A stretch of DNA of 64,000 nucleotides from Escherichia phage vB_EcoM_ESCO25: the sequence record OM386656.1; one strand, given 5' to 3'. The position numbers were made by a program, and so were the translations under genes. Of the stretch, positions 1 to 64,000 are shown in pieces (the first letter of the stretch is position 1; every line of letters begins with the position of its first letter). The notes beneath the pieces are model-generated. The model searched no databases. It saw only the letters and a list, made by a program, of their open reading frames with translations, and was not told the DNA's origin.

Positions 1-994
1 CTAACCACCAATCGCCATCCCTCTCTTCCAAATGACCATCATGTTTCTTAGCAAAATTGATCATATGGTTAGTTGGCTCTAAGTTCTTTTTAATTTGCAA
101 CTTAGGTGGAATAAAAGCCTTAAGATAGCCTTTTGTTGCTGGTTTAGGTGGCAAAATAGGCTCAACGAGTAAACGAAGACGCTCCATTTCTGCATCCAAA
201 AAAGCAAGGTTCTCTTCTGCTTGCTTCATGTTAAAAGCAAACCCACGGTGTTCCTGGCGTGTGATAATGTCTGCTACACGTTGTTCAAGTTCAAATGGAC
301 CTTCCCATTTATCATAATCACCCCATTCTTCCATGAGGTAATTATATACACTTGTGTTGGCTTTGTTATCATAGATACAGTAATAAAGCATATCCGCAGC
401 AAAAGTCTTAAATCGATCTTCTTCTGGAATCTCTTTACGGAAATCTATTTTTACATCCCCGCCTGCCTTTCGAGAAAGTGCTGCCAAGCTATGTCCTGAT
501 TTGCCCTCAATCTTTCGATCTGGGTTTAACACTTTACTCAAAATTAAGGAGTCAATAAGTTTTACCTTGCTTTTACCCCACGTGTTATATTTAACACTGT
601 AATCTAATCCATAAAACAGTTTTGTAGCCAACCAGTCATAGTTGATACCGTTGTGTGCCACAGCCATTTCAACCAAATATTCAGGCTTGTCTTTAAAATA
701 ACCTTCATGATTAATAAAATCTGGGAAATCTTTTAGTTGAAAATGTGTGTAATCTTGCGCCACATATTCTTTAAGAACATATGTATATTTATCATCTGAC
801 TCTTCATAAGGACGACCATCAAAAATGTATTTAGGGCCATCGTGGAAAGCTACTATTTCTCCTGTTTCATGGTTCTCTAAGACAATACAGTGCATTTGAA
901 ATGTGTCTTTGAGACGATAAGGACTAGCTAAATAATCAATAGTATCATTATTCAACAATCCATTTGCTTCAATATCCCATGTAAACTTACTCAC
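1..994 (-). CDS. DNA polymerase, family A (T7 gp5-like), N-terminal 3'-5' exonuclease part; partial, continues beyond window start
   Basis: Minus-strand translation from GTG at 994 (GGAGG upstream) gives VSKFTWDIEANGLL...FHDGPKYIFD...DSLILSKVLNPDRK...GHSLAALSRKAGG, which parallels the T7 DNA polymerase N-terminus (SDIEANALL, FHNGHKYD, DTLVLSRLIH, GSHALEAWG). Not on the ORF track because it runs off the edge. Confidence 0.8.
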   Translation of the reverse strand, partial: MSKFTWDIEANGLLNNDTIDYLASPYRLKDTFQMHCIVLENHETGEIVAFHDGPKYIFDGRPYEESDDKYTYVLKEYVAQDYTHFQLKDFPDFINHEGYFKDKPEYLVEMAVAHNGINYDWLATKLFYGLDYSVKYNTWGKSKVKLIDSLILSKVLNPDRKIEGKSGHSLAALSRKAGGDVKIDFRKEIPEEDRFKTFAADMLYYCIYDNKANTSVYNYLMEEWGDYDKWEGPFELEQRVADIITRQEHRGFAFNMKQAEENLAFLDAEMERLRLLVEPILPPKPATKGYLKAFIPPKLQIKKNLEPTNHMINFAKKHDGHLEERDGDWWL

Positions 995-1788
995 TATTCC
1001 TCCTTTCTAATGTTCTCCAGAACCCACTGAAGTTCTTTTAAACTTAAACTTCTTACTCCCGCAGTTTTACTAGCTTCAGTTTTAAGTAACGGGTAAGCCT
1101 CAATGATACGTGTTTTAAGATCAGAAGTCAAGGCTTTTAAAAAATAGGTAGATGCTTCAGATAAAGAATCTTCTTCTGTTAGCACTTTACCTGCGCTTGC
1201 TCCGGCTCTCCTAACAGCTATGTCGTAGTCTTTGCTGTTACCTAATACGAACAGTCGATTCTCTCCTAAAACAACGGGAGAACGCTTCTGGCTGCGTTTA
1301 ATCCATATTTGGAATACACAAGGAACATCCCAAGGTTCTCCATGAAGAATAAAAGATCCTTTGGGACACTCTTCTTCGTGAAGAAGATGCATATAAGGAT
1401 TTAGTTTGTGTGCAAAAAAGATTTTTTGAAATGTGCGAGGTAAGATAAAACAAATACCACCTTCGTTATCCAGCATTTCAGCACAATGGTTAAAGAACTT
1501 AATGGCAAGACTAGCGTTTTTTCCGAATGGAGGATTACCAACAAAAGCCGTTACACTACCAACAGACTCAACAGATTGAGCTAAAAAATCTGCCTCAATA
1601 CAATCTTCAAACTTAGGGTCAATATCAAAAGAAGTTATGTTTTTAAAACAAGAAGAGAAAGCTCCTTCTCCCGCAGATGGTTCTACGTAGTTAGCTTCCT
1701 CTCCAAAAATTTCTTTGATCTTATCACATAAGAACCCCGCATAAGCGGGGTTAGTGTAATATTGATCAAGTGTGTTCAACTTGCTCAA
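994..1788 (-). CDS. DNA amino-methyltransferase (N6-adenine or N4-cytosine type)
   Basis: 264 aa; motif X-like DQYYTNP, AdoMet motif I VEPSAGEGAF, catalytic motif IV NPPFG. Confidence 0.7.
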   Translation of the reverse strand: MSKLNTLDQYYTNPAYAGFLCDKIKEIFGEEANYVEPSAGEGAFSSCFKNITSFDIDPKFEDCIEADFLAQSVESVGSVTAFVGNPPFGKNASLAIKFFNHCAEMLDNEGGICFILPRTFQKIFFAHKLNPYMHLLHEEECPKGSFILHGEPWDVPCVFQIWIKRSQKRSPVVLGENRLFVLGNSKDYDIAVRRAGASAGKVLTEEDSLSEASTYFLKALTSDLKTRIIEAYPLLKTEASKTAGVRSLSLKELQWVLENIRKEE

Positions 1789-1797
1789 TAGTCCTCC

Positions 1798-2229
1798 TTA
1801 GTTGTTAGCGAACTCAATAGTGAGGTCAACTTTACCATCATCAGAAATAACCATGTTTTTGGTATTTTTAAAGATGATATCTACTTTACCTTCACTTACA
1901 CGACAGAATGCAACACCATCTGCAACTTTATCGATATAATATTTGTAAGAAAGAATACCCACTTTACTACGACCAGCACCTTTTGTGAAAGAAGGGCTTA
2001 CATCGAAACGAAAACCTTTAGAAGAAACAACACGGTAAGAACGTCCAGTTGGAAGATGTTCAATAACAGAGACATTGTTCTCAACAACTTTTACAGCAAA
2101 CTCTTCAGGATGATCCTCAACAATCATGTGTGGGATGGCAAATGCCAACGCTTGTTTGTGTTTAATAACACCAGCACCCAGAGCACCAGCAGCTTTAACT
2201 TTTGCATTCAGATCGATTGTCATACGCAT
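1798..2229 (-). CDS. hypothetical protein
   Basis: 143 aa ORF; consensus promoter and RBS agaggag upstream; function not recognised. Confidence 0.55.
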   Translation of the reverse strand: MRMTIDLNAKVKAAGALGAGVIKHKQALAFAIPHMIVEDHPEEFAVKVVENNVSVIEHLPTGRSYRVVSSKGFRFDVSPSFTKGAGRSKVGILSYKYYIDKVADGVAFCRVSEGKVDIIFKNTKNMVISDDGKVDLTIEFANN

Positions 2230-2262
2230 TTTTACTTCTCCTCTTGTTTGGTTGATGAGACA

Positions 2263-2291
2263 AGTATAAGTCCCTTCCGCAAAGTTGTCAA
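2263..2291 (-). promoter_or_regulatory. sigma70-like promoter (TTGACA-N17-TATACT) for gene 1798..2229
   Basis: Minus-strand reading: TTGACA (2291-2286), 17-nt spacer, TATACT (2268-2263), then RBS and ATG. Confidence 0.6.
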
Positions 2292-2295
2292 CAGG

Positions 2296-2321
2296 TATTT
2301 TTAATAAAAGGGCCGAAGCCC
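2296..2321 (-). terminator. intrinsic terminator after primase-helicase
   Basis: Minus strand: GGGC-TTCG-GCCC hairpin followed by TTTTATT, directly after the stop at 2322. Confidence 0.55.
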
Positions 2322-4100
2322 TTAGTAGTTGCTATCCGTAGGTAAGTTAGCAGGGTTGTTAAAATACTGCTCTTTGTCGTGAAGAGTTGCAGTTCTAATG
2401 TCATAGTAAAACTGCCCTGCTGGACCAGTCTCCGAGAACTCACGGTTTTTTAGGATAAAGCAATGAGTTGTATTACGTTCTACAGGATCTTCAGCAGCCT
2501 TATCTCGTTCCAAAGCCAAGGTAATACCAGCACCTTTAGCCAAGAAACTACTACCCATTGCATCGTCCTCTGTTAAGTGCTCATTGCCACCATTAGCTGA
2601 CTTCTTAACGTGTGAGATGACGATAATAGTTATAGCATACTCTTTCATGATTCGCTTCAACCATGTTGCTAACTCTTCCTGGGCTTGAACATCCATACCA
2701 GAAAGCAAATCAGAATAAGGGTCGATAACAAGAATTGTTACTCCAAAATAGATGATCATCTCCAAAACTTTTTCTTTGATAGACTCCACATCTGCTCCAC
2801 GATCATCACACACGTAAAAACGTGGTGATCCATCTTCTCTTTCGTAAAAATCTAGGATTTTTTCTTTATTCTCTTCCAAGATTTGAAATTTCTCTTCCGG
2901 TGTTTTCCTGTGTAGAGGAATGTGTAGGAAAGAGGATAACAGGTTACGAGAATACTTTTTATAAGTCGCTTCCAAGGACAGAATACCTAGGGTATGTTCT
3001 GGGTGTGCAACAATAATATGTTTGGTGATCTCGTTCACCATCAAAGTTTTACCGATACTGGTCTTTGCCAGGATGACTGTAATCTCTTCCTCTACTAAAC
3101 CACCACCCAACATGTTTGCAGCAACACGCATAAAAGGAGGCAAGGTAATCATCTTGGATTCCAAGCATTCCAATGCAGCTTCATACAAGACATTAGAAGC
3201 ATAAACACCTGCTGGGGTGTATAGACGAGCACTCCAAAAAGCTTTTACGAAATCTTTTGCACGGCCTTCTTCCAGATACTGATTGGCATCCTTAAGATCC
3301 ATCTGCATACGGTAGACTTTGTTACGAGGCAGCACCTTAACAATATTTTCAAATGCCTCGTTACCTGCTTTGTCGTTATCCATGCAAACAATAATCTTCT
3401 TAAATTTTTCAAAGAAAGGATATTGTGCCTGAACTTGTTTATACATACTGGTTTCACCAGTTGTGCCACTTACTACGGCTGGAAGCTCATATTTACTGTC
3501 CAAGTTTTCAGATAGCATTTGATAAGCTGCCAGAGCATCGTGTTCACCACCTGTAATTACAACAGTATGAGAACGATCTGCAAAACGAATTTGTCCAAAA
3601 AGATCTACATCTTTACCTACTTGACCAATAGGTTTACTGAAATCTTTAGGATGAATACGACGCTTAAAACCAACCAATTCTTTACCGATGGTAGTTGGAT
3701 ATAAACAACTTTCTACTACCATCTGATCCCCTTCCTGACGGTATTCATAACGAACACCATAGAAAGATGAAACTTTTTCTTTAATGCCTCGATAACCACG
3801 TGGGTTGGTTGATGTTTCTTGAACAATTTTACGATGAATCTGTTTATTAAATTCCGAACCCACAATCTCCTCCTCTTCTTCTAAAACTTCACCATTTTCT
3901 CGTAACCATTCTACGCTAGGAATAGTGTATTCACACGCAAAGCACTTAGCACCTTTATGCTCTCCATTAGAATCTAATCCATAAACCATCAGGTTATTAC
4001 GAGAGCGATCCTTGCCATTTTTCATGCAGCGCGGACAACCTGTATGTCCTTCCTTGCTAAGATCAACATCAAATCCATATTTAGTTATAATGTGCGACAC
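2322..4100 (-). CDS. bifunctional DNA primase-helicase (T7 gp4-like)
   Basis: 592 aa; N-terminal zinc ribbon CPRC...CFAC; TOPRIM-like VVITGGEHDALAAY and CMDNDKAGNEA; C-terminal helicase Walker A AKTSIGKT and Walker B-like VLVIDPYSD. Confidence 0.85.
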   Translation of the reverse strand: MSHIITKYGFDVDLSKEGHTGCPRCMKNGKDRSRNNLMVYGLDSNGEHKGAKCFACEYTIPSVEWLRENGEVLEEEEEIVGSEFNKQIHRKIVQETSTNPRGYRGIKEKVSSFYGVRYEYRQEGDQMVVESCLYPTTIGKELVGFKRRIHPKDFSKPIGQVGKDVDLFGQIRFADRSHTVVITGGEHDALAAYQMLSENLDSKYELPAVVSGTTGETSMYKQVQAQYPFFEKFKKIIVCMDNDKAGNEAFENIVKVLPRNKVYRMQMDLKDANQYLEEGRAKDFVKAFWSARLYTPAGVYASNVLYEAALECLESKMITLPPFMRVAANMLGGGLVEEEITVILAKTSIGKTLMVNEITKHIIVAHPEHTLGILSLEATYKKYSRNLLSSFLHIPLHRKTPEEKFQILEENKEKILDFYEREDGSPRFYVCDDRGADVESIKEKVLEMIIYFGVTILVIDPYSDLLSGMDVQAQEELATWLKRIMKEYAITIIVISHVKKSANGGNEHLTEDDAMGSSFLAKGAGITLALERDKAAEDPVERNTTHCFILKNREFSETGPAGQFYYDIRTATLHDKEQYFNNPANLPTDSNY

Positions 4101-4112
4101 TTTGTTCTCCTG

Positions 4113-4391
4113 TTAAAATGGTTCGTTAGTCTCCATCATATATTCTGCTTCTAGTTCTTCCATGTGCTTTCTAAATTGGAAAGCAATTTCTGCTACAGTT
4201 ACATTTAAATCTTTTTCAAAAACTTCTGTAGATCCTTCATAAAAACGAATACCGTCAATTAAAAGCCCTCCGTGGTAATCCCAATCGCTTTCACGAGAAA
4301 GTGGATTAGGTTCTTCATAATAGTAATCCACCTCCACGACCAAGGCTTTCCCGTTACGAGTGGTGTATTCAAAATCAAAAGTGTTAATCAT
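4113..4391 (-). CDS. hypothetical protein
   Basis: 92 aa ORF, co-oriented and abutting neighbours. Confidence 0.5.
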   Translation of the reverse strand: MINTFDFEYTTRNGKALVVEVDYYYEEPNPLSRESDWDYHGGLLIDGIRFYEGSTEVFEKDLNVTVAEIAFQFRKHMEELEAEYMMETNEPF

Positions 4392-5335
4392 TATAGCTCC
4401 TCAAATAAAAGTCTACGACGCTCATTCAACACATCAATGTGATAATGAGTCCTGACATACTTAGCTAATGCTAATCCTTTCTCCATGCAAACATCGGGAG
4501 CACTTAATAAGTATTCCGTAATATCTTTCCACTCGGAAGGTGTTTCAGCAAAGAATAACAAATCTTTAAACTCTTGTGTATGATAATTCTCACGAGGAGA
4601 GCAGATTAAAGGTAAACCCTTAGCACCTGCCTCAAGAATTTTAAGATTGCTTTTTGCATTATTAAACACGTTATCGATCAATGGTGCAAGACTGATTTGA
4701 TGACCATCGTAAGATTCCATGTAGTTGGCATATGGTCTTACACCTTCATAAACACAAGTTGGTGCTACATTTTCCCTGATTAAAGACCATTCACGACTAC
4801 TTAAAACTTCAGAATCCCTACGAAAACCACATATTGTAAGATCTTTACCAAAATCGGGCAAGATAGCCAAATCTTGTTTATGTGTTTCACTTCCAGCCCA
4901 GACTAATGGAGTTTTGGAGTAGCGATCACGGGTCAACACAAATTGACCTTCATCGTAAGGAAGTCCATTAGGGATTATGTGCACATTATCATTGTATTGT
5001 GAAAGTTCAACTTGCAAGGCAGGTGTCGTAGTTGTAACAAGATCACTGTGCTCTAAAAACCATTTTAAATGTTCACGAATACCTGATTCAAAAATACCTT
5101 CTAACATGTGTCCTTTTGGAATAACTAAAGAGTCATCCAAATCCATAACCATTTTAAAGCCCAGGTTTTTAAGGGCTAAAAAGCCCTCTTTACCTTTTGT
5201 TGGCACTCCGTTAAAAACGAAAACGTTGTGTTTAGGTTGTGAAGAGAACTGCCTTGAGTAAGGCAGCACTACCCTATGGAAATCGCAGACACTATAATTG
5301 ATTCCGTTACGATTGTCAAGAATTATTTGTCCCAT
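4391..5335 (-). CDS. glycosyltransferase (GT-B-like C-terminal motif)
   Basis: 314 aa; C-terminal NLKILEAGAKGLPLICS resembles the GT4 family E-x7-E/EAG motif; paralog of 5343..6291. Confidence 0.55.
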   Translation of the reverse strand: MGQIILDNRNGINYSVCDFHRVVLPYSRQFSSQPKHNVFVFNGVPTKGKEGFLALKNLGFKMVMDLDDSLVIPKGHMLEGIFESGIREHLKWFLEHSDLVTTTTPALQVELSQYNDNVHIIPNGLPYDEGQFVLTRDRYSKTPLVWAGSETHKQDLAILPDFGKDLTICGFRRDSEVLSSREWSLIRENVAPTCVYEGVRPYANYMESYDGHQISLAPLIDNVFNNAKSNLKILEAGAKGLPLICSPRENYHTQEFKDLLFFAETPSEWKDITEYLLSAPDVCMEKGLALAKYVRTHYHIDVLNERRRLLFEEL

Positions 5336-5342
5336 ACTTCAC

Positions 5343-6291
5343 CTACAAACTTTCAATAACCTGGCGTCGCAATTCGTTTGCATCTGCCAGATTATAATGT
5401 GTTCGAACATGTTCCGCTAAGAACAAGCCGCGATCTTCCCGATAGTTCGGATTTCGAAGAAGCTTAACAATTTCGTAATGCCATTCTGCTTTATTCTCTG
5501 CATAAGCAACAGCGCGAGCATCTACAGGGTTAAAATAAGGTAATACCTTAGAACAAACAATCGGAATACCTTTTGCCCCCAGCTTCAAGGATTTTGAGAT
5601 TACTTTTACAATTATTAAAATCATTATCTACCAAAGGAGCTATAGCAATAGCATGACTTTCGTAAACACTCATGTAATTATCTAAATCTTTTACAGCAGC
5701 TTTATATTTGGCATTTGGTAAATTTCTACGGATCTTAATCCACTCTTGCCCTGTGATACTCTGCGATGCTTCATATCCTGCAATAGTAAGAAGTTCATCA
5801 TCGAAAGTATTAGAGACTAGTCGTAAATCGGGTTCGTGACTAGCACCGCCAGCCCATACAACAGGGGTACCGGATGAACGATCATTTGACAAAGTGAATT
5901 GTCCGCTATCAAAAGGAAGTGCATTTCGGATCACAACAACATTCCTATTTAAGTGACGGATCTTATATGCCAAATATTCCGTAGTCACAATGACCACATC
6001 GGCAAGCTTAACCATAGCTACAATAGCATGAGTGTTTGACTCATATAAACTTGCTAAATAATGTTCTGGATTAAGTTGGTAGAAATCATCTAAATCTACA
6101 ACAATCTTAACACCTTGACGTTTCAGGGACAGAACATATTCTGCCCCTTTAGAATGAATACGGTTAAACACGACAACATCTTTCTTAGGCTGAAAATTAT
6201 TGTTGTTAAATGGTATAACAATACGATGATAATCACAACCACTGTGAGGTTTTGCATCAATTTTCAGTTTAGTCCATTTTTTATTTGACAT
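5343..6291 (-). pseudogene. glycosyltransferase paralog interrupted by a frameshift (two overlapping ORFs 5548..6330 and 5343..5624)
   Basis: N-part ends ...NLKILEAGGKRYSDCLF*; C-part in another frame reads KLGAKGIPIVCSKVLPYFNPVDARAVAYAE...HVRTHYNLADANELRRQVIESL, colinear with the C-terminus of paralog 4391..5335 (...AKYVRTHYHIDVLNERRRLLFEEL). Confidence 0.5.
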
Positions 6292-6964
6292 GTGCCAGTG
6301 CCTCCTCATAAGAAATTCGGATTTTCCCATTTTTAATATCTTCTAAAGACGCTTTATATTCTTCCCAGTTAATGCCAATAGCAGCTTCTTTCTCTTCTTT
6401 TGTCAGATTAGCAAAAGGCATAGGATTGTTTCCAAAAACATCGTCTGGGTGGATATAAGCCATGATACGAAGTGGACAAGGTATTGCCTGAATGCCCTGA
6501 TTCAAACCAGCAGCTTTCAAACGGTGTACCCATTCAGCATCTTCAAAACCATAGCCGTGAGTGTAAGGGCGGAAATAACCCATCTTCTCAACAACGGCAC
6601 GAGAATACATTGCAAATTGACACATTGCAAGTTCCCAGAGAATAACTTCTCCTTTACTCCCAACAACTTTATCTTTGAAATACTCCGGCATACCAAAGAA
6701 ATCCCATCCTCCAGAGACAGCTTGATCTACAAAATATGTTTCCCATCCCTCCATGATTGGGTAGCAATCGTCGTCAAAAATAAACCAATAATCATAACCT
6801 TCTTCATAAAACTGGTGCATAAGTTCATTCCTGGCGTAAGCTACACCTTTACGATCTGGATCGTTGAATACTCGAAAATCTGCATGTGGATCTGTTACAA
6901 GATAGTCTTTAAGTGGACGGACACCTACAGTGATAACACCCACTCCGATTTTAATATTTTCCAT
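6281..6964 (-). CDS. glycosyltransferase, GT-A fold (DDD motif)
   Basis: 227 aa; YWFIFDDDCYP acidic motif typical of GT-A nucleotide-sugar transferases. Confidence 0.5.
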   Translation of the reverse strand: MENIKIGVGVITVGVRPLKDYLVTDPHADFRVFNDPDRKGVAYARNELMHQFYEEGYDYWFIFDDDCYPIMEGWETYFVDQAVSGGWDFFGMPEYFKDKVVGSKGEVILWELAMCQFAMYSRAVVEKMGYFRPYTHGYGFEDAEWVHRLKAAGLNQGIQAIPCPLRIMAYIHPDDVFGNNPMPFANLTKEEKEAAIGINWEEYKASLEDIKNGKIRISYEEALAHVK

Positions 6965-6972
6965 TTTCTCTC

Positions 6973-7536
6973 CTAGATAGTTTTACTGTGATCGTGACAG
7001 TGTAATAAATGATGTATAGACCGTTGAGGATTTGTTTGACCTAATCTGTAAATGTGAAACAGATACATTCCCCGCATCAATCCTAACCTTTTTCCTTTTT
7101 CATGTAAAGTGCGAGAGAAAATTAGGTCGAATTGGATAGATTTTTCTTCGAAAGGAATTTCATTCCACAATGATTTTCTAAAAAGCAAAAAGAAACCTGC
7201 CAGAGGTGTTCCGAAAGGAACTTCTTCAACACTCACTTTATGATATTCTCTTGCAATCTTAGCATATTCTATATGGTTTAGAATATTTGGATCATCGTTA
7301 ATTTGGTTAGAGAAAAGCTGATAACCACTACCTAACCTGTTACAAGTTGCACCTATTACATCAAAAGGCGGGTTTGACATAATAAGCTCTTCAAGCATAG
7401 ATGGTTGATCAGGCAGGAGGAACATTGTATCGGTATCTCTTAAGCACACCCAACTATCATCTGGAAGAACGGCAATAGCTTCATTGATAGCCTTGCCGAT
7501 ATTTCCTGTCAGATAGGGAGTAATATAATAAATCAT
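6973..7536 (-). CDS. hypothetical protein, possible GT-A glycosyltransferase (DTD motif)
   Basis: 187 aa; VCLRDTDTMF DxD-like motif. Confidence 0.4.
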   Translation of the reverse strand: MIYYITPYLTGNIGKAINEAIAVLPDDSWVCLRDTDTMFLLPDQPSMLEELIMSNPPFDVIGATCNRLGSGYQLFSNQINDDPNILNHIEYAKIAREYHKVSVEEVPFGTPLAGFFLLFRKSLWNEIPFEEKSIQFDLIFSRTLHEKGKRLGLMRGMYLFHIYRLGQTNPQRSIHHLLHCHDHSKTI

Positions 7537-7552
7537 TCTCCCCTCCGTTATA

Positions 7553-7744
7553 TTAACTGTCAGCTACAATCCCACGTTTAATCATTTCTTGTTGGATTTG
7601 GATGACACGATCTCGTGCTTCCATATATTCTTTAAAAGATTCTTGGAGATGGTCACGAGCTACATCCCGTAGTTTAATCAGCTTGTCGTTTGTCACTTCT
7701 TGAAGAGAGATCTCGCCAGTTTCATTGGTCCCAAGCGTTTTCAT
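7553..7744 (-). CDS. hypothetical protein
   Basis: 63 aa ORF in operon. Confidence 0.45.
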   Translation of the reverse strand: MKTLGTNETGEISLQEVTNDKLIKLRDVARDHLQESFKEYMEARDRVIQIQQEMIKRGIVADS

Positions 7745-7952
7745 TTACAACCTCCTTAATAGCTACTGCACAGTTCTTACAAATACATTGACCTTTGTTC
7801 TTAGAAATTTCAATGTAAGGTTCATTTTCGTTTTCTCCGCGTCGTGAATCGTATATTACAGTATTGAAGCAGACAACGCAAATGTTTTTAATAACAACAT
7901 ATTTTTGCACTTTTTGTTTAGTGCGAAAATTTACTTCAATGACTTCTCCCAT
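7722..7952 (-). CDS. small Cys-rich protein (zinc-ribbon-like)
   Basis: Track ORF trimmed to internal ATG (MGEVIEV...) that overlaps the upstream stop as TGATG; CVVCFN...CICKNC Cys pairs. Confidence 0.45.
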   Translation of the reverse strand: MGEVIEVNFRTKQKVQKYVVIKNICVVCFNTVIYDSRRGENENEPYIEISKNKGQCICKNCAVAIKEVVNENAWDQ

Positions 7953-8236
7953 CAGTGAATCTCCCCTAAAATGTTGTTTTGAGACATTACTGCGGAGCAT
8001 TCTACAGCATCATGAGTCCTTGCAAAACGCTCCCACAGCACAGCATCTACTTTAAGAACCATACAAGGATAAATACTGTCGTTGATCATATCAATGCTAT
8101 ATTTATCTACATCCTTTTCATCTTCCATAAACAAAGTAGCGTATGCTTCCAAATGTTTACGGGTGTAGTATACGTCCTCTTCGGTAAGACCGACAACCAG
8201 GTAACTTGCTACAACAACAGTATTATCTTCTTGCAT
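7952..8236 (-). CDS. hypothetical protein
   Basis: Track ORF 7952..8299 trimmed to ATG at 8236 (MQEDNTVVV...) with RBS aaggggag. Confidence 0.5.
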   Translation of the reverse strand: MQEDNTVVVASYLVVGLTEEDVYYTRKHLEAYATLFMEDEKDVDKYSIDMINDSIYPCMVLKVDAVLWERFARTHDAVECSAVMSQNNILGEIH

Positions 8237-8237
8237 T

Positions 8238-8759
8238 TTAACTCCCCTTTGGTAGATAGAAACCATGCACTTTATCTCGATAAACAAGACGCATATCACG
8301 CTCCCAGTGTGTCCTTATATTCCGTTTCTTGAAGTATAGAGCACCTTTAGTAACATCTAAAACAGACCGCAATTCAGGAAAATGTTTCTCTAAATAAAGT
8401 AAACGCTCCGCTATTGCTTTTGCTTCCTGCCACTTATCTTTCTCTGTCACGTTAAAAGTTTTCGCATATGAGAATTGCCCTTTCTGGAACAAGACTCCCT
8501 TGACTGTGTTAGGGAAGTAGGCATCATTTCTTCTGTTGATTACCACATTCCCAACGGCATTCATTCCTTTTTTACCCAGACCGCGACCTTCTGCGTAAAT
8601 TGCACAAGCTAATAGAATTTTATCATTATATTGCTTTGTACATTTGTGAACTACTTTAGCGGTTTTTACGTTTGCAGCTTCGGCTTTCGCCACAACAGGT
8701 GTAAATGTAAAAGCAGTTAAGGATAGTAACGCAACTGTTACAAAGTTTTTTATCAGCAA
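8238..8759 (-). CDS. SleB-like cell-wall hydrolase with signal peptide
   Basis: TTG start with GGAGG 6 nt upstream; N-terminal signal peptide LLSLTAFTFTPVVAKA; LACAIYAEGRG...AVGNVVINRR matches the hydrolase_2 (SleB) core. Confidence 0.6.
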   Translation of the reverse strand: MLIKNFVTVALLSLTAFTFTPVVAKAEAANVKTAKVVHKCTKQYNDKILLACAIYAEGRGLGKKGMNAVGNVVINRRNDAYFPNTVKGVLFQKGQFSYAKTFNVTEKDKWQEAKAIAERLLYLEKHFPELRSVLDVTKGALYFKKRNIRTHWERDMRLVYRDKVHGFYLPKGS

Positions 8760-8791
8760 ATTTTGCCTCCTTTTTAAGTTAACGAACTTCT

Positions 8792-8820
8792 AGTATAACA
8801 CGATAGAGGCTTTATTGCAA
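8792..8820 (-). promoter_or_regulatory. sigma70-like promoter (TTGCAA-N17-TATACT) for the SleB-like gene
   Basis: Minus-strand TTGCAA (8820-8815), 17-nt spacer, TATACT (8797-8792). Confidence 0.5.
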
Positions 8821-8841
8821 GAGGGGGACTTCTCCCCCCTC
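8821..8841 (-). terminator. GC-rich stem-loop after terD (possible terminator or processing site)
   Basis: GAGGGGGA-cttc-TCCCCCCTC inverted repeat directly after the terD stop; weak T-tract. Confidence 0.4.
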
Positions 8842-8859
8842 AAAATCATTTGTTAATTA

Positions 8860-9462
8860 TTATGGACATTCATACCATTCTTTTTTACCACCGAAGGCCA
8901 TCACCACATCGCAAATATCCAGACCAGCTTTACCTACACCATATGCTTTCAGCTTCCATTCTCCATCTTCACGAACCAGGGAAGCCACGTGGCAGATTGT
9001 GTTGCCAGCTACTTCAGGAGCCAGGAAGTCAAAATCCAGAATTTCCACATTGCGCTCGGAGTCGAAGATTTTAAGCATACCTTCAGAAGCATGACCAAAA
9101 CGTTTCAGACCTGTATCATCATCAATGGTCAGAACAAAGGCAATCTCTTGTGCATCAGGAGAGATTTTAGCCAGAGTAATATCAATCTGCTCCATGCTGC
9201 CAGTTCCATCACGAACATCGTCACCAGCGAAGGTAGAACGTTCAGGATCAAACTTGTTAGCATAGCAAACCAGATGACGTGCAGACAGCATTTCAGGATT
9301 GCCAGCGGCATTGTGACGACAAACCAGTGCACTTACATCCAGATCCAGTTTAGAATCAGATTTCCAAGAGAATTCCAGACGCAGTTCTTTCAGAGCCGGA
9401 GCAACTTTCTTCAGGGAAATTTTTTCGCTAGAACCTTTTTTCAGGGAAATTTTATCAGTCAT
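8860..9462 (-). CDS. terD: TerD-family stress protein
   Basis: 200 aa; N-terminal KISLKK repeats, then LDLDVSAL, GDDVRDGTG, EIAFVLTIDD and REDGEWKLKAYGVGKAGL matching the TerD/TerE/TerZ fold signature. Confidence 0.8.
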   Translation of the reverse strand: MTDKISLKKGSSEKISLKKVAPALKELRLEFSWKSDSKLDLDVSALVCRHNAAGNPEMLSARHLVCYANKFDPERSTFAGDDVRDGTGSMEQIDITLAKISPDAQEIAFVLTIDDDTGLKRFGHASEGMLKIFDSERNVEILDFDFLAPEVAGNTICHVASLVREDGEWKLKAYGVGKAGLDICDVVMAFGGKKEWYECP

Positions 9463-9477
9463 CTTTTGTCTCCTCTA

Positions 9478-9747
9478 TTATTTAAGTGTAATACCAGTTA
9501 CAGTCAATTCTACTTCCAAAAGCTTAGATGTGTTTTGGATTGATACTAATTGTGCATGATGGTTTAGTTCTACAGCAGAATAATCATTTTCCCCATCATC
9601 TACTTTTAAATAAACAATGATTTCACTAAGGTCTAAACCATTTTCGTCAAATGCATTTTCATAGACGAAAGTATCTCCTACATCCAAATCTTTAATGGTA
9701 AGGCATCGTTTATTTACTTTTTGCTCATCAATTTCGAAGTTTAACAC
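9478..9747 (-). CDS. hypothetical protein, paralog of 10769..11065
   Basis: 89 aa; shares DLDVGDTFVYENAFDENGLD and C-terminal LEVELTVTGITLK with 10769..11065 (DLGIGATFMYYDAYEDAGLD, VEVDLEVTNITLK). Confidence 0.55.
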   Translation of the reverse strand: MLNFEIDEQKVNKRCLTIKDLDVGDTFVYENAFDENGLDLSEIIVYLKVDDGENDYSAVELNHHAQLVSIQNTSKLLEVELTVTGITLK

Positions 9748-9976
9748 TTCTTCCTCCTAATGTTATCTCCGGTTTGTATATACGAAGAATTATAGCATTT
9801 TCATTTTCTTTGTCAACCCATTCTTCATAATCAGGCCATACATGAATCTCTACTCTACTTACAATATCTTCCATTCGCACAGTCCCAATGAAATACTCTT
9901 TGAGACTGCGCATAATGAAAGCTTCTCTCTCGCGCCAATAATTTTCTATGACTTGAGAGGCAAGCTCGTCGATCAT
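9728..9976 (-). CDS. hypothetical protein
   Basis: 82 aa ORF in operon. Confidence 0.5.
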   Translation of the reverse strand: MIDELASQVIENYWREREAFIMRSLKEYFIGTVRMEDIVSRVEIHVWPDYEEWVDKENENAIILRIYKPEITLGGRSVKLRN

Positions 9977-10767
9977 TTTTTAGCACCTACTTTAACAACC
10001 CACTCTCCGAACTCTTCAGATAAGAGTTTGTCATAAAGCTCTGAATCTGTCAAGTCTAAATCTTTAATGCCAATAAAACCAACATTATCATAAGCATTTG
10101 CCAGTTCTTTCAGGAAGCCAAACTTCTCATTACCAACGCCAACCATGAACCAATAAATAGGTTTATTCTTATTCTCTTCAATAAGACGACGAACAGCACT
10201 AGGATCACCATTCTCACCATCCGTCTGGAAGAATACAACACCAGGGGTAACGTCAGCACCTGGTTCAGACACAGCTACAACCTTTTCACGCTCTACAGAT
10301 ACTGTTTCAGTTTTACCAAGCAGACGATTAAAGAAGCCTTTCTTTGGAGCCTCCTCTTGTACCACTTGTTTAGTGGTAATATATTTGGTAACAGTGCCAA
10401 AATACTCATCGTAGATATCTGCCATTACAGGGGCGTAATTTGTTCCACCTCCGATACGAACATTGCGCATACATTTACCAACATAGTCATCGTAAACGTC
10501 TGCTGTTGCTGGAGTAAGCTCTTGGGAACTCGTATTGAAGGCCCACATATCAATTTGTTGATTATCGTCGAACAGCATACCAAAAGGAAGCAGTTTACCT
10601 ACAAAATCACTCACTACCCCACTAGAATATAGACCATGCATACTACCAGAAATATCTAGAGCACATGCTACACGAAGAACAATCTTACCTTCATTCAGGT
10701 TCTTATTCTTTTTCAGAGAGAAAGCAAGGTTTTCTTGACGTTTTTTCAGGCTGATTTTCTCGGACAT
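9973..10767 (-). CDS. von Willebrand factor A (vWA) domain protein, TerY-like, with TerD-like ISLKK N-terminus
   Basis: 264 aa; N-terminal KISLKK...FSLKK, then a MIDAS-type ACALDISGSM (DxSxS), GGGTNYAPVM and VVFFQTDGENG. Confidence 0.7.
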   Translation of the reverse strand: MSEKISLKKRQENLAFSLKKNKNLNEGKIVLRVACALDISGSMHGLYSSGVVSDFVGKLLPFGMLFDDNQQIDMWAFNTSSQELTPATADVYDDYVGKCMRNVRIGGGTNYAPVMADIYDEYFGTVTKYITTKQVVQEEAPKKGFFNRLLGKTETVSVEREKVVAVSEPGADVTPGVVFFQTDGENGDPSAVRRLIEENKNKPIYWFMVGVGNEKFGFLKELANAYDNVGFIGIKDLDLTDSELYDKLLSEEFGEWVVKVGAKK

Positions 10768-10768
10768 A

Positions 10769-11065
10769 TTATTTCTCCTTCTTAAGTGTAATATTGGTAA
10801 CTTCTAAATCTACTTCCACCATATTTGTATCTGGCGGGATGCAATGAGTATAGCCTCGTTGTGCTAGTGATCCATTAATACAGATCGCACTGTTTGTGGA
10901 ATTTTTAATGAACACCAAGTTACGGTAGGTATCCAACCCTGCGTCTTCATAGGCATCATAATACATGAATGTGGCCCCTATGCCAAGATCTTCGAAAGCA
11001 ATAGGTAAATCCTGACACTTTTCTTCTTGAATATTGAATCTAAACACGCATACCTCCTCTACCAA
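10769..11065 (-). CDS. hypothetical protein, paralog of 9478..9747
   Basis: 98 aa; see paralog motifs above. Confidence 0.5.
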   Translation of the reverse strand: MVEEVCVFRFNIQEEKCQDLPIAFEDLGIGATFMYYDAYEDAGLDTYRNLVFIKNSTNSAICINGSLAQRGYTHCIPPDTNMVEVDLEVTNITLKKEK

Positions 11066-11603
11066 TTTTGAAGCCCAAATCGTAAGCTTCTTTAGTGATC
11101 TTTTGCAACTCGCTTATAGGAAGTGTTACAAGAGGATCATCTTCTTCAATTTCCATCTTGTCATCTTCTGTTTCAATGAGAGTATTATGCACTTTATGAT
11201 AAGGGTTGTCAACACGTTTAAACTTATTCTTTTCTGTGCTGAAGAAACAATCTGGATCTTCTTCACCATCACCCCAACCTTGATTAGGATCTCTGTCAGA
11301 TTGTTCTGTAGGGATCTCACCTGTAAAGTACTCTTCCAGCACCATAGCGATGCCGTCCCTTGGATTTGAGGAATGCATCAAATCACAAACCTTACTCCAA
11401 TCCATAGCCCAGTCGAACCGTTCACGAACGCCATTTTCATCCTCTTTTCCAGAGAAAACACAACCATAACTATCATAGTTGCCATACATCTCTTCAATAA
11501 CAACACCGTCCTTCAAAAGAAAGAGGTAGCAAGGTGATCCGTCGAAAGAAGTAGAAAGGGCAGCTTTGCCCGATTCTTTGCACAAAAAGCTAAAACAACC
11601 CAT
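11040..11603 (-). CDS. hypothetical acidic protein
   Basis: 187 aa ORF; Asp/Glu-rich. Confidence 0.5.
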   Translation of the reverse strand: MGCFSFLCKESGKAALSTSFDGSPCYLFLLKDGVVIEEMYGNYDSYGCVFSGKEDENGVRERFDWAMDWSKVCDLMHSSNPRDGIAMVLEEYFTGEIPTEQSDRDPNQGWGDGEEDPDCFFSTEKNKFKRVDNPYHKVHNTLIETEDDKMEIEEDDPLVTLPISELQKITKEAYDLGFKIGRGGMRV

Positions 11604-11806
11604 TACAAACCCTCCTTCAGATTATCAAGAGCTACAGTGGTTTCACAAAATTCTCCATAAGCTTTATGATGTTCCAGAAAAGCTTCGGGTCCACCCCAAT
11701 CATTGTCTTGTGTATTCCAGCCATCAATAAAAGCATCTTCAATGATTGTGATCAGTTCTTGTCGGGTTAACTGGATAATATTAGGGTCGTTATCGTAGTT
11801 AAACAT
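11603..11806 (-). CDS. hypothetical protein
   Basis: 67 aa ORF. Confidence 0.45.
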   Translation of the reverse strand: MFNYDNDPNIIQLTRQELITIIEDAFIDGWNTQDNDWGGPEAFLEHHKAYGEFCETTVALDNLKEGL

Positions 11807-11972
11807 CCTCTTCCTCCTCTAAAATATGGAACCCGTAATTACAATAGTCCTGAAAGGTTTCGTGTGCAAGATCTTCTATATCCTCTTGAGACATATCATC
11901 TTCAATTTCGATATCCACAACCTCATTGCATCCACACCAAGCAGTTTCAATATTCACTCGTAATATTTTCAT
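11799..11972 (-). CDS. hypothetical small protein (57 aa), not on ORF track
   Basis: Manual translation MKILRVNIETAWCGCNEVVDIEIEDDMSQEDIEDLAHETFQDYCNYGFHILEEEDV; start overlaps the upstream stop as TAATG with a GAGGAGG RBS; fills an otherwise unexplained gap. Confidence 0.4.
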   Translation of the reverse strand: MKILRVNIETAWCGCNEVVDIEIEDDMSQEDIEDLAHETFQDYCNYGFHILEEEEDV

Positions 11973-12169
11973 TACTCCTCCTCCTCATTGAAGTCAATAT
12001 CTGCAAGGAGTTCGAATTTACGGAAGTTACGACAACCTTCATAAATATAACAATCACGACAAACTGCTAGAACACTTGGGGGATATATGCCTCCCATCGG
12101 CGCGAATCGTTTTTCGTCATCATAACGGACACCAATGTCCTCATCAATTATATAGATACGGATTCTCAT
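11972..12169 (-). CDS. hypothetical protein (Cys-containing)
   Basis: 65 aa ORF. Confidence 0.45.
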   Translation of the reverse strand: MRIRIYIIDEDIGVRYDDEKRFAPMGGIYPPSVLAVCRDCYIYEGCRNFRKFELLADIDFNEEEE

Positions 12170-13278
12170 TTACCAAGCCCTCGTTTCACAGCAGCTACCA
12201 TCCCGTCTTCCAAAGATTGAACTTCATTAATATAATCAACACGAGCAGCACGGGCTTCCGTATTGATGCGGTTAGTTTCTTCCAACATCTTAACCAAGTT
12301 TTCCTGATCGTGACGCAGAGTTTCAATATCCAACACTTGACGGTTAGCCAGTGCTGCTGCTTCGATCTGATTCTGTGTGGCAAGATCGCTACCCAGTTTA
12401 ATTGCCAGGTTAAATTCATCAAGAACGTTATTCTGCGTCTCTGCTGCTTTCATTTGACGTAAGCTCTCGATATACATTGAGAAGTTAGCAGAGTAAGCAG
12501 GAATAACATTATTTACTATGTTACGCGCAGATCGCATTAAGCTTGCAGAAACTTTTTGCATACCTTGTACACGCGGTCCCATTTGGACACACAGTAGGCG
12601 CAATGCTTTTAAATCTGCAATACGAATCTCCAGAAGATCCAAAGTATCTCGGATCACTTGTCGCTGTTCTACTGCATCTTCTGGAAGAGCAGCCAAAGCT
12701 TGTTCTTCTTTTTCATAGGTTGCTGTTAGAAGCTGCATATCTCGGTTCAAACTTGCAGCATATTGTCCAATAGCTTGATGTAGCTTTTCAAGATATACCA
12801 AGGAATCTTCTTCTTTGCGAATATCCATTTGAAGGTTTTTTACCAACTCTTCAATACGGTTATTAACATTATCAAACTCCCCAAACAGATCTTCTTTCAT
12901 ACCCATAACTTTTTTAATGAGTTTAGTAATACCCTTGCTTTGTTTAATAGAGTTTGGATCAAGTTGTTTTGCCTGTTTAATCAAAGCTGTGAGTCGTTCA
13001 CTCATCTGATCGCCTTGATTACTACGTTGATGTTTTAATACCTCGGCATTCAAGGAACGCAAGGTTGTTCCTGCCTCTGCCCCAATCTCTTCGATCTCCT
13101 GTCGGGTCATAGAAGGCAAAACTGGAACTTCTTGCGGTGCCGCTGGTGCATAAACAGGACTGGCATCTAACACGCTTGGAGCGAATACAGATTTACTTGC
13201 ATCTGTTGTTGCAGCAAATACGCTCATTTCAGGTTTCTTCTGACAGCCAGTAGCTGCTTTTAAAAATGGACTTGTCAT
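12166..13278 (-). CDS. TelA-like toxic-anion-resistance family protein
   Basis: 370 aa, predicted all-helical; N-terminal EIEEIGAEAGTTLRSLNAEVLKHQRSNQGDQMSERLTALIKQAKQLDP parallels the conserved TelA/KlaA N-terminal block. Confidence 0.6.
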   Translation of the reverse strand: MTSPFLKAATGCQKKPEMSVFAATTDASKSVFAPSVLDASPVYAPAAPQEVPVLPSMTRQEIEEIGAEAGTTLRSLNAEVLKHQRSNQGDQMSERLTALIKQAKQLDPNSIKQSKGITKLIKKVMGMKEDLFGEFDNVNNRIEELVKNLQMDIRKEEDSLVYLEKLHQAIGQYAASLNRDMQLLTATYEKEEQALAALPEDAVEQRQVIRDTLDLLEIRIADLKALRLLCVQMGPRVQGMQKVSASLMRSARNIVNNVIPAYSANFSMYIESLRQMKAAETQNNVLDEFNLAIKLGSDLATQNQIEAAALANRQVLDIETLRHDQENLVKMLEETNRINTEARAARVDYINEVQSLEDGMVAAVKRGLGK

Positions 13279-13865
13279 TCTTCATTCTCCTCTTCTGCAT
13301 CTCTTATATATGGTGAAACACCGTACTCTTTAGCTACTTTAACCCAATCGTCCCATTTATACAACCATAATTTTCCTTCGGTCCCTTCTTTATCTGATTT
13401 CAACCACATATTAGGTTGCTTACCTGGGTACATGCGATTAGGTTTACGATTATAACCTCTAACACATCTTGTCGCAAACCTATCTACCAGAACAAGAACA
13501 TATTTATATTCGTGGTTCAACGGCTCTTTGGAAGTGGCTTTAGGATTAGCCCCTAACTCTGCTGCCAGTTTTTGCCAATGAGCACCGTGTCTACTAAACT
13601 TACCCATACAACCATCAATAGCATGAGCAATTTCGTGCTTCATTGTATCCACGATCATATCTCTTGTAGAGTTCTTATGCAAGTGCCAATTTACAACAAC
13701 AATTTTATCTCGGTAGTTGCACCAACCGAAAGAGTTATTCACTTTGTTTCTAACACAAGCTTTATATCCTGCTTCACGTAACATGTTGTAGTAAACAGGA
13801 AAATCTTCTTTTATTTCCTGCATCACTTCCCACCACAAGAGTTGCAAGTCTCTCTCGGTATACAT
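13275..13865 (-). CDS. SprT-like zinc metallopeptidase domain protein
   Basis: 196 aa; HExxH motif MKHEIAHAIDGCMGKFSRHGAHW with an SprT-like N-terminal region. Confidence 0.55.
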   Translation of the reverse strand: MYTERDLQLLWWEVMQEIKEDFPVYYNMLREAGYKACVRNKVNNSFGWCNYRDKIVVVNWHLHKNSTRDMIVDTMKHEIAHAIDGCMGKFSRHGAHWQKLAAELGANPKATSKEPLNHEYKYVLVLVDRFATRCVRGYNRKPNRMYPGKQPNMWLKSDKEGTEGKLWLYKWDDWVKVAKEYGVSPYIRDAEEENEE

Positions 13866-13868
13866 AAC

Positions 13869-14462
13869 TTACACCTTAAAAGTGAAATGCGTGGTCGTGG
13901 TTTCAAAATCAGGACCAGATAAACGTGCACTGAAATCTGAAATATTTGTAATTAAAAAGCTTTTATGCATACCTAACACAGCTACGCTTTCAATATCTTC
14001 TACTAACATTTCAATCATGTTAGAAACATGGCTGAACGTAGAGTTTTGTTTTTTGATGGTGTAGAAAGAAAGATTCCCACCTGCTGTATAAGATACCTCT
14101 TCAAAATCTTTAATGGTATATTGTGTGCCATCAGTAAAGAAAATGGTAGCTTTATTAGTAGCACGTTTCTTGTTTTTTGGTCCTTTTTTACGTTTACTGC
14201 GAGTAGGCAAACCGTTTGGGAACACCATAGCTACAAATTCTTCAGCAGAAACCTCCTTACCGAAATCATAACCATAAGAAACAGCGTCTATAAACTCGTC
14301 ATCTTCATTTTTAAAATAATGGAAATAGGGCCAATTTGAAAGATTATCAAGCATCTTATGCTCGTCCACAGCAGAGAATGTATCCCTCAAAGCGCGTGTG
14401 ATTTGCAAAGCATTAGGCAACCTTTTAACACCTACGATGGAAGTACGAATAGAAATTGTCAT
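13869..14462 (-). CDS. hypothetical protein
   Basis: 197 aa ORF. Confidence 0.5.
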   Translation of the reverse strand: MTISIRTSIVGVKRLPNALQITRALRDTFSAVDEHKMLDNLSNWPYFHYFKNEDDEFIDAVSYGYDFGKEVSAEEFVAMVFPNGLPTRSKRKKGPKNKKRATNKATIFFTDGTQYTIKDFEEVSYTAGGNLSFYTIKKQNSTFSHVSNMIEMLVEDIESVAVLGMHKSFLITNISDFSARLSGPDFETTTTHFTFKV

Positions 14463-14476
14463 TGTTTTTCTCCTTA

Positions 14477-14914
14477 TTAACGTCGCTTGCTACGAGATGA
14501 ACTCTTTTTACTTAAAGGGCTATTGTAAGATTTACGAGTTGTATAGCTACTATTTGTTTTAAAAGTTTGTCTCGGCTTTTCATAAGTTTTTATCTCTTGT
14601 TTAGGCTTACTATAAAAATTAGTTTTCGGTTTAGGTGTATTATAATGCTTATTAATAATCGTTCTGTTATCGTTATAATCCCCACTGCTACGATTACTAC
14701 CGCCACTCATCATATGCCCTAACAACATACCTGTAGCAAACTCACCAACACCGCTACTACTAGAACCGCCACCATTGTTGATAATAGTTGTATCTCCGTC
14801 AGATCCTTGTTGAGCGTATTGTTGAGGAGGTTGTTGGTATTGTGCAGGATTTGTCTCATCCTCGCAAGCTGTTAAAAAGATACAACCAATTAAAATCAGG
14901 GCTAGTTTTTTCAT
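14477..14914 (-). CDS. lipoprotein, low-complexity Q/G/S-rich
   Basis: Start trimmed to MKKLALILIGCIFLTAC (lipobox LTAC); the remainder is Gln/Gly/Ser/Lys-rich. Confidence 0.6.
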   Translation of the reverse strand: MKKLALILIGCIFLTACEDETNPAQYQQPPQQYAQQGSDGDTTIINNGGGSSSSGVGEFATGMLLGHMMSGGSNRSSGDYNDNRTIINKHYNTPKPKTNFYSKPKQEIKTYEKPRQTFKTNSSYTTRKSYNSPLSKKSSSRSKRR

Positions 14915-15101
14915 ATTTGCTTTCCTCGTTTTGGCTATTAATACATCTGTGTTTGAAATCTCCAGAGAAGCAATAAAGTTGCTCTCCATCTCGGTATAAA
15001 CTCACTTTACTGCCGTTGATTACGCTTGTCAATACAAAAATTACAACAAACAACCCTATTGCAAAACAAATATTTTCAAACACAACCAACAAGTATTTCA
15101 T
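14856..15101 (-). CDS. possible small membrane protein
   Basis: 81 aa ORF with hydrophobic N-terminus LLVVFENICFAIGLFVVIFVLTSVI; overlaps the lipoprotein start, so uncertain. Confidence 0.35.
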   Translation of the reverse strand: MKYLLVVFENICFAIGLFVVIFVLTSVINGSKVSLYRDGEQLYCFSGDFKHRCINSQNEESKYEKTSPDFNWLYLFNSLRG

Positions 15102-15448
15102 TTTAAAAATACCTCATCATCAGTTTCATTATCCCAGAAGAACAAGTCCCAACCATTCGGATCATTCCATTTAGCTGCTGGAGAAGTCCATATTTGCTCG
15201 ATATCAATATTCAAAACTTCACCGTTTCGTTTTGAAACAGCTTTAGTTAATTCCCAACGGGATACAGGCTCCACTTCCCCTGAACCACTCCCACAACAAG
15301 CTACCACATTAGGAGGCAAATTAATTGGATCTTTGGTCACGATCATAACGCTTACCCCAGGGTAAACTTTTGAAAGATAATCTAAAACGTAATCCACATC
15401 ACCAGATAAATCCCAAACAAGTTCTTGAATTTCATCAAAATTACTCAT
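15098..15448 (-). CDS. hypothetical protein
   Basis: 116 aa ORF; RBS aggagag. Confidence 0.5.
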   Translation of the reverse strand: MSNFDEIQELVWDLSGDVDYVLDYLSKVYPGVSVMIVTKDPINLPPNVVACCGSGSGEVEPVSRWELTKAVSKRNGEVLNIDIEQIWTSPAAKWNDPNGWDLFFWDNETDDEVFLK

Positions 15449-15454
15449 AAGTCT

Positions 15455-15484
15455 CTCCTATAAAATAGCCTCCCGAAGGAGGCT
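15455..15484 (-). terminator. intrinsic terminator after terC
   Basis: AGCCTCC-cgaa-GGAGGCT hairpin (15467-15484), followed on the minus strand by TATTTTATA. Confidence 0.55.
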
Positions 15485-15490
15485 CATTTA

Positions 15491-16465
15491 TTAAACAGTA
15501 GCTTCTTCTTTTTCAGGGAAGATAAAGCTTGCAATAACACCAAGAGATAATGTGCCTAGAACAATCATCAGACTTACGTTAGGGGAAATATCATGCGGGA
15601 GGAATGACCACTTGGCATGAAGTGTTTCACCGAACGGGTGATACATAAGTTTAGCACCAACAAACACCAGAACCACAGCAACAGCTTTCTCTAAGTGAAC
15701 CAGATATTTCACAGCTACACTTAACACAAAGAAAAGTGCACGTAAACCAAGAACAGCCATCAGCATTGCAGAATAAACTAGCAGAGGTTCTTGTGTCACA
15801 CCGATCACAGCCGGAACTGAATCAAAAGAGAAGACAATATCTGTAAGCTCAATAACAAACACACAAAGAAGAGCAGGAGTTGCATATTTAATACCATTCT
15901 TAATGGTGATGAACTTTTCACCATCCAGTGCATTGTGCACAGGCAGAACTTTACCTACTAAACGAACAGCCCAATGTTTAGAGTAATCAATATCCTCTTC
16001 TTTGTCACCACCTTTGATGATAGCCACGGCAGACCAAGCTACAATCAAACCGAACAACACTTGGACCGACCAATGAAGGTTAAACAAAGCGGTCCCTGCT
16101 GCAACAAAAATACCTCGGAAGACAATGGCTCCTGCAATCCCCCAAAGTAGAATCTTATGTTGGAGATGTGTGCTCTTAATTCCAAAGCTTGCAAAAATTG
16201 CCATGAACACCATTAGGTTATCTACAGAAAGACTCTTTTCCAACACATAGCCACTTAGGAAAAGCGCGGCAAACTCTTTACCATGTTCTACCCAAATGAA
16301 TGCGTAATACCCTAAAGCTAAAGCAATCCAAAAAACAGACCAAAGCAAAGCAGATTTAATTCCAATTTCTTTATTCTCTTTATGACCAAAGAAATCGATA
16401 CCAATAGACAATGCTAAAATACCAACTAAAACAACTACATCAATAATTGGGAAACCGAGTTGCAT
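15491..16465 (-). CDS. terC: TerC-family integral membrane protein
   Basis: 324 aa, multiple transmembrane helices; LSGYVLEKSLSVDNLMVFMAIF and downstream helices match the TerC/Alx signature (LSxDNxxVF). Confidence 0.8.
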   Translation of the reverse strand: MQLGFPIIDVVVLVGILALSIGIDFFGHKENKEIGIKSALLWSVFWIALALGYYAFIWVEHGKEFAALFLSGYVLEKSLSVDNLMVFMAIFASFGIKSTHLQHKILLWGIAGAIVFRGIFVAAGTALFNLHWSVQVLFGLIVAWSAVAIIKGGDKEEDIDYSKHWAVRLVGKVLPVHNALDGEKFITIKNGIKYATPALLCVFVIELTDIVFSFDSVPAVIGVTQEPLLVYSAMLMAVLGLRALFFVLSVAVKYLVHLEKAVAVVLVFVGAKLMYHPFGETLHAKWSFLPHDISPNVSLMIVLGTLSLGVIASFIFPEKEEATV

Positions 16466-16482
16466 TCTTTTCTCCTCTCTTT

Positions 16483-16541
16483 GCGGGGAACTATTCCCCG
16501 CTTCATGTGATATATCTTACTCTTTTTAAGAACTATGTCAA
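16483..16541 (-). promoter_or_regulatory. PeSL-like cassette (promoter plus 5' stem-loop) upstream of terC
   Basis: Minus strand: TTGACA (16541-16536), N16, TAAGAT (16519-16514), atatcacatgaa, hairpin GCGGGGAATAGTTCCCCGC (16501-16483), RBS gagaggag; same architecture as the plus-strand array at 38.3-48.2 kb. Confidence 0.6.
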
Positions 16542-16544
16542 CAC

Positions 16545-16766
16545 TTATTTTGTTGAATGAGAGGAAAAGATTCCTCGTAATACCGCCAAAATAAACGAAA
16601 CACAAACCACGGTCCAGAAGGTTACTGGGACAGTGATATCTGCATGACCCATAACTTCAGCAACATAGTTGTAAGCCAGCAACAGTAACCAAGCTGGAAT
16701 CAAACTAAGCATAAAAGCAATAACAAAAAAGCTTACCACTGCAACAATACCTGCAAAAACACCCAT
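16545..16766 (-). CDS. small membrane protein
   Basis: 73 aa, two or three hydrophobic helices. Confidence 0.5.
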   Translation of the reverse strand: MGVFAGIVAVVSFFVIAFMLSLIPAWLLLLAYNYVAEVMGHADITVPVTFWTVVCVSFILAVLRGIFSSHSTK

Positions 16767-16778
16767 ACTAATCTCCTC

Positions 16779-17252
16779 TTAAAGTTTATAAATAGTCACA
16801 TCGTGACCTGTTTTTACTAAAGTTTCTTCAATCATCACTTGGATGATAGCCCAATTACCTCCGGCATGTCCCGCTCCAATCATAGGTAAACCGATCTTAC
16901 ATTTTTGGTCACGGAGAAGCAAATCATTAGCCATAGCTATTAGTGCATCGTAAAGTGCATCATAGTCCAACTGACGACCTTTAGCATTGTATCCGTAACG
17001 GTATTGCCCGTATAGATTATATACCAAAGGGTCTGATTGTTCGTCTGGCACCCCTAAACTAAAAGAACCTAACTTACTTTGATCACCAGCCATTGTGTCT
17101 AAATCTGCCGCATATGCATAAGGGAATGCTCGTTTAATTTGCGGAGCAATTCCTGCTCCCATATTACACATACAATTGCAACAATGAGCAATAACAGTTA
17201 CTTCACCTGCTTTAGCGGCATCAATAAGATTACCTGTTTTCATTTTAAGCAT
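16779..17252 (-). CDS. macro domain protein (ADP-ribose binding or hydrolysing)
   Basis: Start set at MLKMK with AAGGAG RBS; VIAHCCNCMCNMGAGIAPQIKRAFP and GLPMIGAGHAGG resemble the macro-domain Gly-rich loops. Confidence 0.65.
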   Translation of the reverse strand: MLKMKTGNLIDAAKAGEVTVIAHCCNCMCNMGAGIAPQIKRAFPYAYAADLDTMAGDQSKLGSFSLGVPDEQSDPLVYNLYGQYRYGYNAKGRQLDYDALYDALIAMANDLLLRDQKCKIGLPMIGAGHAGGNWAIIQVMIEETLVKTGHDVTIYKL

Positions 17253-17265
17253 TTTTAGCTCCTTA

Positions 17266-18093
17266 TTACAGAATGTGTTGTTTTGTGTAACGATCCAAGA
17301 ATTCAAAGTTTTCAGCATACTTTGAAATTCGGTTGTAACCTTCTCCCAAACATCCGAAGAAAAGTTGCTCTACATAGTAGTGTGGCAATTGGCTAAGAAT
17401 GATTTTGAAGTCTTCGTGATTTTGGCCCATAAGATACTTAATAGGACGAACAAGACACTGTGCATCACGTTCTTCATTAATCATTTTAACAAACGCTTCT
17501 GGTGTATTGATGTAGTTAAAATTCAGTTTAGCTTCAGTATCTGCTTGATTACCTTCATATTTTGCAAAATACAAGAAGTAAACATCATTTTTAACTTGAT
17601 TTTCATCAAGAATCTCAATCAGTTTGTCTTCATGAGTTCCGGTGATATTTACATCATCAATGAACACAAGCTTCTTATCACCCCAGAATTCTTTGTTGCA
17701 GTAGAATGTATCCCCATCAATAAGTTTCTTACGACTAGCTTTATCCAAGAAACCATAATCGTTGATATAGCTAACTTTACGATGAATAATATCCAGTTCT
17801 GCTGAACGACCTTGATCATATTGTGCTTGCAACATATTAAAGTAATTAATAAAATGATCTGTCATCATTGTTGCAGCATTGTGCACATGGTTATAAGGAG
17901 AAGGGATGATAACAAATTGTTCCCCAATATGTTTCATTGCCACTTGAGCAAAAAACTGAAGTACCAATTCTTTACCCATACGACGCGCAGCTTGGTTACT
18001 ACCAAATTTCAATTTTGAATAGTCTTTGATATCAAAAGTAGCAGTTTCCAGGTCATCAAATTTATTTGCAAAAATTTGAGTTTGATTACGCAT
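17266..18093 (-). CDS. phosphoribosyltransferase-like protein (type I PRTase motif)
   Basis: 275 aa; KKLVFIDDVNITGTHEDKL resembles the PRPP-binding motif (hydrophobic-DD-x-ITTG-T). Confidence 0.45.
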   Translation of the reverse strand: MRNQTQIFANKFDDLETATFDIKDYSKLKFGSNQAARRMGKELVLQFFAQVAMKHIGEQFVIIPSPYNHVHNAATMMTDHFINYFNMLQAQYDQGRSAELDIIHRKVSYINDYGFLDKASRKKLIDGDTFYCNKEFWGDKKLVFIDDVNITGTHEDKLIEILDENQVKNDVYFLYFAKYEGNQADTEAKLNFNYINTPEAFVKMINEERDAQCLVRPIKYLMGQNHEDFKIILSQLPHYYVEQLFFGCLGEGYNRISKYAENFEFLDRYTKQHIL

Positions 18094-18742
18094 TTACAAT
18101 TTCTCCTCTTTTAAGTTTCTCTAGTAAGTCGTTAGGGTTCTTAATATGACAGAAGTTAATCCCTATGTCAACACATTTACCATCAAATTCTTCGCTGTCC
18201 CCAACATGTAAAATCTCTTCAGCCTTCAAAGGAATGCTTGAATATGTGGCGGTCCTAACAAAGAATCTAGGATCTGGTTTACATAACAGATGTTCGTCTG
18301 AAAAATGCATAAATTCAAAACAATTCCAACTGTCGAACATACAAGCACGACGCAAAATATCCCCAGATATAAAATTAGTATTGCTTTTAATACTAAGATC
18401 ATATTTACCAGACAAGTATAGCAAACAAACTGGCAAATCTAAAGCGATATGTGGAGGAAATTTAAGAAACCATTGCTCACACTCAAAACGCATTTGTGCA
18501 GATTCTACAGGGGTTAAACCTATCTTTCTTCCCAACATATTCCATGCATATGCTACACCTTCTGCACACCCATTTAGTGCAGCATTATCCATAATTTCTT
18601 TGGCATCTTTATATGCTTCTTTTGCCGCACGTTCAGACATTCTACCATATGTAGCAATAGTGTGCGTACGTGCATCTGCATAGTTTTGATTGGCAGAAAT
18701 AAGAGTATTCCATACATCAAAAGAAATATGTTTTATTGTCAT
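18086..18742 (-). CDS. HAD-superfamily hydrolase-like protein
   Basis: Start set at MTIKHISFDVWNTL; HAD motif I-like FDVWNTL (second Asp absent, as in dehalogenase-like members), motif III KPDP, motif IV HVGDSEEFD. Confidence 0.5.
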   Translation of the reverse strand: MTIKHISFDVWNTLISANQNYADARTHTIATYGRMSERAAKEAYKDAKEIMDNAALNGCAEGVAYAWNMLGRKIGLTPVESAQMRFECEQWFLKFPPHIALDLPVCLLYLSGKYDLSIKSNTNFISGDILRRACMFDSWNCFEFMHFSDEHLLCKPDPRFFVRTATYSSIPLKAEEILHVGDSEEFDGKCVDIGINFCHIKNPNDLLEKLKRGEIVNA

Positions 18743-18743
18743 A

Positions 18744-19349
18744 CTAGGCCCACCACGCATCAAGATTTAAGTTACTGTCTACCACAACTTGTTCTATGTG
18801 GTAGCCTTTTATCTGTATCCCACTGTTCAAGAGCATATCATATGCTTCATTGAAACGCAACTTATCTTCTGCGGAATATAAGCGAGCATTGTAAAATCGG
18901 TAATCAAGTTCTTCAGCATTAGAAGAAATACGGAAGAAGTTTGTTTCTACTTCAGGATCACTTGCTGAAGTTTTAATGTGAACTTCTCCGTAATTTTCTT
19001 TGCTTAGATCCATGAAAAGAACACAGGCAACATGTTTAAACATTCGTTCCAGTTTGTAACGAACAACATTGAAACCTGCGTTCTCAAGTTTTTCTACACA
19101 TTGCAACATTAACGTAGTGTCGAGATCGCTTTGATACTTTGTTAACATACGATCACGTTGAGACTTTGTATCCCGATGTAAATCAATTGTTGTGCATTTG
19201 GCACCAATGATCTTAGCTGCTTTCATCAACTCTTCAGAACTAACGTTAGATAAAGTAAGATGAAAATGGGCTTTCCACACTTTTTTAGCAGGGACACCAA
19301 AAGATTTATCCCCACTATTCGGCATGTTGACTACTACACTATGTTGCAT
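18744..19349 (-). CDS. hypothetical protein
   Basis: 201 aa ORF. Confidence 0.5.
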   Translation of the reverse strand: MQHSVVVNMPNSGDKSFGVPAKKVWKAHFHLTLSNVSSEELMKAAKIIGAKCTTIDLHRDTKSQRDRMLTKYQSDLDTTLMLQCVEKLENAGFNVVRYKLERMFKHVACVLFMDLSKENYGEVHIKTSASDPEVETNFFRISSNAEELDYRFYNARLYSAEDKLRFNEAYDMLLNSGIQIKGYHIEQVVVDSNLNLDAWWA

Positions 19350-19364
19350 TACTTATCTCCTCAC

Positions 19365-19556
19365 TTAAAATGGAAGTCTTTGAAGTTCATCTCCTCCGAT
19401 ATCAAGTAATTTAGCAACATCTCGATCAGAAAGCAACTCTTTTCTTTGTAAAATATCCACAAGGGTTGCAAGAATGTCCTTAACGTCCCGATCATTGTTC
19501 TTCAAAAGTTCTCCTGCCGTCCCTACCCTATCTCCTACAGCAAAATATGTAACCAT
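19365..19556 (-). CDS. hypothetical small protein
   Basis: Start trimmed to ATG with GGAGG 5 nt upstream (MVTYFAVGD...). Confidence 0.4.
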   Translation of the reverse strand: MVTYFAVGDRVGTAGELLKNNDRDVKDILATLVDILQRKELLSDRDVAKLLDIGGDELQRLPF

Positions 19557-19569
19557 AAAACCTCCTACG

Positions 19570-20040
19570 CTAATCTGATTGCCAACCACTCGCCGTTTTG
19601 GTCCATAATCTTTGATTATCTGACCCTCTGAAAGGTTTTGTGGTTGGATTGTTTATTTCATACTTTCCGTCTACAATAATGTCAACAAGATTTTTAATAT
19701 ACAAAGGCACTTCCTCAAAAGTATATCCTGTATACACCATTATATCTTTGCTTGACCCATAAACGTCTCTAACCTTTTCTATAAGGTTTTTAACATTGTA
19801 AATATTCTGCGGATCTAATGGTTCTCCTCCTAAAATTGTTAAACCTTTTACAAACGGTCTTGACAAATCTTTTAAAACTTGCTCTACATTTTCGTTAGTG
19901 AACGGTTTCCCATAAGAATAAGACCAGGCTTTCTGGTTAAAACAGCCACGACAACCGTGGCTACAACCACTAACCCAGAGGGAGCACCTAACTCCCTCAC
20001 CATTAATAAGATCTACAGGTTCATATCCTGCAAAATTCAA
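19570..20040 (-). CDS. nrdG: anaerobic ribonucleotide reductase activating protein (radical SAM)
   Basis: 156 aa; CSLWVSGCSHGCRGCFN cysteine cluster; overlaps nrdD by 4 nt. Confidence 0.85.
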   Translation of the reverse strand: MNFAGYEPVDLINGEGVRCSLWVSGCSHGCRGCFNQKAWSYSYGKPFTNENVEQVLKDLSRPFVKGLTILGGEPLDPQNIYNVKNLIEKVRDVYGSSKDIMVYTGYTFEEVPLYIKNLVDIIVDGKYEINNPTTKPFRGSDNQRLWTKTASGWQSD

Positions 20041-21851
20041 AGATGTTTCTCCCTTTGCAAAACTTCCTGCATTTTACCTTTGTTATAAGGCCGTGAATTA
20101 GGGGCAGAAAGATACCCTGATACACGTCTAACTACAGAAATAGTTTCTTCTTCATGGTTGCCACAATTAGGACACTCAAACCCTTTAGCCGTTGCCTTAA
20201 ATTCTCCATGAAAACCACACTTAAAGCATTGATCCACGGGCTGATTAATACCAAAATAGTGAATATGTTCATAAGCGTAGTCTACTAAAGTCTCCAAAGC
20301 TTCTAAGTTATTCTTTAAGTTTGGTGTTTCGACATAACTTATGTTACCACCATTGCTAATCTGTGCAAAACCTGCTTCATAATCCCATTTTTCAAAAGGA
20401 TTTGTTACCAACCATACAGGTTGATGAAAAGAATTAGTAAGATAGTCTCTTTCTACCAGACCTGGATATTTTTCATTTAAAGCTGTTGCAAATTTATAGC
20501 ACAAGGATTCTGCTGGAGTTCCATAAAGACTAAATGCCAACTTAGATCGTTCTTTAAACACAGCACACACATCTTTCATATGTTGCAGAATGTTTTTACC
20601 TAGTTCCTTTTTATCTTTTTCCTCTGGATAAAGGATTTCCAAAGCTTCGGCAAGACCTACATAACCAATACTAATAGAAGCATAACCACCTTCAAACAAA
20701 GCACCAATTTCATCGTTGGCATTTAAACGCGCTAAAGCCCCTTCCATGAAAAGAATAGGGTTTTCAGATGCTTTGGTATGTCTGATACGGTTTACACGTA
20801 GCATGTGAGCATCGTAGGCTATCTCCATATGTTTATTAAGAAGATCGGTGAAAGATTCTCCTTTACTTCTCGCTTCCGCAGCAATCAGAGGCAAGTTGAT
20901 AGAAACTACTCCAAGGTTGAATCGTCCATCATATTTTTCTCCTTGTTCGGTGGCATAGTACGACAAAAAGGAACGACAACCCATACTCGTAACGGTACCA
21001 TCTGCTGATCCCGTAACTTCTTTGTTCAAAGGAACAGAAATAAAATCTGGATAAATACGATCAGCACAACATGCCAAAGCTTGTTGCTTAAGGTCGTAGT
21101 TAGGATCACTAGGTTTCATGTTAACACCTTCTTGTAAAAAGAAAATAACTTTAGGGAATACAGGCGTTACATGATCTTTACCTAGACCGTTACTATGCAC
21201 TTTAAGATAGTTAGCTGTGATCATTCTGCCAAAAACAGAGGTATCCAGACCCATACTGATTGTAATAAAAGGAGATTGTCCATTAACACTCATTAAAGTG
21301 TTAACCTGATACAAAAGAGTTTGCATAGCGTCATATACATCTTGTTCGGTCATTTCTAGGGCTTCTTTCCTTGCATAACAACCGTAGCGACGTTTGGTTA
21401 TCTCCATGTTTTTAAGGAAACTGGCTTCAACATAAGGACTAAGACCTTTATCAATGTGCGCACACGTCTGACCTCCATACTGACTGGAGGCAACAGCTTG
21501 GATGATTTGAGTTAGCACTGTAGTAGCTACTCCAATAGATTTTGGTTTTTCTATCTGTGCAGCACCGATCTTAAAACCATTCTCTAACATATCTTGATAA
21601 TTAACAAGACAACAGTTTGTAAGAGGAGAGAGCAGATAATCCAAGTCGTGAATATGTCCAAAACCTTCTGTATGCCATTCTGACAAGTTTTTTGGCAGTA
21701 TCTGTGTCATTGCCATATGTTTGCTTAAAATCCCCGCCAAGAGATCCCTGTGCGTGTTAACAAGGTGGGAAGGTTTGTTTGCATTCTCTCTAGTGTATGT
21801 TTCTGAAGTGCGATCTAAAAAAGAAAAAACATCTTGGTACAAATCTTTCAT
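20037..21851 (-). CDS. nrdD: anaerobic ribonucleoside-triphosphate reductase (class III)
   Basis: 604 aa; C-terminal zinc ribbon CFKCG...CPNCG and glycyl-radical motif RRVSGYL. Confidence 0.9.
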   Translation of the reverse strand: MKDLYQDVFSFLDRTSETYTRENANKPSHLVNTHRDLLAGILSKHMAMTQILPKNLSEWHTEGFGHIHDLDYLLSPLTNCCLVNYQDMLENGFKIGAAQIEKPKSIGVATTVLTQIIQAVASSQYGGQTCAHIDKGLSPYVEASFLKNMEITKRRYGCYARKEALEMTEQDVYDAMQTLLYQVNTLMSVNGQSPFITISMGLDTSVFGRMITANYLKVHSNGLGKDHVTPVFPKVIFFLQEGVNMKPSDPNYDLKQQALACCADRIYPDFISVPLNKEVTGSADGTVTSMGCRSFLSYYATEQGEKYDGRFNLGVVSINLPLIAAEARSKGESFTDLLNKHMEIAYDAHMLRVNRIRHTKASENPILFMEGALARLNANDEIGALFEGGYASISIGYVGLAEALEILYPEEKDKKELGKNILQHMKDVCAVFKERSKLAFSLYGTPAESLCYKFATALNEKYPGLVERDYLTNSFHQPVWLVTNPFEKWDYEAGFAQISNGGNISYVETPNLKNNLEALETLVDYAYEHIHYFGINQPVDQCFKCGFHGEFKATAKGFECPNCGNHEEETISVVRRVSGYLSAPNSRPYNKGKMQEVLQREKHL

Positions 21852-21921
21852 TATTAATCCTTATTTTGTGAGTAGAACTATTATTCTACCTCTTTCAACC
21901 GAAAAAAGCTTTGAGGGAAAT

Positions 21922-21947
21922 CAAAAAAGGCGCAAAGTGCGCCTTTA
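21922..21947 (-). terminator. intrinsic terminator after gene 21955..23370
   Basis: GGCGCA-aag-TGCGCC hairpin; on the minus strand followed by TTTTTTGATTT. Confidence 0.6.
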
Positions 21948-21954
21948 AGTTTTA

Positions 21955-23370
21955 TCATTTGGAGAGGAATTGTCTTCCCATGATCTTACCGTTCTTCACA
22001 GCGGTCCCATCGTGTCCATTGTAATCCCAGGTTCCATCGATATTACGCAAGAAGCTATCACGAACAGTATAGGCTTTACCGTTCTCTACTTTACTTTCTT
22101 CCACAATGATTGCCATAACAAGCTTATTTTCAATTTCGGTAGTAACCGATTCTTTGATACCCTCTGTAACTTCACGATCATATTGGATATAAACTCGCTC
22201 CTCGGTTACTTGCACGTCTACCACATTTTTAAATGTGTAGGTCTGTTGCGTAGTGTAGAGGACACGAACGACACTCTTCTTACCTACCGGAGGCTTCTTA
22301 CGAGGCTTACGGTAACGTGGTTTAGGGTTGTTAGTTGGAAGCCAACCAACAATATCCCGATCATATCCAACATGACCCCAAGTGAAATGCGTAGCCGATC
22401 CACTATCCGTAGTTCCGTCACGAAAGAGAACTTCTACGTGACCACCACAAGGGCGGTGTCCACCATTATTATAGTTGTATTTTGCCGTGCGCGGGAGAAT
22501 GAAGTATTCTTTAATCGCCCACTCTTCCAGATTGTCGATATTCCAAGTGAATACTGTTCCCTTAGCAACATCTGTTTGACCATTGTTGAAGCGAACCTGC
22601 ACGAAATCTTCCGAAGGCATAACACCTGTGTTCGGCAGATATTCAAATGCAGTATCTTCCGCTACAAACTGTTCTTCCTCTTGCTCCTCAATACTTGGCA
22701 CAGGCGCAGCTTCATCGTATTTCGCAGCAAACATATTTTTAAATTCTTGAGCCGTGACTTCTACAAGGCCGCGATCACCAGTAGCAGCAGAGTGTGGGCG
22801 TGGTAAATCCCCAACTTCAATATGCATTGCATCTAAGCCTGCTTGACGATCAAAGAAGATAACCTTGCGGAATTGTTTATCTTTATATTGTGGCAGTTCA
22901 TACATACTTGGATCGATTGTCTTCAAACGTTCAGCATCTTCTGGCTTCCAGAAGCTTTTACCTGTTGCAAATCTAAAGTCTACCAGTAGTTTAACAACAT
23001 CTCCTAATGATAAACTATCTGCATCTACGAAAACGTCTTCGATTCCCAATAACCCTGATTTCTTAAGAATCAAATCTAACATGTAACCTCCTGTGGTTTG
23101 TTCTGCGTCTGGATAACGATCAACACTGGTGCTGGTTACACCGTTTATTTCACCAGTGGAGGCATTGTAGGAAATATATGGGAAGGTCATATCGTTCATT
23201 GCAAAATCACCTGAACAGGTTGGATCATCTTCTCCCTCCCAGCCATACACCTTCACAATACCTTCACACAATTTGTCATACACACCAGCGCGACGTGCTG
23301 CTTCAGCAACTTCCTGTTTACGGGCAAATTTATTAATCATGATTCCTCCTGTTAATTGCCATAGATGCAC
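21955..23370 (-). CDS. hypothetical protein (471 aa)
   Basis: Long ORF, co-oriented; no motif recognised. Confidence 0.55.
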   Translation of the reverse strand: MHLWQLTGGIMINKFARKQEVAEAARRAGVYDKLCEGIVKVYGWEGEDDPTCSGDFAMNDMTFPYISYNASTGEINGVTSTSVDRYPDAEQTTGGYMLDLILKKSGLLGIEDVFVDADSLSLGDVVKLLVDFRFATGKSFWKPEDAERLKTIDPSMYELPQYKDKQFRKVIFFDRQAGLDAMHIEVGDLPRPHSAATGDRGLVEVTAQEFKNMFAAKYDEAAPVPSIEEQEEEQFVAEDTAFEYLPNTGVMPSEDFVQVRFNNGQTDVAKGTVFTWNIDNLEEWAIKEYFILPRTAKYNYNNGGHRPCGGHVEVLFRDGTTDSGSATHFTWGHVGYDRDIVGWLPTNNPKPRYRKPRKKPPVGKKSVVRVLYTTQQTYTFKNVVDVQVTEERVYIQYDREVTEGIKESVTTEIENKLVMAIIVEESKVENGKAYTVRDSFLRNIDGTWDYNGHDGTAVKNGKIMGRQFLSK

Positions 23371-23890
23371 GAGGTTCGGCTATGGCTGTTGCATAAATAT
23401 ATGGATGACCTTGTGGGGACAATCTTGTTCCGAATGACCCTAATTCTAAACCATTCATGTCTTCCACGTCAAGCCCTATTTCTGTTTCTACAATTCTTGT
23501 TTGGACTTTGTAGTAGGTCCAGAAGAAGTATCGCATTTCTTCGGCATACTCTTTCACTTCACCAAAGCTGGGATAGAACTCAATCAACTCCAGCTTCAAG
23601 AAGATGTTGAAGTGAGAATCATCCAACACTTCCTCTGTGCGGTAACATGGTGTCAGGGCCATGTAGGGATGACCAGCGATAAACTCGTAGCCATCCTTTT
23701 CCATTTGCAAGAATGATTGCTCGGCACTGGCAACATAAAACTTCCCATTAGGATGCCCCAAAGGAGCATCTTCTTTGCCAGGTGGCAGTGTGAATGCCAA
23801 AATATCTGCATCCACTAAATAAGGAACATCTAACATTTCAGCAAAGCGTCCATAACTCTGGATGGCTTCGGCAATCACACCTGTGTTCAT
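23333..23890 (-). CDS. hypothetical protein
   Basis: 185 aa ORF. Confidence 0.5.
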   Translation of the reverse strand: MNTGVIAEAIQSYGRFAEMLDVPYLVDADILAFTLPPGKEDAPLGHPNGKFYVASAEQSFLQMEKDGYEFIAGHPYMALTPCYRTEEVLDDSHFNIFLKLELIEFYPSFGEVKEYAEEMRYFFWTYYKVQTRIVETEIGLDVEDMNGLELGSFGTRLSPQGHPYIYATAIAEPRASMAINRRNHD

Positions 23891-24138
23891 GACCTTCCTC
23901 CTGTGCTGAAAGCGCGTTTAGTAATGTTGGACATAATGATTAAATCTTGTAAAGTCATATCTGGGAACTGTTGTTCTAAAACTCCCTCGACAGCCCCTAT
24001 AATATCTGACAATTCAACAAGTTGCATTATTTTGCAATCCTGCTCAACAGCATCAAAAAGTTCTTCTACTTCCTCTTTAATCTTTTCTATGCTGCCATAA
24101 GGTTGTTTCTTAATGTCTGTTATGTGATACCCTGCCAT
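23887..24138 (-). CDS. possible MazG-like nucleotide pyrophosphohydrolase domain protein
   Basis: 83 aa; IKEEVEELFDAV...ELSDIIGAVEGV resembles the MazG E-x2-E / E-x2-D helices; weak. Confidence 0.35.
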   Translation of the reverse strand: MAGYHITDIKKQPYGSIEKIKEEVEELFDAVEQDCKIMQLVELSDIIGAVEGVLEQQFPDMTLQDLIIMSNITKRAFSTGGRS

Positions 24139-25731
24139 TTAACGATCCTCTCTGATTTGATTAATCTTACGAGCAAGGGCAGCTATAAGCTTATCTTCTT
24201 CAGATACAGGAGCCGTGCTCTTACCTAAACGATGCATGTCTAAAATCTCTTGAACAGTTCGGTTCCATTGCAGACATTTAATACAACGTGTATGTGCAAC
24301 ATACAGAAGATTTCGTTCTGATTCTTCAAGACCTACCCACTCACCCTTCTTATCGTAATTAGAAGGGAAGTCATTTGCAACAATAACCTGATCCCATTCC
24401 AAACCTTTTGATTTGTGGGCTGTAGTTAAAGTAACTTTAGCCGTTGGAGAGTTACGGTGCATACGTAAAGTGTATGCAATATTATTAGCTTTACCAGAAA
24501 CAACAATGTTTAAAAGTCGTTTTGCATCAGGATCTGATTCTGCACACTCTACAAATTCTTCCCAAGAAGTGTAAGGTAGAACTGTCTCATGCTTAACTTT
24601 GTCCAAATCACCTCTACGTAAAGCATTAACACTATCAACCATAGAAATGAAATCTTTGGTATCTACGTTAATAATAATCTCTTCTCCGTTAGCGATTCGG
24701 TCCATAGCTTCGAGCAACAGGGTCAAATTCTTACGGAAAATAATGGTGTAAGGTTTACTATAATCTACCACATCAGAATGAAAACTTCCAGTGACAGTAT
24801 CATAACCTTTCCCTACCAGCGGATGCTTCAGAGGTGAGCGATCAGAAAGGATCGCATTAGCAATGTCCGCAACTTTAGGACCAAAGCGAAAACAAGCTGT
24901 CAGAGGCAACTCAACCCCATATGTAGCCGTTTGCTTCATCATGTTCTGGCTTCCACGGAACTGATAAATACTCTGAAACTCATCACCCACAACAACAATA
25001 CGTTTAGCCGATTTAGCATTGCGAAGGATAGACAGGAATGCAGGGTTAACATCCTGGAATTCATCTCCAAAAATAATATCGTATCCTAAATCTTCTTTAC
25101 TCAATTCAAAGAGTTTCACATAGGTGTCATGAGTCATAATGGTTTCTGATTTAGGATCAATACGCTCACGCCAAAGTTGCTTCGCATATTTAACAACTTC
25201 GTTAATAAGTTTTTGTTCGTTGATGTTCTTACGTTTAAGATCTGACATATGCACTTTAGGAAAATGTTTATGTCCAATATGTTCATCGTCAGAAAACTCG
25301 TATTTAGCTAAAGTTTGTTTTACCATTAACCCGATCATTGCACGAGTCAGTAGCACTTTACCATTCTTATCAATCAAGTTCTGAATCTTGAATTTTTTGG
25401 CAATCTCACTACCAGTTCCAGCTACGTTAACATATTGACCTTCTGGACGAGACAATTTGTGTCGAAGGTTTTGTGGAAGACGCTGGTAACAGATTGAATG
25501 TAGCGTTCGGCACATAACATTAGGCGGCATTTTACGTCGAGCTTCCTCTGCCATACTTTTGTTAAACGCCAAGTATAGAATACTATCATTTGTGCCATTA
25601 GCCAACATATACAGCGTTGACGTTTTACCTGATCCAGATTTAGCTTGAATTGTAACGAAACGATTTTCTTGATACCCACTTTCAATAGCGTATTGTTCGT
25701 CGGTAGGTGTAAAACTCAATTGTGTAGACAC
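24139..25731 (-). CDS. UvrD/Rep-like superfamily 1 DNA helicase
   Basis: 530 aa; Walker A AKSGSGKTS, DEFQD box (IIFGDEFQDVNPAF), C-terminal VAHTRC. Confidence 0.7.
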   Translation of the reverse strand: MSTQLSFTPTDEQYAIESGYQENRFVTIQAKSGSGKTSTLYMLANGTNDSILYLAFNKSMAEEARRKMPPNVMCRTLHSICYQRLPQNLRHKLSRPEGQYVNVAGTGSEIAKKFKIQNLIDKNGKVLLTRAMIGLMVKQTLAKYEFSDDEHIGHKHFPKVHMSDLKRKNINEQKLINEVVKYAKQLWRERIDPKSETIMTHDTYVKLFELSKEDLGYDIIFGDEFQDVNPAFLSILRNAKSAKRIVVVGDEFQSIYQFRGSQNMMKQTATYGVELPLTACFRFGPKVADIANAILSDRSPLKHPLVGKGYDTVTGSFHSDVVDYSKPYTIIFRKNLTLLLEAMDRIANGEEIIINVDTKDFISMVDSVNALRRGDLDKVKHETVLPYTSWEEFVECAESDPDAKRLLNIVVSGKANNIAYTLRMHRNSPTAKVTLTTAHKSKGLEWDQVIVANDFPSNYDKKGEWVGLEESERNLLYVAHTRCIKCLQWNRTVQEILDMHRLGKSTAPVSEEDKLIAALARKINQIREDR

Positions 25732-25745
25732 GTGTTTCTCCTCTC

Positions 25746-26255
25746 TTAATAAAAACTCTTGACAATCCTCATCATTTCCTTAGCTCTGCTGGCATAAGGT
25801 TCTTTTAGATTAGGTGGCAAATGTGCATTAATGTATCCCATTTGTTTTTCCCATGTCCACTTATCTTTAAATCTTGGCATGGTATCTCCTGCTAAACTGT
25901 TTTCTTTTCGTGTTTGAATAATCCAATTACATGGAAAATGCACACCACCTTTACGGAAGGGAATATAATGTCCCAATGTGAATGCCTTATTGTTCTTTAA
26001 ACGTCCAGCTAAATTAAGATTAACAATAAGACTACGAAACACATAGTATTGATAAAGATTGTCAACAGTATATACAGAGTAGTATGCTCTAAGTGCATTA
26101 TCTCTACTAAGATTACCAACATCCAAACTGCACCAGTTTAAATTACTTGGATCATAGTTGTGATTATCAATCCATTCTTCTCTTTCCTCAAATTCTGCAT
26201 TAACAGCAGATTGCCCTGCTGTAGATACAAAAAGAGAATTTGCATCAAAGAACAT
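25746..26255 (-). CDS. hypothetical protein, possible HNH-like nuclease
   Basis: 169 aa; GHYIPFRKGGVHFPCNW is HNH-like (His...GG...N); weak. Confidence 0.35.
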   Translation of the reverse strand: MFFDANSLFVSTAGQSAVNAEFEEREEWIDNHNYDPSNLNWCSLDVGNLSRDNALRAYYSVYTVDNLYQYYVFRSLIVNLNLAGRLKNNKAFTLGHYIPFRKGGVHFPCNWIIQTRKENSLAGDTMPRFKDKWTWEKQMGYINAHLPPNLKEPYASRAKEMMRIVKSFY

Positions 26256-26265
26256 ACTCCCTCCT

Positions 26266-26676
26266 TTAGTTTACATCGTTTAGAGCATTACCAATCTTTA
26301 AGATAATAACATCGTTAAGGGCTTCTTCTCCATTAAGGCCAGAGAAAGCAGGAGTAACGAAAGTTACCATATAATAATGGTCTTCTTGTAGGATTGCGAT
26401 AACGCCGTCTAGTTTAACATCTCCTGTGAAACGAAAAACTTTCAACTTTTGTTCTAAAGGAAGATCTCCTTCAACATTTAAAACCATATCTCCAACACCA
26501 AACTTTTCTGCCCCGATGTAGATGTAAGCTTGGTCCTCTTTTTTATGATAATACAGTGTTGCTTGTTTGTCTTGTAGTGTTGTGATACCAAACACATCTA
26601 CATCAATAATATTTTTCAAAAATTCTCCTCCCAAATCCAATAATTGTCTACATAAGTAGGATGCCTTTTGTCCCAC
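26266..26676 (-). CDS. hypothetical protein
   Basis: 136 aa; 61-nt overlap with the upstream gene; an alternative TTG start overlapping the upstream TGA (TTTTGA) is possible. Confidence 0.45.
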   Translation of the reverse strand: MGQKASYLCRQLLDLGGEFLKNIIDVDVFGITTLQDKQATLYYHKKEDQAYIYIGAEKFGVGDMVLNVEGDLPLEQKLKVFRFTGDVKLDGVIAILQEDHYYMVTFVTPAFSGLNGEEALNDVIILKIGNALNDVN

Positions 26677-26984
26677 TCTTTTCTAGCCCAAGCCACGGCT
26701 GCTATCAATACATCTCCATGACAAGGTTGAGGGGAGCAGAAGCAAACTAAATCTTTCCCTTCTAGCTCTAATAAATCTTCAAGAGTGATCTTACCACAAC
26801 GAATTTGCTCCCACAACCACTCTTTATACCTTTGTATAGTTGATCCTCGTGGTTCATCATCTTTTAACTTAAAAGGGTTTGCAAACTTGGAGGCTTTTAG
26901 TCCCATGTGTGGCATTGCTCTACCAATATAAACAGCACCTTCTGGGATTGTTTTGCCTAAATGGTAAAAGTTTAATACCTTCAT
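26616..26984 (-). CDS. conserved Cys/His-motif protein (DUF4326-like)
   Basis: 122 aa; LVCFCSPQPCHGDVL motif. Confidence 0.4.
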   Translation of the reverse strand: MKVLNFYHLGKTIPEGAVYIGRAMPHMGLKASKFANPFKLKDDEPRGSTIQRYKEWLWEQIRCGKITLEDLLELEGKDLVCFCSPQPCHGDVLIAAVAWARKEWDKRHPTYVDNYWIWEENF

Positions 26985-26985
26985 A

Positions 26986-27348
26986 TTAACCTAAACACAT
27001 ACGTGCGATCAGACCTTGAATTAGTTTATCTGCTTCTTCTCGATCATAGTCGGTATCTTCTATACCACCATCTTCGTCACGATAAACTTTACCTTCCAGG
27101 TACCCAGCATCGATCAAACCAATAATCAAATCGAACTGCCAACAAGAATTACCGAAAGGACGTTTTCCACTGAAACTGTCTTCTTCTTCCCAAAGTGTAG
27201 AGAGCAGTCGTCTGAAATATTCACGCACAGTAACAGTGCCAAGATCATCGTCTTCAAAAACAACATCTAAAGCATCTGGTTCAGCTTTATCTACAACAGG
27301 CACATAACGTTGACCATTAATAACAACATCTACAATCGTTTCTCTCAT
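26986..27348 (-). CDS. hypothetical protein
   Basis: 120 aa ORF. Confidence 0.5.
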   Translation of the reverse strand: MRETIVDVVINGQRYVPVVDKAEPDALDVVFEDDDLGTVTVREYFRRLLSTLWEEEDSFSGKRPFGNSCWQFDLIIGLIDAGYLEGKVYRDEDGGIEDTDYDREEADKLIQGLIARMCLG

Positions 27349-27707
27349 TTTTCCTCCTTCTTGTATTCTAAGAACATGTCAACTTCATAAGCTGCCCGTT
27401 CATTAAATTTACTAGGATCTACTAAAATAAAAAGTTGTTTATTTATATCTTGAAACTCTTTTACTACAATGTAAAGGTGTTTCTTACAAGAGAAGCCTGT
27501 TGCTTGATAAGCATCGCCCCAATCATCCACACCTTTTAATGTTTCTACATACTTACATTTTATTTTATCTTTACCGTCTTGGTAAAGTGCTTCACCTCCG
27601 AACCATGTGAAGAATTTAGTGCGATCTGCCCCAACCTTAAAGCCGTCACGAGCAAAAACACCAGTAGAGGCTAATAACAGCAAGGCAAACAGCACTTTTC
27701 TCATCAC
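27345..27707 (-). CDS. secreted protein (signal peptide)
   Basis: MMRKVLFALLLLASTGVFA signal peptide. Confidence 0.55.
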   Translation of the reverse strand: MMRKVLFALLLLASTGVFARDGFKVGADRTKFFTWFGGEALYQDGKDKIKCKYVETLKGVDDWGDAYQATGFSCKKHLYIVVKEFQDINKQLFILVDPSKFNERAAYEVDMFLEYKKEEK

Positions 27708-28015
27708 ATCTCCTCGTCGGACTTCAAGGCTTTAGAGAATACTACATTAAACATTTCACCGCAACCATTATTAACATAATACATGATGTAATTATCATCT
27801 TCGTCTACAGGCGCACGATACTCCAATTCATAACTATACAGATTAGAATTACTTGTGCAACCTTGTGGATACCAAAAGTAAAGTTCACCACAAGATTCTA
27901 CCCATTTAAGACCAGTCCGATCTTCAAACACCAATGTAGAAGGGTTTTCTGAATCTTTCACAGCTTCTTCATACTGTTGATGTACCATAACTGCTAATGA
28001 TAATGTACTCATCAC
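27704..28015 (-). CDS. hypothetical protein
   Basis: 103 aa ORF. Confidence 0.5.
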   Translation of the reverse strand: MMSTLSLAVMVHQQYEEAVKDSENPSTLVFEDRTGLKWVESCGELYFWYPQGCTSNSNLYSYELEYRAPVDEDDNYIMYYVNNGCGEMFNVVFSKALKSDEEM

Positions 28016-28185
28016 GCCTCCAAATAGTGTTTACAAATGACAAAACGCCATGTTTGTTTATAATAGTCTCTTTTTTCAAGAGCCTCTTTGTAAGAGGGTA
28101 TACGTTGCGACAGAAGCATCCATTCACAATCTGCACCCATTCTTCCATAAAGCGCGTAACGGATGTTACTTTGTTTATCTCCCAT
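28009..28185 (-). CDS. hypothetical small protein (58 aa), not on ORF track
   Basis: Manual translation MGDKQSNIRYALYGRMGADCEWMLLSQRIPSYKEALEKRDYYKQTWRFVICKHYLEA; RBS aaggagg; ATGA overlap with the next gene. Confidence 0.4.
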
Positions 28186-28228
28186 AAATGCCTCCTTAAT
28201 CTTGTTTACAAGTATACCCTCTAATTAG

Positions 28229-28426
28229 TTACACTTTTTCCCAAGTACCAAAAGCACAGGAAGGGTAGATTCCAACTTGAGGGTTTCCGTTATCATCTTT
28301 GAAAGTAAAACTGTTGTTGTCTTTATCAAGAACTGTAGAATAAATCTTACCAACAGTAACGCAGTTGGAAGCTTGACCCAGTTCAGTAAGAGTAAGACAT
28401 TTCATTTTCTGTTTCTTTGTAGCCAT
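28229..28426 (-). CDS. hypothetical protein
   Basis: 65 aa ORF directly downstream of promoter 28457..28486; RBS aggagac. Confidence 0.5.
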   Translation of the reverse strand: MATKKQKMKCLTLTELGQASNCVTVGKIYSTVLDKDNNSFTFKDDNGNPQVGIYPSCAFGTWEKV

Positions 28427-28456
28427 TTATAAAGTCTCCTTAGTAAGTGAATCTTT

Positions 28457-28499
28457 ATTCTACACAAAGAGCTTTGCACATGTCAAGTAACTCTTTGTG
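28457..28499 (-). promoter_or_regulatory. sigma70-like promoter (TTGACA-N18-TAGAAT) flanked by a 9-bp inverted repeat
   Basis: Minus strand: TTGACA (28486-28481), TAGAAT (28462-28457); inverted repeat CACAAAGAG (28463-71) / CTCTTTGTG (28491-99) brackets the -35. Confidence 0.55.
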
Positions 28500-28508
28500 A
28501 GATTAATC

Positions 28509-28775
28509 TTAATGATTGATGTTGATGACGATCTTAGTTTCAACCTTAGCCCAACAGGAATCTGCTTCATTAAAACGACTATTTGCAATGTATTCTCCTG
28601 CACGAGAACCTGTTAAGCAAACTGCACCTGTATCTGTAGCTAAGTAGTAGTCCCGTTCTTGTTCATTTACTTCTGAGTTGTAGTAATAGAAAACAGACAT
28701 AGGTTCAATTTCAGATAAACGGTATAACTTTGGAACAGGGGATTTCTCGATAAACTCAACAGAAGTTTTACTCAT
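28509..28775 (-). CDS. hypothetical protein
   Basis: 88 aa ORF. Confidence 0.5.
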   Translation of the reverse strand: MSKTSVEFIEKSPVPKLYRLSEIEPMSVFYYYNSEVNEQERDYYLATDTGAVCLTGSRAGEYIANSRFNEADSCWAKVETKIVININH

Positions 28776-28969
28776 TTGTTTTCTCCTAGATCTAAACTAA
28801 TTAAGAAGTCACGAAGGATGATCATTTGTTCTGTAGACAATGATAATACACCTTCTCCATAAATATCACCAGACCATTCAGCAGTTAGATCTAGTGTACC
28901 AGTACCAGGAAACCAATCAATAGTGATCTGATTACCATTAGAGTCAGGTAGTATTTCACTGACTAACAT
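28772..28969 (-). CDS. hypothetical protein
   Basis: Start trimmed to ATG with RBS aggagag (MLVSEIL...). Confidence 0.45.
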   Translation of the reverse strand: MLVSEILPDSNGNQITIDWFPGTGTLDLTAEWSGDIYGEGVLSLSTEQMIILRDFLISLDLGENK

Positions 28970-29138
28970 AACACACTCTCCTATTATTGTTCTTGATCTT
29001 ACGATCATCTACCGATAAGAACAAGTACTTAAATCTCTGTTCTTCGAACATCTAACGATAGAGATTAATCTATTACATAATCTATACTCGCTATCGCTCG
29101 ACCCTTCGGGGTTAGGGTAGCATATTTTTTGAAAAAAG

Positions 29139-29462
29139 TCAACACTTATTTTTGGTAAGTAGATAAATCAATTGTTCACCTGCTTCTGGTGCATATAGTG
29201 CTTTAGTATCGAAGTCAAAGAAGTGAGTGACTCCTGTTACTTTGGATGCCTGAATAGATAATCGTGCAAGCTTAAGCAGATTATCCATTTCTGCAATCTT
29301 TGCACGAAACACTGCACGTGTAGCGTCAAAAGCTGCATGTGGCATGTATTTACGATTTAGACTACTACGTTTAAATTTACGATAATCTGCAATGATCTTG
29401 TTACGTTCTTTGTTCAAGTGCTTTACCAGTGCAGTGTATACATGTGGTTCTTTGTTAGCCAT
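29139..29462 (-). CDS. hypothetical protein
   Basis: Start trimmed to MANKEPHVYT with RBS gaggag. Confidence 0.5.
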   Translation of the reverse strand: MANKEPHVYTALVKHLNKERNKIIADYRKFKRSSLNRKYMPHAAFDATRAVFRAKIAEMDNLLKLARLSIQASKVTGVTHFFDFDTKALYAPEAGEQLIYLLTKNKC

Positions 29463-29667
29463 TGTTAATCTCCTCTTCATATGTTGGTAGTGCATGGTAT
29501 GCGATCACAGGTGCCAAGTCAAAATAAAAATGACCATTGATAACAGCTATCGTGCCATTGCGTGTTTTGTTAACTTCACAGAATCCCTTCTTGCCGTTTG
29601 CCATGATTACAAGCCACTCTCCGATAGGAACATCCTCGGTACCAGATACTTTAATCCATCCACTCAC
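29455..29667 (-). CDS. hypothetical protein
   Basis: 70 aa ORF. Confidence 0.5.
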   Translation of the reverse strand: MSGWIKVSGTEDVPIGEWLVIMANGKKGFCEVNKTRNGTIAVINGHFYFDLAPVIAYHALPTYEEEINNG

Positions 29668-29921
29668 TTTACTTCCCCTTTGTAATCGGACACTATACCA
29701 GGTCTTACTTTTGCCTTAAGATGTTTCAACTCTACCATAGGAGTTGCCACTTGTATAGGGCTAACTTCAACCTTGTAGATAGTATATTCATAAGTCGCAT
29801 ATTTACCGATGGAATGCAAATACTTAATTGCGTGTTCAGGGGAATCTGCTTCAACATACCCTAAATCTTTCGTAGTACGACCTTCGGTATCGCCTTCAGT
29901 GGTTACGTGATAAAGTGTCAT
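29664..29921 (-). CDS. hypothetical protein
   Basis: 85 aa ORF. Confidence 0.5.
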   Translation of the reverse strand: MTLYHVTTEGDTEGRTTKDLGYVEADSPEHAIKYLHSIGKYATYEYTIYKVEVSPIQVATPMVELKHLKAKVRPGIVSDYKGEVK

Positions 29922-30241
29922 AAAACCTCCTTCTGGTTGGCTGCTTCAATCATAACGTTAAGAGTCTCCATACCGCTTTCAACTGCTTGAGCAATCTCTT
30001 GGAACACTGTTTTCTTAAAGATGTATAAAGATCCTGCCTGTAAGCGTTGCACACAGCATAAGAGGGTTTGGTGATCCATAACAAAGTCTCCATAAGCACA
30101 ATCAATTTTCCCTGTGATTGGGTTGTCTCGTGAGCGAGGATCGTATTCTAATGTGATATGCGTTACACCAGGTAAAGTAACAAACTGACAACGGATGTTG
30201 ACACGTGGTGCAATTGACACGCTAAACAAACTGTTTGACAT
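29918..30241 (-). CDS. hypothetical protein
   Basis: 107 aa ORF; RBS ggagg. Confidence 0.5.
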   Translation of the reverse strand: MSNSLFSVSIAPRVNIRCQFVTLPGVTHITLEYDPRSRDNPITGKIDCAYGDFVMDHQTLLCCVQRLQAGSLYIFKKTVFQEIAQAVESGMETLNVMIEAANQKEVL

Positions 30242-30388
30242 TTAAACCTCCTCGTAGTAAGGCAAAGCTTTGATCAGCTGTTCTGAAGTGCCATTCTCTG
30301 TCCATGTAACCCCGTTGTCAAGAGAAACATACCCTTTCTTATCGATAAATTTACGGAGACAACCAGTGAACTTGTTTTTGTAGATCAT
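30242..30388 (-). CDS. hypothetical small protein (48 aa), not on ORF track
   Basis: Manual translation MIYKNKFTGCLRKFIDKKGYVSLDNGVTWTENGTSEQLIKALPYYEEV; ATGA overlap with the upstream stop. Confidence 0.4.
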   Translation of the reverse strand: MIYKNKFTGCLRKFIDKKGYVSLDNGVTWTENGTSEQLIKALPYYEEV

Positions 30389-30819
30389 TTCTTCTTTCCT
30401 TTCTTTAATTTGTTGTGACCTTTACCCTTATAAAGCTTGTGATTACGAGCAGATGGGTTATTTTGGTTCTCCAGTCGGCTAACAGGTGTATTCCAAAGAT
30501 TTCCTGCTACAAAAGATGCTGCCACAAGTTCTTCCAGGTATACAAAATCCAAAGCAGGTATCTTTGTTTCCCTCATCTTGCGTTCTACATTAGACAACAC
30601 GCCTTCTTCCTTACTGTCTTCTTTTTCAATTACAGACCAACCCTCTTCCTGCCAAGCTTCCCCTCTGAACCAAGTTTCCATGTTATAACCTTGTTCGTCG
30701 AGAATAACACCATCTCGCATCTCAAACCATTCACCACCGCAAAAATAACTGTGCTCAACACGTCTACCTTCCTTCATTGCTTCTTTAGCTTCGGTCCAAG
30801 TCAGTTTGATGTTTTGCAT
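30385..30819 (-). CDS. hypothetical protein (first gene of minus-strand block)
   Basis: 144 aa; RBS agaggag; Lys-rich C-terminus. Confidence 0.5.
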   Translation of the reverse strand: MQNIKLTWTEAKEAMKEGRRVEHSYFCGGEWFEMRDGVILDEQGYNMETWFRGEAWQEEGWSVIEKEDSKEEGVLSNVERKMRETKIPALDFVYLEELVAASFVAGNLWNTPVSRLENQNNPSARNHKLYKGKGHNKLKKGKKK

Positions 30820-30849
30820 TTGTTTTCTCCTCTTGTTTTGTATGAGTTG

Positions 30850-30877
30850 ATCTTAACAGGACTAAAAAGCATGTCAA
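30850..30877 (-). promoter_or_regulatory. sigma70-like promoter (TTGACA-N16-TAAGAT) driving the minus-strand block
   Basis: Minus strand: TTGACA (30877-30872), TAAGAT (30855-30850). Confidence 0.5.
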
Positions 30878-30880
30878 TAC

Positions 30881-30908
30881 TTGATCTGAAATTATTTTCA
30901 GGTATCAT
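30881..30908 (+). promoter_or_regulatory. candidate divergent promoter (TTGATC-N16-TATCAT) for the plus-strand block
   Basis: TTGATC at 30881-86, TATCAT around 30903-08; gene 30934 follows with RBS agagagg. Confidence 0.4.
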
Positions 30909-30933
30909 ATATGAACATTAACAAGAGAGGTAG

Positions 30934-31227
30934 ATGATGAACATTACTTTAGCAACTAAGAATATTTCTGAGACAATTAACGGTTTTGGTGTCATTGTAG
31001 CCTTACACGGTAACAACGAGAAATGGTTGGCTTCTTTTGAAGAGGATCGTCAGCACAACATTATTTTAGATGCTCCTATAAAAGTTATGCATATCGTTGG
31101 TGAAAGCAAAGTGCTCACTTCCTCCCGTTCAAAAGAACAAATTACAAATGAATTAGTAAAACTGCTTGACAATGTTCTTAACATGTTTGATAATGCACCC
31201 ATCGATACAAAACGTGTCTTAATGTGA
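30934..31227 (+). CDS. hypothetical protein
   Basis: 97 aa ORF. Confidence 0.5.
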   Translation: MMNITLATKNISETINGFGVIVALHGNNEKWLASFEEDRQHNIILDAPIKVMHIVGESKVLTSSRSKEQITNELVKLLDNVLNMFDNAPIDTKRVLM

Positions 31228-31239
31228 GAGGAGAACCAA

Positions 31240-31527
31240 ATGTATTATTCACAAAATGAAGTAGCAAACATTAAACTGGCAGTTGGCGATCTTATTGTGT
31301 CACCTAACTACCATTGGGATAACACAGACTTGGTTGAAGTAGTAACTCATGTTGGGTTTGAGGGTGTTGTGCTCTACACCCTGGGTGGAGGTGTTGTTGG
31401 GGAAATGGAACGTTATACAACGACCAAGAAACTGGTAAGTTCTTATCGTATGTTCTTGCATCAAGGCTCAGAAGAGTATGCAACCTTCTTGTTGAAATTG
31501 GACGCAGATCGGGAGAAGGCACGATGA
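31240..31527 (+). CDS. hypothetical protein
   Basis: 95 aa ORF; RBS gagaggag. Confidence 0.5.
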   Translation: MYYSQNEVANIKLAVGDLIVSPNYHWDNTDLVEVVTHVGFEGVVLYTLGGGVVGEMERYTTTKKLVSSYRMFLHQGSEEYATFLLKLDADREKAR

Positions 31528-31880
31528 AAATTGTACACGATGAAATTCAAATAGAAGAAAGTGACCTGATGGATTTGGATGCAGCTTTGGGGAAGGTAAT
31601 CTATGCAGGAATTAAAGCCTTCCGTGAGAAGGCAAACAATAGCACGTTTGTCATGATCCCCACTAAACTGATGCGTGTTTTGTATCCAAATAGAAGTGCG
31701 CCGTATACAGATGAAGAAGAGGAGACAGGTAGAAGAGAGTGGTTAAATATTTTAGAAAAGATGGAGAATGCTTTTATTGATAGTGGTAATCCAGAAATCG
31801 TGTATGCTGAAGATCAAAGGAAGGCACGGTTAGAGGGCCGTCTTTTATTCGCTAGTTATTTTGATAATCTTTGGAGCTAA
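31524..31880 (+). CDS. hypothetical protein
   Basis: 118 aa ORF; ATGA overlap. Confidence 0.5.
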   Translation: MKIVHDEIQIEESDLMDLDAALGKVIYAGIKAFREKANNSTFVMIPTKLMRVLYPNRSAPYTDEEEETGRREWLNILEKMENAFIDSGNPEIVYAEDQRKARLEGRLLFASYFDNLWS

Positions 31881-31882
31881 AT

Positions 31883-32059
31883 ATGTCTGAATTCTTCACA
31901 ATGGCTTTCTTAGGGATCTATCTGATTATTAGTGCTGTTGGCTTAATCATGTCTCTAATAGAGGAAATGGGAATTAAGTGGAATTGTGCATTCGGTATAG
32001 CTCTTATGCTCACTCCGGTTTGGATCTACATCTGCAAAGCAGTTGAACTCATTGGTTAA
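31883..32059 (+). CDS. small membrane protein
   Basis: Start trimmed to MSEFFTMAFLGIYLIISAVGLIM...; two hydrophobic helices. Confidence 0.45.
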   Translation: MSEFFTMAFLGIYLIISAVGLIMSLIEEMGIKWNCAFGIALMLTPVWIYICKAVELIG

Positions 32060-32069
32060 TGGAGGTAAT

Positions 32070-32408
32070 ATGTTTAGTAAAGAAATGAGAGAGGTGATCG
32101 CTACTCTGGTAGTAGATCATGGTGTTGAAGTTGAGCGTCACGTTTGGAAAGATGAGCCTCCTTTCTTTGATTTGGCATCACGGGCTAAAAGTCACATGTA
32201 TCTCCTTGAAGATGATAAGGATTTTATTCTGCGTATGCGTTATGATCGAGAGTTTAGAATTCCTCTTGACACAGATCCTGGTGATGTAGTATTGTGGTTG
32301 GCAGAGCATTTCGCATTTAACGCTCTACATGGAAGAAGTTTTGGTAATGAACGTTGGGATACCATTTGTCGTAAACATAATATTGAACCAGAATACGGGA
32401 GTATGTAA
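32070..32408 (+). CDS. hypothetical protein
   Basis: Start trimmed to MFSKEM with RBS ggaggt. Confidence 0.5.
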   Translation: MFSKEMREVIATLVVDHGVEVERHVWKDEPPFFDLASRAKSHMYLLEDDKDFILRMRYDREFRIPLDTDPGDVVLWLAEHFAFNALHGRSFGNERWDTICRKHNIEPEYGSM

Positions 32409-32659
32409 TGTTAAGTATCAAACCTAAAATGATTACTGAAGATCAAAAAGATTACATTTATAAATGTGGTCGGGTGTGGAAAGAATACACTAAAGGTAAT
32501 GAAGTTATTGTAGTTACGGAACATGCTATTTCTTTATCAGATCTTTTTGGTGATTATTTGCAAGTCATTAAAATTGGTATTGACAGAGGTTTGGTGCAGG
32601 TGTTAACATTATCCCAAGTTGAAGCAGAACACTTAGACAAAATCATTGTCGAGTTCTAA
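32408..32659 (+). CDS. hypothetical protein
   Basis: 83 aa ORF. Confidence 0.5.
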   Translation: MLSIKPKMITEDQKDYIYKCGRVWKEYTKGNEVIVVTEHAISLSDLFGDYLQVIKIGIDRGLVQVLTLSQVEAEHLDKIIVEF

Positions 32660-32672
32660 GAGGAGAAAGAAT

Positions 32673-32837
32673 ATGATCTCTTTAGAATCAATAGCTTTTA
32701 AGAAGGGGTATACCGCAGGGTTCAAGTTTGGTATGTTTAATAAAGTAAATCCATATTGTCCAATGACACACAAAAAGGAATTCGAAGAATGGGAAGATGG
32801 ATTTTCTAAAGGCTATCAGGCAAAAGGTTGGTTGTAA
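32673..32837 (+). CDS. hypothetical small protein
   Basis: Start trimmed to MISLES with RBS gaggagaa. Confidence 0.45.
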   Translation: MISLESIAFKKGYTAGFKFGMFNKVNPYCPMTHKKEFEEWEDGFSKGYQAKGWL

Positions 32838-32846
32838 GGAGAGAAT

Positions 32847-33011
32847 ATGATTTTAAACTTCATCATCAACTTGTGTTTGACATTGGGGTTACTCTGTGCA
32901 ATAGTATCCCCTTTGGTTGGTGAATATTGTTCTGAACTGGCGATGTTTATAGTTCTTGGTGCGGCTATTGCTAATATGTTTGTCGCTGCGATTTGTATGT
33001 TGTGGGAATAG
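32847..33011 (+). CDS. small hydrophobic membrane peptide (54 aa), not on ORF track
   Basis: Manual translation MILNFIINLCLTLGLLCAIVSPLVGEYCSELAMFIVLGAAIANMFVAAICMLWE; RBS aaggagag. Confidence 0.45.
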   Translation: MILNFIINLCLTLGLLCAIVSPLVGEYCSELAMFIVLGAAIANMFVAAICMLWE

Positions 33012-33022
33012 GAGGGAAGTTT

Positions 33023-33379
33023 ATGAAAAAACTAATCTTAGCCACATTGCTGGCTACCGTAAGCTTCACCACTTACGCTCAAAAATTTGTAGCAGTTAAA
33101 ACAGATATTGGTAAAGATGTTGTGATCACAGGCAACAAGTTTTACTATACACCTGGGAATGGTGTTCTAGAAGAGTGTAAAGATGTTGAGGCATATACGG
33201 GAAAAGAAGATAACACGGAACGTCCTTTTTATTCGATTATAGCTACTTGCAAAAATGAAATAGTAGCTATTAAACAATACAAAGATGCCCCTGGAGGAGA
33301 ATACTTATTAGTCAAGAATATTAAGAGTGAAAAAACTGCAAAGTTTACAGTAATTATTTTAAAAGGAGAAACGTTCTAA
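33023..33379 (+). CDS. secreted or periplasmic protein (signal peptide)
   Basis: MKKLILATLLATVSFTTYAQ signal peptide; RBS ggaggga. Confidence 0.55.
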   Translation: MKKLILATLLATVSFTTYAQKFVAVKTDIGKDVVITGNKFYYTPGNGVLEECKDVEAYTGKEDNTERPFYSIIATCKNEIVAIKQYKDAPGGEYLLVKNIKSEKTAKFTVIILKGETF

Positions 33380-34518
33380 TGAAATACACTATTTTTGGAG
33401 ATGTAGCTGTTGTAAATAAGGAATATGGCGTTGAAGCTAATAAACTTCCTGCTGGAGTTTGGGTTGTCAACTGCGATCCGCACGGTAACTACTCTTTAGT
33501 GCGTGGTGAAAGTTTCTCTCTTCCGAACACTCTTTATGGGGAAACTAAAGATCGCGCCGCACATGTTATTAAAACATTTGCTCGTCGTAGTAAAGAAGGT
33601 AAAAATACTGGGGTGTTACTGACAGGGACAAAAGGCAGTGGTAAGACGATGTTAGCTAAACTAATTAGCATGTCTCTAATGTCCACAGAAGGTTTAGGTA
33701 TTCCAACCATTTTGGTTACACAGCCTTACACAGATGCTGGCTTCTTAGAATTTATGAGTAAAATTACAGATCGGGCTGTTGTTTTATTTGACGAATTTGA
33801 TAAAGTGTACGCTAAGAAAGAAGATCAGGAAGCACTGTTGACCTTGTTGGATGGAACAGGAAGTGGGAATAAACTTTACATCCTCACTAAAAATAGTGGT
33901 TATATCTCGGAATATTTTGTAAACCGTCCTAGTCGTATCTACTACAGTTTCAATTACGATAAACTGTCTAGTGAAACTATGTTAGATTACTTGGATAAGA
34001 ACTTGGTAAATAAAAAGCACGTAGATAACTTCCAACGTTTATGGGATGTTAGCACAGAGTTGTCTTTCGATGTTATTCAAGGCATTGTAGAAGAATTGAA
34101 TTTCTATCCAAAAATGACTTTTAAAGAATGTCTTGAAATGATGGGTATTTCTTTAGGGAACGATGCTAAATGGAATGTGGCTTCTATCGTAGCTAATGGC
34201 AAAACCTTGAAGGTGAATTGGATCAATAACTGGCACGACTTCACCCCTACTAAGTTTTTGTCGGGTGCTTGTTCCCTGAACATCTATCTACAAAGTTTGA
34301 AAGATGATGAAGTGGAAGCAATGGAAACCAACAGTTATGTTATCCTGGATGAAGATGGTGATCCACATATTGATCTATGTGCAACGGCTGATGGTCTAAC
34401 TTGTGATCTGATTGAAGGTGGTAAGATTCTGGTTATGAGCACTACACCAGGAAACACTTTGCGAGTGGTGCTGGAGCCTGTAACACAACGTTCCACTACA
34501 CTTGGTAGCGTGTTCTAA
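33379..34518 (+). CDS. AAA+ ATPase
   Basis: 379 aa; Walker A LLTGTKGSGKTMLAK, Walker B VVLFDEFDK. Confidence 0.7.
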   Translation: MKYTIFGDVAVVNKEYGVEANKLPAGVWVVNCDPHGNYSLVRGESFSLPNTLYGETKDRAAHVIKTFARRSKEGKNTGVLLTGTKGSGKTMLAKLISMSLMSTEGLGIPTILVTQPYTDAGFLEFMSKITDRAVVLFDEFDKVYAKKEDQEALLTLLDGTGSGNKLYILTKNSGYISEYFVNRPSRIYYSFNYDKLSSETMLDYLDKNLVNKKHVDNFQRLWDVSTELSFDVIQGIVEELNFYPKMTFKECLEMMGISLGNDAKWNVASIVANGKTLKVNWINNWHDFTPTKFLSGACSLNIYLQSLKDDEVEAMETNSYVILDEDGDPHIDLCATADGLTCDLIEGGKILVMSTTPGNTLRVVLEPVTQRSTTLGSVF

Positions 34519-34523
34519 TAAAG

Positions 34524-34546
34524 ATGCCCCGCAAGGGGCATTTGTT
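34524..34546 (+). terminator. intrinsic terminator after the AAA ATPase gene
   Basis: ATGCCCC-gcaa-GGGGCAT hairpin followed by TTGTTAT. Confidence 0.55.
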
Positions 34547-34606
34547 ATGGAGGGATTTTAGTTATTCTTTTGTTGTAGGCTCGCACTAATAGCTAAAGGG
34601 GGAGGT

Positions 34607-36067
34607 GTGCCAAAAATAGTCACTTGGGAACAATATAAAACAGATATAAAACAAGCTTATCAAGGTAAGTCTTGGACTGTTGTAGATTATATTGAGCCGT
34701 GGAACGGCAATAAAACTAAACTTAGATGCATCTGTGCTCTGCATGGAGAATGGAAAACAACAAGCATAAATACCGCTAAACTAGGGAGGGGTTGTCCAGA
34801 ATGCGGTAGGGAGATTATAAGTAAAGCAGTATCTATAAACAAATCAAAAACCTGGGAGCAATATAAAGAAGAAGTGCAAACCACTTACAATCAGGCAGGT
34901 AAGTTTTGGACTGTTACAGGATGGCACGGAGAATGGAAAGGATGGAATACTAAACTGGTTTGTTGTTGTGCTTTACATGGGGAGTGGAGGTCTACTTCTA
35001 TATCTTCTGCGAAAAACGGGAGTGGATGCAGGAAGTGTATGGGAGAAGCAAACAGAGAAAGAACATCGATTGCATGGGAGAAACATAAAGAAGAAGTAGA
35101 AGAAGCTTATAAAGAAAAACCCTGGATTGTTAGAGGCTATGTGGAACCGTGGAACGGTTCCCGCACTAAGTTGATTTGTGAGTGTAAGGTTCATGGTCAA
35201 TGGTGCACTACCACTGTAAACAGTGCTAAACAAGGGACTGGATGCTACAGTTGTCAAAGAGAAATGACGAAACAAAGGAATACAATGGAGGATAAACAAC
35301 ATGTTGAAGATTTTATAAAAGCTTGTCCTGATAATGTAGAGCGTAAATATTATCGTAGCGATAGAGTAGATAGATTAGGTCGTCAGGTTTACTGGATTGT
35401 AGAATGTCCTATATGTGCAGAGGATGATTATTGTAAAGAAGGCTTATGCGATAATAAATTTGAGATGAAGATGAGTCATTTGAAAAGGGGTGGCCTTCCT
35501 TGCCGTTGTTCTAAATATTATCATTACACTCCTGAACAATGGGCCTACCGTATGACCAAAGCTTGCCAGGAACGAGGGGATCAATTTATAGGATTCATTG
35601 ATAAGGTAAGCAATAACAGCAAGTTTAAATATCTATGTAGGGAGCATGGAGAGCAAACGATCACACCTACCGATTATCTCAATGGGAAAGGTTGTCCAGG
35701 CTGTAAGAACAGAAATATGCAAGAATTTTACATCAATATTATTCTTGATGAGTACGGAGAAGACACGGGAGCTTACAAGTTGGGGATTGCAAAGGACAGT
35801 GATATCAGGATCAAAGGGCAGAATGCAAACAACAATTACTCTATGCGCCGTATAGCATTGTTCGATCTGCCGTCCTACCAAGCTTGCAGGGCGTTAGAGA
35901 GTAAGCTAAAGTCTAAGACTGATCAGATTCTACCGTCTATTGGCTGTGTAGAACGCTTGCACATGAAAGATGGTCATAGTGAAACCTTCCTGCGCGAGGA
36001 TTTGGCTATCGTCTTAAGTGCTATCAACCAAGCAGGTGGAATAATGAGAGAGGAGGAAACATGTTAG
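34607..36067 (+). CDS. Cys-rich tandem-repeat protein with C-terminal GIY-YIG/T5orf172-like region
   Basis: 486 aa; three ~70-aa repeats (W-E-Q-Y-K ... TKL-C-C-ALHGEW ... AK-G-GC-x-C) plus a fourth degenerate Cys module; C-terminal EFYINIIL...AYKLGIAKD...RRIALFDL resembles a GIY-YIG-like motif. GTG start. Confidence 0.5.
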   Translation: MPKIVTWEQYKTDIKQAYQGKSWTVVDYIEPWNGNKTKLRCICALHGEWKTTSINTAKLGRGCPECGREIISKAVSINKSKTWEQYKEEVQTTYNQAGKFWTVTGWHGEWKGWNTKLVCCCALHGEWRSTSISSAKNGSGCRKCMGEANRERTSIAWEKHKEEVEEAYKEKPWIVRGYVEPWNGSRTKLICECKVHGQWCTTTVNSAKQGTGCYSCQREMTKQRNTMEDKQHVEDFIKACPDNVERKYYRSDRVDRLGRQVYWIVECPICAEDDYCKEGLCDNKFEMKMSHLKRGGLPCRCSKYYHYTPEQWAYRMTKACQERGDQFIGFIDKVSNNSKFKYLCREHGEQTITPTDYLNGKGCPGCKNRNMQEFYINIILDEYGEDTGAYKLGIAKDSDIRIKGQNANNNYSMRRIALFDLPSYQACRALESKLKSKTDQILPSIGCVERLHMKDGHSETFLREDLAIVLSAINQAGGIMREEETC

Positions 36068-36426
36068 TTGACGTTCAAATTATGCGCAACGAAAGAATGG
36101 ACTTCTTTGAAGCAGTAGAGAAACATCTGATCAGATGGGACTATGAATTTGTTCCTGCTGGATGTGGACCAGTAGAGCATTTAGCGGAAGACGACGATGT
36201 ATACATGATCATTCGTCAAGTGTACCAGACAGACCAGTGTGAAGAAACTCCCGAACTGATTTTGTTTGAGTGTAAAGATCTTGCAAAATATTTTGACTAT
36301 GGCGGAAAAGAGGGTCATAATCTCTCCAGATACAATAAACGTCTACTTATCTTAGACTACATGCGGAACAACAAACACAAACTCATCGACGCAGACGCAG
36401 TTTATGGCTACTGGTGGATGGACTAA
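36061..36426 (+). CDS. hypothetical protein
   Basis: 121 aa ORF. Confidence 0.5.
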   Translation: MLVDVQIMRNERMDFFEAVEKHLIRWDYEFVPAGCGPVEHLAEDDDVYMIIRQVYQTDQCEETPELILFECKDLAKYFDYGGKEGHNLSRYNKRLLILDYMRNNKHKLIDADAVYGYWWMD

Positions 36427-36439
36427 CAAAGGAGAAACT

Positions 36440-36619
36440 ATGGCACGTTTAGCAGATCATGAAATCTTTAAACCTATTCTGAACCACTATGATGAACTTA
36501 AAGCAGTGTTGGATTGTTATAGAGAGGATGAAGAACGTTTGGAAGTCAATCTTAAGATAGTTCTGATGAAAGCTTTTCAAGACGGGCAAGCTAAAGTTTT
36601 AGAAGGCATGAAAAAATGA
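36440..36619 (+). CDS. hypothetical small protein
   Basis: Start trimmed to MARLADH with RBS aaaggagaa. Confidence 0.45.
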   Translation: MARLADHEIFKPILNHYDELKAVLDCYREDEERLEVNLKIVLMKAFQDGQAKVLEGMKK

Positions 36620-37158
36620 GAATAACTGATGAATATGTATTCTTCTTTTCACATAAAGATGTGTTTAGTAATTGGTATATTGCACCCTTTACAGAAACTG
36701 AACCAGGTTACAATGAGACTTTCTGTTGTGTTGAGCAATATATGATGTGGCGTAAGGCTTTGCTGTTCAAGGATCATGCGATTGCAGCAGCTATCCTTGA
36801 TCACTCAACTATACGTGACAACGAGAGGAAACAAGCATACTACAAACGTATGGGTCGAGCGGTATCTGGTTTTAATAATGATATGTGGGAAGAGAACCGT
36901 GAGCGTATTGTTATGCGAGGCTTATGCTTGAAATATGTACAGAATCCAGATTTGTATGCAGACTTACACCTTTACCAATACAAAACGTTTGTTGAAGCAA
37001 GTCCTTACGATAAGGTTTACGGTATTGGAATGGGAATGTATGAACCAGGGGTGCTAAACCCTGCTACCTGGAAAGGGCAGAATCTTTTAGGAAAATATCA
37101 TAATAAACTGATCGAAATACTTTTCCCAGACAAAATACCGCAAAGACGATATTTGTGA
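36616..37158 (+). CDS. NADAR (YbiA-like) domain protein
   Basis: 180 aa; FFFSHKDVFSNWY, CVEQYMMWRKALLF, RERIVMRGLCLKYVQNPDL and VEASPYDKVYGIGMG match the NADAR/DUF1768 signature. Confidence 0.7.
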   Translation: MRITDEYVFFFSHKDVFSNWYIAPFTETEPGYNETFCCVEQYMMWRKALLFKDHAIAAAILDHSTIRDNERKQAYYKRMGRAVSGFNNDMWEENRERIVMRGLCLKYVQNPDLYADLHLYQYKTFVEASPYDKVYGIGMGMYEPGVLNPATWKGQNLLGKYHNKLIEILFPDKIPQRRYL

Positions 37159-37213
37159 TATTTTAACTTTTTTCATTTTTAGAACAAAGGTGTCACTTTG
37201 TAGCACAGAAATA

Positions 37214-37249
37214 AGGCTCCTACAGCACCGTAGAGAGCCTGTTATTTTG
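37214..37249 (+). terminator. intrinsic terminator after the NADAR gene
   Basis: Nested hairpin AGGCTC-[CTAC-agcacc-GTAG]-a-GAGCCT followed by GTTATTTTG. Confidence 0.55.
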
Positions 37250-37400
37250 TCCTATACAAACCCTTGTCTTTTTCAGTTTGCATCACTAGGATTCGATCTG
37301 AGTGGGTTCCTGAAGGTTTACCAATAAGATTAAAGGTTATATCAAATTCCCACTATCTTTTATCTCAAAAATCCCTCAAATTATTTAAACTTTTTAAGAA

Positions 37401-37578
37401 TTTACAAAAGTGAAAGTTGAAAACCAAAATTTAAAGTTTAGGAAAATTATCTTAAAATATTAGATACAAAACAAAACTCAAAAGTCAAGGAAAATTTTAA
37501 AAATTTTGCGCGCCCACAGTATTTAAAGTTTTTTTGCTTTTACAAAAATGAAAGTACAAAAGCAAAATTTAAAGTTTA
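37401..37578. repeat. two ~40-bp AT-rich direct repeats (37401-37440 and 37539-37578)
   Basis: TTTACAAAAGTGAAAGTTGAAAACCAAAATTTAAAGTTTA versus TTTACAAAAATGAAAGTACAAAAGCAAAATTTAAAGTTTA, about 34/40 identical. Confidence 0.6.
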
Positions 37579-37600
37579 CAAAAATTTTTATGCAGGTGAA

Positions 37601-37707
37601 AATGAGAAGAGTTCTCATATGGAAATGCAAATGATAATGATTCGCATTTAAGTTTATAAATGAGATTGATTCTTATTTAATAAGGTAAATGACAATCATT
37701 CTCATTT
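37601..37707. promoter_or_regulatory. array of four ~20-bp AT-rich palindromes at ~29-bp spacing (operator or Fur-box-like)
   Basis: AATGAGAAgagTTCTCAT (37601), AATGATAATGATTCGCATT (37629, contains GATAATGAT), AATGAGATTGATTCTTATT (37658), AATGACAATCATTCTCATT (37687). Confidence 0.45.
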
Positions 37708-37966
37708 AGAGAATGACGCGCAGGGGCGGTGTTTGTCTCGCGCTCCCGTGTCCCCTCGCCATGTAATAAGAATAACAGATCCAGCCAGGAAAGCAAGCGA
37801 TTATTTTATCTTTACATTTCTTTACAAATATATAGCACCCAGCCTACCGGCGATCAACCTTCCAACCAGTGCCCCCTGGTATGTTAGCCCCGCCTTTACG
37901 CCGTGGGGTGGCGCTTCCTCTTCTGTATGTAAAACAGTATAAGCCCGATCCCTGGGCTTGTCAAGA

Positions 37967-38233
37967 TTATTTTTTGTTTTCTTGCCAGGATAGGACACCT
38001 AACCAAAAATACATATCGCCCCGCGCCCCTGGTGGTATCTTGCTTTCCCCGCCGCCACTGCAAGCCCATAGATAACCATTTGCGAACGTATCAAAATGAT
38101 CTATCTCTTCCACCTTATGATCGCCCAGGTTGAGAACGGTTTCAACCTTTAAGCCCGTTGCGCTTGCTACCTGGTGCACCGTGCCGCCTTGCCAGCCCAA
38201 TGAGTGCATAAGGTGTAATGTAGTATTTGTCAT
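37967..38233 (-). CDS. possible hypothetical protein in an otherwise non-coding GC-rich island
   Basis: 88 aa ORF with weak RBS (aaggg); no recognisable promoter; low confidence. Confidence 0.3.
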   Translation of the reverse strand: MTNTTLHLMHSLGWQGGTVHQVASATGLKVETVLNLGDHKVEEIDHFDTFANGYLWACSGGGESKIPPGARGDMYFWLGVLSWQENKK

Positions 38234-38419
38234 GATATCGCCCTTTCTTTGTTGTGCGCCCTGGTTGGCGCGGTAGAAAGATAATAGCCCTTTTCTTTAT
38301 ATATAGCAAGCAAAAAGAAAATAAAAAAGATTGAAAAATGGTTGACGTTAACCAGGCGGCGGCGTAGTATTCATCTTGTAGGGCGGCAATGGTGCCGCTC
38401 ACTATTTGGAGTTAAGATC

Positions 38420-38617
38420 ATGGCAACATTGCACATTGTGGCGAAAGCTGGACAAATCAACGTAGTGGTAAACGGTTTTACTGAGTTCAGTCACCCCCAG
38501 GATGATCATGAAACGGTTTTATCTTTCATTGATTCCCTGTTAGAAATGGGAGTCATTACAGAAGACCAGCACGCTACAAAATGCAAGCGCGTTAATCAAA
38601 TCGCAGGAATAGAATAA
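38420..38617 (+). CDS. hypothetical small protein (cassette gene)
   Basis: Start set at ATG after cassette hairpin (MATLHIVAKAG...); the track ORF began upstream of the promoter. Confidence 0.5.
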   Translation: MATLHIVAKAGQINVVVNGFTEFSHPQDDHETVLSFIDSLLEMGVITEDQHATKCKRVNQIAGIE

Positions 38618-38707
38618 AAACTATTGACAACAAACAACAACCTGATAAGATGTATCACATAGGGCGGGAAGTGGTTTCCCGCTCGTAACAGAAGAGAGAT
38701 TATCATC

Positions 38708-38980
38708 ATGGCATCATATAGCGCAACAATGATCGTAGCTGGCACAACTGGTAAACCTATGAGCGGTGGCGGATCTTTCGCTAATATCAATATTGACGGG
38801 CGTTTATCCCTGGACGCAGCGATCGCTATTGCACGGGAAACATTTAAGAAAGAATGTAATTTCAACAAGCAAGATTATCTCGGTTTCGCTATTGAAAAAA
38901 CCGCGCGCTTTGTTGATTATAAAAGCCCGAAAATGGTTGATACTACACTAAAAGCGCAAGATGTAGCGTTTTTGCTTTAA
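38708..38980 (+). CDS. hypothetical small protein (cassette gene)
   Basis: 90 aa ORF after cassette; RBS agagag. Confidence 0.5.
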   Translation: MASYSATMIVAGTTGKPMSGGGSFANINIDGRLSLDAAIAIARETFKKECNFNKQDYLGFAIEKTARFVDYKSPKMVDTTLKAQDVAFLL

Positions 38981-39056
38981 GGCTTGACATTAACGAATAA
39001 TTTGTTAATATGTTACATAAAGCGGGAATAGTTCCCGCTATTTGTAAGGTGGTAGA

Positions 39057-39314
39057 ATGTTTTACATCAAATTAAAAGGTCACGTGATCGCGTTCAAAGA
39101 TAACGCTTTTTACAGATTAGCAAAATATGCGTTAATACATCCCCACTATGTTTATATAAGGAGGCGTGATGAAATAAATATCTTTGATCAAACAACATGC
39201 GAGAACATCGAGATCCGCAAGGTTGGCGTACGTGATTATCGTACATCTTTCTACCCTTGCAAGGATTCAGCAAGTCTTTTTAAAGTATGCCAATTGTTGA
39301 AAAAAGGTGGTTAA
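39057..39314 (+). CDS. hypothetical small protein (cassette gene)
   Basis: 85 aa ORF after cassette. Confidence 0.5.
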   Translation: MFYIKLKGHVIAFKDNAFYRLAKYALIHPHYVYIRRRDEINIFDQTTCENIEIRKVGVRDYRTSFYPCKDSASLFKVCQLLKKGG

Positions 39315-39873
39315 TATGGGCCGCGAATATGTGATCCAGTCTTGGGTAAAACATGAAGCAGATGATCCGCGCATCATTCCCGATCATCTTATCGATGAAT
39401 CCACGGGATATAGCGGTGAGCAAATAGGTAACAGATTAGCACGTAGTAACGGCAACGTAAAAGCGCGTTATGTGCGCCCTGGTTGGCTGGCAAATGGTAA
39501 CGCTGATTTATCCAGTGCGGAAGATGCGAGCGACGGCGCGAAAGATAATCCTTTGTACAAAGTTGATCCGGCTTTTCGTGTCCTGGATGAATACCCCAGC
39601 AAGATAGCGGCGCTCGATCAGGCCCTGGAAAGTAAGCGCATCACCTGGACCGCTTACAACATGGCAAAAAACGTACTTGATGGTAAATTGATTCAAGCTG
39701 AAAGAAAATTAGCCAAAATTGCAGCCATAGCCCAGGAGGAAGACGAGGAGACAACGGAAGAGGAAGAGTACGAAGAGATCCCGCCGTTGTTGTGTGTTGA
39801 TGCTTTTCCTGATTATCAGCCGACAGAGGAAGAAAAAAGGATCGCACTAGAAAACTTTGAAAATAGTCTTTGA
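39307..39873 (+). CDS. hypothetical protein, acidic C-terminus
   Basis: 188 aa ORF; EEDEETTEEEEYEE tail. Confidence 0.5.
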   Translation: MVNMGREYVIQSWVKHEADDPRIIPDHLIDESTGYSGEQIGNRLARSNGNVKARYVRPGWLANGNADLSSAEDASDGAKDNPLYKVDPAFRVLDEYPSKIAALDQALESKRITWTAYNMAKNVLDGKLIQAERKLAKIAAIAQEEDEETTEEEEYEEIPPLLCVDAFPDYQPTEEEKRIALENFENSL

Positions 39874-39955
39874 CATATCGCCGCCACTGGCATAATATTT
39901 ACCACGTAGGGCGGCAATGGTGCCGCTCATAGTGAAATTATGCAAGAGGCTTACA

Positions 39956-40051
39956 ATGATTAATAAAGAAAATAGCTTGACGGTTGGAACGATTAACGCT
40001 ATCATTCTAGCCGTTCCATTTTGGATTGTAGTAGCGGCTATTATTTTCTAA
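39956..40051 (+). CDS. hydrophobic micro-ORF (31 aa), not on ORF track
   Basis: MINKENSLTVGTINAIILAVPFWIVVAAIIF, downstream of cassette 39870..39927. Confidence 0.35.
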   Translation: MINKENSLTVGTINAIILAVPFWIVVAAIIF

Positions 40052-40141
40052 AAATATTCTTGACAACGTTTTTTAATCTGATAAGATGTATCACATAGGG
40101 CGGCGGAATACTTCCCCGCCAAAACAAAAAAGGGTAACACA

Positions 40142-40504
40142 ATGAGCAAGCAAATCAATACTATCATGTTAAACCTGGTATCCTTCCGCGATGATATGAA
40201 AAATTTACCACGTGAAACGGTTGATATTCATGTTTCAGCTTATCGCGCCCTTATTGACATGTTACCGCTAAAACGTGATCAACATGCCGCTAACATGATG
40301 CTTAATGCTATGCTTAAAAAGATGATTCAAACGGATCTCATCCTGGCGTATGAGTATCAAGGGCGCTTATATGCTACTTACAACAAGGCGGTACCTGGTC
40401 TGGGAAGTACCGAAGAGTTGCACGGCTTAAACCTGGATCAGAACACTTGGGATAGTATGCGCCGCGTTATGGTATGGGCCGAAAGCGGTAAAATTTACGA
40501 ATAA
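40142..40504 (+). CDS. hypothetical protein (cassette gene)
   Basis: 120 aa ORF after cassette. Confidence 0.5.
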   Translation: MSKQINTIMLNLVSFRDDMKNLPRETVDIHVSAYRALIDMLPLKRDQHAANMMLNAMLKKMIQTDLILAYEYQGRLYATYNKAVPGLGSTEELHGLNLDQNTWDSMRRVMVWAESGKIYE

Positions 40505-40586
40505 AACGGTTGACACTGTTTAAAATTCTGGTATAGTTTATCACGTAGGGCGGCAATGGTGCCGCCAACAATAAAAGGTTAACATC

Positions 40587-40766
40587 ATGACTATCATTGC
40601 AAAAACTGAGATTATAGGTTTAGATTCGATCCTCCTGGCTTATGAGGAAACTTTAAAAATGTATGTAGTGACCTATGGTGATTATGTGCGTGAATACGAA
40701 TACATTGATCTTGCTTTCGAATGTTACATTCGCCAGGTCAATAAAGCCTATAACGATTATCGTTAA
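40587..40766 (+). CDS. hypothetical small protein (59 aa), not on ORF track
   Basis: MTIIAKTEIIGLDSILLAYEETLKMYVVTYGDYVREYEYIDLAFECYIRQVNKAYNDYR after cassette 40510..40566. Confidence 0.45.
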   Translation: MTIIAKTEIIGLDSILLAYEETLKMYVVTYGDYVREYEYIDLAFECYIRQVNKAYNDYR

Positions 40767-40863
40767 AAGTTTTAGTCTTATACTATTGACAATGAGTGAT
40801 AGTATAAGCATAATAACTTTTATCGGGAATACTTCCCACTAACCAAAAAAAGAGAGTAATATC

Positions 40864-41229
40864 ATGGCTATTAATATCAATGTTTCCTCTTATGCTACCC
40901 TGGCTGACACGGCTAAAATTGAATTATCCAGCATTGAGGCGGTGCATATTAGCGCCCGTCGTTGGTTTCAACAGTCCTACGGTAACACATATTTTTCTTT
41001 AATGGTTGACGTTGAGATCGGCGGTAAACTGATCGAGGTGGTTAACGTTCCGTTTCAATATGGTTATGGTGATCATTTTGATACCGTCGCCCTGGAAGAA
41101 TTTAGCAAGGTTATTAATATGGAAGGTAAAGAGTTTTCACGCGGCGCGTATCTTTCCCGTTTTTGCCGTGACAATGGGATCACTGTATACAGTCATGCAA
41201 GCGATGTTAAACGTAAAAAAGATTTATAA
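40864..41229 (+). CDS. hypothetical protein (cassette gene)
   Basis: 121 aa ORF after cassette. Confidence 0.5.
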   Translation: MAININVSSYATLADTAKIELSSIEAVHISARRWFQQSYGNTYFSLMVDVEIGGKLIEVVNVPFQYGYGDHFDTVALEEFSKVINMEGKEFSRGAYLSRFCRDNGITVYSHASDVKRKKDL

Positions 41230-41321
41230 AAAGCATTGACAGCACGAATAAAAAGAGTAAACTGTATTACATCAAGGCGGCGGAATGGTCCACCGCCTAA
41301 CAAAGAGAAGAGGAAAACATC

Positions 41322-41489
41322 ATGATCACTTTCGCTACCCGTGAAGCCGCTCGCAACGTTGCCCGTAAAGTTAACGCCGCCAACCTGGGCGCTACGCTTA
41401 AAGCCCCTGTAAAAGATGAATCAGGAAAATGGATCTTCCCTGGTCTGCGTCATGCTGACAAGTTAGGTACTTTAAGCCTTAAAAAATAA
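41322..41489 (+). CDS. hypothetical small basic protein (55 aa), not on ORF track
   Basis: MITFATREAARNVARKVNAANLGATLKAPVKDESGKWIFPGLRHADKLGTLSLKK; shares the first 15 coding nt and RBS context with the next gene. Confidence 0.45.
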   Translation: MITFATREAARNVARKVNAANLGATLKAPVKDESGKWIFPGLRHADKLGTLSLKK

Positions 41490-41563
41490 TCGTTGACTTT
41501 TCGTTATAGCGCCTTATAATGGGCGCTATAGAGAAGAGAAACCACTACTAACAAGGAAACATC

Positions 41564-41785
41564 ATGATCACTTTCGCTATTGTCGCCGTTGTCGCTGGTC
41601 AGGTTTACATAAACGATACATTCACCACAGAAGACAAGGCCGCAGGAGACATAACCGCCGTTTACAATGAGTGCAAGGCAGTAGAAAGGATGTTAGCGCC
41701 TTGTATGCTAATGAGTGAACGCCAGGACGGGATAACAGTATTTACTAACATTGAAACAGGGTACCAAATGGTAGTAACAAAATAA
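41564..41785 (+). CDS. hypothetical small protein (cassette gene)
   Basis: 73 aa ORF; starts MITFA, identical 5' junction to the previous gene. Confidence 0.5.
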   Translation: MITFAIVAVVAGQVYINDTFTTEDKAAGDITAVYNECKAVERMLAPCMLMSERQDGITVFTNIETGYQMVVTK

Positions 41786-41864
41786 AGCTTGACACGGATT
41801 TAATTTTTAGTAAACTGTTACACGTAGGGCGGGAATAGTTCCCGCTCAAAAAGAGAGAAAGACC

Positions 41865-42218
41865 ATGAAAGCACAAAATGCAATTAAAGAGTACATCCTT
41901 GCCGCTATCGATTTTAATGATTACGGTATTACAACCGAAAAAGAGAAGATCGCGGAATTGATGCGCCGTTTTAATTCCGAGTACTGGTACCCTGATAACC
42001 AATCACGTTTTAATTATAGTATTGTTAAAGCACTTGCATCATGGTTACAAGGCTTGCCATCAGATATCAATATCGCTTTCGAATATTGGGAAATTGATCG
42101 CCTGTTAACATCCTGGGGATACATTAAAGAGAATAGCAGCGATGATAAAATCCAACGAGAAAGGGAAAATTATTGGCTTTATATTGCAGGCGTGATCCTT
42201 GCTTGCTCTTATGAATGA
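41865..42218 (+). CDS. hypothetical protein (cassette gene)
   Basis: 117 aa ORF. Confidence 0.5.
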   Translation: MKAQNAIKEYILAAIDFNDYGITTEKEKIAELMRRFNSEYWYPDNQSRFNYSIVKALASWLQGLPSDINIAFEYWEIDRLLTSWGYIKENSSDDKIQRERENYWLYIAGVILACSYE

Positions 42219-42297
42219 TAAACCTTGACAATTTTACAAAACAGTTTAAATTAACAATATAGCGGCAATGGTGCCGCTCATATGAAGAGGAAACAAA

Positions 42298-42444
42298 ATG
42301 AATACATCTAATCGCGCAGAAAAAATTCAATCTTCCAAGATCCGCAAGGCCTGGAACGAGGAAGTGATCCGCAAAGGCGACAAGCGCAATAAAACAAAGC
42401 GTGGGAAGAGTGACAAATATAATTGGATGGATTTAGAGGATTAA
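42298..42444 (+). CDS. hypothetical small basic protein (48 aa), not on ORF track
   Basis: MNTSNRAEKIQSSKIRKAWNEEVIRKGDKRNKTKRGKSDKYNWMDLED; followed by a terminator. Confidence 0.4.
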   Translation: MNTSNRAEKIQSSKIRKAWNEEVIRKGDKRNKTKRGKSDKYNWMDLED

Positions 42445-42452
42445 CATAACAA

Positions 42453-42479
42453 GGGGCGCACCAAGCGCCCTTTCTTTTT
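42453..42479 (+). terminator. intrinsic terminator (copy 1 of a repeated terminator)
   Basis: GGGGCGCACCAAGCGCCC followed by TTTCTTTTT; identical to the copy at 48656. Confidence 0.65.
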
Positions 42480-42500
42480 ACATGTAGAGGATAAACAAAG

Positions 42501-42686
42501 ATGACTTTAAGCGAGCTTAAAACAGCCTACAACGCAACGTTAAAAATAGCCGTGCGTTACCGTGACGAATACGGTTTTATTGCGCAGGGCGTGATCCTGG
42601 GCTTTTCTGACGATGGTTTGATCTATGTTGATGCACATCACAATAAGGTTAAACCTGAAAACGTCATTAGCATAAAATATCTTTAA
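42501..42686 (+). CDS. hypothetical small protein
   Basis: 61 aa ORF; RBS agagga. Confidence 0.45.
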   Translation: MTLSELKTAYNATLKIAVRYRDEYGFIAQGVILGFSDDGLIYVDAHHNKVKPENVISIKYL

Positions 42687-42770
42687 AAGTGGTTGACACC
42701 ATAACCGGACCTGTTAAACTGTATTACATCAGGCGGGGAATAGTTCCCACCATACAAAAAGGTAAATATT

Positions 42771-42977
42771 ATGATCACCGCAAAACAAGAAAAAATCATT
42801 ATCGACGTTGCAGCCGTTGCTGCTATTGCTATTATTGGATCTTATTATGACACCGCGCGTCCTTCCTCCTTGCATGAGGTCGCCGCCGTTGCATCAGTTG
42901 GCGTACTGTTTTACGTTGGTAAACGCTATTTATCACCAATGATTAACAAGCTGACACCGTGGAAAAATAAAGGTTGA
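42771..42977 (+). CDS. small membrane protein (cassette gene)
   Basis: 68 aa; hydrophobic IIIDVAAVAAIAIIGSYY. Confidence 0.5.
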   Translation: MITAKQEKIIIDVAAVAAIAIIGSYYDTARPSSLHEVAAVASVGVLFYVGKRYLSPMINKLTPWKNKG

Positions 42978-43048
42978 TCCTGTTTTATATTGTGTTATAG
43001 TTATCGTGTAGGGCGGCAATGGTGCCGCGCCCTTTTGAGGATGCAATC

Positions 43049-43333
43049 ATGAGTAAAGCTAACACCGTGCTAATGTTTTCCCTGATTAATGATTCCGCTT
43101 ACTTGTCCAACATGACGCAGGAGGGTAACACATTAACGGCAACATTCACCAATAAGCTTGACCGGGTGATCATCGTCTCACTGAAAACAGTTAGTAAAGG
43201 CTTTTACTCGTTAGCTTATCATTGGATCACCGATACCGATGAGACAAGCCAGGACTATAGCACCCCTTTCCCTGAATCAATGGCACGGGAGGTCATCGCC
43301 GCCGTTGTAAATGATGGTTTGTTTACTGCATAA
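43049..43333 (+). CDS. hypothetical protein (cassette gene)
   Basis: Start trimmed to MSKANTVLMF. Confidence 0.5.
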   Translation: MSKANTVLMFSLINDSAYLSNMTQEGNTLTATFTNKLDRVIIVSLKTVSKGFYSLAYHWITDTDETSQDYSTPFPESMAREVIAAVVNDGLFTA

Positions 43334-43431
43334 AATAATTTAGAAAAAGGCTTGCAATCATTTTGAGATAGTGTATATTTAATTCATAGGGCGGCGGGAA
43401 TAGTTCCCAAAGCAAACGAGAGGATTACACG

Positions 43432-43551
43432 ATGAGCAAGTACACAGTAGAATACACGGTAGAGAATCCGGCAGTATCCGAAGGTAAAAAGATGACATTT
43501 GCCATCAGTATAATCGCTTTCGTTGTCACTATCTTATCAATCATCTTATAA
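43432..43551 (+). CDS. hydrophobic micro-ORF (39 aa), not on ORF track
   Basis: MSKYTVEYTVENPAVSEGKKMTFAISIIAFVVTILSIIL after cassette 43352..43408. Confidence 0.4.
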   Translation: MSKYTVEYTVENPAVSEGKKMTFAISIIAFVVTILSIIL

Positions 43552-43561
43552 GGTGCACACC

Positions 43562-43723
43562 ATGAAAACAACAGATATTATCAAAGAGATCGCCCTTGCC
43601 GCTGACGTTGAGATCGAGGAAGTGATCGCGCTCAATCTTACAGAAAACGATCTGCGCAACTATGAAGCGGAAAGCGTGAAAGCAAGTGGCGCGGTCCTGG
43701 CATATAATCCGGCTAACAAATAG
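43562..43723 (+). CDS. hypothetical small protein
   Basis: Start trimmed to MKTTDIIKEI. Confidence 0.45.
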   Translation: MKTTDIIKEIALAADVEIEEVIALNLTENDLRNYEAESVKASGAVLAYNPANK

Positions 43724-43803
43724 TTTGACAAGCTGAATCAACCTGATAAGATGTATCACATAGGGGCGACAAGCGCCCCGCCTAACAGAAGAGAGAAAAA
43801 ATC

Positions 43804-44082
43804 ATGACCATCGTTAAATTAACAACCGAAGAAATGAAAACAATGTTAACCACTAATTTACAAAATTGGAAAATTGGTGTTGACGTTGAAACAGTGTGCA
43901 AGTTGAACGACAAACTAACACCGGACGACATTGAAACGATCATCCGTGCAGATTTCTATGATGCTTTATACGATGATTCCACAGTCCTTGAAACGATGTT
44001 GGATAACGCTTGGATCAATCCCGATTTGGCGGCTTATGGTCATCTTGCCTTTGAAGCCATCCATAATGTTTATAATCGTTAA
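43804..44082 (+). CDS. hypothetical protein (cassette gene)
   Basis: 92 aa ORF. Confidence 0.5.
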   Translation: MTIVKLTTEEMKTMLTTNLQNWKIGVDVETVCKLNDKLTPDDIETIIRADFYDALYDDSTVLETMLDNAWINPDLAAYGHLAFEAIHNVYNR

Positions 44083-44092
44083 GGGGGATAAC

Positions 44093-44203
44093 ATGAATCC
44101 GAAAGATATGCAAGCATGGAAAGGGTACGACGATCTAAGCGCCTTGCGCAATAAGTCAAGCCGTAACCTTAGACGGTTGGAAGCAAAGAAAAAGAAAAAA
44201 TAG
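44093..44203 (+). CDS. hypothetical small basic protein (36 aa)
   Basis: MNPKDMQAWKGYDDLSALRNKSSRNLRRLEAKKKKK; RBS aaggggga. Confidence 0.4.
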   Translation: MNPKDMQAWKGYDDLSALRNKSSRNLRRLEAKKKKK

Positions 44204-44281
44204 TTTGACAAGTCCGCCTAGTCTGATAATATGTATCTTGTAGGGCGGCAATGGTGCCGCTCACAAGAAGAGAGAAAAATC

Positions 44282-44566
44282 ATGAAAATCACAAAAAGCC
44301 TGACTAATTATGCAGCACGTCGCGGATTATGTTTAACCGTTGAAAACTTAGGGAAAGAAGACTTTTTGTGTTTTTGGGAGCTTGAAAATGATTGCGAGTG
44401 GATGTTTTCTTATTCTATCTGCGAAGATCAAAACGGTTGTTTGTTAACCTGGCGCGGTAATATCTATTTACCGGAAGAAATTAAAGAAGAGTTACCAGGT
44501 ACGATCATGACAGAGAGACAGCTTAAGGAAGTGATCAATTTTGTAGGGCAAAACATTAAAAAATAA
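44282..44566 (+). CDS. hypothetical protein (cassette gene)
   Basis: Start trimmed to MKITKSLTNY. Confidence 0.5.
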   Translation: MKITKSLTNYAARRGLCLTVENLGKEDFLCFWELENDCEWMFSYSICEDQNGCLLTWRGNIYLPEEIKEELPGTIMTERQLKEVINFVGQNIKK

Positions 44567-44651
44567 TTTGACAGTAGGCAAACAACGTAGTAAAGTTTAT
44601 TACATAGGGCGGCGGAATGGTCCACCGCTCACAACAGAAGAGAAACAAATC

Positions 44652-44822
44652 ATGATCCCGACTATGTTTTATGTATCGCGCAAAGGTCATAATATTTTTT
44701 GGTCTGAAGATTTAAATGAAGCCATGACGTTTGCCCGTGATCGTGTCGCTATCGGTGGCGTTAACATCACCGTAACCGATGAAAACGGCATTGAATACTA
44801 TAACGGCAACGATGAAGAGTAA
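44652..44822 (+). CDS. hypothetical small protein (cassette gene)
   Basis: Start trimmed to MIPTMFYVSRKG. Confidence 0.5.
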   Translation: MIPTMFYVSRKGHNIFWSEDLNEAMTFARDRVAIGGVNITVTDENGIEYYNGNDEE

Positions 44823-44866
44823 TCAACAAGGCGGGATTAATCCCGCCTGTATTAAAGGGTAATATA

Positions 44867-45013
44867 ATGAAAACTTTCAACGCAACAGCCTCGACAATTG
44901 GTTATATTATTACAGTGCAAGCCGTGGATCTGGTAGCAGCAACAAACAAGATTAAAAGAATGATCCCGATAGGCAGTGAATTTTCCGTTTGGGAAGTAAA
45001 AAATAAATCTTGA
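44867..45013 (+). CDS. hypothetical small protein (48 aa), not on ORF track
   Basis: MKTFNATASTIGYIITVQAVDLVAATNKIKRMIPIGSEFSVWEVKNKS; preceded by hairpin GGCGGGATTAATCCCGCC. Confidence 0.4.
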   Translation: MKTFNATASTIGYIITVQAVDLVAATNKIKRMIPIGSEFSVWEVKNKS

Positions 45014-45089
45014 CGATAATTTGTTATCTGATAGAATGTATTTCGTAGGGCGGGGCAATAAGGCAACGCCCATTAATGAGGGTAGAATC

Positions 45090-45194
45090 ATGTTAGAGAA
45101 AATTTTCACGGTTGTAGTAGTTGGCCTGGCGTTATCGGTTGGAGTGGTTGCAACTATGGCTAACATGATCCTATCTTCCCACGGTATCGGTTAA
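45090..45194 (+). CDS. hydrophobic micro-ORF (34 aa), not on ORF track
   Basis: MLEKIFTVVVVGLALSVGVVATMANMILSSHGIG after cassette 45010..45070. Confidence 0.4.
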   Translation: MLEKIFTVVVVGLALSVGVVATMANMILSSHGIG

Positions 45195-45195
45195 G

Positions 45196-45420
45196 GTGAA
45201 ACAAATGATCACGAACAAAACAGGCAAAACGGAATTTTTACGCGGCTTACAAGTTGGTAAGCCTGAGATCTGGCATTGCACGAAGTCCGCGCATAATGAA
45301 ATGAAAGATTTCACCGCTACTTTACAACGTGTTAAAATATCTATCACACAGAAAAAAGCCTTGTTGGTAGTAGAAAACGAGATCCCGCAAACTATTATTA
45401 TTGTCGAGCGTACAGCATGA
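45196..45420 (+). CDS. hypothetical small protein
   Basis: 74 aa ORF (GTG start; ATG at 45205 is an alternative). Confidence 0.45.
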   Translation: MKQMITNKTGKTEFLRGLQVGKPEIWHCTKSAHNEMKDFTATLQRVKISITQKKALLVVENEIPQTIIIVERTA

Positions 45421-45803
45421 AAACAGAAATCATTAACGAAATCATCAACGGCTATAAAGAAGCCTTTATTTTTGCTGAATCAGCAAGGGATCATGAAGGT
45501 AATTTTATTGATAACTTAGACGATTATGATTTTTCTCCTAGCGCGGACGAACGGATCGCCCAGGATGTAACAGCCTTTATTAATGCTAATCTTGCCGCTA
45601 TCTCTGAGGCAATGAGCGACGGCGCAACAGCCAACCAGATCGGGAATGATTTACATTTTACCCGTAACAGTCACGGCGTAGGCTTTTGGGATCGCCCTGA
45701 AATATACACCACTAACACGGCGAACCGCCTAACCAATGCAGCTAAGTTTATGCCGAACGTGTCGGCTTACATTGGTGAAGATAATTTGATTTATATTGAA
45801 TAA
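45417..45803 (+). CDS. hypothetical protein
   Basis: 128 aa ORF; ATGA overlap. Confidence 0.5.
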   Translation: MKTEIINEIINGYKEAFIFAESARDHEGNFIDNLDDYDFSPSADERIAQDVTAFINANLAAISEAMSDGATANQIGNDLHFTRNSHGVGFWDRPEIYTTNTANRLTNAAKFMPNVSAYIGEDNLIYIE

Positions 45804-45884
45804 AAAGTATTGACACAGATCGCCAGTGTGCTAATATTTACCACGTAGGGCGGCAATGGTGCCGCCGATAATGAGGAAAGTAAA

Positions 45885-46184
45885 ATGGAAACTATCGCTA
45901 TTGTTACCGTAGAAAAACTGGTTGTTGGTGATGTATTCGCGTTAATGGTGCCTAACAGCAGCAAACTGGGTGCTTATGAAGTAATGGATCATAAAAATGA
46001 ATCATTTGGCGACGGTTGCACAATGGCGGTAAAATCTTTAAAGGATGGAATCATCCGCCAGGCTAACTGGCACAAAGGGAATCAAGTCGGTTTAATATCA
46101 GCTAATTTCTTGCCAGAAGAGCAAACGTTAGACCAACTATCAGGCGGTAAGACGTTAGCCGAACTACTGGAAACAGCGATCTAA
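45885..46184 (+). CDS. hypothetical protein (cassette gene)
   Basis: 99 aa ORF. Confidence 0.5.
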   Translation: METIAIVTVEKLVVGDVFALMVPNSSKLGAYEVMDHKNESFGDGCTMAVKSLKDGIIRQANWHKGNQVGLISANFLPEEQTLDQLSGGKTLAELLETAI

Positions 46185-46228
46185 TCAACAAAGGGGCGGC
46201 AACGCCCCACATCAGAAAGGAAAAGATT

Positions 46229-46465
46229 ATGAGTATTGCAACAGTATTAAACGCCGTTAAAACCGCTGAATCATCCGGCTTGCATGTTGAGCTTATAGAT
46301 CAACCAGGTGGCGATCTCCTTGTCCAGGTTTACCCGCCGAAAGTAGGGGATGATTATTATTGGGCTTATTCTGATACGTTCGAACAAGTAGACACGAAAG
46401 CGATCACGGCTTTTATTTTAAAAGCTATTGAAGAAAATAACTTTCATCATAACATCAATCAATAA
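46229..46465 (+). CDS. hypothetical protein
   Basis: 78 aa ORF after hairpin GGGGCGGCAACGCCCC. Confidence 0.5.
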   Translation: MSIATVLNAVKTAESSGLHVELIDQPGGDLLVQVYPPKVGDDYYWAYSDTFEQVDTKAITAFILKAIEENNFHHNINQ

Positions 46466-46519
46466 ACCATAAGCGGGGCGGTAACGCCCCATTAAACGCA
46501 ATAGGAAGAGGATAGGCGC

Positions 46520-46804
46520 ATGAAAAAGATGATCGCAGTAGTTGCCCTGGTTGTTGGTATTAACGCGCCTGTAATGGCGAAAGAGTTGCCAGAATCCATC
46601 ACGTTAACCGATATTAACGCAGTGAACCGGATCGGCGTTAATTATCGCCTATACCTTGCCGCTAAAACTTTCCAGGACGGCACAACAGAGTACTACGGAT
46701 TCGAGGGTGTCCGGTGCGGTGAGCTTGCACGCGACCTTAAGGAAGATCCAGACCTTGAGGCCATACCGATGACCGTAAACGGTAAAGCCCAGGTAAACCG
46801 CTAA
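46520..46804 (+). CDS. secreted protein (signal peptide)
   Basis: MKKMIAVVALVVGINAPVMA signal peptide. Confidence 0.55.
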   Translation: MKKMIAVVALVVGINAPVMAKELPESITLTDINAVNRIGVNYRLYLAAKTFQDGTTEYYGFEGVRCGELARDLKEDPDLEAIPMTVNGKAQVNR

Positions 46805-46806
46805 CC

Positions 46807-46941
46807 ATGAGAAAGGTAATCATCACAATGGGGATCGTAGTAGCAACGCTGGCGCTTATCCCCTTCATGGTTGAATATGTGCTGATTAATGTTGTCCTGG
46901 TAGTCAGTGACCTATTGGAAACGGTTGGCACCTGGTTTTAA
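46807..46941 (+). CDS. hydrophobic micro-ORF (44 aa), not on ORF track
   Basis: MRKVIITMGIVVATLALIPFMVEYVLINVVLVVSDLLETVGTWF. Confidence 0.4.
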   Translation: MRKVIITMGIVVATLALIPFMVEYVLINVVLVVSDLLETVGTWF

Positions 46942-46953
46942 GGAGTAATAAAA

Positions 46954-47145
46954 ATGAATGCAGAACAAGTTAGAAAGGTATTAGCAGCGTTGCGGTATCA
47001 CAACCATAGCAAGGTAAAAAATGATCCTGATTATGTGGATTCAAGCCTGGAAGAAGACACATTGCAAGCTATAAGCCATATGCAAGAATTGTTTAAGCGT
47101 ATGACAGAGAAGAACAGATCTGATTATATAGGTGACGAGATCTAA
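46954..47145 (+). CDS. hypothetical small protein
   Basis: 63 aa ORF; RBS aaggag. Confidence 0.5.
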   Translation: MNAEQVRKVLAALRYHNHSKVKNDPDYVDSSLEEDTLQAISHMQELFKRMTEKNRSDYIGDEI

Positions 47146-47154
47146 TCTTTACAA

Positions 47155-47186
47155 AAACAGGGCTTGCTTTTGTCCTGTTTTTTGTT
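47155..47186 (+). terminator. intrinsic terminator
   Basis: AACAGG-gcttgcttttgt-CCTGTT followed by TTTTTG. Confidence 0.5.
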
Positions 47187-47399
47187 ATGCTTATTGAACG
47201 GGCGGCACTTGGGAGCAGGGGAAGATAATCACCGGAAGACCCCGCTATATATTGATAGCTAATACCTATCAAACAACAAAACATCAAAGAGATAAACTAT
47301 CAAATCTTTACAATCCCACCTATTGACACCGGATCACGCTTACATTATTATTTATCACGTAGGGCGGGAATGTTTCCCACCTGATTTAGGAGTCATATC

Positions 47400-47633
47400 A
47401 TGATCGAACAAATTAAAAGCACTACACCAAATGTTAACGGTAATGTTTCTCACTTTATCAGGGATAATGAAAGAGGTACACCGTACGCCGCCGTAACCGT
47501 TCAACCTAACGGGGATTATTGGTTTACCGTGTACGGATCTTACTCTTTTGGACGTTCGGCACATGATAAGATCTTGCAAGTGGTTAAGCCTACTGGGAAG
47601 AATATCACAGCAGAAAAATTTTATAAAAAATAA
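47400..47633 (+). CDS. hypothetical protein (cassette gene)
   Basis: 77 aa ORF; RBS aggag. Confidence 0.5.
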   Translation: MIEQIKSTTPNVNGNVSHFIRDNERGTPYAAVTVQPNGDYWFTVYGSYSFGRSAHDKILQVVKPTGKNITAEKFYKK

Positions 47634-47711
47634 CTTGCTTTATAGCTCCTGTTAACTTATAGTTATTGCGTAGGGCGAGCAATACAGCAAGCCCACAAAG
47701 AGGAAAATAAA

Positions 47712-48080
47712 ATGAGCAAATCAGCAATTAAAGCACTTGAAAAAGCACAAGAAGTGATCGCAACGTCAACCACTGGCGCAAAGGTTAATCTCGTTGGTTA
47801 TCTGACAGATGAAACTATCCGTAAAAATTGGCGTAATGCTGATTTACTGGCTTGCTTATTGATTAATAGTGTCGCTAATGCTTTCCAGTGTGAAACAGCC
47901 GAGAGCCTGGAGGAAAACTTGTTTGATAATATGGATCAAGCCATTGAAACCTATATACAATCAAACCTGGATAGCTGGAACAGTAAAACATGGCCCGACA
48001 ATTTACGCGATACAACTGATCAACTGATCCGCCTTGCCCTGATGGTTGAACGCGATAACGTTCACAACCGCACAAAGTAA
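47712..48080 (+). CDS. hypothetical protein (cassette gene)
   Basis: 122 aa ORF. Confidence 0.5.
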   Translation: MSKSAIKALEKAQEVIATSTTGAKVNLVGYLTDETIRKNWRNADLLACLLINSVANAFQCETAESLEENLFDNMDQAIETYIQSNLDSWNSKTWPDNLRDTTDQLIRLALMVERDNVHNRTK

Positions 48081-48090
48081 GATTATACAA

Positions 48091-48112
48091 GGGGCGCACT
48101 AAGCGCCCTTTA
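48091..48112 (+). terminator. stem-loop/terminator, near-copy of the 42453 element
   Basis: GGGGCGCACTAAGCGCCC followed by TTTAACG (weak T-tract). Confidence 0.45.
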
Positions 48113-48220
48113 ACGTAAAGAAATGTAAATAATGCGCTATCCCCTATTGACAGGGGATCGGCGTTATATTATATTTAACTCACTGGCAGCAAACAACGAA
48201 ACGAAACAAAGGACAACATC

Positions 48221-48640
48221 ATGAACATTAAATCAAATAATCCAGCTTACTCCTTCGATAACGCTTTTTGTCACGGTAGCGCCGCCAAAGGCTTCGAAAT
48301 CGATGGTAAATTGGTTATCGTGAACGTTGACGGGGAAGAGGTTGCAGTGTATCCGGTAAACGATGTTAAAAGCCGTTTACAATGCCGCATGGATGTTACC
48401 GCATATCAGCTTGATCCGGTCCGTGTAGTTGCCCTGGTATTAGAGGAAGAGATCAAAGCAATGCATCACAGTAATAAGTTTATTGGTGACGCGCAGGATA
48501 ATATGAACGTTTGCCGCCATAAAGTTAACGAAGCATTGAAAGAATACGGTTTTAAGGATCTGATGATCAAACGTGATGAAAAATTCCGCTTTCGTAATGA
48601 CCTGGCAAACCGGATCTACTCAATCTATGAAGCTTTATAA
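48221..48640 (+). CDS. hypothetical protein (last cassette gene)
   Basis: 139 aa ORF. Confidence 0.5.
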   Translation: MNIKSNNPAYSFDNAFCHGSAAKGFEIDGKLVIVNVDGEEVAVYPVNDVKSRLQCRMDVTAYQLDPVRVVALVLEEEIKAMHHSNKFIGDAQDNMNVCRHKVNEALKEYGFKDLMIKRDEKFRFRNDLANRIYSIYEAL

Positions 48641-48655
48641 TCAACAACAAAACAA

Positions 48656-48682
48656 GGGGCGCACCAAGCGCCCTTTCTTTTT
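48656..48682 (+). terminator. intrinsic terminator (copy 2 of the repeated terminator)
   Basis: GGGGCGCACCAAGCGCCC followed by TTTCTTTTT. Confidence 0.65.
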
Positions 48683-48888
48683 GCCCGAACAATGTTGATA
48701 GCTTTCGCCTATGAAAAACCGACACAGAACAAAACTGAATAAATCGCGGTATCGAGCTAATCAACCAGCAAACGAATAACCATACCTCCCAGGGTTACAG
48801 GCTGTTAGAGAGCTATTTAGAGCGGTTAAAATCGATCAACAACCAACAACAAACCATCAAAAACACCCTTTTACCTCCTTTCTAGTGC

Positions 48889-48906
48889 AATGATAACCAT
48901 TATCAT
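48889..48906. promoter_or_regulatory. Fur-box-like palindrome
   Basis: AATGATAACCATTATCAT, close to the Fur consensus core AATGATAATCATTATC. Confidence 0.4.
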
Positions 48907-50102
48907 CTACCCATGATTATCTATGCAATATAAGCGCATAATTATAATGTTGATAATAGTTCGCAACAACTAACCAACAAACAACATAAAACAATAAGCA
49001 AACTAATCATAATCAAAGGAATAATAGCAAGATGATTGATAACGACAAACAATCAAACCATGATGAATACTAAGCAAAATAACGATAACACGACAAAACA
49101 ACCAACTAACGAACAATAACAAACGAAACCATTAAAATAATAACTATTAGCAAAATAGTGCCTGAATGAAATCATTACAAAACGAATCATTCACAGAGTC
49201 ATCATTAGCACGCTATGCCGGACACATAGCGAGCTAATAATAAGCCAACTACACCCCAACAATCATAACCATCGGTGATGGTTATTTCTTGTTACTGCGT
49301 AGCTTGCAATAATTGCAAGCGTAATGACGCTTACACTTATTGCGCTGGCTTATTATTAGCATTATATGTAATTACCAAGATCATAACATTAGCGCAATAA
49401 CAATAATCATTGTAATAATTATGTAAGGAAATAATTAACATGGCAATAATTATGGGGGCGAAATGTTACCGCCACAGGCGGGAATGTTGAGCAAGTTCTC
49501 TTAAACGTAAATAAAATCAGAAAATTCTTGATTTATTTTAGTTTTTATGTTAATAAACGTTTAAATAATAATCATTCTCATATAAATAATAGTCCGTCTG
49601 TCATGAGCGGCATTAGTTGACATTGTTCCGTCATATGATGAAGTTGCCAAGCCATTGATAAATAAGTGTTTGTGTGATTTATAATCAGGTGGCCCACCTT
49701 GTCGCTATGTTGGCATGAGCCTTGCATAAGTCATTGAATACGAATGATAATTATTCTCATTCGCATGATATTTGGGAATTGTCGCTGCGTGGACCTGACG
49801 GCCCGAAAATTCGCGTTAAGCACTTCTTACGTATGCGCCATGATTTTTGCCATATCATATTGATTCTATTAGATATTCTTGCCATGATTGCCATGAAACA
49901 GGGTGTCCCGAAATAATCTCTCCCCGTAGATATTTTGGGTTACTTTTTATACAAGAGCGGGGTGTCAAAAATAATCGGTATATATGGGATAATTGATAGG
50001 AATCCCCTATGATAATTCGATTGTAATTCCCTAAGATTGATCGTATGATGTTGGTGATTGATGATTGCCATGAAAGATGGCTAACGATGAGAGGAGATTG
50101 TC

Positions 50103-50447
50103 ATGCAAGAGAGTAAAAATGTTCCGTTGAGTAGTTTACGTCTAATGAAGTTTTACAAAGCTTGGCTTGCTGGTGAGGTAGAAGGTCACACAACGAGTGG
50201 TTTGTGCATATGTTTGATTAAGTATGTAGAGGGAACATACCCTGATGAACTGTTACCTCGTCTACAACAAGAGATGAAATCACAGTTTATTGGTGCAGGA
50301 TTGGATTACAATTTCCCGTTTAATGAAGGTGGTTATGAGGAATACACCTTTGAACATAAAAAACATATTTGCCATAAAAACAAACATCGTATACAATGGG
50401 TGCTAGATAGAATTCAAGATTATGAAGGAGAGAAAGATGACAAATAG
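50103..50447 (+). CDS. paralog family A member 1 (GLC...WV-D-R small protein)
   Basis: 114 aa; FYKAWL...TSGLCICL...GLDYNFPF...RIQWVLDR; RBS gagaggag. Confidence 0.55.
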   Translation: MQESKNVPLSSLRLMKFYKAWLAGEVEGHTTSGLCICLIKYVEGTYPDELLPRLQQEMKSQFIGAGLDYNFPFNEGGYEEYTFEHKKHICHKNKHRIQWVLDRIQDYEGEKDDK

Positions 50448-50805
50448 TATTCCGTTGAGCAGTGCAACATTGCTTCGCTTCTATAAAGCATGGATTGCCA
50501 ACTATCCTGCAATGAATCGCACAACGAGTGGCTTATGTGGTTGTCTGGTAGATTATGTAGATGATTTTGTTGGTGATACACCTAGAGAAGAAGATAGAAA
50601 ATGGCGTGATCATTTGTTGGACCGTTTGAAATATGAAATGAGGAAACAATTTACATGTGCAGGGCTGGACTACAATCTTCCGTTCAATGTGGATTGCATG
50701 GATTACCTTTCAGAGTGTATAAACTTGGCGTGTCATACCAACACGTTACGTCTTCAGTGGGTGAAAGATCGGATTGAAGATGCAAATAATGCTTGCATTG
50801 AATAA
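50437..50805 (+). CDS. paralog family A member 2
   Basis: Start trimmed to MTNSIPLSS; FYKAWI...TSGLCGCL...GLDYNLPF...RLQWVKDR. Confidence 0.55.
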   Translation: MTNSIPLSSATLLRFYKAWIANYPAMNRTTSGLCGCLVDYVDDFVGDTPREEDRKWRDHLLDRLKYEMRKQFTCAGLDYNLPFNVDCMDYLSECINLACHTNTLRLQWVKDRIEDANNACIE

Positions 50806-50854
50806 AGATGTTTGTATAATGGATGACATAACAGATAGCCAATGAGGAGGTGAA

Positions 50855-51064
50855 ATGAAGAATTTGAAAACTGTCGCAATGTTCTTGACTGATCCTACAC
50901 GTGTGCAAGCACTGGCTAAAGCCAGCCGTGTAGCTGTAGAATTCCAAAACTTTAAGCCGTCCGTTGTGACAGGCAGTGAAACGTGTGTTATCGATTTCAT
51001 TAACGAATACTTCCGAGGGAATCCGGTTGGTCGTTACTTTATTAAGGGTCTGAAGGATGCATAA
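50855..51064 (+). CDS. hypothetical protein
   Basis: 69 aa ORF; RBS gaggagg. Confidence 0.5.
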   Translation: MKNLKTVAMFLTDPTRVQALAKASRVAVEFQNFKPSVVTGSETCVIDFINEYFRGNPVGRYFIKGLKDA

Positions 51065-51065
51065 C

Positions 51066-51287
51066 ATGAAACGCATGAAAATTCGTATTGAGAATGATGG
51101 TGGTTATAAAGGATTGGCACATGCAAAATTTCCACTTGTGTTGGAAGCTACTGTGGAATACAGTGGGCTTGCTCATGTGCGATTCTCGAAGATGATGGAA
51201 GTGCAGGAATGGTTTTGGGACGAGATAGATGCACGAGAAGGGGAAGATTATGTTTTCTTTCCTCACGAATATGAAATTGTCTATTAA
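51066..51287 (+). CDS. hypothetical protein, paralog of 56151..56372
   Basis: WFWDEIDAREGEDYVFFPHEYEIV versus WEWFEEDVWEGCDYVFFSDEVKVL. Confidence 0.5.
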   Translation: MKRMKIRIENDGGYKGLAHAKFPLVLEATVEYSGLAHVRFSKMMEVQEWFWDEIDAREGEDYVFFPHEYEIVY

Positions 51288-51299
51288 GGGTTGTGTGCA

Positions 51300-51539
51300 A
51301 TGATCACACCACAACAGAATGAAGCAGCAATGGATCTTCTCGATAGTTTGTATTTCGATAATTGGTACTCTGAATGTGAATGGATGAATATGCAAACTCT
51401 GAAAGAGAAGACAGAAGCGTTGATTACAGCAGATCAATTTCTTGCAGAGACGGAAAGAATGAATTATGATATGGCATCTCGCGCACGACGCGTTTCCATT
51501 TTCAATAAAATGTTAGCATTATGGGGAGGTAGAAAATGA
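51300..51539 (+). CDS. hypothetical protein
   Basis: ORF 51291..51539 with probable ATG at 51300. Confidence 0.45.
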   Translation: MITPQQNEAAMDLLDSLYFDNWYSECEWMNMQTLKEKTEALITADQFLAETERMNYDMASRARRVSIFNKMLALWGGRK

Positions 51540-51997
51540 GACAATTCACTATACTGGCAGCTTATGTGCAATGTGTTCACGATTATGTTAGTGCTCATAC
51601 AGGTTTGCTGGAAGTTACCAGTAAAATTGAAGGTAATATGGGTACTGTCTGTGTGCAACATACTTTATCCAATGTGCCGTTTAAAGTGTTCACTGTTGTA
51701 GCTGCCGATTACAATCGTGTAGATGTGCGTTTCTTGGATCATAATTTTCGTAACGCACTAGATAATATTGAAGATTATCTTCCCGTGAAACCTTTGTCAT
51801 TTCCACCAAGTCGTGCAAATAATGTAGTGACAAATCTTAATGAAAGAAATGTGGCTATGCACAAAAAAGTCCGTCAATTGAAAATGCTGATGGAAATGCA
51901 AGAAGAGATTGAAAAAGAGCTAAAAGAAGATTTTGGTATGCTTCCAAAAGACGCTTTGAAATGGTATGATGAACTAGGAGGAGAGAGCAATGTTTAA
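51536..51997 (+). CDS. hypothetical protein
   Basis: 153 aa ORF; ATGA overlap. Confidence 0.5.
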   Translation: MRQFTILAAYVQCVHDYVSAHTGLLEVTSKIEGNMGTVCVQHTLSNVPFKVFTVVAADYNRVDVRFLDHNFRNALDNIEDYLPVKPLSFPPSRANNVVTNLNERNVAMHKKVRQLKMLMEMQEEIEKELKEDFGMLPKDALKWYDELGGESNV

Positions 51998-52448
51998 AGA
52001 AGGTCATGTCTACCGTTTCCAGGATGAGGATTATATGCGACTATATTCTACCTTTGATAACAGTATTGCGGCTATCATTGGAGAGAATTTTTTCGAGGTG
52101 TTGAGCACTGATGCAAATGGTAATATCTTGTCAATGGTTGTAATAGGTATGAGAGATGGTATTATCACTGCTGGTGATGGGGATCGTTACATAATCAATT
52201 CTGCTCATATAGATTATTTTGTTGACGGCGGTGTTCGTGGTGGTCGTGGAAAACCCCAAGAAGAACCTGTTGATACAACAAAAGAAGAGTGGTATGTTGT
52301 AATGACTGGTGACACCTGTATTTCTGGATCTCAAAATTATGAAGAAGCTTTGAAAGAAGCAGCGGAGCATAAAATGGCTAATCCTACAGAAGAGGTTGAA
52401 GTTTATAAACGTTTGGTTGTTGCTACCATCGGCGTATCTTTTGTTTAA
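51990..52448 (+). CDS. MFK-family paralog 1
   Basis: 152 aa; N-terminal MFKEGHVYRFQDEDY shared with the next two genes. Confidence 0.5.
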   Translation: MFKEGHVYRFQDEDYMRLYSTFDNSIAAIIGENFFEVLSTDANGNILSMVVIGMRDGIITAGDGDRYIINSAHIDYFVDGGVRGGRGKPQEEPVDTTKEEWYVVMTGDTCISGSQNYEEALKEAAEHKMANPTEEVEVYKRLVVATIGVSFV

Positions 52449-52460
52449 AAGGAGAATGTT

Positions 52461-53246
52461 ATGTTTAAAGTAGGTTTTGTTTACAACTTCAAATCGGAAG
52501 ATACCAAAAACAATTTTGGTAAAGCTAGTATTCGTAATGCCTTTTTTGTAGGTTGCATCCAAGATAGTAAATTTAAAGTTTTGGATGTTGATTTTCTTGG
52601 TTCTGTATCCAAGGTGAAGGTATTAGACACAAATAAAATCATCGAAGGTGGTTCTGGGCTTTTCCCTGAAGGTTATAAGCTTGTAAGTTGTATGGATTAT
52701 ACTCGTTTTGAAGAACATACCCCTGAAGATTATGAAGATTCTCCTACAGGAGGCTGTGTCTTTGTAGAAGGTGGTGTCTATAAGTTTGCAAGTGAACAAG
52801 ATCGTAAGCTTTTCGCCAATTATATTGACGGAGGACAAACGACAAACAATGTAAACCGAAAAATTTCCGATCTTATTGGTGATGATCCTTTCGTGATCAC
52901 AAAGATGGTTGGACAAGATGTAACAGCAATCCGTAGGCTTGTATGTAATACAAATCATGTAGCAGGTGAAGGTTGGTTCAAGGAAGCTTGTGCGCTGCTA
53001 ATCAAAAGCGATAACCCTTATTTTAAAAATATTAAAGATGTTGTTGAGCCTAAACAAGAGGAATCCGCAGCGAATTTTAAACACTATGCTATTGTTAAAG
53101 GTATGAATGTCCAACTGGTGTCACATTCTTACGAAGAGATCGCCACAGAAGCAAAAAAGATGAAAGAAGAATACCCAATTTCTACTGTTGAGATCTATGA
53201 GCGTATTGGTGTTGTTAGTATTGAGCCTACTGCGGTAATAAAATAA
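52461..53246 (+). CDS. MFK-family paralog 2 (internally duplicated)
   Basis: 261 aa; MFKVGFVYNFKSEDTKNNF and an internal second copy VFVEGGVYKFASEQDRKLF. Confidence 0.5.
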   Translation: MFKVGFVYNFKSEDTKNNFGKASIRNAFFVGCIQDSKFKVLDVDFLGSVSKVKVLDTNKIIEGGSGLFPEGYKLVSCMDYTRFEEHTPEDYEDSPTGGCVFVEGGVYKFASEQDRKLFANYIDGGQTTNNVNRKISDLIGDDPFVITKMVGQDVTAIRRLVCNTNHVAGEGWFKEACALLIKSDNPYFKNIKDVVEPKQEESAANFKHYAIVKGMNVQLVSHSYEEIATEAKKMKEEYPISTVEIYERIGVVSIEPTAVIK

Positions 53247-53255
53247 GGAGCTATT

Positions 53256-53693
53256 ATGTTCAAAGCTAATGCTGTTTACTGTTTCAAAAGCAAAGCTGCA
53301 TGTGAAGCTTTCTCTACAATCTCTGATGAAAATTTCAAAATGGCAGCTTTGATTGAAGGGTCTTGTTTCCGCGTCGAAGATGTTAGTGAATCAGGATCTG
53401 TTTGCTCGTTGACTTTATTGGACAGCGGAGATATTATTGAAGCTGGACAGTATCCGTTCAGAAGTTGGGAGATATTGTTAGCTCGCGGAGAGCGTAACTT
53501 TTTTATGTGCGTGTCTGCGGGGGAAGTTGTGAAAGAAACTAAGGATGTTTCTGTTTACAATTCTGAATTTATAAGTTATAGTGAGTATCAACATCTGGAA
53601 GGCATTGTTGGTCACTTGTTATCTCTGATTGACATTGAATGTGACTTGCCTGAATCATTGAAAGAAGAGTTGAAAGCATTAGATCTGCTGTAA
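53256..53693 (+). CDS. MFK-family paralog 3
   Basis: 145 aa; MFKANAVYCFKSKAACEAF. Confidence 0.5.
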   Translation: MFKANAVYCFKSKAACEAFSTISDENFKMAALIEGSCFRVEDVSESGSVCSLTLLDSGDIIEAGQYPFRSWEILLARGERNFFMCVSAGEVVKETKDVSVYNSEFISYSEYQHLEGIVGHLLSLIDIECDLPESLKEELKALDLL

Positions 53694-53720
53694 TGTTCCG
53701 CACAACGAAAGGAGAATAAA

Positions 53721-54020
53721 ATGAATCTGACCGAACAGTTACGCCGTATTGCAAAAGAAGCTTCCTTCAACTTCCCTGTTGAAGAAGTGATCGAGACATG
53801 TTTTGCTGAAGCACGAGCGGGAAACTCTTCAAGAAATTTCACGCCATCTGATTTTGGTCTGGATAATTCCCCTACCCACCCAGGGGAGATCTACAATCAG
53901 GTGAAGTGGATGGATGAAGCAGTAGCAATTCTTCGTGAGCGTGGGCTTATTGTTTATAAAGAAATGGATCTGAACGGGGCATACGAGTGGATCACTATTG
54001 ATTGGTCGGAGGTGAAATAA
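53721..54020 (+). CDS. hypothetical protein
   Basis: 99 aa ORF; RBS aaggagaa. Confidence 0.5.
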   Translation: MNLTEQLRRIAKEASFNFPVEEVIETCFAEARAGNSSRNFTPSDFGLDNSPTHPGEIYNQVKWMDEAVAILRERGLIVYKEMDLNGAYEWITIDWSEVK

Positions 54021-54229
54021 TGGTTACTATCACATTGACAGTTACACAAGAGCAAGCAGAAGAATTACGTGATGCAGTGGCATACATGGGACGCTCTTAT
54101 TATATGCCTTATAAATCACAAGATGTTTTTGCTACAGCCATTGAGAAAGCTTTAAACAAATATCGAGAAACTCATGCCGTTCCTAAAGTATCAGCAGAAG
54201 AGTTTGGCACTTGGCACGAAGTTAACTAA
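54020..54229 (+). CDS. hypothetical small protein
   Basis: Start trimmed to MVTITLTV with RBS ggaggtg. Confidence 0.45.
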   Translation: MVTITLTVTQEQAEELRDAVAYMGRSYYMPYKSQDVFATAIEKALNKYRETHAVPKVSAEEFGTWHEVN

Positions 54230-54239
54230 GGAGGTATCG

Positions 54240-54473
54240 ATGAAAGGTAACAAGATGAAAGTTAATCAGGTACCGAGTGCATACACTTTGTGGCTTGCGC
54301 GAGCGTTACACCAGACGATCAAAAATCCTAAGAAGCCAATGAAGAGTGGGAAGAAGTTTATGTCTAAGGGCAAAACAACCTTTGGCTTCACTCGTATGTC
54401 TGTTAAGATGAAAAGGCTGGGGTATAAGCCAAACTACGCTCGTTACCCTTCTGAATACAACTGGTTTGACTAA
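54240..54473 (+). CDS. hypothetical small basic protein
   Basis: Start trimmed to MKGNKMKV with RBS aaggagg. Confidence 0.45.
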   Translation: MKGNKMKVNQVPSAYTLWLARALHQTIKNPKKPMKSGKKFMSKGKTTFGFTRMSVKMKRLGYKPNYARYPSEYNWFD

Positions 54474-54488
54474 AAAGGAGAACAAAAC

Positions 54489-54707
54489 ATGAAAACATCT
54501 ATTCGCGTGAAACATGATCCGAACAGCAGTTACCCATACGTGTATGTTGAACGTCATGAAGGGGACTATTACACCATAAAACGTAAAGTCCCAACTGATA
54601 CAGGGTTTAACTTTGATGTTATTGCGCTGGATGATCAAGGTGTTGATAATCTGGTGAATGCATTACTCGCATTGAAGGAAGTACGATATGAAAATCAGAC
54701 TAATTGA
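54489..54707 (+). CDS. hypothetical protein
   Basis: 72 aa ORF; RBS aaggaga. Confidence 0.5.
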   Translation: MKTSIRVKHDPNSSYPYVYVERHEGDYYTIKRKVPTDTGFNFDVIALDDQGVDNLVNALLALKEVRYENQTN

Positions 54708-54879
54708 AAAGGGTGATACCATCTTCGAAACCCGTAAAGGTGAAATCACAGAGGTTCCAGAAGAAAGATCAACAATTCTTGTCGATGGTGTTTTGAAATA
54801 TTGCTGTAGTGTCTATAAATCTTACGAGAAGGATCAGTATGGCGATCCAGAAATCTGGTTTGTAGGTGATGTGTATTAA
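54688..54879 (+). CDS. hypothetical small protein
   Basis: 63 aa ORF. Confidence 0.45.
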   Translation: MKIRLIEKGDTIFETRKGEITEVPEERSTILVDGVLKYCCSVYKSYEKDQYGDPEIWFVGDVY

Positions 54880-54888
54880 GGGGGTAAA

Positions 54889-55248
54889 ATGAGCGGAGAA
54901 TTTCGTAAAGTAAAAGATATCTCCCTCTTTGAGGGAGACGTTGTTCGGATCAATGGGAGATTGTTAAAATTTCACCAGTTGATGTATCCAAGTACATCTC
55001 GTAATGTGATGGTGATCTTCCAGGACGCTTTTGCTGCAAGCGATTACACTCCGTATTCAGCAGAAACTGAAGTATATTTTGAAGGATATGTTGATCGACC
55101 ACTTGCAAAAGAGATGTGGGACAAGTATCATATAAACATTACAGATTCACAGGGTGTCTTCTGGAACTACCCTAGTGAAGGTAAGATGGCTTTCGATTCT
55201 TGTGATCGTTTAGCCGAAGAGATTGCCGAATGGCGTGATACTCACTAA
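54889..55248 (+). CDS. hypothetical protein
   Basis: 119 aa ORF. Confidence 0.5.
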   Translation: MSGEFRKVKDISLFEGDVVRINGRLLKFHQLMYPSTSRNVMVIFQDAFAASDYTPYSAETEVYFEGYVDRPLAKEMWDKYHINITDSQGVFWNYPSEGKMAFDSCDRLAEEIAEWRDTH

Positions 55249-55263
55249 AACAGGAGAAAGATT

Positions 55264-55440
55264 ATGGCTACTTTTCAACAATTGAAAGATGTTTCACGTT
55301 TAGTAAGAAAAATCCGAGAAGCAGACGCTGCTGTGCGGAATGCATTAACGCCAGCAGAGCGTGAAGATCTTGAAGAGGAGGTGAAAACAGCCGAGAATGC
55401 TTTTGCTGTGTATCTTTCGACACTGCATACAGGAGGTTAA
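55264..55440 (+). CDS. hypothetical small protein (58 aa), not on ORF track
   Basis: MATFQQLKDVSRLVRKIREADAAVRNALTPAEREDLEEEVKTAENAFAVYLSTLHTGG; RBS caggaga. Confidence 0.4.
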   Translation: MATFQQLKDVSRLVRKIREADAAVRNALTPAEREDLEEEVKTAENAFAVYLSTLHTGG

Positions 55441-55755
55441 ATGTCAGAGGAACTTAAAGAATTTTATCAGGCATATCATAACTGGCTATTAGCTGGTGCT
55501 CCAGATAATAATCCTTTCTGGCATGATAAAGGATTATGTAGTTGCCTCTATCTTTGGTCTGGTGGTTATGATGACCTAAATTATGAAATGCAAATGCAAT
55601 TTCGAGAAGCAGGATTGTCTGAAGAATACCCGTTTGATGACGGAGACTGGTTTAAATATGATTTTGCACAAAGAAACGGGCTATTGCATTTGAATGCTGC
55701 CCGTATAAAATGGGTAAAAGATCATGCTACACAGGAGGATGTGCAATGCCAATAG
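55441..55755 (+). CDS. paralog family A member 3
   Basis: 104 aa; FYQAYHNWL...KGLCSCL...AGLSEEYPF...RIKWVKDH. Confidence 0.55.
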   Translation: MSEELKEFYQAYHNWLLAGAPDNNPFWHDKGLCSCLYLWSGGYDDLNYEMQMQFREAGLSEEYPFDDGDWFKYDFAQRNGLLHLNAARIKWVKDHATQEDVQCQ

Positions 55756-55946
55756 TGTTTAGTTTCTTGGTAATTGTTATGGTTGTTCTTTTCGCGGCAT
55801 GGCTTTGGGATTTTGACCCAGGAGCAGCGCAGCAAAGAGCTACAGACTGGAAAGAACAATGTATTGTGCTCAAACATGAACGAAATGCGGAGAAATTTCT
55901 TGACCTGGAGTGTGATCGCCTTGTAAGATACAAGCAAGACAAATAA
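55746..55946 (+). CDS. small membrane protein
   Basis: Start trimmed to MPIVFSFLVIVMVVLFAAWLW; RBS caggagga. Confidence 0.45.
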   Translation: MPIVFSFLVIVMVVLFAAWLWDFDPGAAQQRATDWKEQCIVLKHERNAEKFLDLECDRLVRYKQDK

Positions 55947-55960
55947 CCTTGAGGTGCAAA

Positions 55961-56149
55961 ATGGTAATTGAGATTAAACTTGAGTATGCTGGCGCTGTTG
56001 CTCTGATCGCACAAATGCTTGGAGCAAAGATTGAAGAAGTGTATATCAACGCTTGGAGCGTAGAGATTGATGTTCCTATGGACAACATTGCTAATCGCTT
56101 GCTGGTGGCAGAGTGTGAACGCACCAACATAATCTACAAAGGAGCATAA
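55961..56149 (+). CDS. hypothetical small protein
   Basis: Start trimmed to MVIEIKLEY. Confidence 0.45.
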   Translation: MVIEIKLEYAGAVALIAQMLGAKIEEVYINAWSVEIDVPMDNIANRLLVAECERTNIIYKGA

Positions 56150-56150
56150 T

Positions 56151-56372
56151 ATGAAAATTAGAGTTTGTGATGTATTGGGTTATGTTGGTTTTGAGAATGT
56201 TCAGATTCCTTTTGTTGTTGAAGCACATCTTGTTAGTGAGGATATGACAACATTCTTTGTTACGATAGAAGAAATGTCCAAAGTCGAGGGATGGGAGTGG
56301 TTTGAAGAAGATGTTTGGGAAGGTTGTGATTACGTATTCTTCTCTGACGAAGTGAAGGTTCTTGCGGAGTAG
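56151..56372 (+). CDS. hypothetical protein, paralog of 51066..51287
   Basis: 73 aa; see paralog motif above. Confidence 0.5.
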   Translation: MKIRVCDVLGYVGFENVQIPFVVEAHLVSEDMTTFFVTIEEMSKVEGWEWFEEDVWEGCDYVFFSDEVKVLAE

Positions 56373-56374
56373 GC

Positions 56375-56581
56375 ATGTCTTGTTTTACGAAAGCAGTGTC
56401 CATATGTAAGAAACAGTATGAAAGTGATTACGGAATATTTAATATTCCTGCGGATCATACAGAGTATTGTTCATGCGGTGGCAGAATGAAGAAAACAGTG
56501 ATTTATGCGGATAATGGAGATGAACTTGTTCCGGTTATTGTTTGCAAAGCTTGTCATTCTGTTAAAACATTAAAAGCGTAA
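56375..56581 (+). CDS. small Cys-containing protein
   Basis: 68 aa; CSCGG...CKAC. Confidence 0.45.
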   Translation: MSCFTKAVSICKKQYESDYGIFNIPADHTEYCSCGGRMKKTVIYADNGDELVPVIVCKACHSVKTLKA

Positions 56582-56676
56582 GGAGTCGGGACACCCGACG
56601 ATTGGAGCTAAAAATTTTGCGTACAACCCTTTCCGCCCAACAGGGGCGCGTCGGGTAAATAAAGAGGAGAGTTTAT

Positions 56677-57075
56677 ATGAAAAAGATCATTGTAGGTTTA
56701 TTGCTACTCGTTGCATCACTTGGAACAGCAAATGCGTCTCAAGTTTATGAGTGTGTGTCAGATGTGGTTGTTAAAAATCTGAAAGGTGAAGTGATTTCTG
56801 GTCCTAAGAAAATGGCTTCTGTTGTCATTAATAAAGATAACTCCTTTATCCTTAAAAATTCAGGTGGTGCTTTGATGAGTGGCATTCTGCAATACACAGG
56901 AGAAAAAAGTAAAGATGGTAGTGCTATGTACGGTTCACAACAATTTATTGGCACTACTGAAGTAGTAATGATGCGCACAGAGTATCGAGACACTTTGGCT
57001 TGGTTTGCATTTCTAAAAAATGATAAAACAATAACGAATGTTCTTACTCTAGAAGCTGATTGTACGCAACGATAA
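56677..57075 (+). CDS. secreted protein (signal peptide)
   Basis: MKKIIVGLLLLVASLGTANA signal peptide; RBS agaggaga. Confidence 0.55.
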   Translation: MKKIIVGLLLLVASLGTANASQVYECVSDVVVKNLKGEVISGPKKMASVVINKDNSFILKNSGGALMSGILQYTGEKSKDGSAMYGSQQFIGTTEVVMMRTEYRDTLAWFAFLKNDKTITNVLTLEADCTQR

Positions 57076-57084
57076 GGGGGATTT

Positions 57085-57531
57085 ATGACTAAAATGAGAC
57101 ATTACGCTGTAAACTGCAACGATGTTTGGCGTTTGTGTCCTGATGATCCGACAGAAGGCACATTTGTAAGATATGAGGATTATAAAGAGTTATCGGATGC
57201 TGTAGTCGCATTGTTAACAGATATCCGTTCACGTTATCCAGGACAAGATTTCACTTGCCCTCACATCAAACTTCTTGCCCTTCTGGTAGAAGGTGAGAAA
57301 GAAGTGGAAGATGGCTTCAAGCGTGTAGAGTATCAAGGTGAAACTTTAGAGGTTCCTGAATTTGTTAATTATATTGCAACAGATTCGAGTGGCGAGCGTT
57401 ATGGCTACAGCCATAAGCCAGAGATTCCTGATTGGATTCCCGCTTGGAGATATTCCGTTAGTACCGGAGACTATATCTTCCTTGGTGTAGGTAGTAGTAA
57501 GGATTGGCGTTTCTCTTTGACAGAGGTTTAA
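57085..57531 (+). CDS. hypothetical protein
   Basis: 148 aa ORF; RBS aaggggga. Confidence 0.5.
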   Translation: MTKMRHYAVNCNDVWRLCPDDPTEGTFVRYEDYKELSDAVVALLTDIRSRYPGQDFTCPHIKLLALLVEGEKEVEDGFKRVEYQGETLEVPEFVNYIATDSSGERYGYSHKPEIPDWIPAWRYSVSTGDYIFLGVGSSKDWRFSLTEV

Positions 57532-57535
57532 TAAT

Positions 57536-57799
57536 ATGAAAGAGACATTGCCAGCAGCATACCGTTTGAATGATGAACGTATTTGGGAGTGGACCGACGT
57601 TTCTTGTTTTTACCCTGAAATAGTTCAATATTGGCGAGCAAAAGGGTGTGTTGTAGTTATCAACCCTTGTGGACCAGTGGATGAAGATTGCTTGTATCTC
57701 GATGGAAAGTGGCACAGTTATTGTCGCTGGCCTTTTGAGTGGATGTGTAAAGAAGATCTCCCAGAGGGTTGGGAGTATCCAAAAGCAAATAGGAGATAA
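57536..57799 (+). CDS. hypothetical protein
   Basis: 87 aa ORF. Confidence 0.5.
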   Translation: MKETLPAAYRLNDERIWEWTDVSCFYPEIVQYWRAKGCVVVINPCGPVDEDCLYLDGKWHSYCRWPFEWMCKEDLPEGWEYPKANRR

Positions 57800-57800
57800 T

Positions 57801-58163
57801 ATGTCTAAAGATTTTGTTGAAGTGTTTGTCAAAGATGAAGAAACTGGTTTAGGCACGGGTTTCATTTGTGAAGAAACTTTTAAACGTGAACAAGAAAAAG
57901 CTATCCTTATGCGAAACTATGATCATGCATTAGAACAATGGAAAAATGCAGAACAAAAATGCAAAAACCTTTATGCAGAAAATAGAAAACTACAAGATCA
58001 AATGGAGTTGTTAGCTATCAGTTTACGATCTCTCATTTTGGCTGTAGAAGACGGTTTTAAAAATCCAGATGGTTTTCCTGTGAGCGATATTGAACATGAT
58101 TTGTATCTTGCTCGTGGTGCTTACTTTTATGTTAAACAGAAGTCTGTAGAAGGAGAGAAGTGA
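57801..58163 (+). CDS. hypothetical protein
   Basis: Start trimmed to MSKDFVEVFV with RBS ataggaga. Confidence 0.5.
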   Translation: MSKDFVEVFVKDEETGLGTGFICEETFKREQEKAILMRNYDHALEQWKNAEQKCKNLYAENRKLQDQMELLAISLRSLILAVEDGFKNPDGFPVSDIEHDLYLARGAYFYVKQKSVEGEK

Positions 58164-58360
58164 TGGAAGAAAAACTGGAACGTATTATCGAGTTAGCCAT
58201 GTCTATTGGCTACGACGATTGTTTTCTCCAAACTATTGGAGAAACACAGAACGATTACGACTCTTGGGTGAAAGAGTTGGAAGAACTCAAAACTTCCTTG
58301 ATTGCTGACTTTGCTGAAGCCGAGGATAAAGCAGATCGTTACAACTATCTGTGTCGATAA
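58160..58360 (+). CDS. hypothetical small protein
   Basis: 66 aa ORF; ATGA overlap. Confidence 0.45.
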   Translation: MMEEKLERIIELAMSIGYDDCFLQTIGETQNDYDSWVKELEELKTSLIADFAEAEDKADRYNYLCR

Positions 58361-58422
58361 GCCTTGACATTTATTTTATGTATGGTATACATACATTATC
58401 AACGTGAGCAAGGTGGTGTAAT

Positions 58423-58695
58423 ATGAATAAAGATCGGTTTCTTTCTTTAGTCGCGGAAGCTCCTTTTGATGTTCTTGGGGTGAGATTATGGAAAGACAGA
58501 AACTATGGGTTAGATGTTCAAACATATTCTCTTTGGTTGGTTGGGGAGCACAGCTTAGATGAAAGCTTGTGCATGGGTAGGGATTCTCGTTCCCTTTGTT
58601 TAAAGTTCAGAAGCTTAGAACGCGCAAACAAAGAGCAAGAAAAACTAACGAGGTGGCTAAATGAAAACAAGCACAGGGTTGATGGAGTTTTATAA
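58423..58695 (+). CDS. hypothetical protein
   Basis: 90 aa ORF; candidate promoter TTGACA at 58374 upstream. Confidence 0.5.
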   Translation: MNKDRFLSLVAEAPFDVLGVRLWKDRNYGLDVQTYSLWLVGEHSLDESLCMGRDSRSLCLKFRSLERANKEQEKLTRWLNENKHRVDGVL

Positions 58696-58987
58696 AATTT
58701 ATCTAGCATGGATTGATGTTGGTGCTCCTGATGGTAAACCTTTTCGGCGGGATTGTGGTTTGTGTGCCAACTTGTTCGATTATGTGCACAGAGGTAATTA
58801 CAACCCCATTATAACAACCTTGTCAGATGAAATGCACGCACAGTTTTACCATAAAGGGTTGAATCAAGGACTCCCTTTCAATGAGAACTACGATGCATAT
58901 GTCTTAGAGTCAGATGCAGATGCCTGTCACCTGAACGTGGACAGAATTAATTGGGTAAGAGATCGTATTGCAGAGGAGGATGAATAA
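58661..58987 (+). CDS. paralog family A member 4
   Basis: 108 aa; FYKIYLAWI...CGLCANL...KGLNQGLPF...RINWVRDR. Confidence 0.55.
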   Translation: MKTSTGLMEFYKIYLAWIDVGAPDGKPFRRDCGLCANLFDYVHRGNYNPIITTLSDEMHAQFYHKGLNQGLPFNENYDAYVLESDADACHLNVDRINWVRDRIAEEDE

Positions 58988-59214
58988 TGTCGGATTATAA
59001 CTGGTATGAACTTGAAGCTGTTTGTCAGTTTTATGATTCAATAGTTCTACGTGATCCAATCTGTCAAGAATTGAGTCGCCGTGCAAGTGCATTGGCAATC
59101 CGTGTTAAAATAAATGGTTGGAACCCAGACTTGGAAAAAGAGTTGGAATTTCTCTTAGAAACAACACGTGTCTTCCACAAAGTGTTCCCTGAATGGTTCG
59201 AGATGGAAGAATGA
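58987..59214 (+). CDS. hypothetical protein
   Basis: 75 aa ORF. Confidence 0.5.
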   Translation: MSDYNWYELEAVCQFYDSIVLRDPICQELSRRASALAIRVKINGWNPDLEKELEFLLETTRVFHKVFPEWFEMEE

Positions 59215-59432
59215 TCATGTGGATTGTACGTCTTAAATATGATGGCCCTGATCCTTGGGTGCATAACGTTTGCGGTTGTGATTCCGAAGAAGCAGCACAT
59301 AAAGCAGGAAGAGCAGCAAGTGCCTTCTATAATGACAAACCTTTTTGTTTAGAAATGGCAGGTGTGGTTTGTATGAGCATGTTCGAATACTACTCTTATG
59401 AAATCAAAGAACACCAAGGGGAATGGAAATAA
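59211..59432 (+). CDS. hypothetical small Cys-containing protein
   Basis: Start trimmed to MIMWIVRLKY. Confidence 0.4.
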   Translation: MIMWIVRLKYDGPDPWVHNVCGCDSEEAAHKAGRAASAFYNDKPFCLEMAGVVCMSMFEYYSYEIKEHQGEWK

Positions 59433-59494
59433 ATCGTTGACAGAAGGATCTGTCTTTGTCATAATCATCTCATCGAAACAAAGAGGAGAAAATC

Positions 59495-60049
59495 ATGAAA
59501 AAGTTTATTTGCACCCGTTCCACTAACAGTGATATCCTTGTAGGTAAGGTTATCAAAGGAGAACTCTTCCATGCAAACGGTAAGAAATATATTCTGCTGA
59601 AAGATTCTTTCAACGGGGAATATCCGCGCTGCACTTTCTTCAATTACAACACTCCATTTGCTTTAGAAGGAGATGCTTGGGACTGGGCTGAACTTCATCC
59701 TTTCTGTGAAGATGGACAGACAGAAGAGCAGGAAGAATCTACGGGAAGTTTACGTGATAAACTGCGTAATAAAGCACTGCAAGCAAATTCCCATTTTACT
59801 GAAATGGTAGACGCCGTTCTATTAGAGATTGAAGATTGTGCGGAACAAGGGAAGTTTGAAAAATACTTTGAACCTTCCAGTTTTGGTTTGTGCAATAACC
59901 CTTCTTCTTATGAACAGATAAGTGAACAGAAAAGAGGGGCAAATGTTGTAGCTACAATGCTACGTGCAAAAGGTTTGGATGTAACATTGGCAACCGCAGA
60001 GCACAGTATTTTTGGGATTATCAAACACATCATTATTAGTTGGAACTAA
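59495..60049 (+). CDS. hypothetical protein
   Basis: 184 aa ORF; candidate promoter (ttgaca at 59447) and RBS agaggaga upstream. Confidence 0.5.
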   Translation: MKKFICTRSTNSDILVGKVIKGELFHANGKKYILLKDSFNGEYPRCTFFNYNTPFALEGDAWDWAELHPFCEDGQTEEQEESTGSLRDKLRNKALQANSHFTEMVDAVLLEIEDCAEQGKFEKYFEPSSFGLCNNPSSYEQISEQKRGANVVATMLRAKGLDVTLATAEHSIFGIIKHIIISWN

Positions 60050-60060
60050 AGGAGATAGAT

Positions 60061-60360
60061 ATGCAAGTTGAAGACCTGATCAAAATTTTGAATAAAGCAA
60101 AAGAAAAAGGTGCTATCAAGGACTGGAAACGTGAAACAAGTGAAGACCTATCTCACTGTTGCCGAGAATTTTACATCGAAGGTATTGCTGACGATCATTA
60201 TATTATCGAATGGTATATCAACTTAATGACTCTTAAGCACGGTTCGTTTGAGGTTTGGTTTGATGACATTGATGTAAATGGTTTTCATCCTGGCTATAAA
60301 ATCGCTATGCAGTTATCTTATCGTAGAGAAGTTGTAGCACATTTGGGTTTACATAACTAA
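60061..60360 (+). CDS. hypothetical protein
   Basis: Start trimmed to MQVEDLIKIL with RBS aaggaga. Confidence 0.5.
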   Translation: MQVEDLIKILNKAKEKGAIKDWKRETSEDLSHCCREFYIEGIADDHYIIEWYINLMTLKHGSFEVWFDDIDVNGFHPGYKIAMQLSYRREVVAHLGLHN

Positions 60361-60370
60361 GGAGAAAAGA

Positions 60371-60694
60371 ATGCAAGCAGTTGTTAACGAAGCTATTATG
60401 AACTTATCCTTTTTGTTAGCTGGTTTAGGAGGTGTTCTCATAGGTTTGGCTCTTATCTGGTGTATTCGTCGATTAATCGGGTACCGACAAAAAGGTGTTT
60501 CATGTTTTGTATCTTACAATTTTACAACTGCTTACAGCAATGAGGTTGGATCTGGCAATGCTCAAGCATTTTTACCAACATATCCTCCTACGGTGGAAGA
60601 TATTCGAAACTTGGAAGTAGAACTTATGGGACTAAGTGATAACTATACATCTCTAGTTATTCAAAATATTTTTCGACTAAAACAGGAGGCGTGA
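60371..60694 (+). CDS. membrane-anchored protein
   Basis: 107 aa; N-terminal helix LSFLLAGLGGVLIGLALIWCI. Confidence 0.5.
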   Translation: MQAVVNEAIMNLSFLLAGLGGVLIGLALIWCIRRLIGYRQKGVSCFVSYNFTTAYSNEVGSGNAQAFLPTYPPTVEDIRNLEVELMGLSDNYTSLVIQNIFRLKQEA

Positions 60695-60907
60695 ATGAAG
60701 GTACATTACCCTCATCCCTTTGATCCTAAAAACAAAGCCGTAATTCTTCGTCAGTGGCAACGGGTTTGTCGTACTAAATGTCCAATCAATAGCCCACACA
60801 ATGTAGACAAGGACTATCTTGGGACATTTGTTGAATACACTTACATAGACAAAAACAAGCGTAAACAACATGTCGAGGAATACTGCTTAAGAGTAGAATG
60901 GCTGTAA
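60695..60907 (+). CDS. hypothetical small protein
   Basis: 70 aa ORF. Confidence 0.45.
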   Translation: MKVHYPHPFDPKNKAVILRQWQRVCRTKCPINSPHNVDKDYLGTFVEYTYIDKNKRKQHVEEYCLRVEWL

Positions 60908-60977
60908 ATAATAAATACCTTGACAAGTGTTTATTCGTTTTGTAAAGTGAGGATACAGCAATGGTTTAGGAGTGGTT

Positions 60978-61649
60978 ATGAAAAAGTTTGTTGTTTACAG
61001 TCGTCTTTCTAAACAGAAAAAAGGTGAGGCACAATATGGTATGGAGAGCCAAGAGAATGATATCCGTTACTTCTTAGACTCTGTGCCTGATGCGGAAGTT
61101 ATTGGTCAATTTTCTGAATACTATTCGGGTAAGGGCGATTGGAAGCAACGTAAGGAACTGGTTAAAGCGGTTGAAATGTGTAAAGCTACCGGAGCAACTT
61201 TATTGGTAGCTAAAGTTGACCGCTTGGGTCGTAACAACGCCTCCGTAGCAACTCTTCTAGAAATGATTGATGTTAAGATAGCCATCATGCCAGACGCAGA
61301 TAAAATGGTTATACAGCTTCTGTCTGTTCTGGCTGAACAAGAAGTTAGAGGTATTGCTGATCGTATTAAAAAGGGTCTTGCTGTAGCAAAAAGCAAAGGT
61401 GTTTTATTAGGCAGTGCTAATCCTAAAACTGCCGCTGCACGTAGAAAAGGAAAAATGGAATACAATTCTGTTAAAGCAGACGCTTTTGCAGAGACATTTC
61501 GTGAACGCTTGGAGATCCTTAGAGATTTAAATACACCTTACAAAACTATTGCTGAAAAATTCAATAGTAAGAAAATAGCAACAGCACGTGGTGGTAAATG
61601 GGATGCTAAAACTGTTTCTCGTTTGTGTGCCAGACTGAACATTAAATAG
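60978..61649 (+). CDS. small serine recombinase (resolvase/invertase family)
   Basis: Start trimmed to MKKFVVYSRLSKQKKGEAQYGMESQ (catalytic-Ser region), LLVAKVDRLGRN, C-terminal HTH-like region; own promoter (ttgacaagtg...) at about 60921. Confidence 0.65.
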   Translation: MKKFVVYSRLSKQKKGEAQYGMESQENDIRYFLDSVPDAEVIGQFSEYYSGKGDWKQRKELVKAVEMCKATGATLLVAKVDRLGRNNASVATLLEMIDVKIAIMPDADKMVIQLLSVLAEQEVRGIADRIKKGLAVAKSKGVLLGSANPKTAAARRKGKMEYNSVKADAFAETFRERLEILRDLNTPYKTIAEKFNSKKIATARGGKWDAKTVSRLCARLNIK

Positions 61650-61657
61650 GAGAGGAT

Positions 61658-62068
61658 ATGAAACAAGAAAATGAATCTGTAGATCACTTAATCATGCTGT
61701 CAGCCCTTTTTGCCGGATGGGAGGTATTTTTTGAAAATTTGTTCAATTCTGCTACAGATGGTTCTGATTTTATGCGCCAATTTAAACGACGAACTGTTGA
61801 GGACTATACTTTCTATTCAGGTCGGATTGAAAAAGGTTACGAAGATATAGATACAATACTTACAATTAAAGTTTTAGATGTGATGTTTAGTGTTATAGAT
61901 GCTATCGATGAAAGTCTTCCGATTTTAGAAGATTGCAATACGAAAGCTTATGTTTACAAAATAGCCCGTGCTTATGTGTCTGCAAACAGTTGTCTTCTTT
62001 CCACCCAAATTGCGGTGAACAATCTTGCCAACTTGTTCGATGAAGGAGAAACTTTTTATGACAATTGA
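61658..62068 (+). CDS. hypothetical protein
   Basis: 136 aa ORF; RBS aggagagga. Confidence 0.5.
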   Translation: MKQENESVDHLIMLSALFAGWEVFFENLFNSATDGSDFMRQFKRRTVEDYTFYSGRIEKGYEDIDTILTIKVLDVMFSVIDAIDESLPILEDCNTKAYVYKIARAYVSANSCLLSTQIAVNNLANLFDEGETFYDN

Positions 62069-62423
62069 TTTGAAGTGTAAGAGGATTCTTTTAGATTTCT
62101 ATAATAATTGGTTAGAACACCTCCGTCTCTTTCCACGAGAAAGTGGTTACGCTGATGTTGGCTTATGCCGAGGTCTACGTATGTATATAAGTGATGAATT
62201 TCGAGCCGATCATTCTTTAGCATATTCTGTTTATGGTATGCAATTAGCCAGTTTTGAAAATGCTGGTTTAGATACAACTTTCCCGTTTAACACAGCAAAA
62301 TCTTTTGAGCAAGAGTGTAAGGAAAAACGTTGCATGTTTAATGAAAAACGTGTACAGTGGGTTAAGGATCGAGTTAAACAACTGGAACAAGAGTTGGATT
62401 TCTTCTATGATGAGGCAGAATAA
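62058..62423 (+). CDS. paralog family A member 5
   Basis: Start trimmed to MTIDLKCKRILLDFYNNWL; ...VGLCRGL...AGLDTTFPF...RVQWVKDR. Confidence 0.55.
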   Translation: MTIDLKCKRILLDFYNNWLEHLRLFPRESGYADVGLCRGLRMYISDEFRADHSLAYSVYGMQLASFENAGLDTTFPFNTAKSFEQECKEKRCMFNEKRVQWVKDRVKQLEQELDFFYDEAE

Positions 62424-62695
62424 TGGATAGACAAACCTTAAAAACAATGGCAGATGCCACTAATTCCCCGTACTTTGAAAAAGTAAGTAAATTGGTAGCT
62501 CAAGCCGCAGAGGAAGGATATTATAACATAAACATCCACAACCCAAGTCTTATACTAGAAATGCCAAGTGATAAGAAGATACAAGAGAGTATCTGTGAAG
62601 GTATTGTTAGTTACTGGCGCGAGCGTGGGTGTGGTGCAAACATGGCTTTAGACAGTGCAAACATTGTAAGATATATAAATATTTCTTGGGGGTGA
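62423..62695 (+). CDS. hypothetical protein
   Basis: 90 aa ORF. Confidence 0.5.
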   Translation: MDRQTLKTMADATNSPYFEKVSKLVAQAAEEGYYNINIHNPSLILEMPSDKKIQESICEGIVSYWRERGCGANMALDSANIVRYINISWG

Positions 62696-62700
62696 TTTTT

Positions 62701-63312
62701 ATGATCCAATGCACTCATATCCAAATTACTTGGAGAGATGAACTTTACCATTTAGGACAATTTACTGTAGGGGAAACATACCCTGTCATTAAACATAATC
62801 CTAACATCGCAAACTTTGACAGGATGGTTCTTGTTGAGGACGATCTAGGTCAAACTTATTCTTTAGATCTAAAATATCCGTTTTCTTACGGCTACGATTG
62901 GATCGTTACTTTTGAAGACGTGGAGGAAAATAAAGCAATGAACGAAAAAAATTCTTGGTATTATCGTTGTGAACTGCCGCCAGTAGGTGAAAAGGTTATC
63001 TTTGTTCCTGATTTGGAAAGATATTCTTGGGACAGTTCTTATTCTGTTCCTAAAGAAGGCACCGAAGTTGAAGTTATTGCACATCGCACAACTTCGCATG
63101 GTAACGATGTAGCAGTTGTTTTCTGGGATGATGAAGGCGCTGCTTGTGCAGGTGGCTTTGTTGCAGGTAATTTTGAACCCCTGCCAGATCCTTTGAAGGA
63201 GGCAATTTTAGGCGTAGCTTCTTTTGGACTCTCTTACACATCTGCACAAGAGATCGTAGAAGGTATTTTAAACGGTACCGTTCCAAACGAAATTTTTAAA
63301 CAGATTAAATAA
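62701..63312 (+). CDS. hypothetical protein
   Basis: Start trimmed to MIQCTHIQITW. Confidence 0.5.
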   Translation: MIQCTHIQITWRDELYHLGQFTVGETYPVIKHNPNIANFDRMVLVEDDLGQTYSLDLKYPFSYGYDWIVTFEDVEENKAMNEKNSWYYRCELPPVGEKVIFVPDLERYSWDSSYSVPKEGTEVEVIAHRTTSHGNDVAVVFWDDEGAACAGGFVAGNFEPLPDPLKEAILGVASFGLSYTSAQEIVEGILNGTVPNEIFKQIK

Positions 63313-63363
63313 TAGTTGCACCCCGTTCTGCGGGGTGTTATTGTATACGTAAAGGAGGCGCTA

Positions 63364-63702
63364 ATGTATTACACTGAAGACTACATATTGTATAACTTTT
63401 TTAAAGGCTGGTTGGAATGGGCGGAAAAAGCTCCTGTTGGAGATTGTGTTTTTCCTTGGGACTCTCGTCAAGGTTTGTGTCGTTGTTTGGAAGACTGGCT
63501 TATAACCACAAGCTACAATTCAGAGACTAAGAAATCTACATCAAAGAGACTAAAAATGTTATTTGAAGAAGATGGTTTAGATCCGATTTATCCTTTCGGT
63601 GCTGAAAGCTTCCACAATGGTCTTTTTCTTGGCACTCAACATTATGACAAAGATCGCGTAGATTGGGTAAAAGAAAAGGTAGCACAATATGAATGGGGCT
63701 AA
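63364..63702 (+). CDS. paralog family A member 6
   Basis: Start trimmed to MYYTEDYILYNFFKGWL (RBS aaggagg); ...QGLCRCL...DGLDPIYPF...RVDWVKEK. Confidence 0.55.
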   Translation: MYYTEDYILYNFFKGWLEWAEKAPVGDCVFPWDSRQGLCRCLEDWLITTSYNSETKKSTSKRLKMLFEEDGLDPIYPFGAESFHNGLFLGTQHYDKDRVDWVKEKVAQYEWG

Positions 63703-63892
63703 GATTTATCATCGTTGGTTAGAAAGTTATATTAAGAAATGTGAACTTGGTGTTCCAGGCTATACTTACGACACGGACGAGATTCTTGATGAAATGGAAG
63801 TTTGGTTTAAAGAGCCTCGTGAACTATTGGAAAACATTCTAATGGCTTGGAATGGTACGGCACAAAGCATCGGAGGAGGTAGAAATGAGTAA
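63689..63892 (+). CDS. hypothetical small protein
   Basis: 67 aa ORF. Confidence 0.45.
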   Translation: MNGAKIYHRWLESYIKKCELGVPGYTYDTDEILDEMEVWFKEPRELLENILMAWNGTAQSIGGGRNE

Positions 63893-64000
63893 GAAATTGT
63901 TTAATATTCGTGAGAATCGTGATGGATCGTTCTCTGTAGTCAATGAGTTTAACGTTTCGGTTGGGACTTTTATTACTAAACGTCAAGCAGAACAAGTAAG
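63885..64000 (+). CDS. hypothetical protein, partial (runs off window end)
   Basis: ATG at 63885 after RBS ggaggagg; MSKKLFNIRENRDGSFSVVNEFNVSVGTFITKRQAEQV... Confidence 0.4.
   Translation, partial: MSKKLFNIRENRDGSFSVVNEFNVSVGTFITKRQAEQV

What the first reader, a model, noticed from the sequence alone, without database searches (positions are those of the whole stretch)
60921..61649. Small serine recombinase with its own promoter inside a lytic-looking gene block
A 223-aa resolvase/invertase-type serine recombinase is preceded by a TTGACA promoter at about 60921 and is not adjacent to any recognisable attachment site, tRNA or repressor. In virulent phages such enzymes usually drive DNA inversion switches (host-range variation, as with Gin/Cin) or resolve replication multimers; no invertible segment lies inside this window, so its target may be elsewhere in the genome.
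Basis: partly seen in the sequence, partly recalled or inferred. Interest (0 to 1): 0.5.

Follow-up and report, generated by a model that had tools for sequence, protein, structure and literature searches.

The report
Conserved serine recombinase in virulent coliphage
The gene is a real, intact small serine recombinase that every phAPEC8-like virulent E. coli phage carries almost unchanged. It is already annotated in public genomes, nothing supports a Gin/Cin-style inversion switch, and its DNA target is still unknown.

Summary
ORF 60978-61649 (+) encodes a 223-aa protein with a Resolvase catalytic domain (PF00239, E=5e-18). The catalytic residues Y7, R9, S11, D81, R82 and R85 are intact. A TTGACA-17-TAAAGT promoter-like site lies at 60920-60948.

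The window is a Phapecoctavirus, a phAPEC8-like virulent myovirus of about 150 kb. The identical protein is in at least 62 GenBank phage records, variously called resolvase, serine recombinase or DNA invertase, so the feature is already known.

It is the most constrained gene in its neighbourhood: 3-16 synonymous and 0 non-synonymous differences. Homologues are present in nearly all matched Stephanstirmvirinae records.

The invertase reading is not supported:
- There is no HTH_7 domain.
- The whole phAPEC8 genome has no inverted repeats other than terminators and chance-level short matches.
- The tail-fibre block is collinear in all 60 genomes listed.

The C-terminal domain resembles the start of the "Recombinase" domain of large serine integrases. 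The nearest non-phage relatives (35-39% identity, full length) sit on small non-mobilizable plasmids, where such enzymes usually resolve multimers.

My best guess (about 0.4) is a resolvase-type enzyme acting on the phage's own replicating DNA. No target site could be identified.

In passing, the window contains the physical genome ends (a 329-bp terminal repeat) and, next to them, a covariation-supported structured element.

The parts
60920..60948 (+). Sigma-70-type promoter-like site: TTGACA, 17-nt spacer, TAAAGT
   Evidence: Found by the scan (10 of 12 matches). The match is at chance level for this AT-rich region on its own. A comparable TTGACA-like/-10 pair lies directly upstream of 6 of the 7 other phage homologues I read. 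The sequence is identical in Schickermooser. It is not annotated as a promoter in phAPEC8.
60968..60972 (+). Ribosome-binding site AGGAG, 5 nt before the ATG
   Evidence: Read directly from the sequence.
60978..61649 (+). Serine recombinase CDS, 223 aa plus stop
   Evidence: The protein is 100% identical in 61 of the 62 phage records scoring at least 99%. It equals phAPEC8 CDS 16627-17298, noted there as 'putative site-specific recombinase'.
60990..61403 (+). Resolvase catalytic domain plus the long E-helix (residues 5-142); the catalytic Ser11 codon TCT is at 61008-61010
   Evidence: PF00239, E=5e-18. Y7, R9, S11, D81, R82 and R85 are invariant. It aligns to Tn3/gamma-delta resolvase and Gin. 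The AlphaFold model has a helix at 109-139.
61422..61634 (+). C-terminal helical DNA-binding domain (residues 149-219), related to the start of the large-serine-recombinase 'Recombinase' domain and not to HTH_7
   Evidence: Weak PF07508 match at 187-216. Some homologues carry a precomputed PF07508 hit. The model has four helices with pLDDT 76-95. The longest Foldseek alignments are to the Bxb1 and SPbeta-type integrases, 250-259 columns.

Best explanation
**Shown**
- The ORF encodes a catalytically competent small serine recombinase.
- Its architecture is an N-terminal resolvase catalytic domain, a long E-helix and a short helical DNA-binding domain that looks like a truncated 'Recombinase' domain of large serine integrases.
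- It lacks the zinc-ribbon and coiled-coil modules of those integrases.
- Homologues occur in nearly all matched Stephanstirmvirinae (Phapecoctavirus, Justusliebigvirus and relatives), and the gene is under very strong constraint.
- It lies in the early small-gene block, 11.5 kb from the left physical end of the genome.

**Inferred**
- A sigma-70-type promoter directly upstream would let host RNA polymerase express the gene early in infection.
- Dimers would bind a short dyad-symmetric site in the phage DNA, synapse two copies as a tetramer and cut both strands through Ser11.
- Strands would then be exchanged between directly repeated sites.
- In this reading the enzyme is a resolvase-type (deletion/resolution or cyclisation) recombinase working on the phage's own replicating or terminally repeated DNA, not an invertase or an integrase.
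- The site itself has not been found.
For: **Identity and active site**
- establish the domain and the catalytic residues.

**Fold**
- The model has pLDDT 88.7. The best matches are Bxb1, Sin, gamma-delta and TP901-1.

**Constraint**
- The protein is 100% identical in 61 of the 62 records at 99% or more, while the gene is only 97.5-99.6% identical at nucleotide level.
- The gene has 3-16 synonymous and 0 non-synonymous differences. Its neighbours have N/S of roughly 0.2-1.
- The Citrobacter phage Tr1 copy is 67% identical, while only four of the 16 flanking window ORFs have any match there, at 35% or less.

**Vertical history**
- Divergence between Phapecoctavirus and Justusliebigvirus copies is 57% identity. 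That lies within the 33-86% range of syntenic orthologues.
- Shewanella phage 1/40 carries the gene in an HslV...DprA context resembling that of Justusliebigvirus.

**Resolvase-type role**
- Full-length homologues at 35-39% identity occur in 124 plasmid records, 104 of them non-mobilizable. Many are only 5-30 kb and carry 5-6 genes.
- In replicons of that kind a lone serine recombinase is, from general knowledge, normally the multimer-resolution enzyme.
- One of these plasmids has a 34-bp 16-2-16 palindrome 34 nt upstream of the gene.

**Against inversion or integration**

**Promoter**
- An upstream promoter-like site recurs across phage homologues.
Against: - No res-like or crossover site was identified next to the gene or elsewhere. 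The function is therefore inferred from relatives that are themselves uncharacterised.
- These phages have short direct terminal repeats (329 bp here; 342 bp in BME3, PMC12210895). They presumably package from concatemers, so resolving multimers is not obviously useful.
- The gene sits at different loci in the two main genera. In ICP1 it sits in a segment whose genes lack legacy gp numbers, which I read as accessory. Both fit an accessory gene as well as a replication gene.
- The Schickermooser copy has six small indels. If these are real, the gene is dispensable for plaque formation.
Confidence: 0.4

Rival explanations
1. DNA invertase (Gin/Cin/Hin-like or Mpi-like). It would flip a segment or promoter elsewhere in the phage genome to vary host range or gene expression.
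For: The PHROG 125 label is 'DNA invertase'. The best profile match in the PDB is the Gin catalytic domain, E=3e-16. These phages carry several tailspike and fibre genes whose modules vary between isolates.
Against: There is no HTH_7 domain. The Mpi equivalog scores 22.6 bits against a cut-off of 272. The phAPEC8 genome has no inverted repeat of 18 nt or more apart from terminators, one chance-level 18-nt match and one palindrome. Short local inverted repeats are near chance (44 against 17-29 in shuffles). The window is collinear with phAPEC8. The tail block is single-stranded and collinear in all 60 listed genomes. Screens of window 1-50 kb were uninformative because of record-start breaks and repeated cassettes, so small invertons with short repeats are not excluded.
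Confidence: 0.07
2. An accessory or weapon gene whose target is foreign DNA: the host chromosome, resident prophages or satellites, plasmids or co-infecting phages. It could, for example, excise, invert or break a host element during takeover.
For: The gene sits among fast-evolving early genes with a promoter-like site of its own. Its locus differs between genera. In ICP1 it lies in a segment I read as accessory. No target is detectable in the phage genome. Distant relatives sit at a prophage end and in a small primase/terminase element.
Against: Extreme constraint and presence in nearly all matched Stephanstirmvirinae, whose hosts include E. coli, Klebsiella and Citrobacter, argue for a host-independent target. 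No candidate host site is known and none was tested here.
Confidence: 0.2
3. A selfish, formerly mobile gene cassette (transposase-like or homing-like) that persists without benefit to the phage.
For: There is a clean presence/absence difference at the Justusliebigvirus locus compared with phAPEC8, and a different locus in Phapecoctavirus. The unit is compact: promoter plus ORF.
Against: The position is fixed within each genus. It is the same in all 10 assembly contexts shown and in the two Justusliebigvirus and two Phapecoctavirus records whose neighbourhoods I inspected. Divergence tracks that of neighbouring orthologues. The cassette has no flanking repeats. There are no non-synonymous changes. 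The domain order is not that of IS607.
Confidence: 0.08
4. An integrase that allows occasional integration or a carrier state, so these phages would not be strictly virulent.
For: It is structurally closest over its full length to large serine integrases. Distant homologues lie at a prophage end and in a small integrative-looking element.
Against: The 2.5-kb region has no match in 5,426 complete E. coli genomes. The exact protein occurs in 884 assembly blocks and never on a contig longer than 1 Mb. It lacks the zinc-ribbon and coiled-coil modules that large serine integrases use for attP x attB selectivity. No repressor was seen among the flanking ORFs.
Confidence: 0.03

Closest known systems
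Tn3 / gamma-delta resolvase (TnpR) and plasmid resolvases such as Sin
   Same: It has the same catalytic domain and E-helix, the same DRLGR motif and Ser nucleophile, and a similar size of about 200 aa. The likely reaction type is resolution between direct repeats.
   Different: The C-terminal domain is not the HTH of TnpR. The N-terminus has the longer S...Q spacing seen in large serine recombinases; it aligns from residues 2-3 only with TP901-1 and 3guv. There is no adjacent multi-subsite res. There is no transposon or plasmid context.
DNA invertases Gin (Mu), Cin (P1), Hin, Pin; Bacteroides Mpi
   Same: It shares the catalytic domain; Gin is the best PDB profile hit, E=3e-16. It is phage-borne like Gin and Cin. 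Its PHROG family is labelled 'DNA invertase'.
   Different: It has no HTH_7 domain, no flanking inverted crossover sites, no invertible segment and no orientation variants. The Mpi model is far below its cut-off. From my own knowledge, Gin and Cin are in temperate phages.
Large serine recombinases/integrases (Bxb1, phiC31, TP901-1, SPbeta SprA)
   Same: The N-terminal motif pattern and the first helices of the DNA-binding 'Recombinase' domain are shared. The longest structural alignments are to these proteins.
   Different: It is 223 aa rather than the 486-596-residue chains matched. It has no zinc-ribbon domain or coiled coil. There is no attP/attB system and no prophage form.
Uncharacterised 'recombinase family proteins' of small plasmids (e.g. 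Klebsiella pIIIF7SW-P1_2, 5.8 kb; Marinovum pMaD11, 5.8 kb; Synechococcus 6.4-kb plasmids)
   Same: They are full-length homologues at 35-39% identity with the same two-domain layout. The recombinase is one of 5-6 genes and sits after a long non-coding stretch.
   Different: These are plasmid rather than phage replicons. A strong 34-bp palindrome lies just upstream in the Klebsiella plasmid, and nothing comparable lies upstream of the phage gene. As far as I could find, none of these proteins has been tested experimentally.
Cre/loxP of phage P1 (functional analogy only)
   Same: It is a phage-encoded site-specific recombinase which, from my own knowledge, cyclises terminally redundant DNA and resolves dimers. 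That is the type of role proposed here.
   Different: Cre is a tyrosine recombinase in a temperate plasmid-prophage. No lox-like site has been identified here.

Membership tests
Serine recombinase superfamily (Pfam Resolvase PF00239) | Catalytic-domain profile match above the curated threshold | tested here: met
   66 bits against a cut-off of 23.3, E=5.2e-18, residues 5-142.
Serine recombinase superfamily (Pfam Resolvase PF00239) | Nucleophilic Ser with the conserved Tyr/Arg before it and the D-R-x-x-R motif | tested here: met
   Y7, R9, S11, D81, R82 and R85 are invariant in 22 homologues. DRLGR aligns to gamma-delta/Tn3 DRLGR.
Serine recombinase superfamily (Pfam Resolvase PF00239) | Long E-helix followed by a DNA-binding domain | tested here: met
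   The AlphaFold model has a helix at 109-139 followed by a four-helix domain at 149-219, mean pLDDT 88.7.
Serine recombinase superfamily (Pfam Resolvase PF00239) | Catalyses site-specific strand exchange at a defined site | not testable with these tools
   This needs biochemistry. No site was identified in silico.
DNA invertases (Hin/Gin/Cin/Pin) | C-terminal HTH_7 (PF02796) DNA-binding domain | tested here: not met
   A Pfam scan at E up to 1 lists only PF00239 and a weak PF07508 match.
DNA invertases (Hin/Gin/Cin/Pin) | Two inverted crossover sites flanking an invertible segment, usually next to the gene | tested here: not met
   No such repeats were found near the gene or in the window. 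In the whole phAPEC8 genome, only terminators, one chance-level 18-nt match and one palindrome appear.
DNA invertases (Hin/Gin/Cin/Pin) | Both orientations of a segment seen among related genomes | tested here: not met
   The window is collinear with phAPEC8. The tail block is a single place on a single strand in 60 records. The rest of the genome was only partly screened.
DNA invertases (Hin/Gin/Cin/Pin) | Fis-dependent recombinational enhancer | not tested
   No reliable sequence test was available here.
Tn3-family / plasmid resolvases | A res site with several dyad-symmetric subsites adjacent to the gene, usually overlapping its promoter | tested here: not met
   The 70-nt upstream spacer has no palindrome with 10 or more of 12 arm matches.
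Tn3-family / plasmid resolvases | Carried by a transposon or plasmid whose cointegrates or multimers it resolves | tested here: not met
   The context is a virulent phage genome. Only relatives at 35-39% identity are on plasmids.
Large serine integrases | Full Recombinase domain plus zinc-ribbon domain and coiled coil; much larger protein | tested here: not met
   It is 223 aa. Only a partial PF07508 match is present (profile positions 19-48 of 102). The model ends after four short helices.
Large serine integrases | Integrated (prophage) form in host genomes | tested here: not met
   There is no match in 5,426 complete E. coli genomes. No contig longer than 1 Mb carries the protein.
IS607-type serine transposases | DNA-binding HTH placed N-terminal to the catalytic domain | tested here: not met
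   The catalytic domain starts at residue 5 and the DNA-binding domain is C-terminal.
NCBIfam equivalogs (YneB resolvase-like, XisF, Mpi invertase, CcrB) | Score above the curated equivalog cut-off | tested here: not met
   Scores are 32.5 against 175, 27.4 against 375, 22.6 against 272 and 17.5 against 900 bits.

The most novel reading that the evidence does not exclude
A site-specific recombination step is a conserved, previously unrecognised part of the lytic cycle of Stephanstirmvirinae, which have terminal repeats. A minimal two-domain serine recombinase, made early, would act at a single site in the phage chromosome. The site might lie in or beside the 329-bp terminal repeat region. The reaction would cyclise incoming DNA or resolve replication dimers, a Cre/lox-like function in strictly virulent phages.
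Probability: 0.15. Interest if true: 0.6.

Novelty: already known. Interest (0 to 1): 0.3.

Why it matters
As a sequence feature it is ordinary. The identical protein is already in dozens of GenBank phage records and hundreds of metagenome assemblies, and it was flagged as a putative site-specific recombinase in the phAPEC8 record.

What remains open is why strictly virulent phages keep a catalytically intact recombinase under such tight constraint. These phages are widely proposed for therapy, and recombinase or integrase genes are routinely treated as a safety flag in that setting.

Showing that it is a replication or resolution enzyme would remove a recurrent annotation worry. Some records call it an ABC transporter, others an invertase, and one paper reports that no recombinase gene was predicted. 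It might also provide a compact recombinase for engineering.

Tried and rejected
- **Inverted repeats near the gene and across the window**. Only chance-level pairs were found.
- **Whole-genome self-comparison of phAPEC8**. The 20-22-nt inverted matches are rho-independent terminators (AACCCGCTTCGGCGGGTTTTTT).
- **Exact inverted repeats of 13 nt or more within 10 kb**. There were 44, against 17-29 in shuffles, and none flanks a plausible switch.
- **Genome-wide scan for arm-spacer-arm palindromes**.
  - The best arm-2-arm hit is AATAATTGCAAGCGTA-AT-TACGCTTACACTTATT beside the terminal repeat.
  - It looked like a possible crossover site.
  - It is not conserved in sequence in Justusliebigvirus, where a different palindrome occupies the spot.
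  - It belongs to a covariation-supported folded element, so I rejected it as a protein-specific site.
- **The repeated 19-mer AATGATAATnATTmTCATT** as recombinase subsites. I rejected this because it matches the E. coli Fur-box consensus and has an odd (9-1-9) symmetry.
- **A 98-bp 'inverton' between 15-24-nt inverted arms.** Neither the native nor the inverted junction is present in IMG/VR, so the test was uninformative. Covariation indicates a stem rather than recombination sites.
- **Palindromes upstream of homologues**. They are present in FKP3 and Shewanella 1/40 but not conserved in the close relative alia.
- **Inversion screens of window 1-50 kb** against all phages. They were uninterpretable because of record-start breaks and repeated promoter cassettes.
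- **Literature**. There are no experiments on this protein, only the speculation in PMC10282059 that it keeps concatemers as single genomes.
- **Rfam on the non-coding region**. Nothing was found.

Full report
**What is there**

The ORF listed at 60972..61649 (+) most plausibly starts at the ATG at 60978. An AGGAG lies five bases upstream of that ATG.

Pfam gives Resolvase PF00239 at E=5.2e-18 over residues 5-142. A sub-threshold 'Recombinase' PF07508 match covers residues 187-216. PHROGs places the protein in phrog_125, 'DNA invertase'.

TTGACA is at 60920-60925, with a 17-nt spacer and TAAAGT. In this AT-rich stretch such matches are no more frequent than in shuffles (13 against 15.6). The promoter call is therefore not significant by itself.

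**Which genome**

The 58-64 kb segment is 97-98% identical to about 64 phAPEC8-like phages of the genus Phapecoctavirus, subfamily Stephanstirmvirinae. The whole window is collinear with phAPEC8 positions 105228-147737 followed by 1-19648.

The protein is at least 99% identical in 62 GenBank phage records, and 100% identical in 61 of them. Those records name it a hypothetical protein, resolvase, serine recombinase, DNA invertase, recombinase family protein or, wrongly, 'methionine ABC transporter ATP-binding protein'. phAPEC8 notes it as a 'putative site-specific recombinase'.

The only published comment I found is a speculation that it keeps concatemers as single genomes (PMC10282059). Another paper states that no recombinase was predicted in ESCO5 and ESCO37 (PMC10269720), although both encode this protein. 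The feature is therefore already known at annotation level and has not been studied experimentally.

**Is it a working enzyme?**

Across 22 homologues, down to about 31% identity, Y7, R9, S11, Q25, R58, D81, R82, R85 and E120 are invariant. The DRLGR block aligns with the same block in gamma-delta and Tn3 resolvase.

A family profile hits the following PDB entries:

| PDB target | E-value |
|---|---|
| Gin | 3e-16 |
| Tn3 resolvase | 1.6e-15 |
| gamma-delta resolvase | about 1e-14 |
| Sin/Bin3 | 1.6e-14 |

The N-terminal 25 residues align only with large-serine-recombinase-type entries (TP901-1, 3guv). This fits the longer Ser...Gln spacing of that group.

An AlphaFold model (pLDDT 88.7) shows the catalytic fold, a 31-residue E-helix and a four-helix C-terminal domain. 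Foldseek's longest alignments, 250-259 columns, are to the Bxb1 and SPbeta-type integrases. The best catalytic-domain fits are Sin and gamma-delta. No NCBIfam equivalog is approached.

The protein is thus a two-domain 'mini' serine recombinase. Its catalytic domain is followed by a truncated Recombinase-domain-like DNA binder, without the zinc ribbon or coiled coil.

**Constraint and history**

Within Phapecoctavirus the gene differs by up to 2.5% at nucleotide level while the protein is unchanged. Counting codon differences gives 3-16 synonymous and 0 non-synonymous changes. Flanking genes show N/S of roughly 0.2-1. The loci were selected by exact protein identity, but phAPEC8 and the unbiased tblastn result say the same.

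Homologues are present in Justusliebigvirus (57% identity), in other Stephanstirmvirinae of Klebsiella and Citrobacter (52-67%), in Shewanella phages 1/4 and 1/40 (35%), and in several large Vibrio phages. In ICP1 the gene lies in a segment that I read as accessory.

The locus is not syntenic between genera:
- In Justusliebigvirus the gene lies between the MTase-side and HisRS-side genes of a conserved block.
- The same junction in phAPEC8 is empty.
- Shewanella 1/40 has the gene in a comparable HslV...DprA setting, so that position is probably ancestral.

Divergence of the recombinase between the genera (57%) lies inside the range of the syntenic neighbours (33-86%). This fits one translocation rather than repeated transfer.

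By my reading of the printed upstream sequences, the window copy and six of the seven other phage copies examined have a TTGACA-like/-10 pair directly upstream.

The exact protein is found in 884 blocks of public assemblies. All 10 contexts shown are the same, and none is on a contig longer than 1 Mb.

**Testing the invertase idea**

The following checks were all negative:
- There is no HTH_7 domain.
- There is no inverted repeat pair near the gene or in the window beyond chance.
- In the complete phAPEC8 genome the only inverted matches of 18 nt or more are terminator hairpins, one chance-level 18-nt match and one palindrome.
- Exact local inverted repeats of 13 nt or more number 44, against 17-29 in shuffles, and none frames a plausible switch.
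- The tail and tail-fibre genes lie at phAPEC8 77-101 kb, outside the window.
- A 25-kb query over that block matches all 60 listed relatives as one place on one strand. The differences are replaced tailspike modules.

Integration is also unsupported. There is no match in 5,426 complete E. coli genomes.

**What points to a resolvase-type role**

tblastn against plasmids finds 124 records with full-length homologues at 35-39% identity. Of these, 104 are non-mobilizable, and many are only 5-30 kb. In two 5.8-kb plasmids the recombinase is one of five or six genes and follows about 650 bp of non-coding DNA.

In the Klebsiella plasmid a 16-2-16 palindrome (TATCATTTGTTTGCCG-AA-CGGCAAATTTATGATA) lies 34 nt upstream of the start. 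From general knowledge, such lone serine recombinases on small plasmids are multimer-resolution enzymes.

More distant relatives sit at the end of a Pseudomonas prophage and in a small primase/small-terminase element.

For the phage I therefore favour recombination between directly repeated sites on its own DNA, either dimer resolution or cyclisation. My confidence in that function is only about 0.4, for four reasons:
- No site was found.
- Phages with terminal repeats are not expected to need multimer resolution.
- The gene looks accessory in ICP1.
- The Schickermooser copy may be broken.

**Side findings**

The window contains the physical genome ends. The first and last 329 nt of the Schickermooser record are identical and map to window 49490-49818. 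Several other records end at the same base. BME3, a Justusliebigvirus, is reported to have a 342-bp terminal repeat (PMC12210895).

Just to the left, at about 49205-49360, lies the best conserved part of the 1.4-kb non-coding region. It consists of a hairpin plus a 15-bp stem closing three further hairpins. Its support is as follows:
- 97.7% of cells are paired.
- 11 pairs show compensatory double changes across six phages from the two named genera plus two unclassified Stephanstirmvirinae.
- Covariation is 0.24, against 0.09 in shuffles (0 of 500) and 0.02-0.045 in slid controls.

Rfam has nothing there. I see no evidence that this element is the recombinase's substrate.

Fur-box-like 19-mers are strongly enriched, 5 against 0.14 expected. 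They lie at 37.6 kb and in or near the terminal repeat.

**Verdict**

It is already annotated in public data. The Gin/Cin-type interpretation is not supported, a resolvase-type role is the best available guess, and the target remains unknown.

Noticed in passing
window 49490-49818, within the non-coding region 48690-50100: The physical genome ends lie inside the window. The first and last 329 nt of the Schickermooser record are identical (a direct terminal repeat) and map here. Several independent records end at about 49818. The recombinase gene is therefore about 11.5 kb from the left end.
   Followed up: yes
window ~49205-49360 (+); homologues L003 6043-6198, L021, L016 2157-2334, L019, L020: A conserved structured element of about 150 nt lies some 130 nt left of the terminal repeat. 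It has a hairpin plus a 15-bp outer stem enclosing three hairpins. Of 50 pairs, 97.7% of cells are paired and 11 pairs show compensatory changes across six phages. Covariation is 0.24 against 0.09 shuffled (0 of 500). There is no Rfam or tRNA hit. It could be a packaging, terminal-repeat-duplication or origin signal, or an RNA.
   Followed up: partly
window 37630, 37688, 48889, 49564, 49743: The 19-mer AATGATAATnATTmTCATT occurs 5 times against 0.14 expected. From my own knowledge it matches the E. coli Fur-box consensus GATAATGATAATCATTATC at about 14-15 of 19 positions. Two copies lie inside the terminal repeat next to TTGACA promoters, and copies are conserved in Justusliebigvirus muut. This suggests iron-responsive control of early transcription.
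   Followed up: partly
window 38350-47400: There are at least nine repeated cassettes. Each has a TTGACA promoter and a TAAGAT-type -10, followed by a conserved GC-rich hairpin (GGGCGGCAATGGTGCCGC or GGCGGGAATAGTTCCCGC) just before small early genes (families D1-D7). phAPEC8 annotates some of them as MEME/PHIRE promoters.
   Followed up: no
L001 3055-3330 (MK373788 ~11.36-11.63 kb), equivalent to window 61030-61230: The Schickermooser copy of the recombinase has six small deletions (1, 1, 7, 1, 2 and 7 nt) clustered in about 200 nt, while the rest of the gene is about 99.5% identical. The record annotates only the C-terminal 128 aa. This is either a real natural knockout or a local assembly error.
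   Followed up: partly
L002 3940-4670 and L005 3948-4669 versus L003 32713-32759: The recombinase occupies different loci in Justusliebigvirus and Phapecoctavirus. In Justusliebigvirus it lies between the MTase-side and HisRS-side genes, as it does loosely in Shewanella phage 1/40. In Phapecoctavirus it lies in the early block, and the first locus is a clean empty site with a terminator hairpin.
   Followed up: yes
window 49927-50099: A 175-nt non-coding block lies between the terminal repeat and the first left-end gene. It is 90% identical between Phapecoctavirus and Justusliebigvirus, far above the 70-80% of the surrounding non-coding DNA. The motif ATGATTGCCATGAAA occurs twice, at 49884 and about 50067.
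   Followed up: no
window 50103-50447, 50422-50805, ~55600, 58661-58987, 62058-62423, 63364-63702: There is a paralogous family of small early proteins sharing a G-L-(D/N)-x-x-(F/Y)-P-F motif. The evidence is DNA repeat family D9, and three window ORFs that hit the same Tr1 gene. Its function is unknown.
   Followed up: no
GenBank records listed: This recombinase is annotated as 'methionine ABC transporter ATP-binding protein' in several records (e.g. AV126, Mt1B1_P17, TSP7_1, phAPEC8_ev052). Near-identical genomes are labelled Campylobacter, Acinetobacter or Klebsiella phages, which are probably host-label errors.
   Followed up: no
L014 4323-4356 (Klebsiella aerogenes plasmid NZ_CP118334.1): A 34-bp 16-2-16 palindrome, TATCATTTGTTTGCCG-AA-CGGCAAATTTATGATA, lies 34 nt upstream of the plasmid homologue of this recombinase. 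It is a good candidate crossover or operator site for the plasmid branch of the family.
   Followed up: partly
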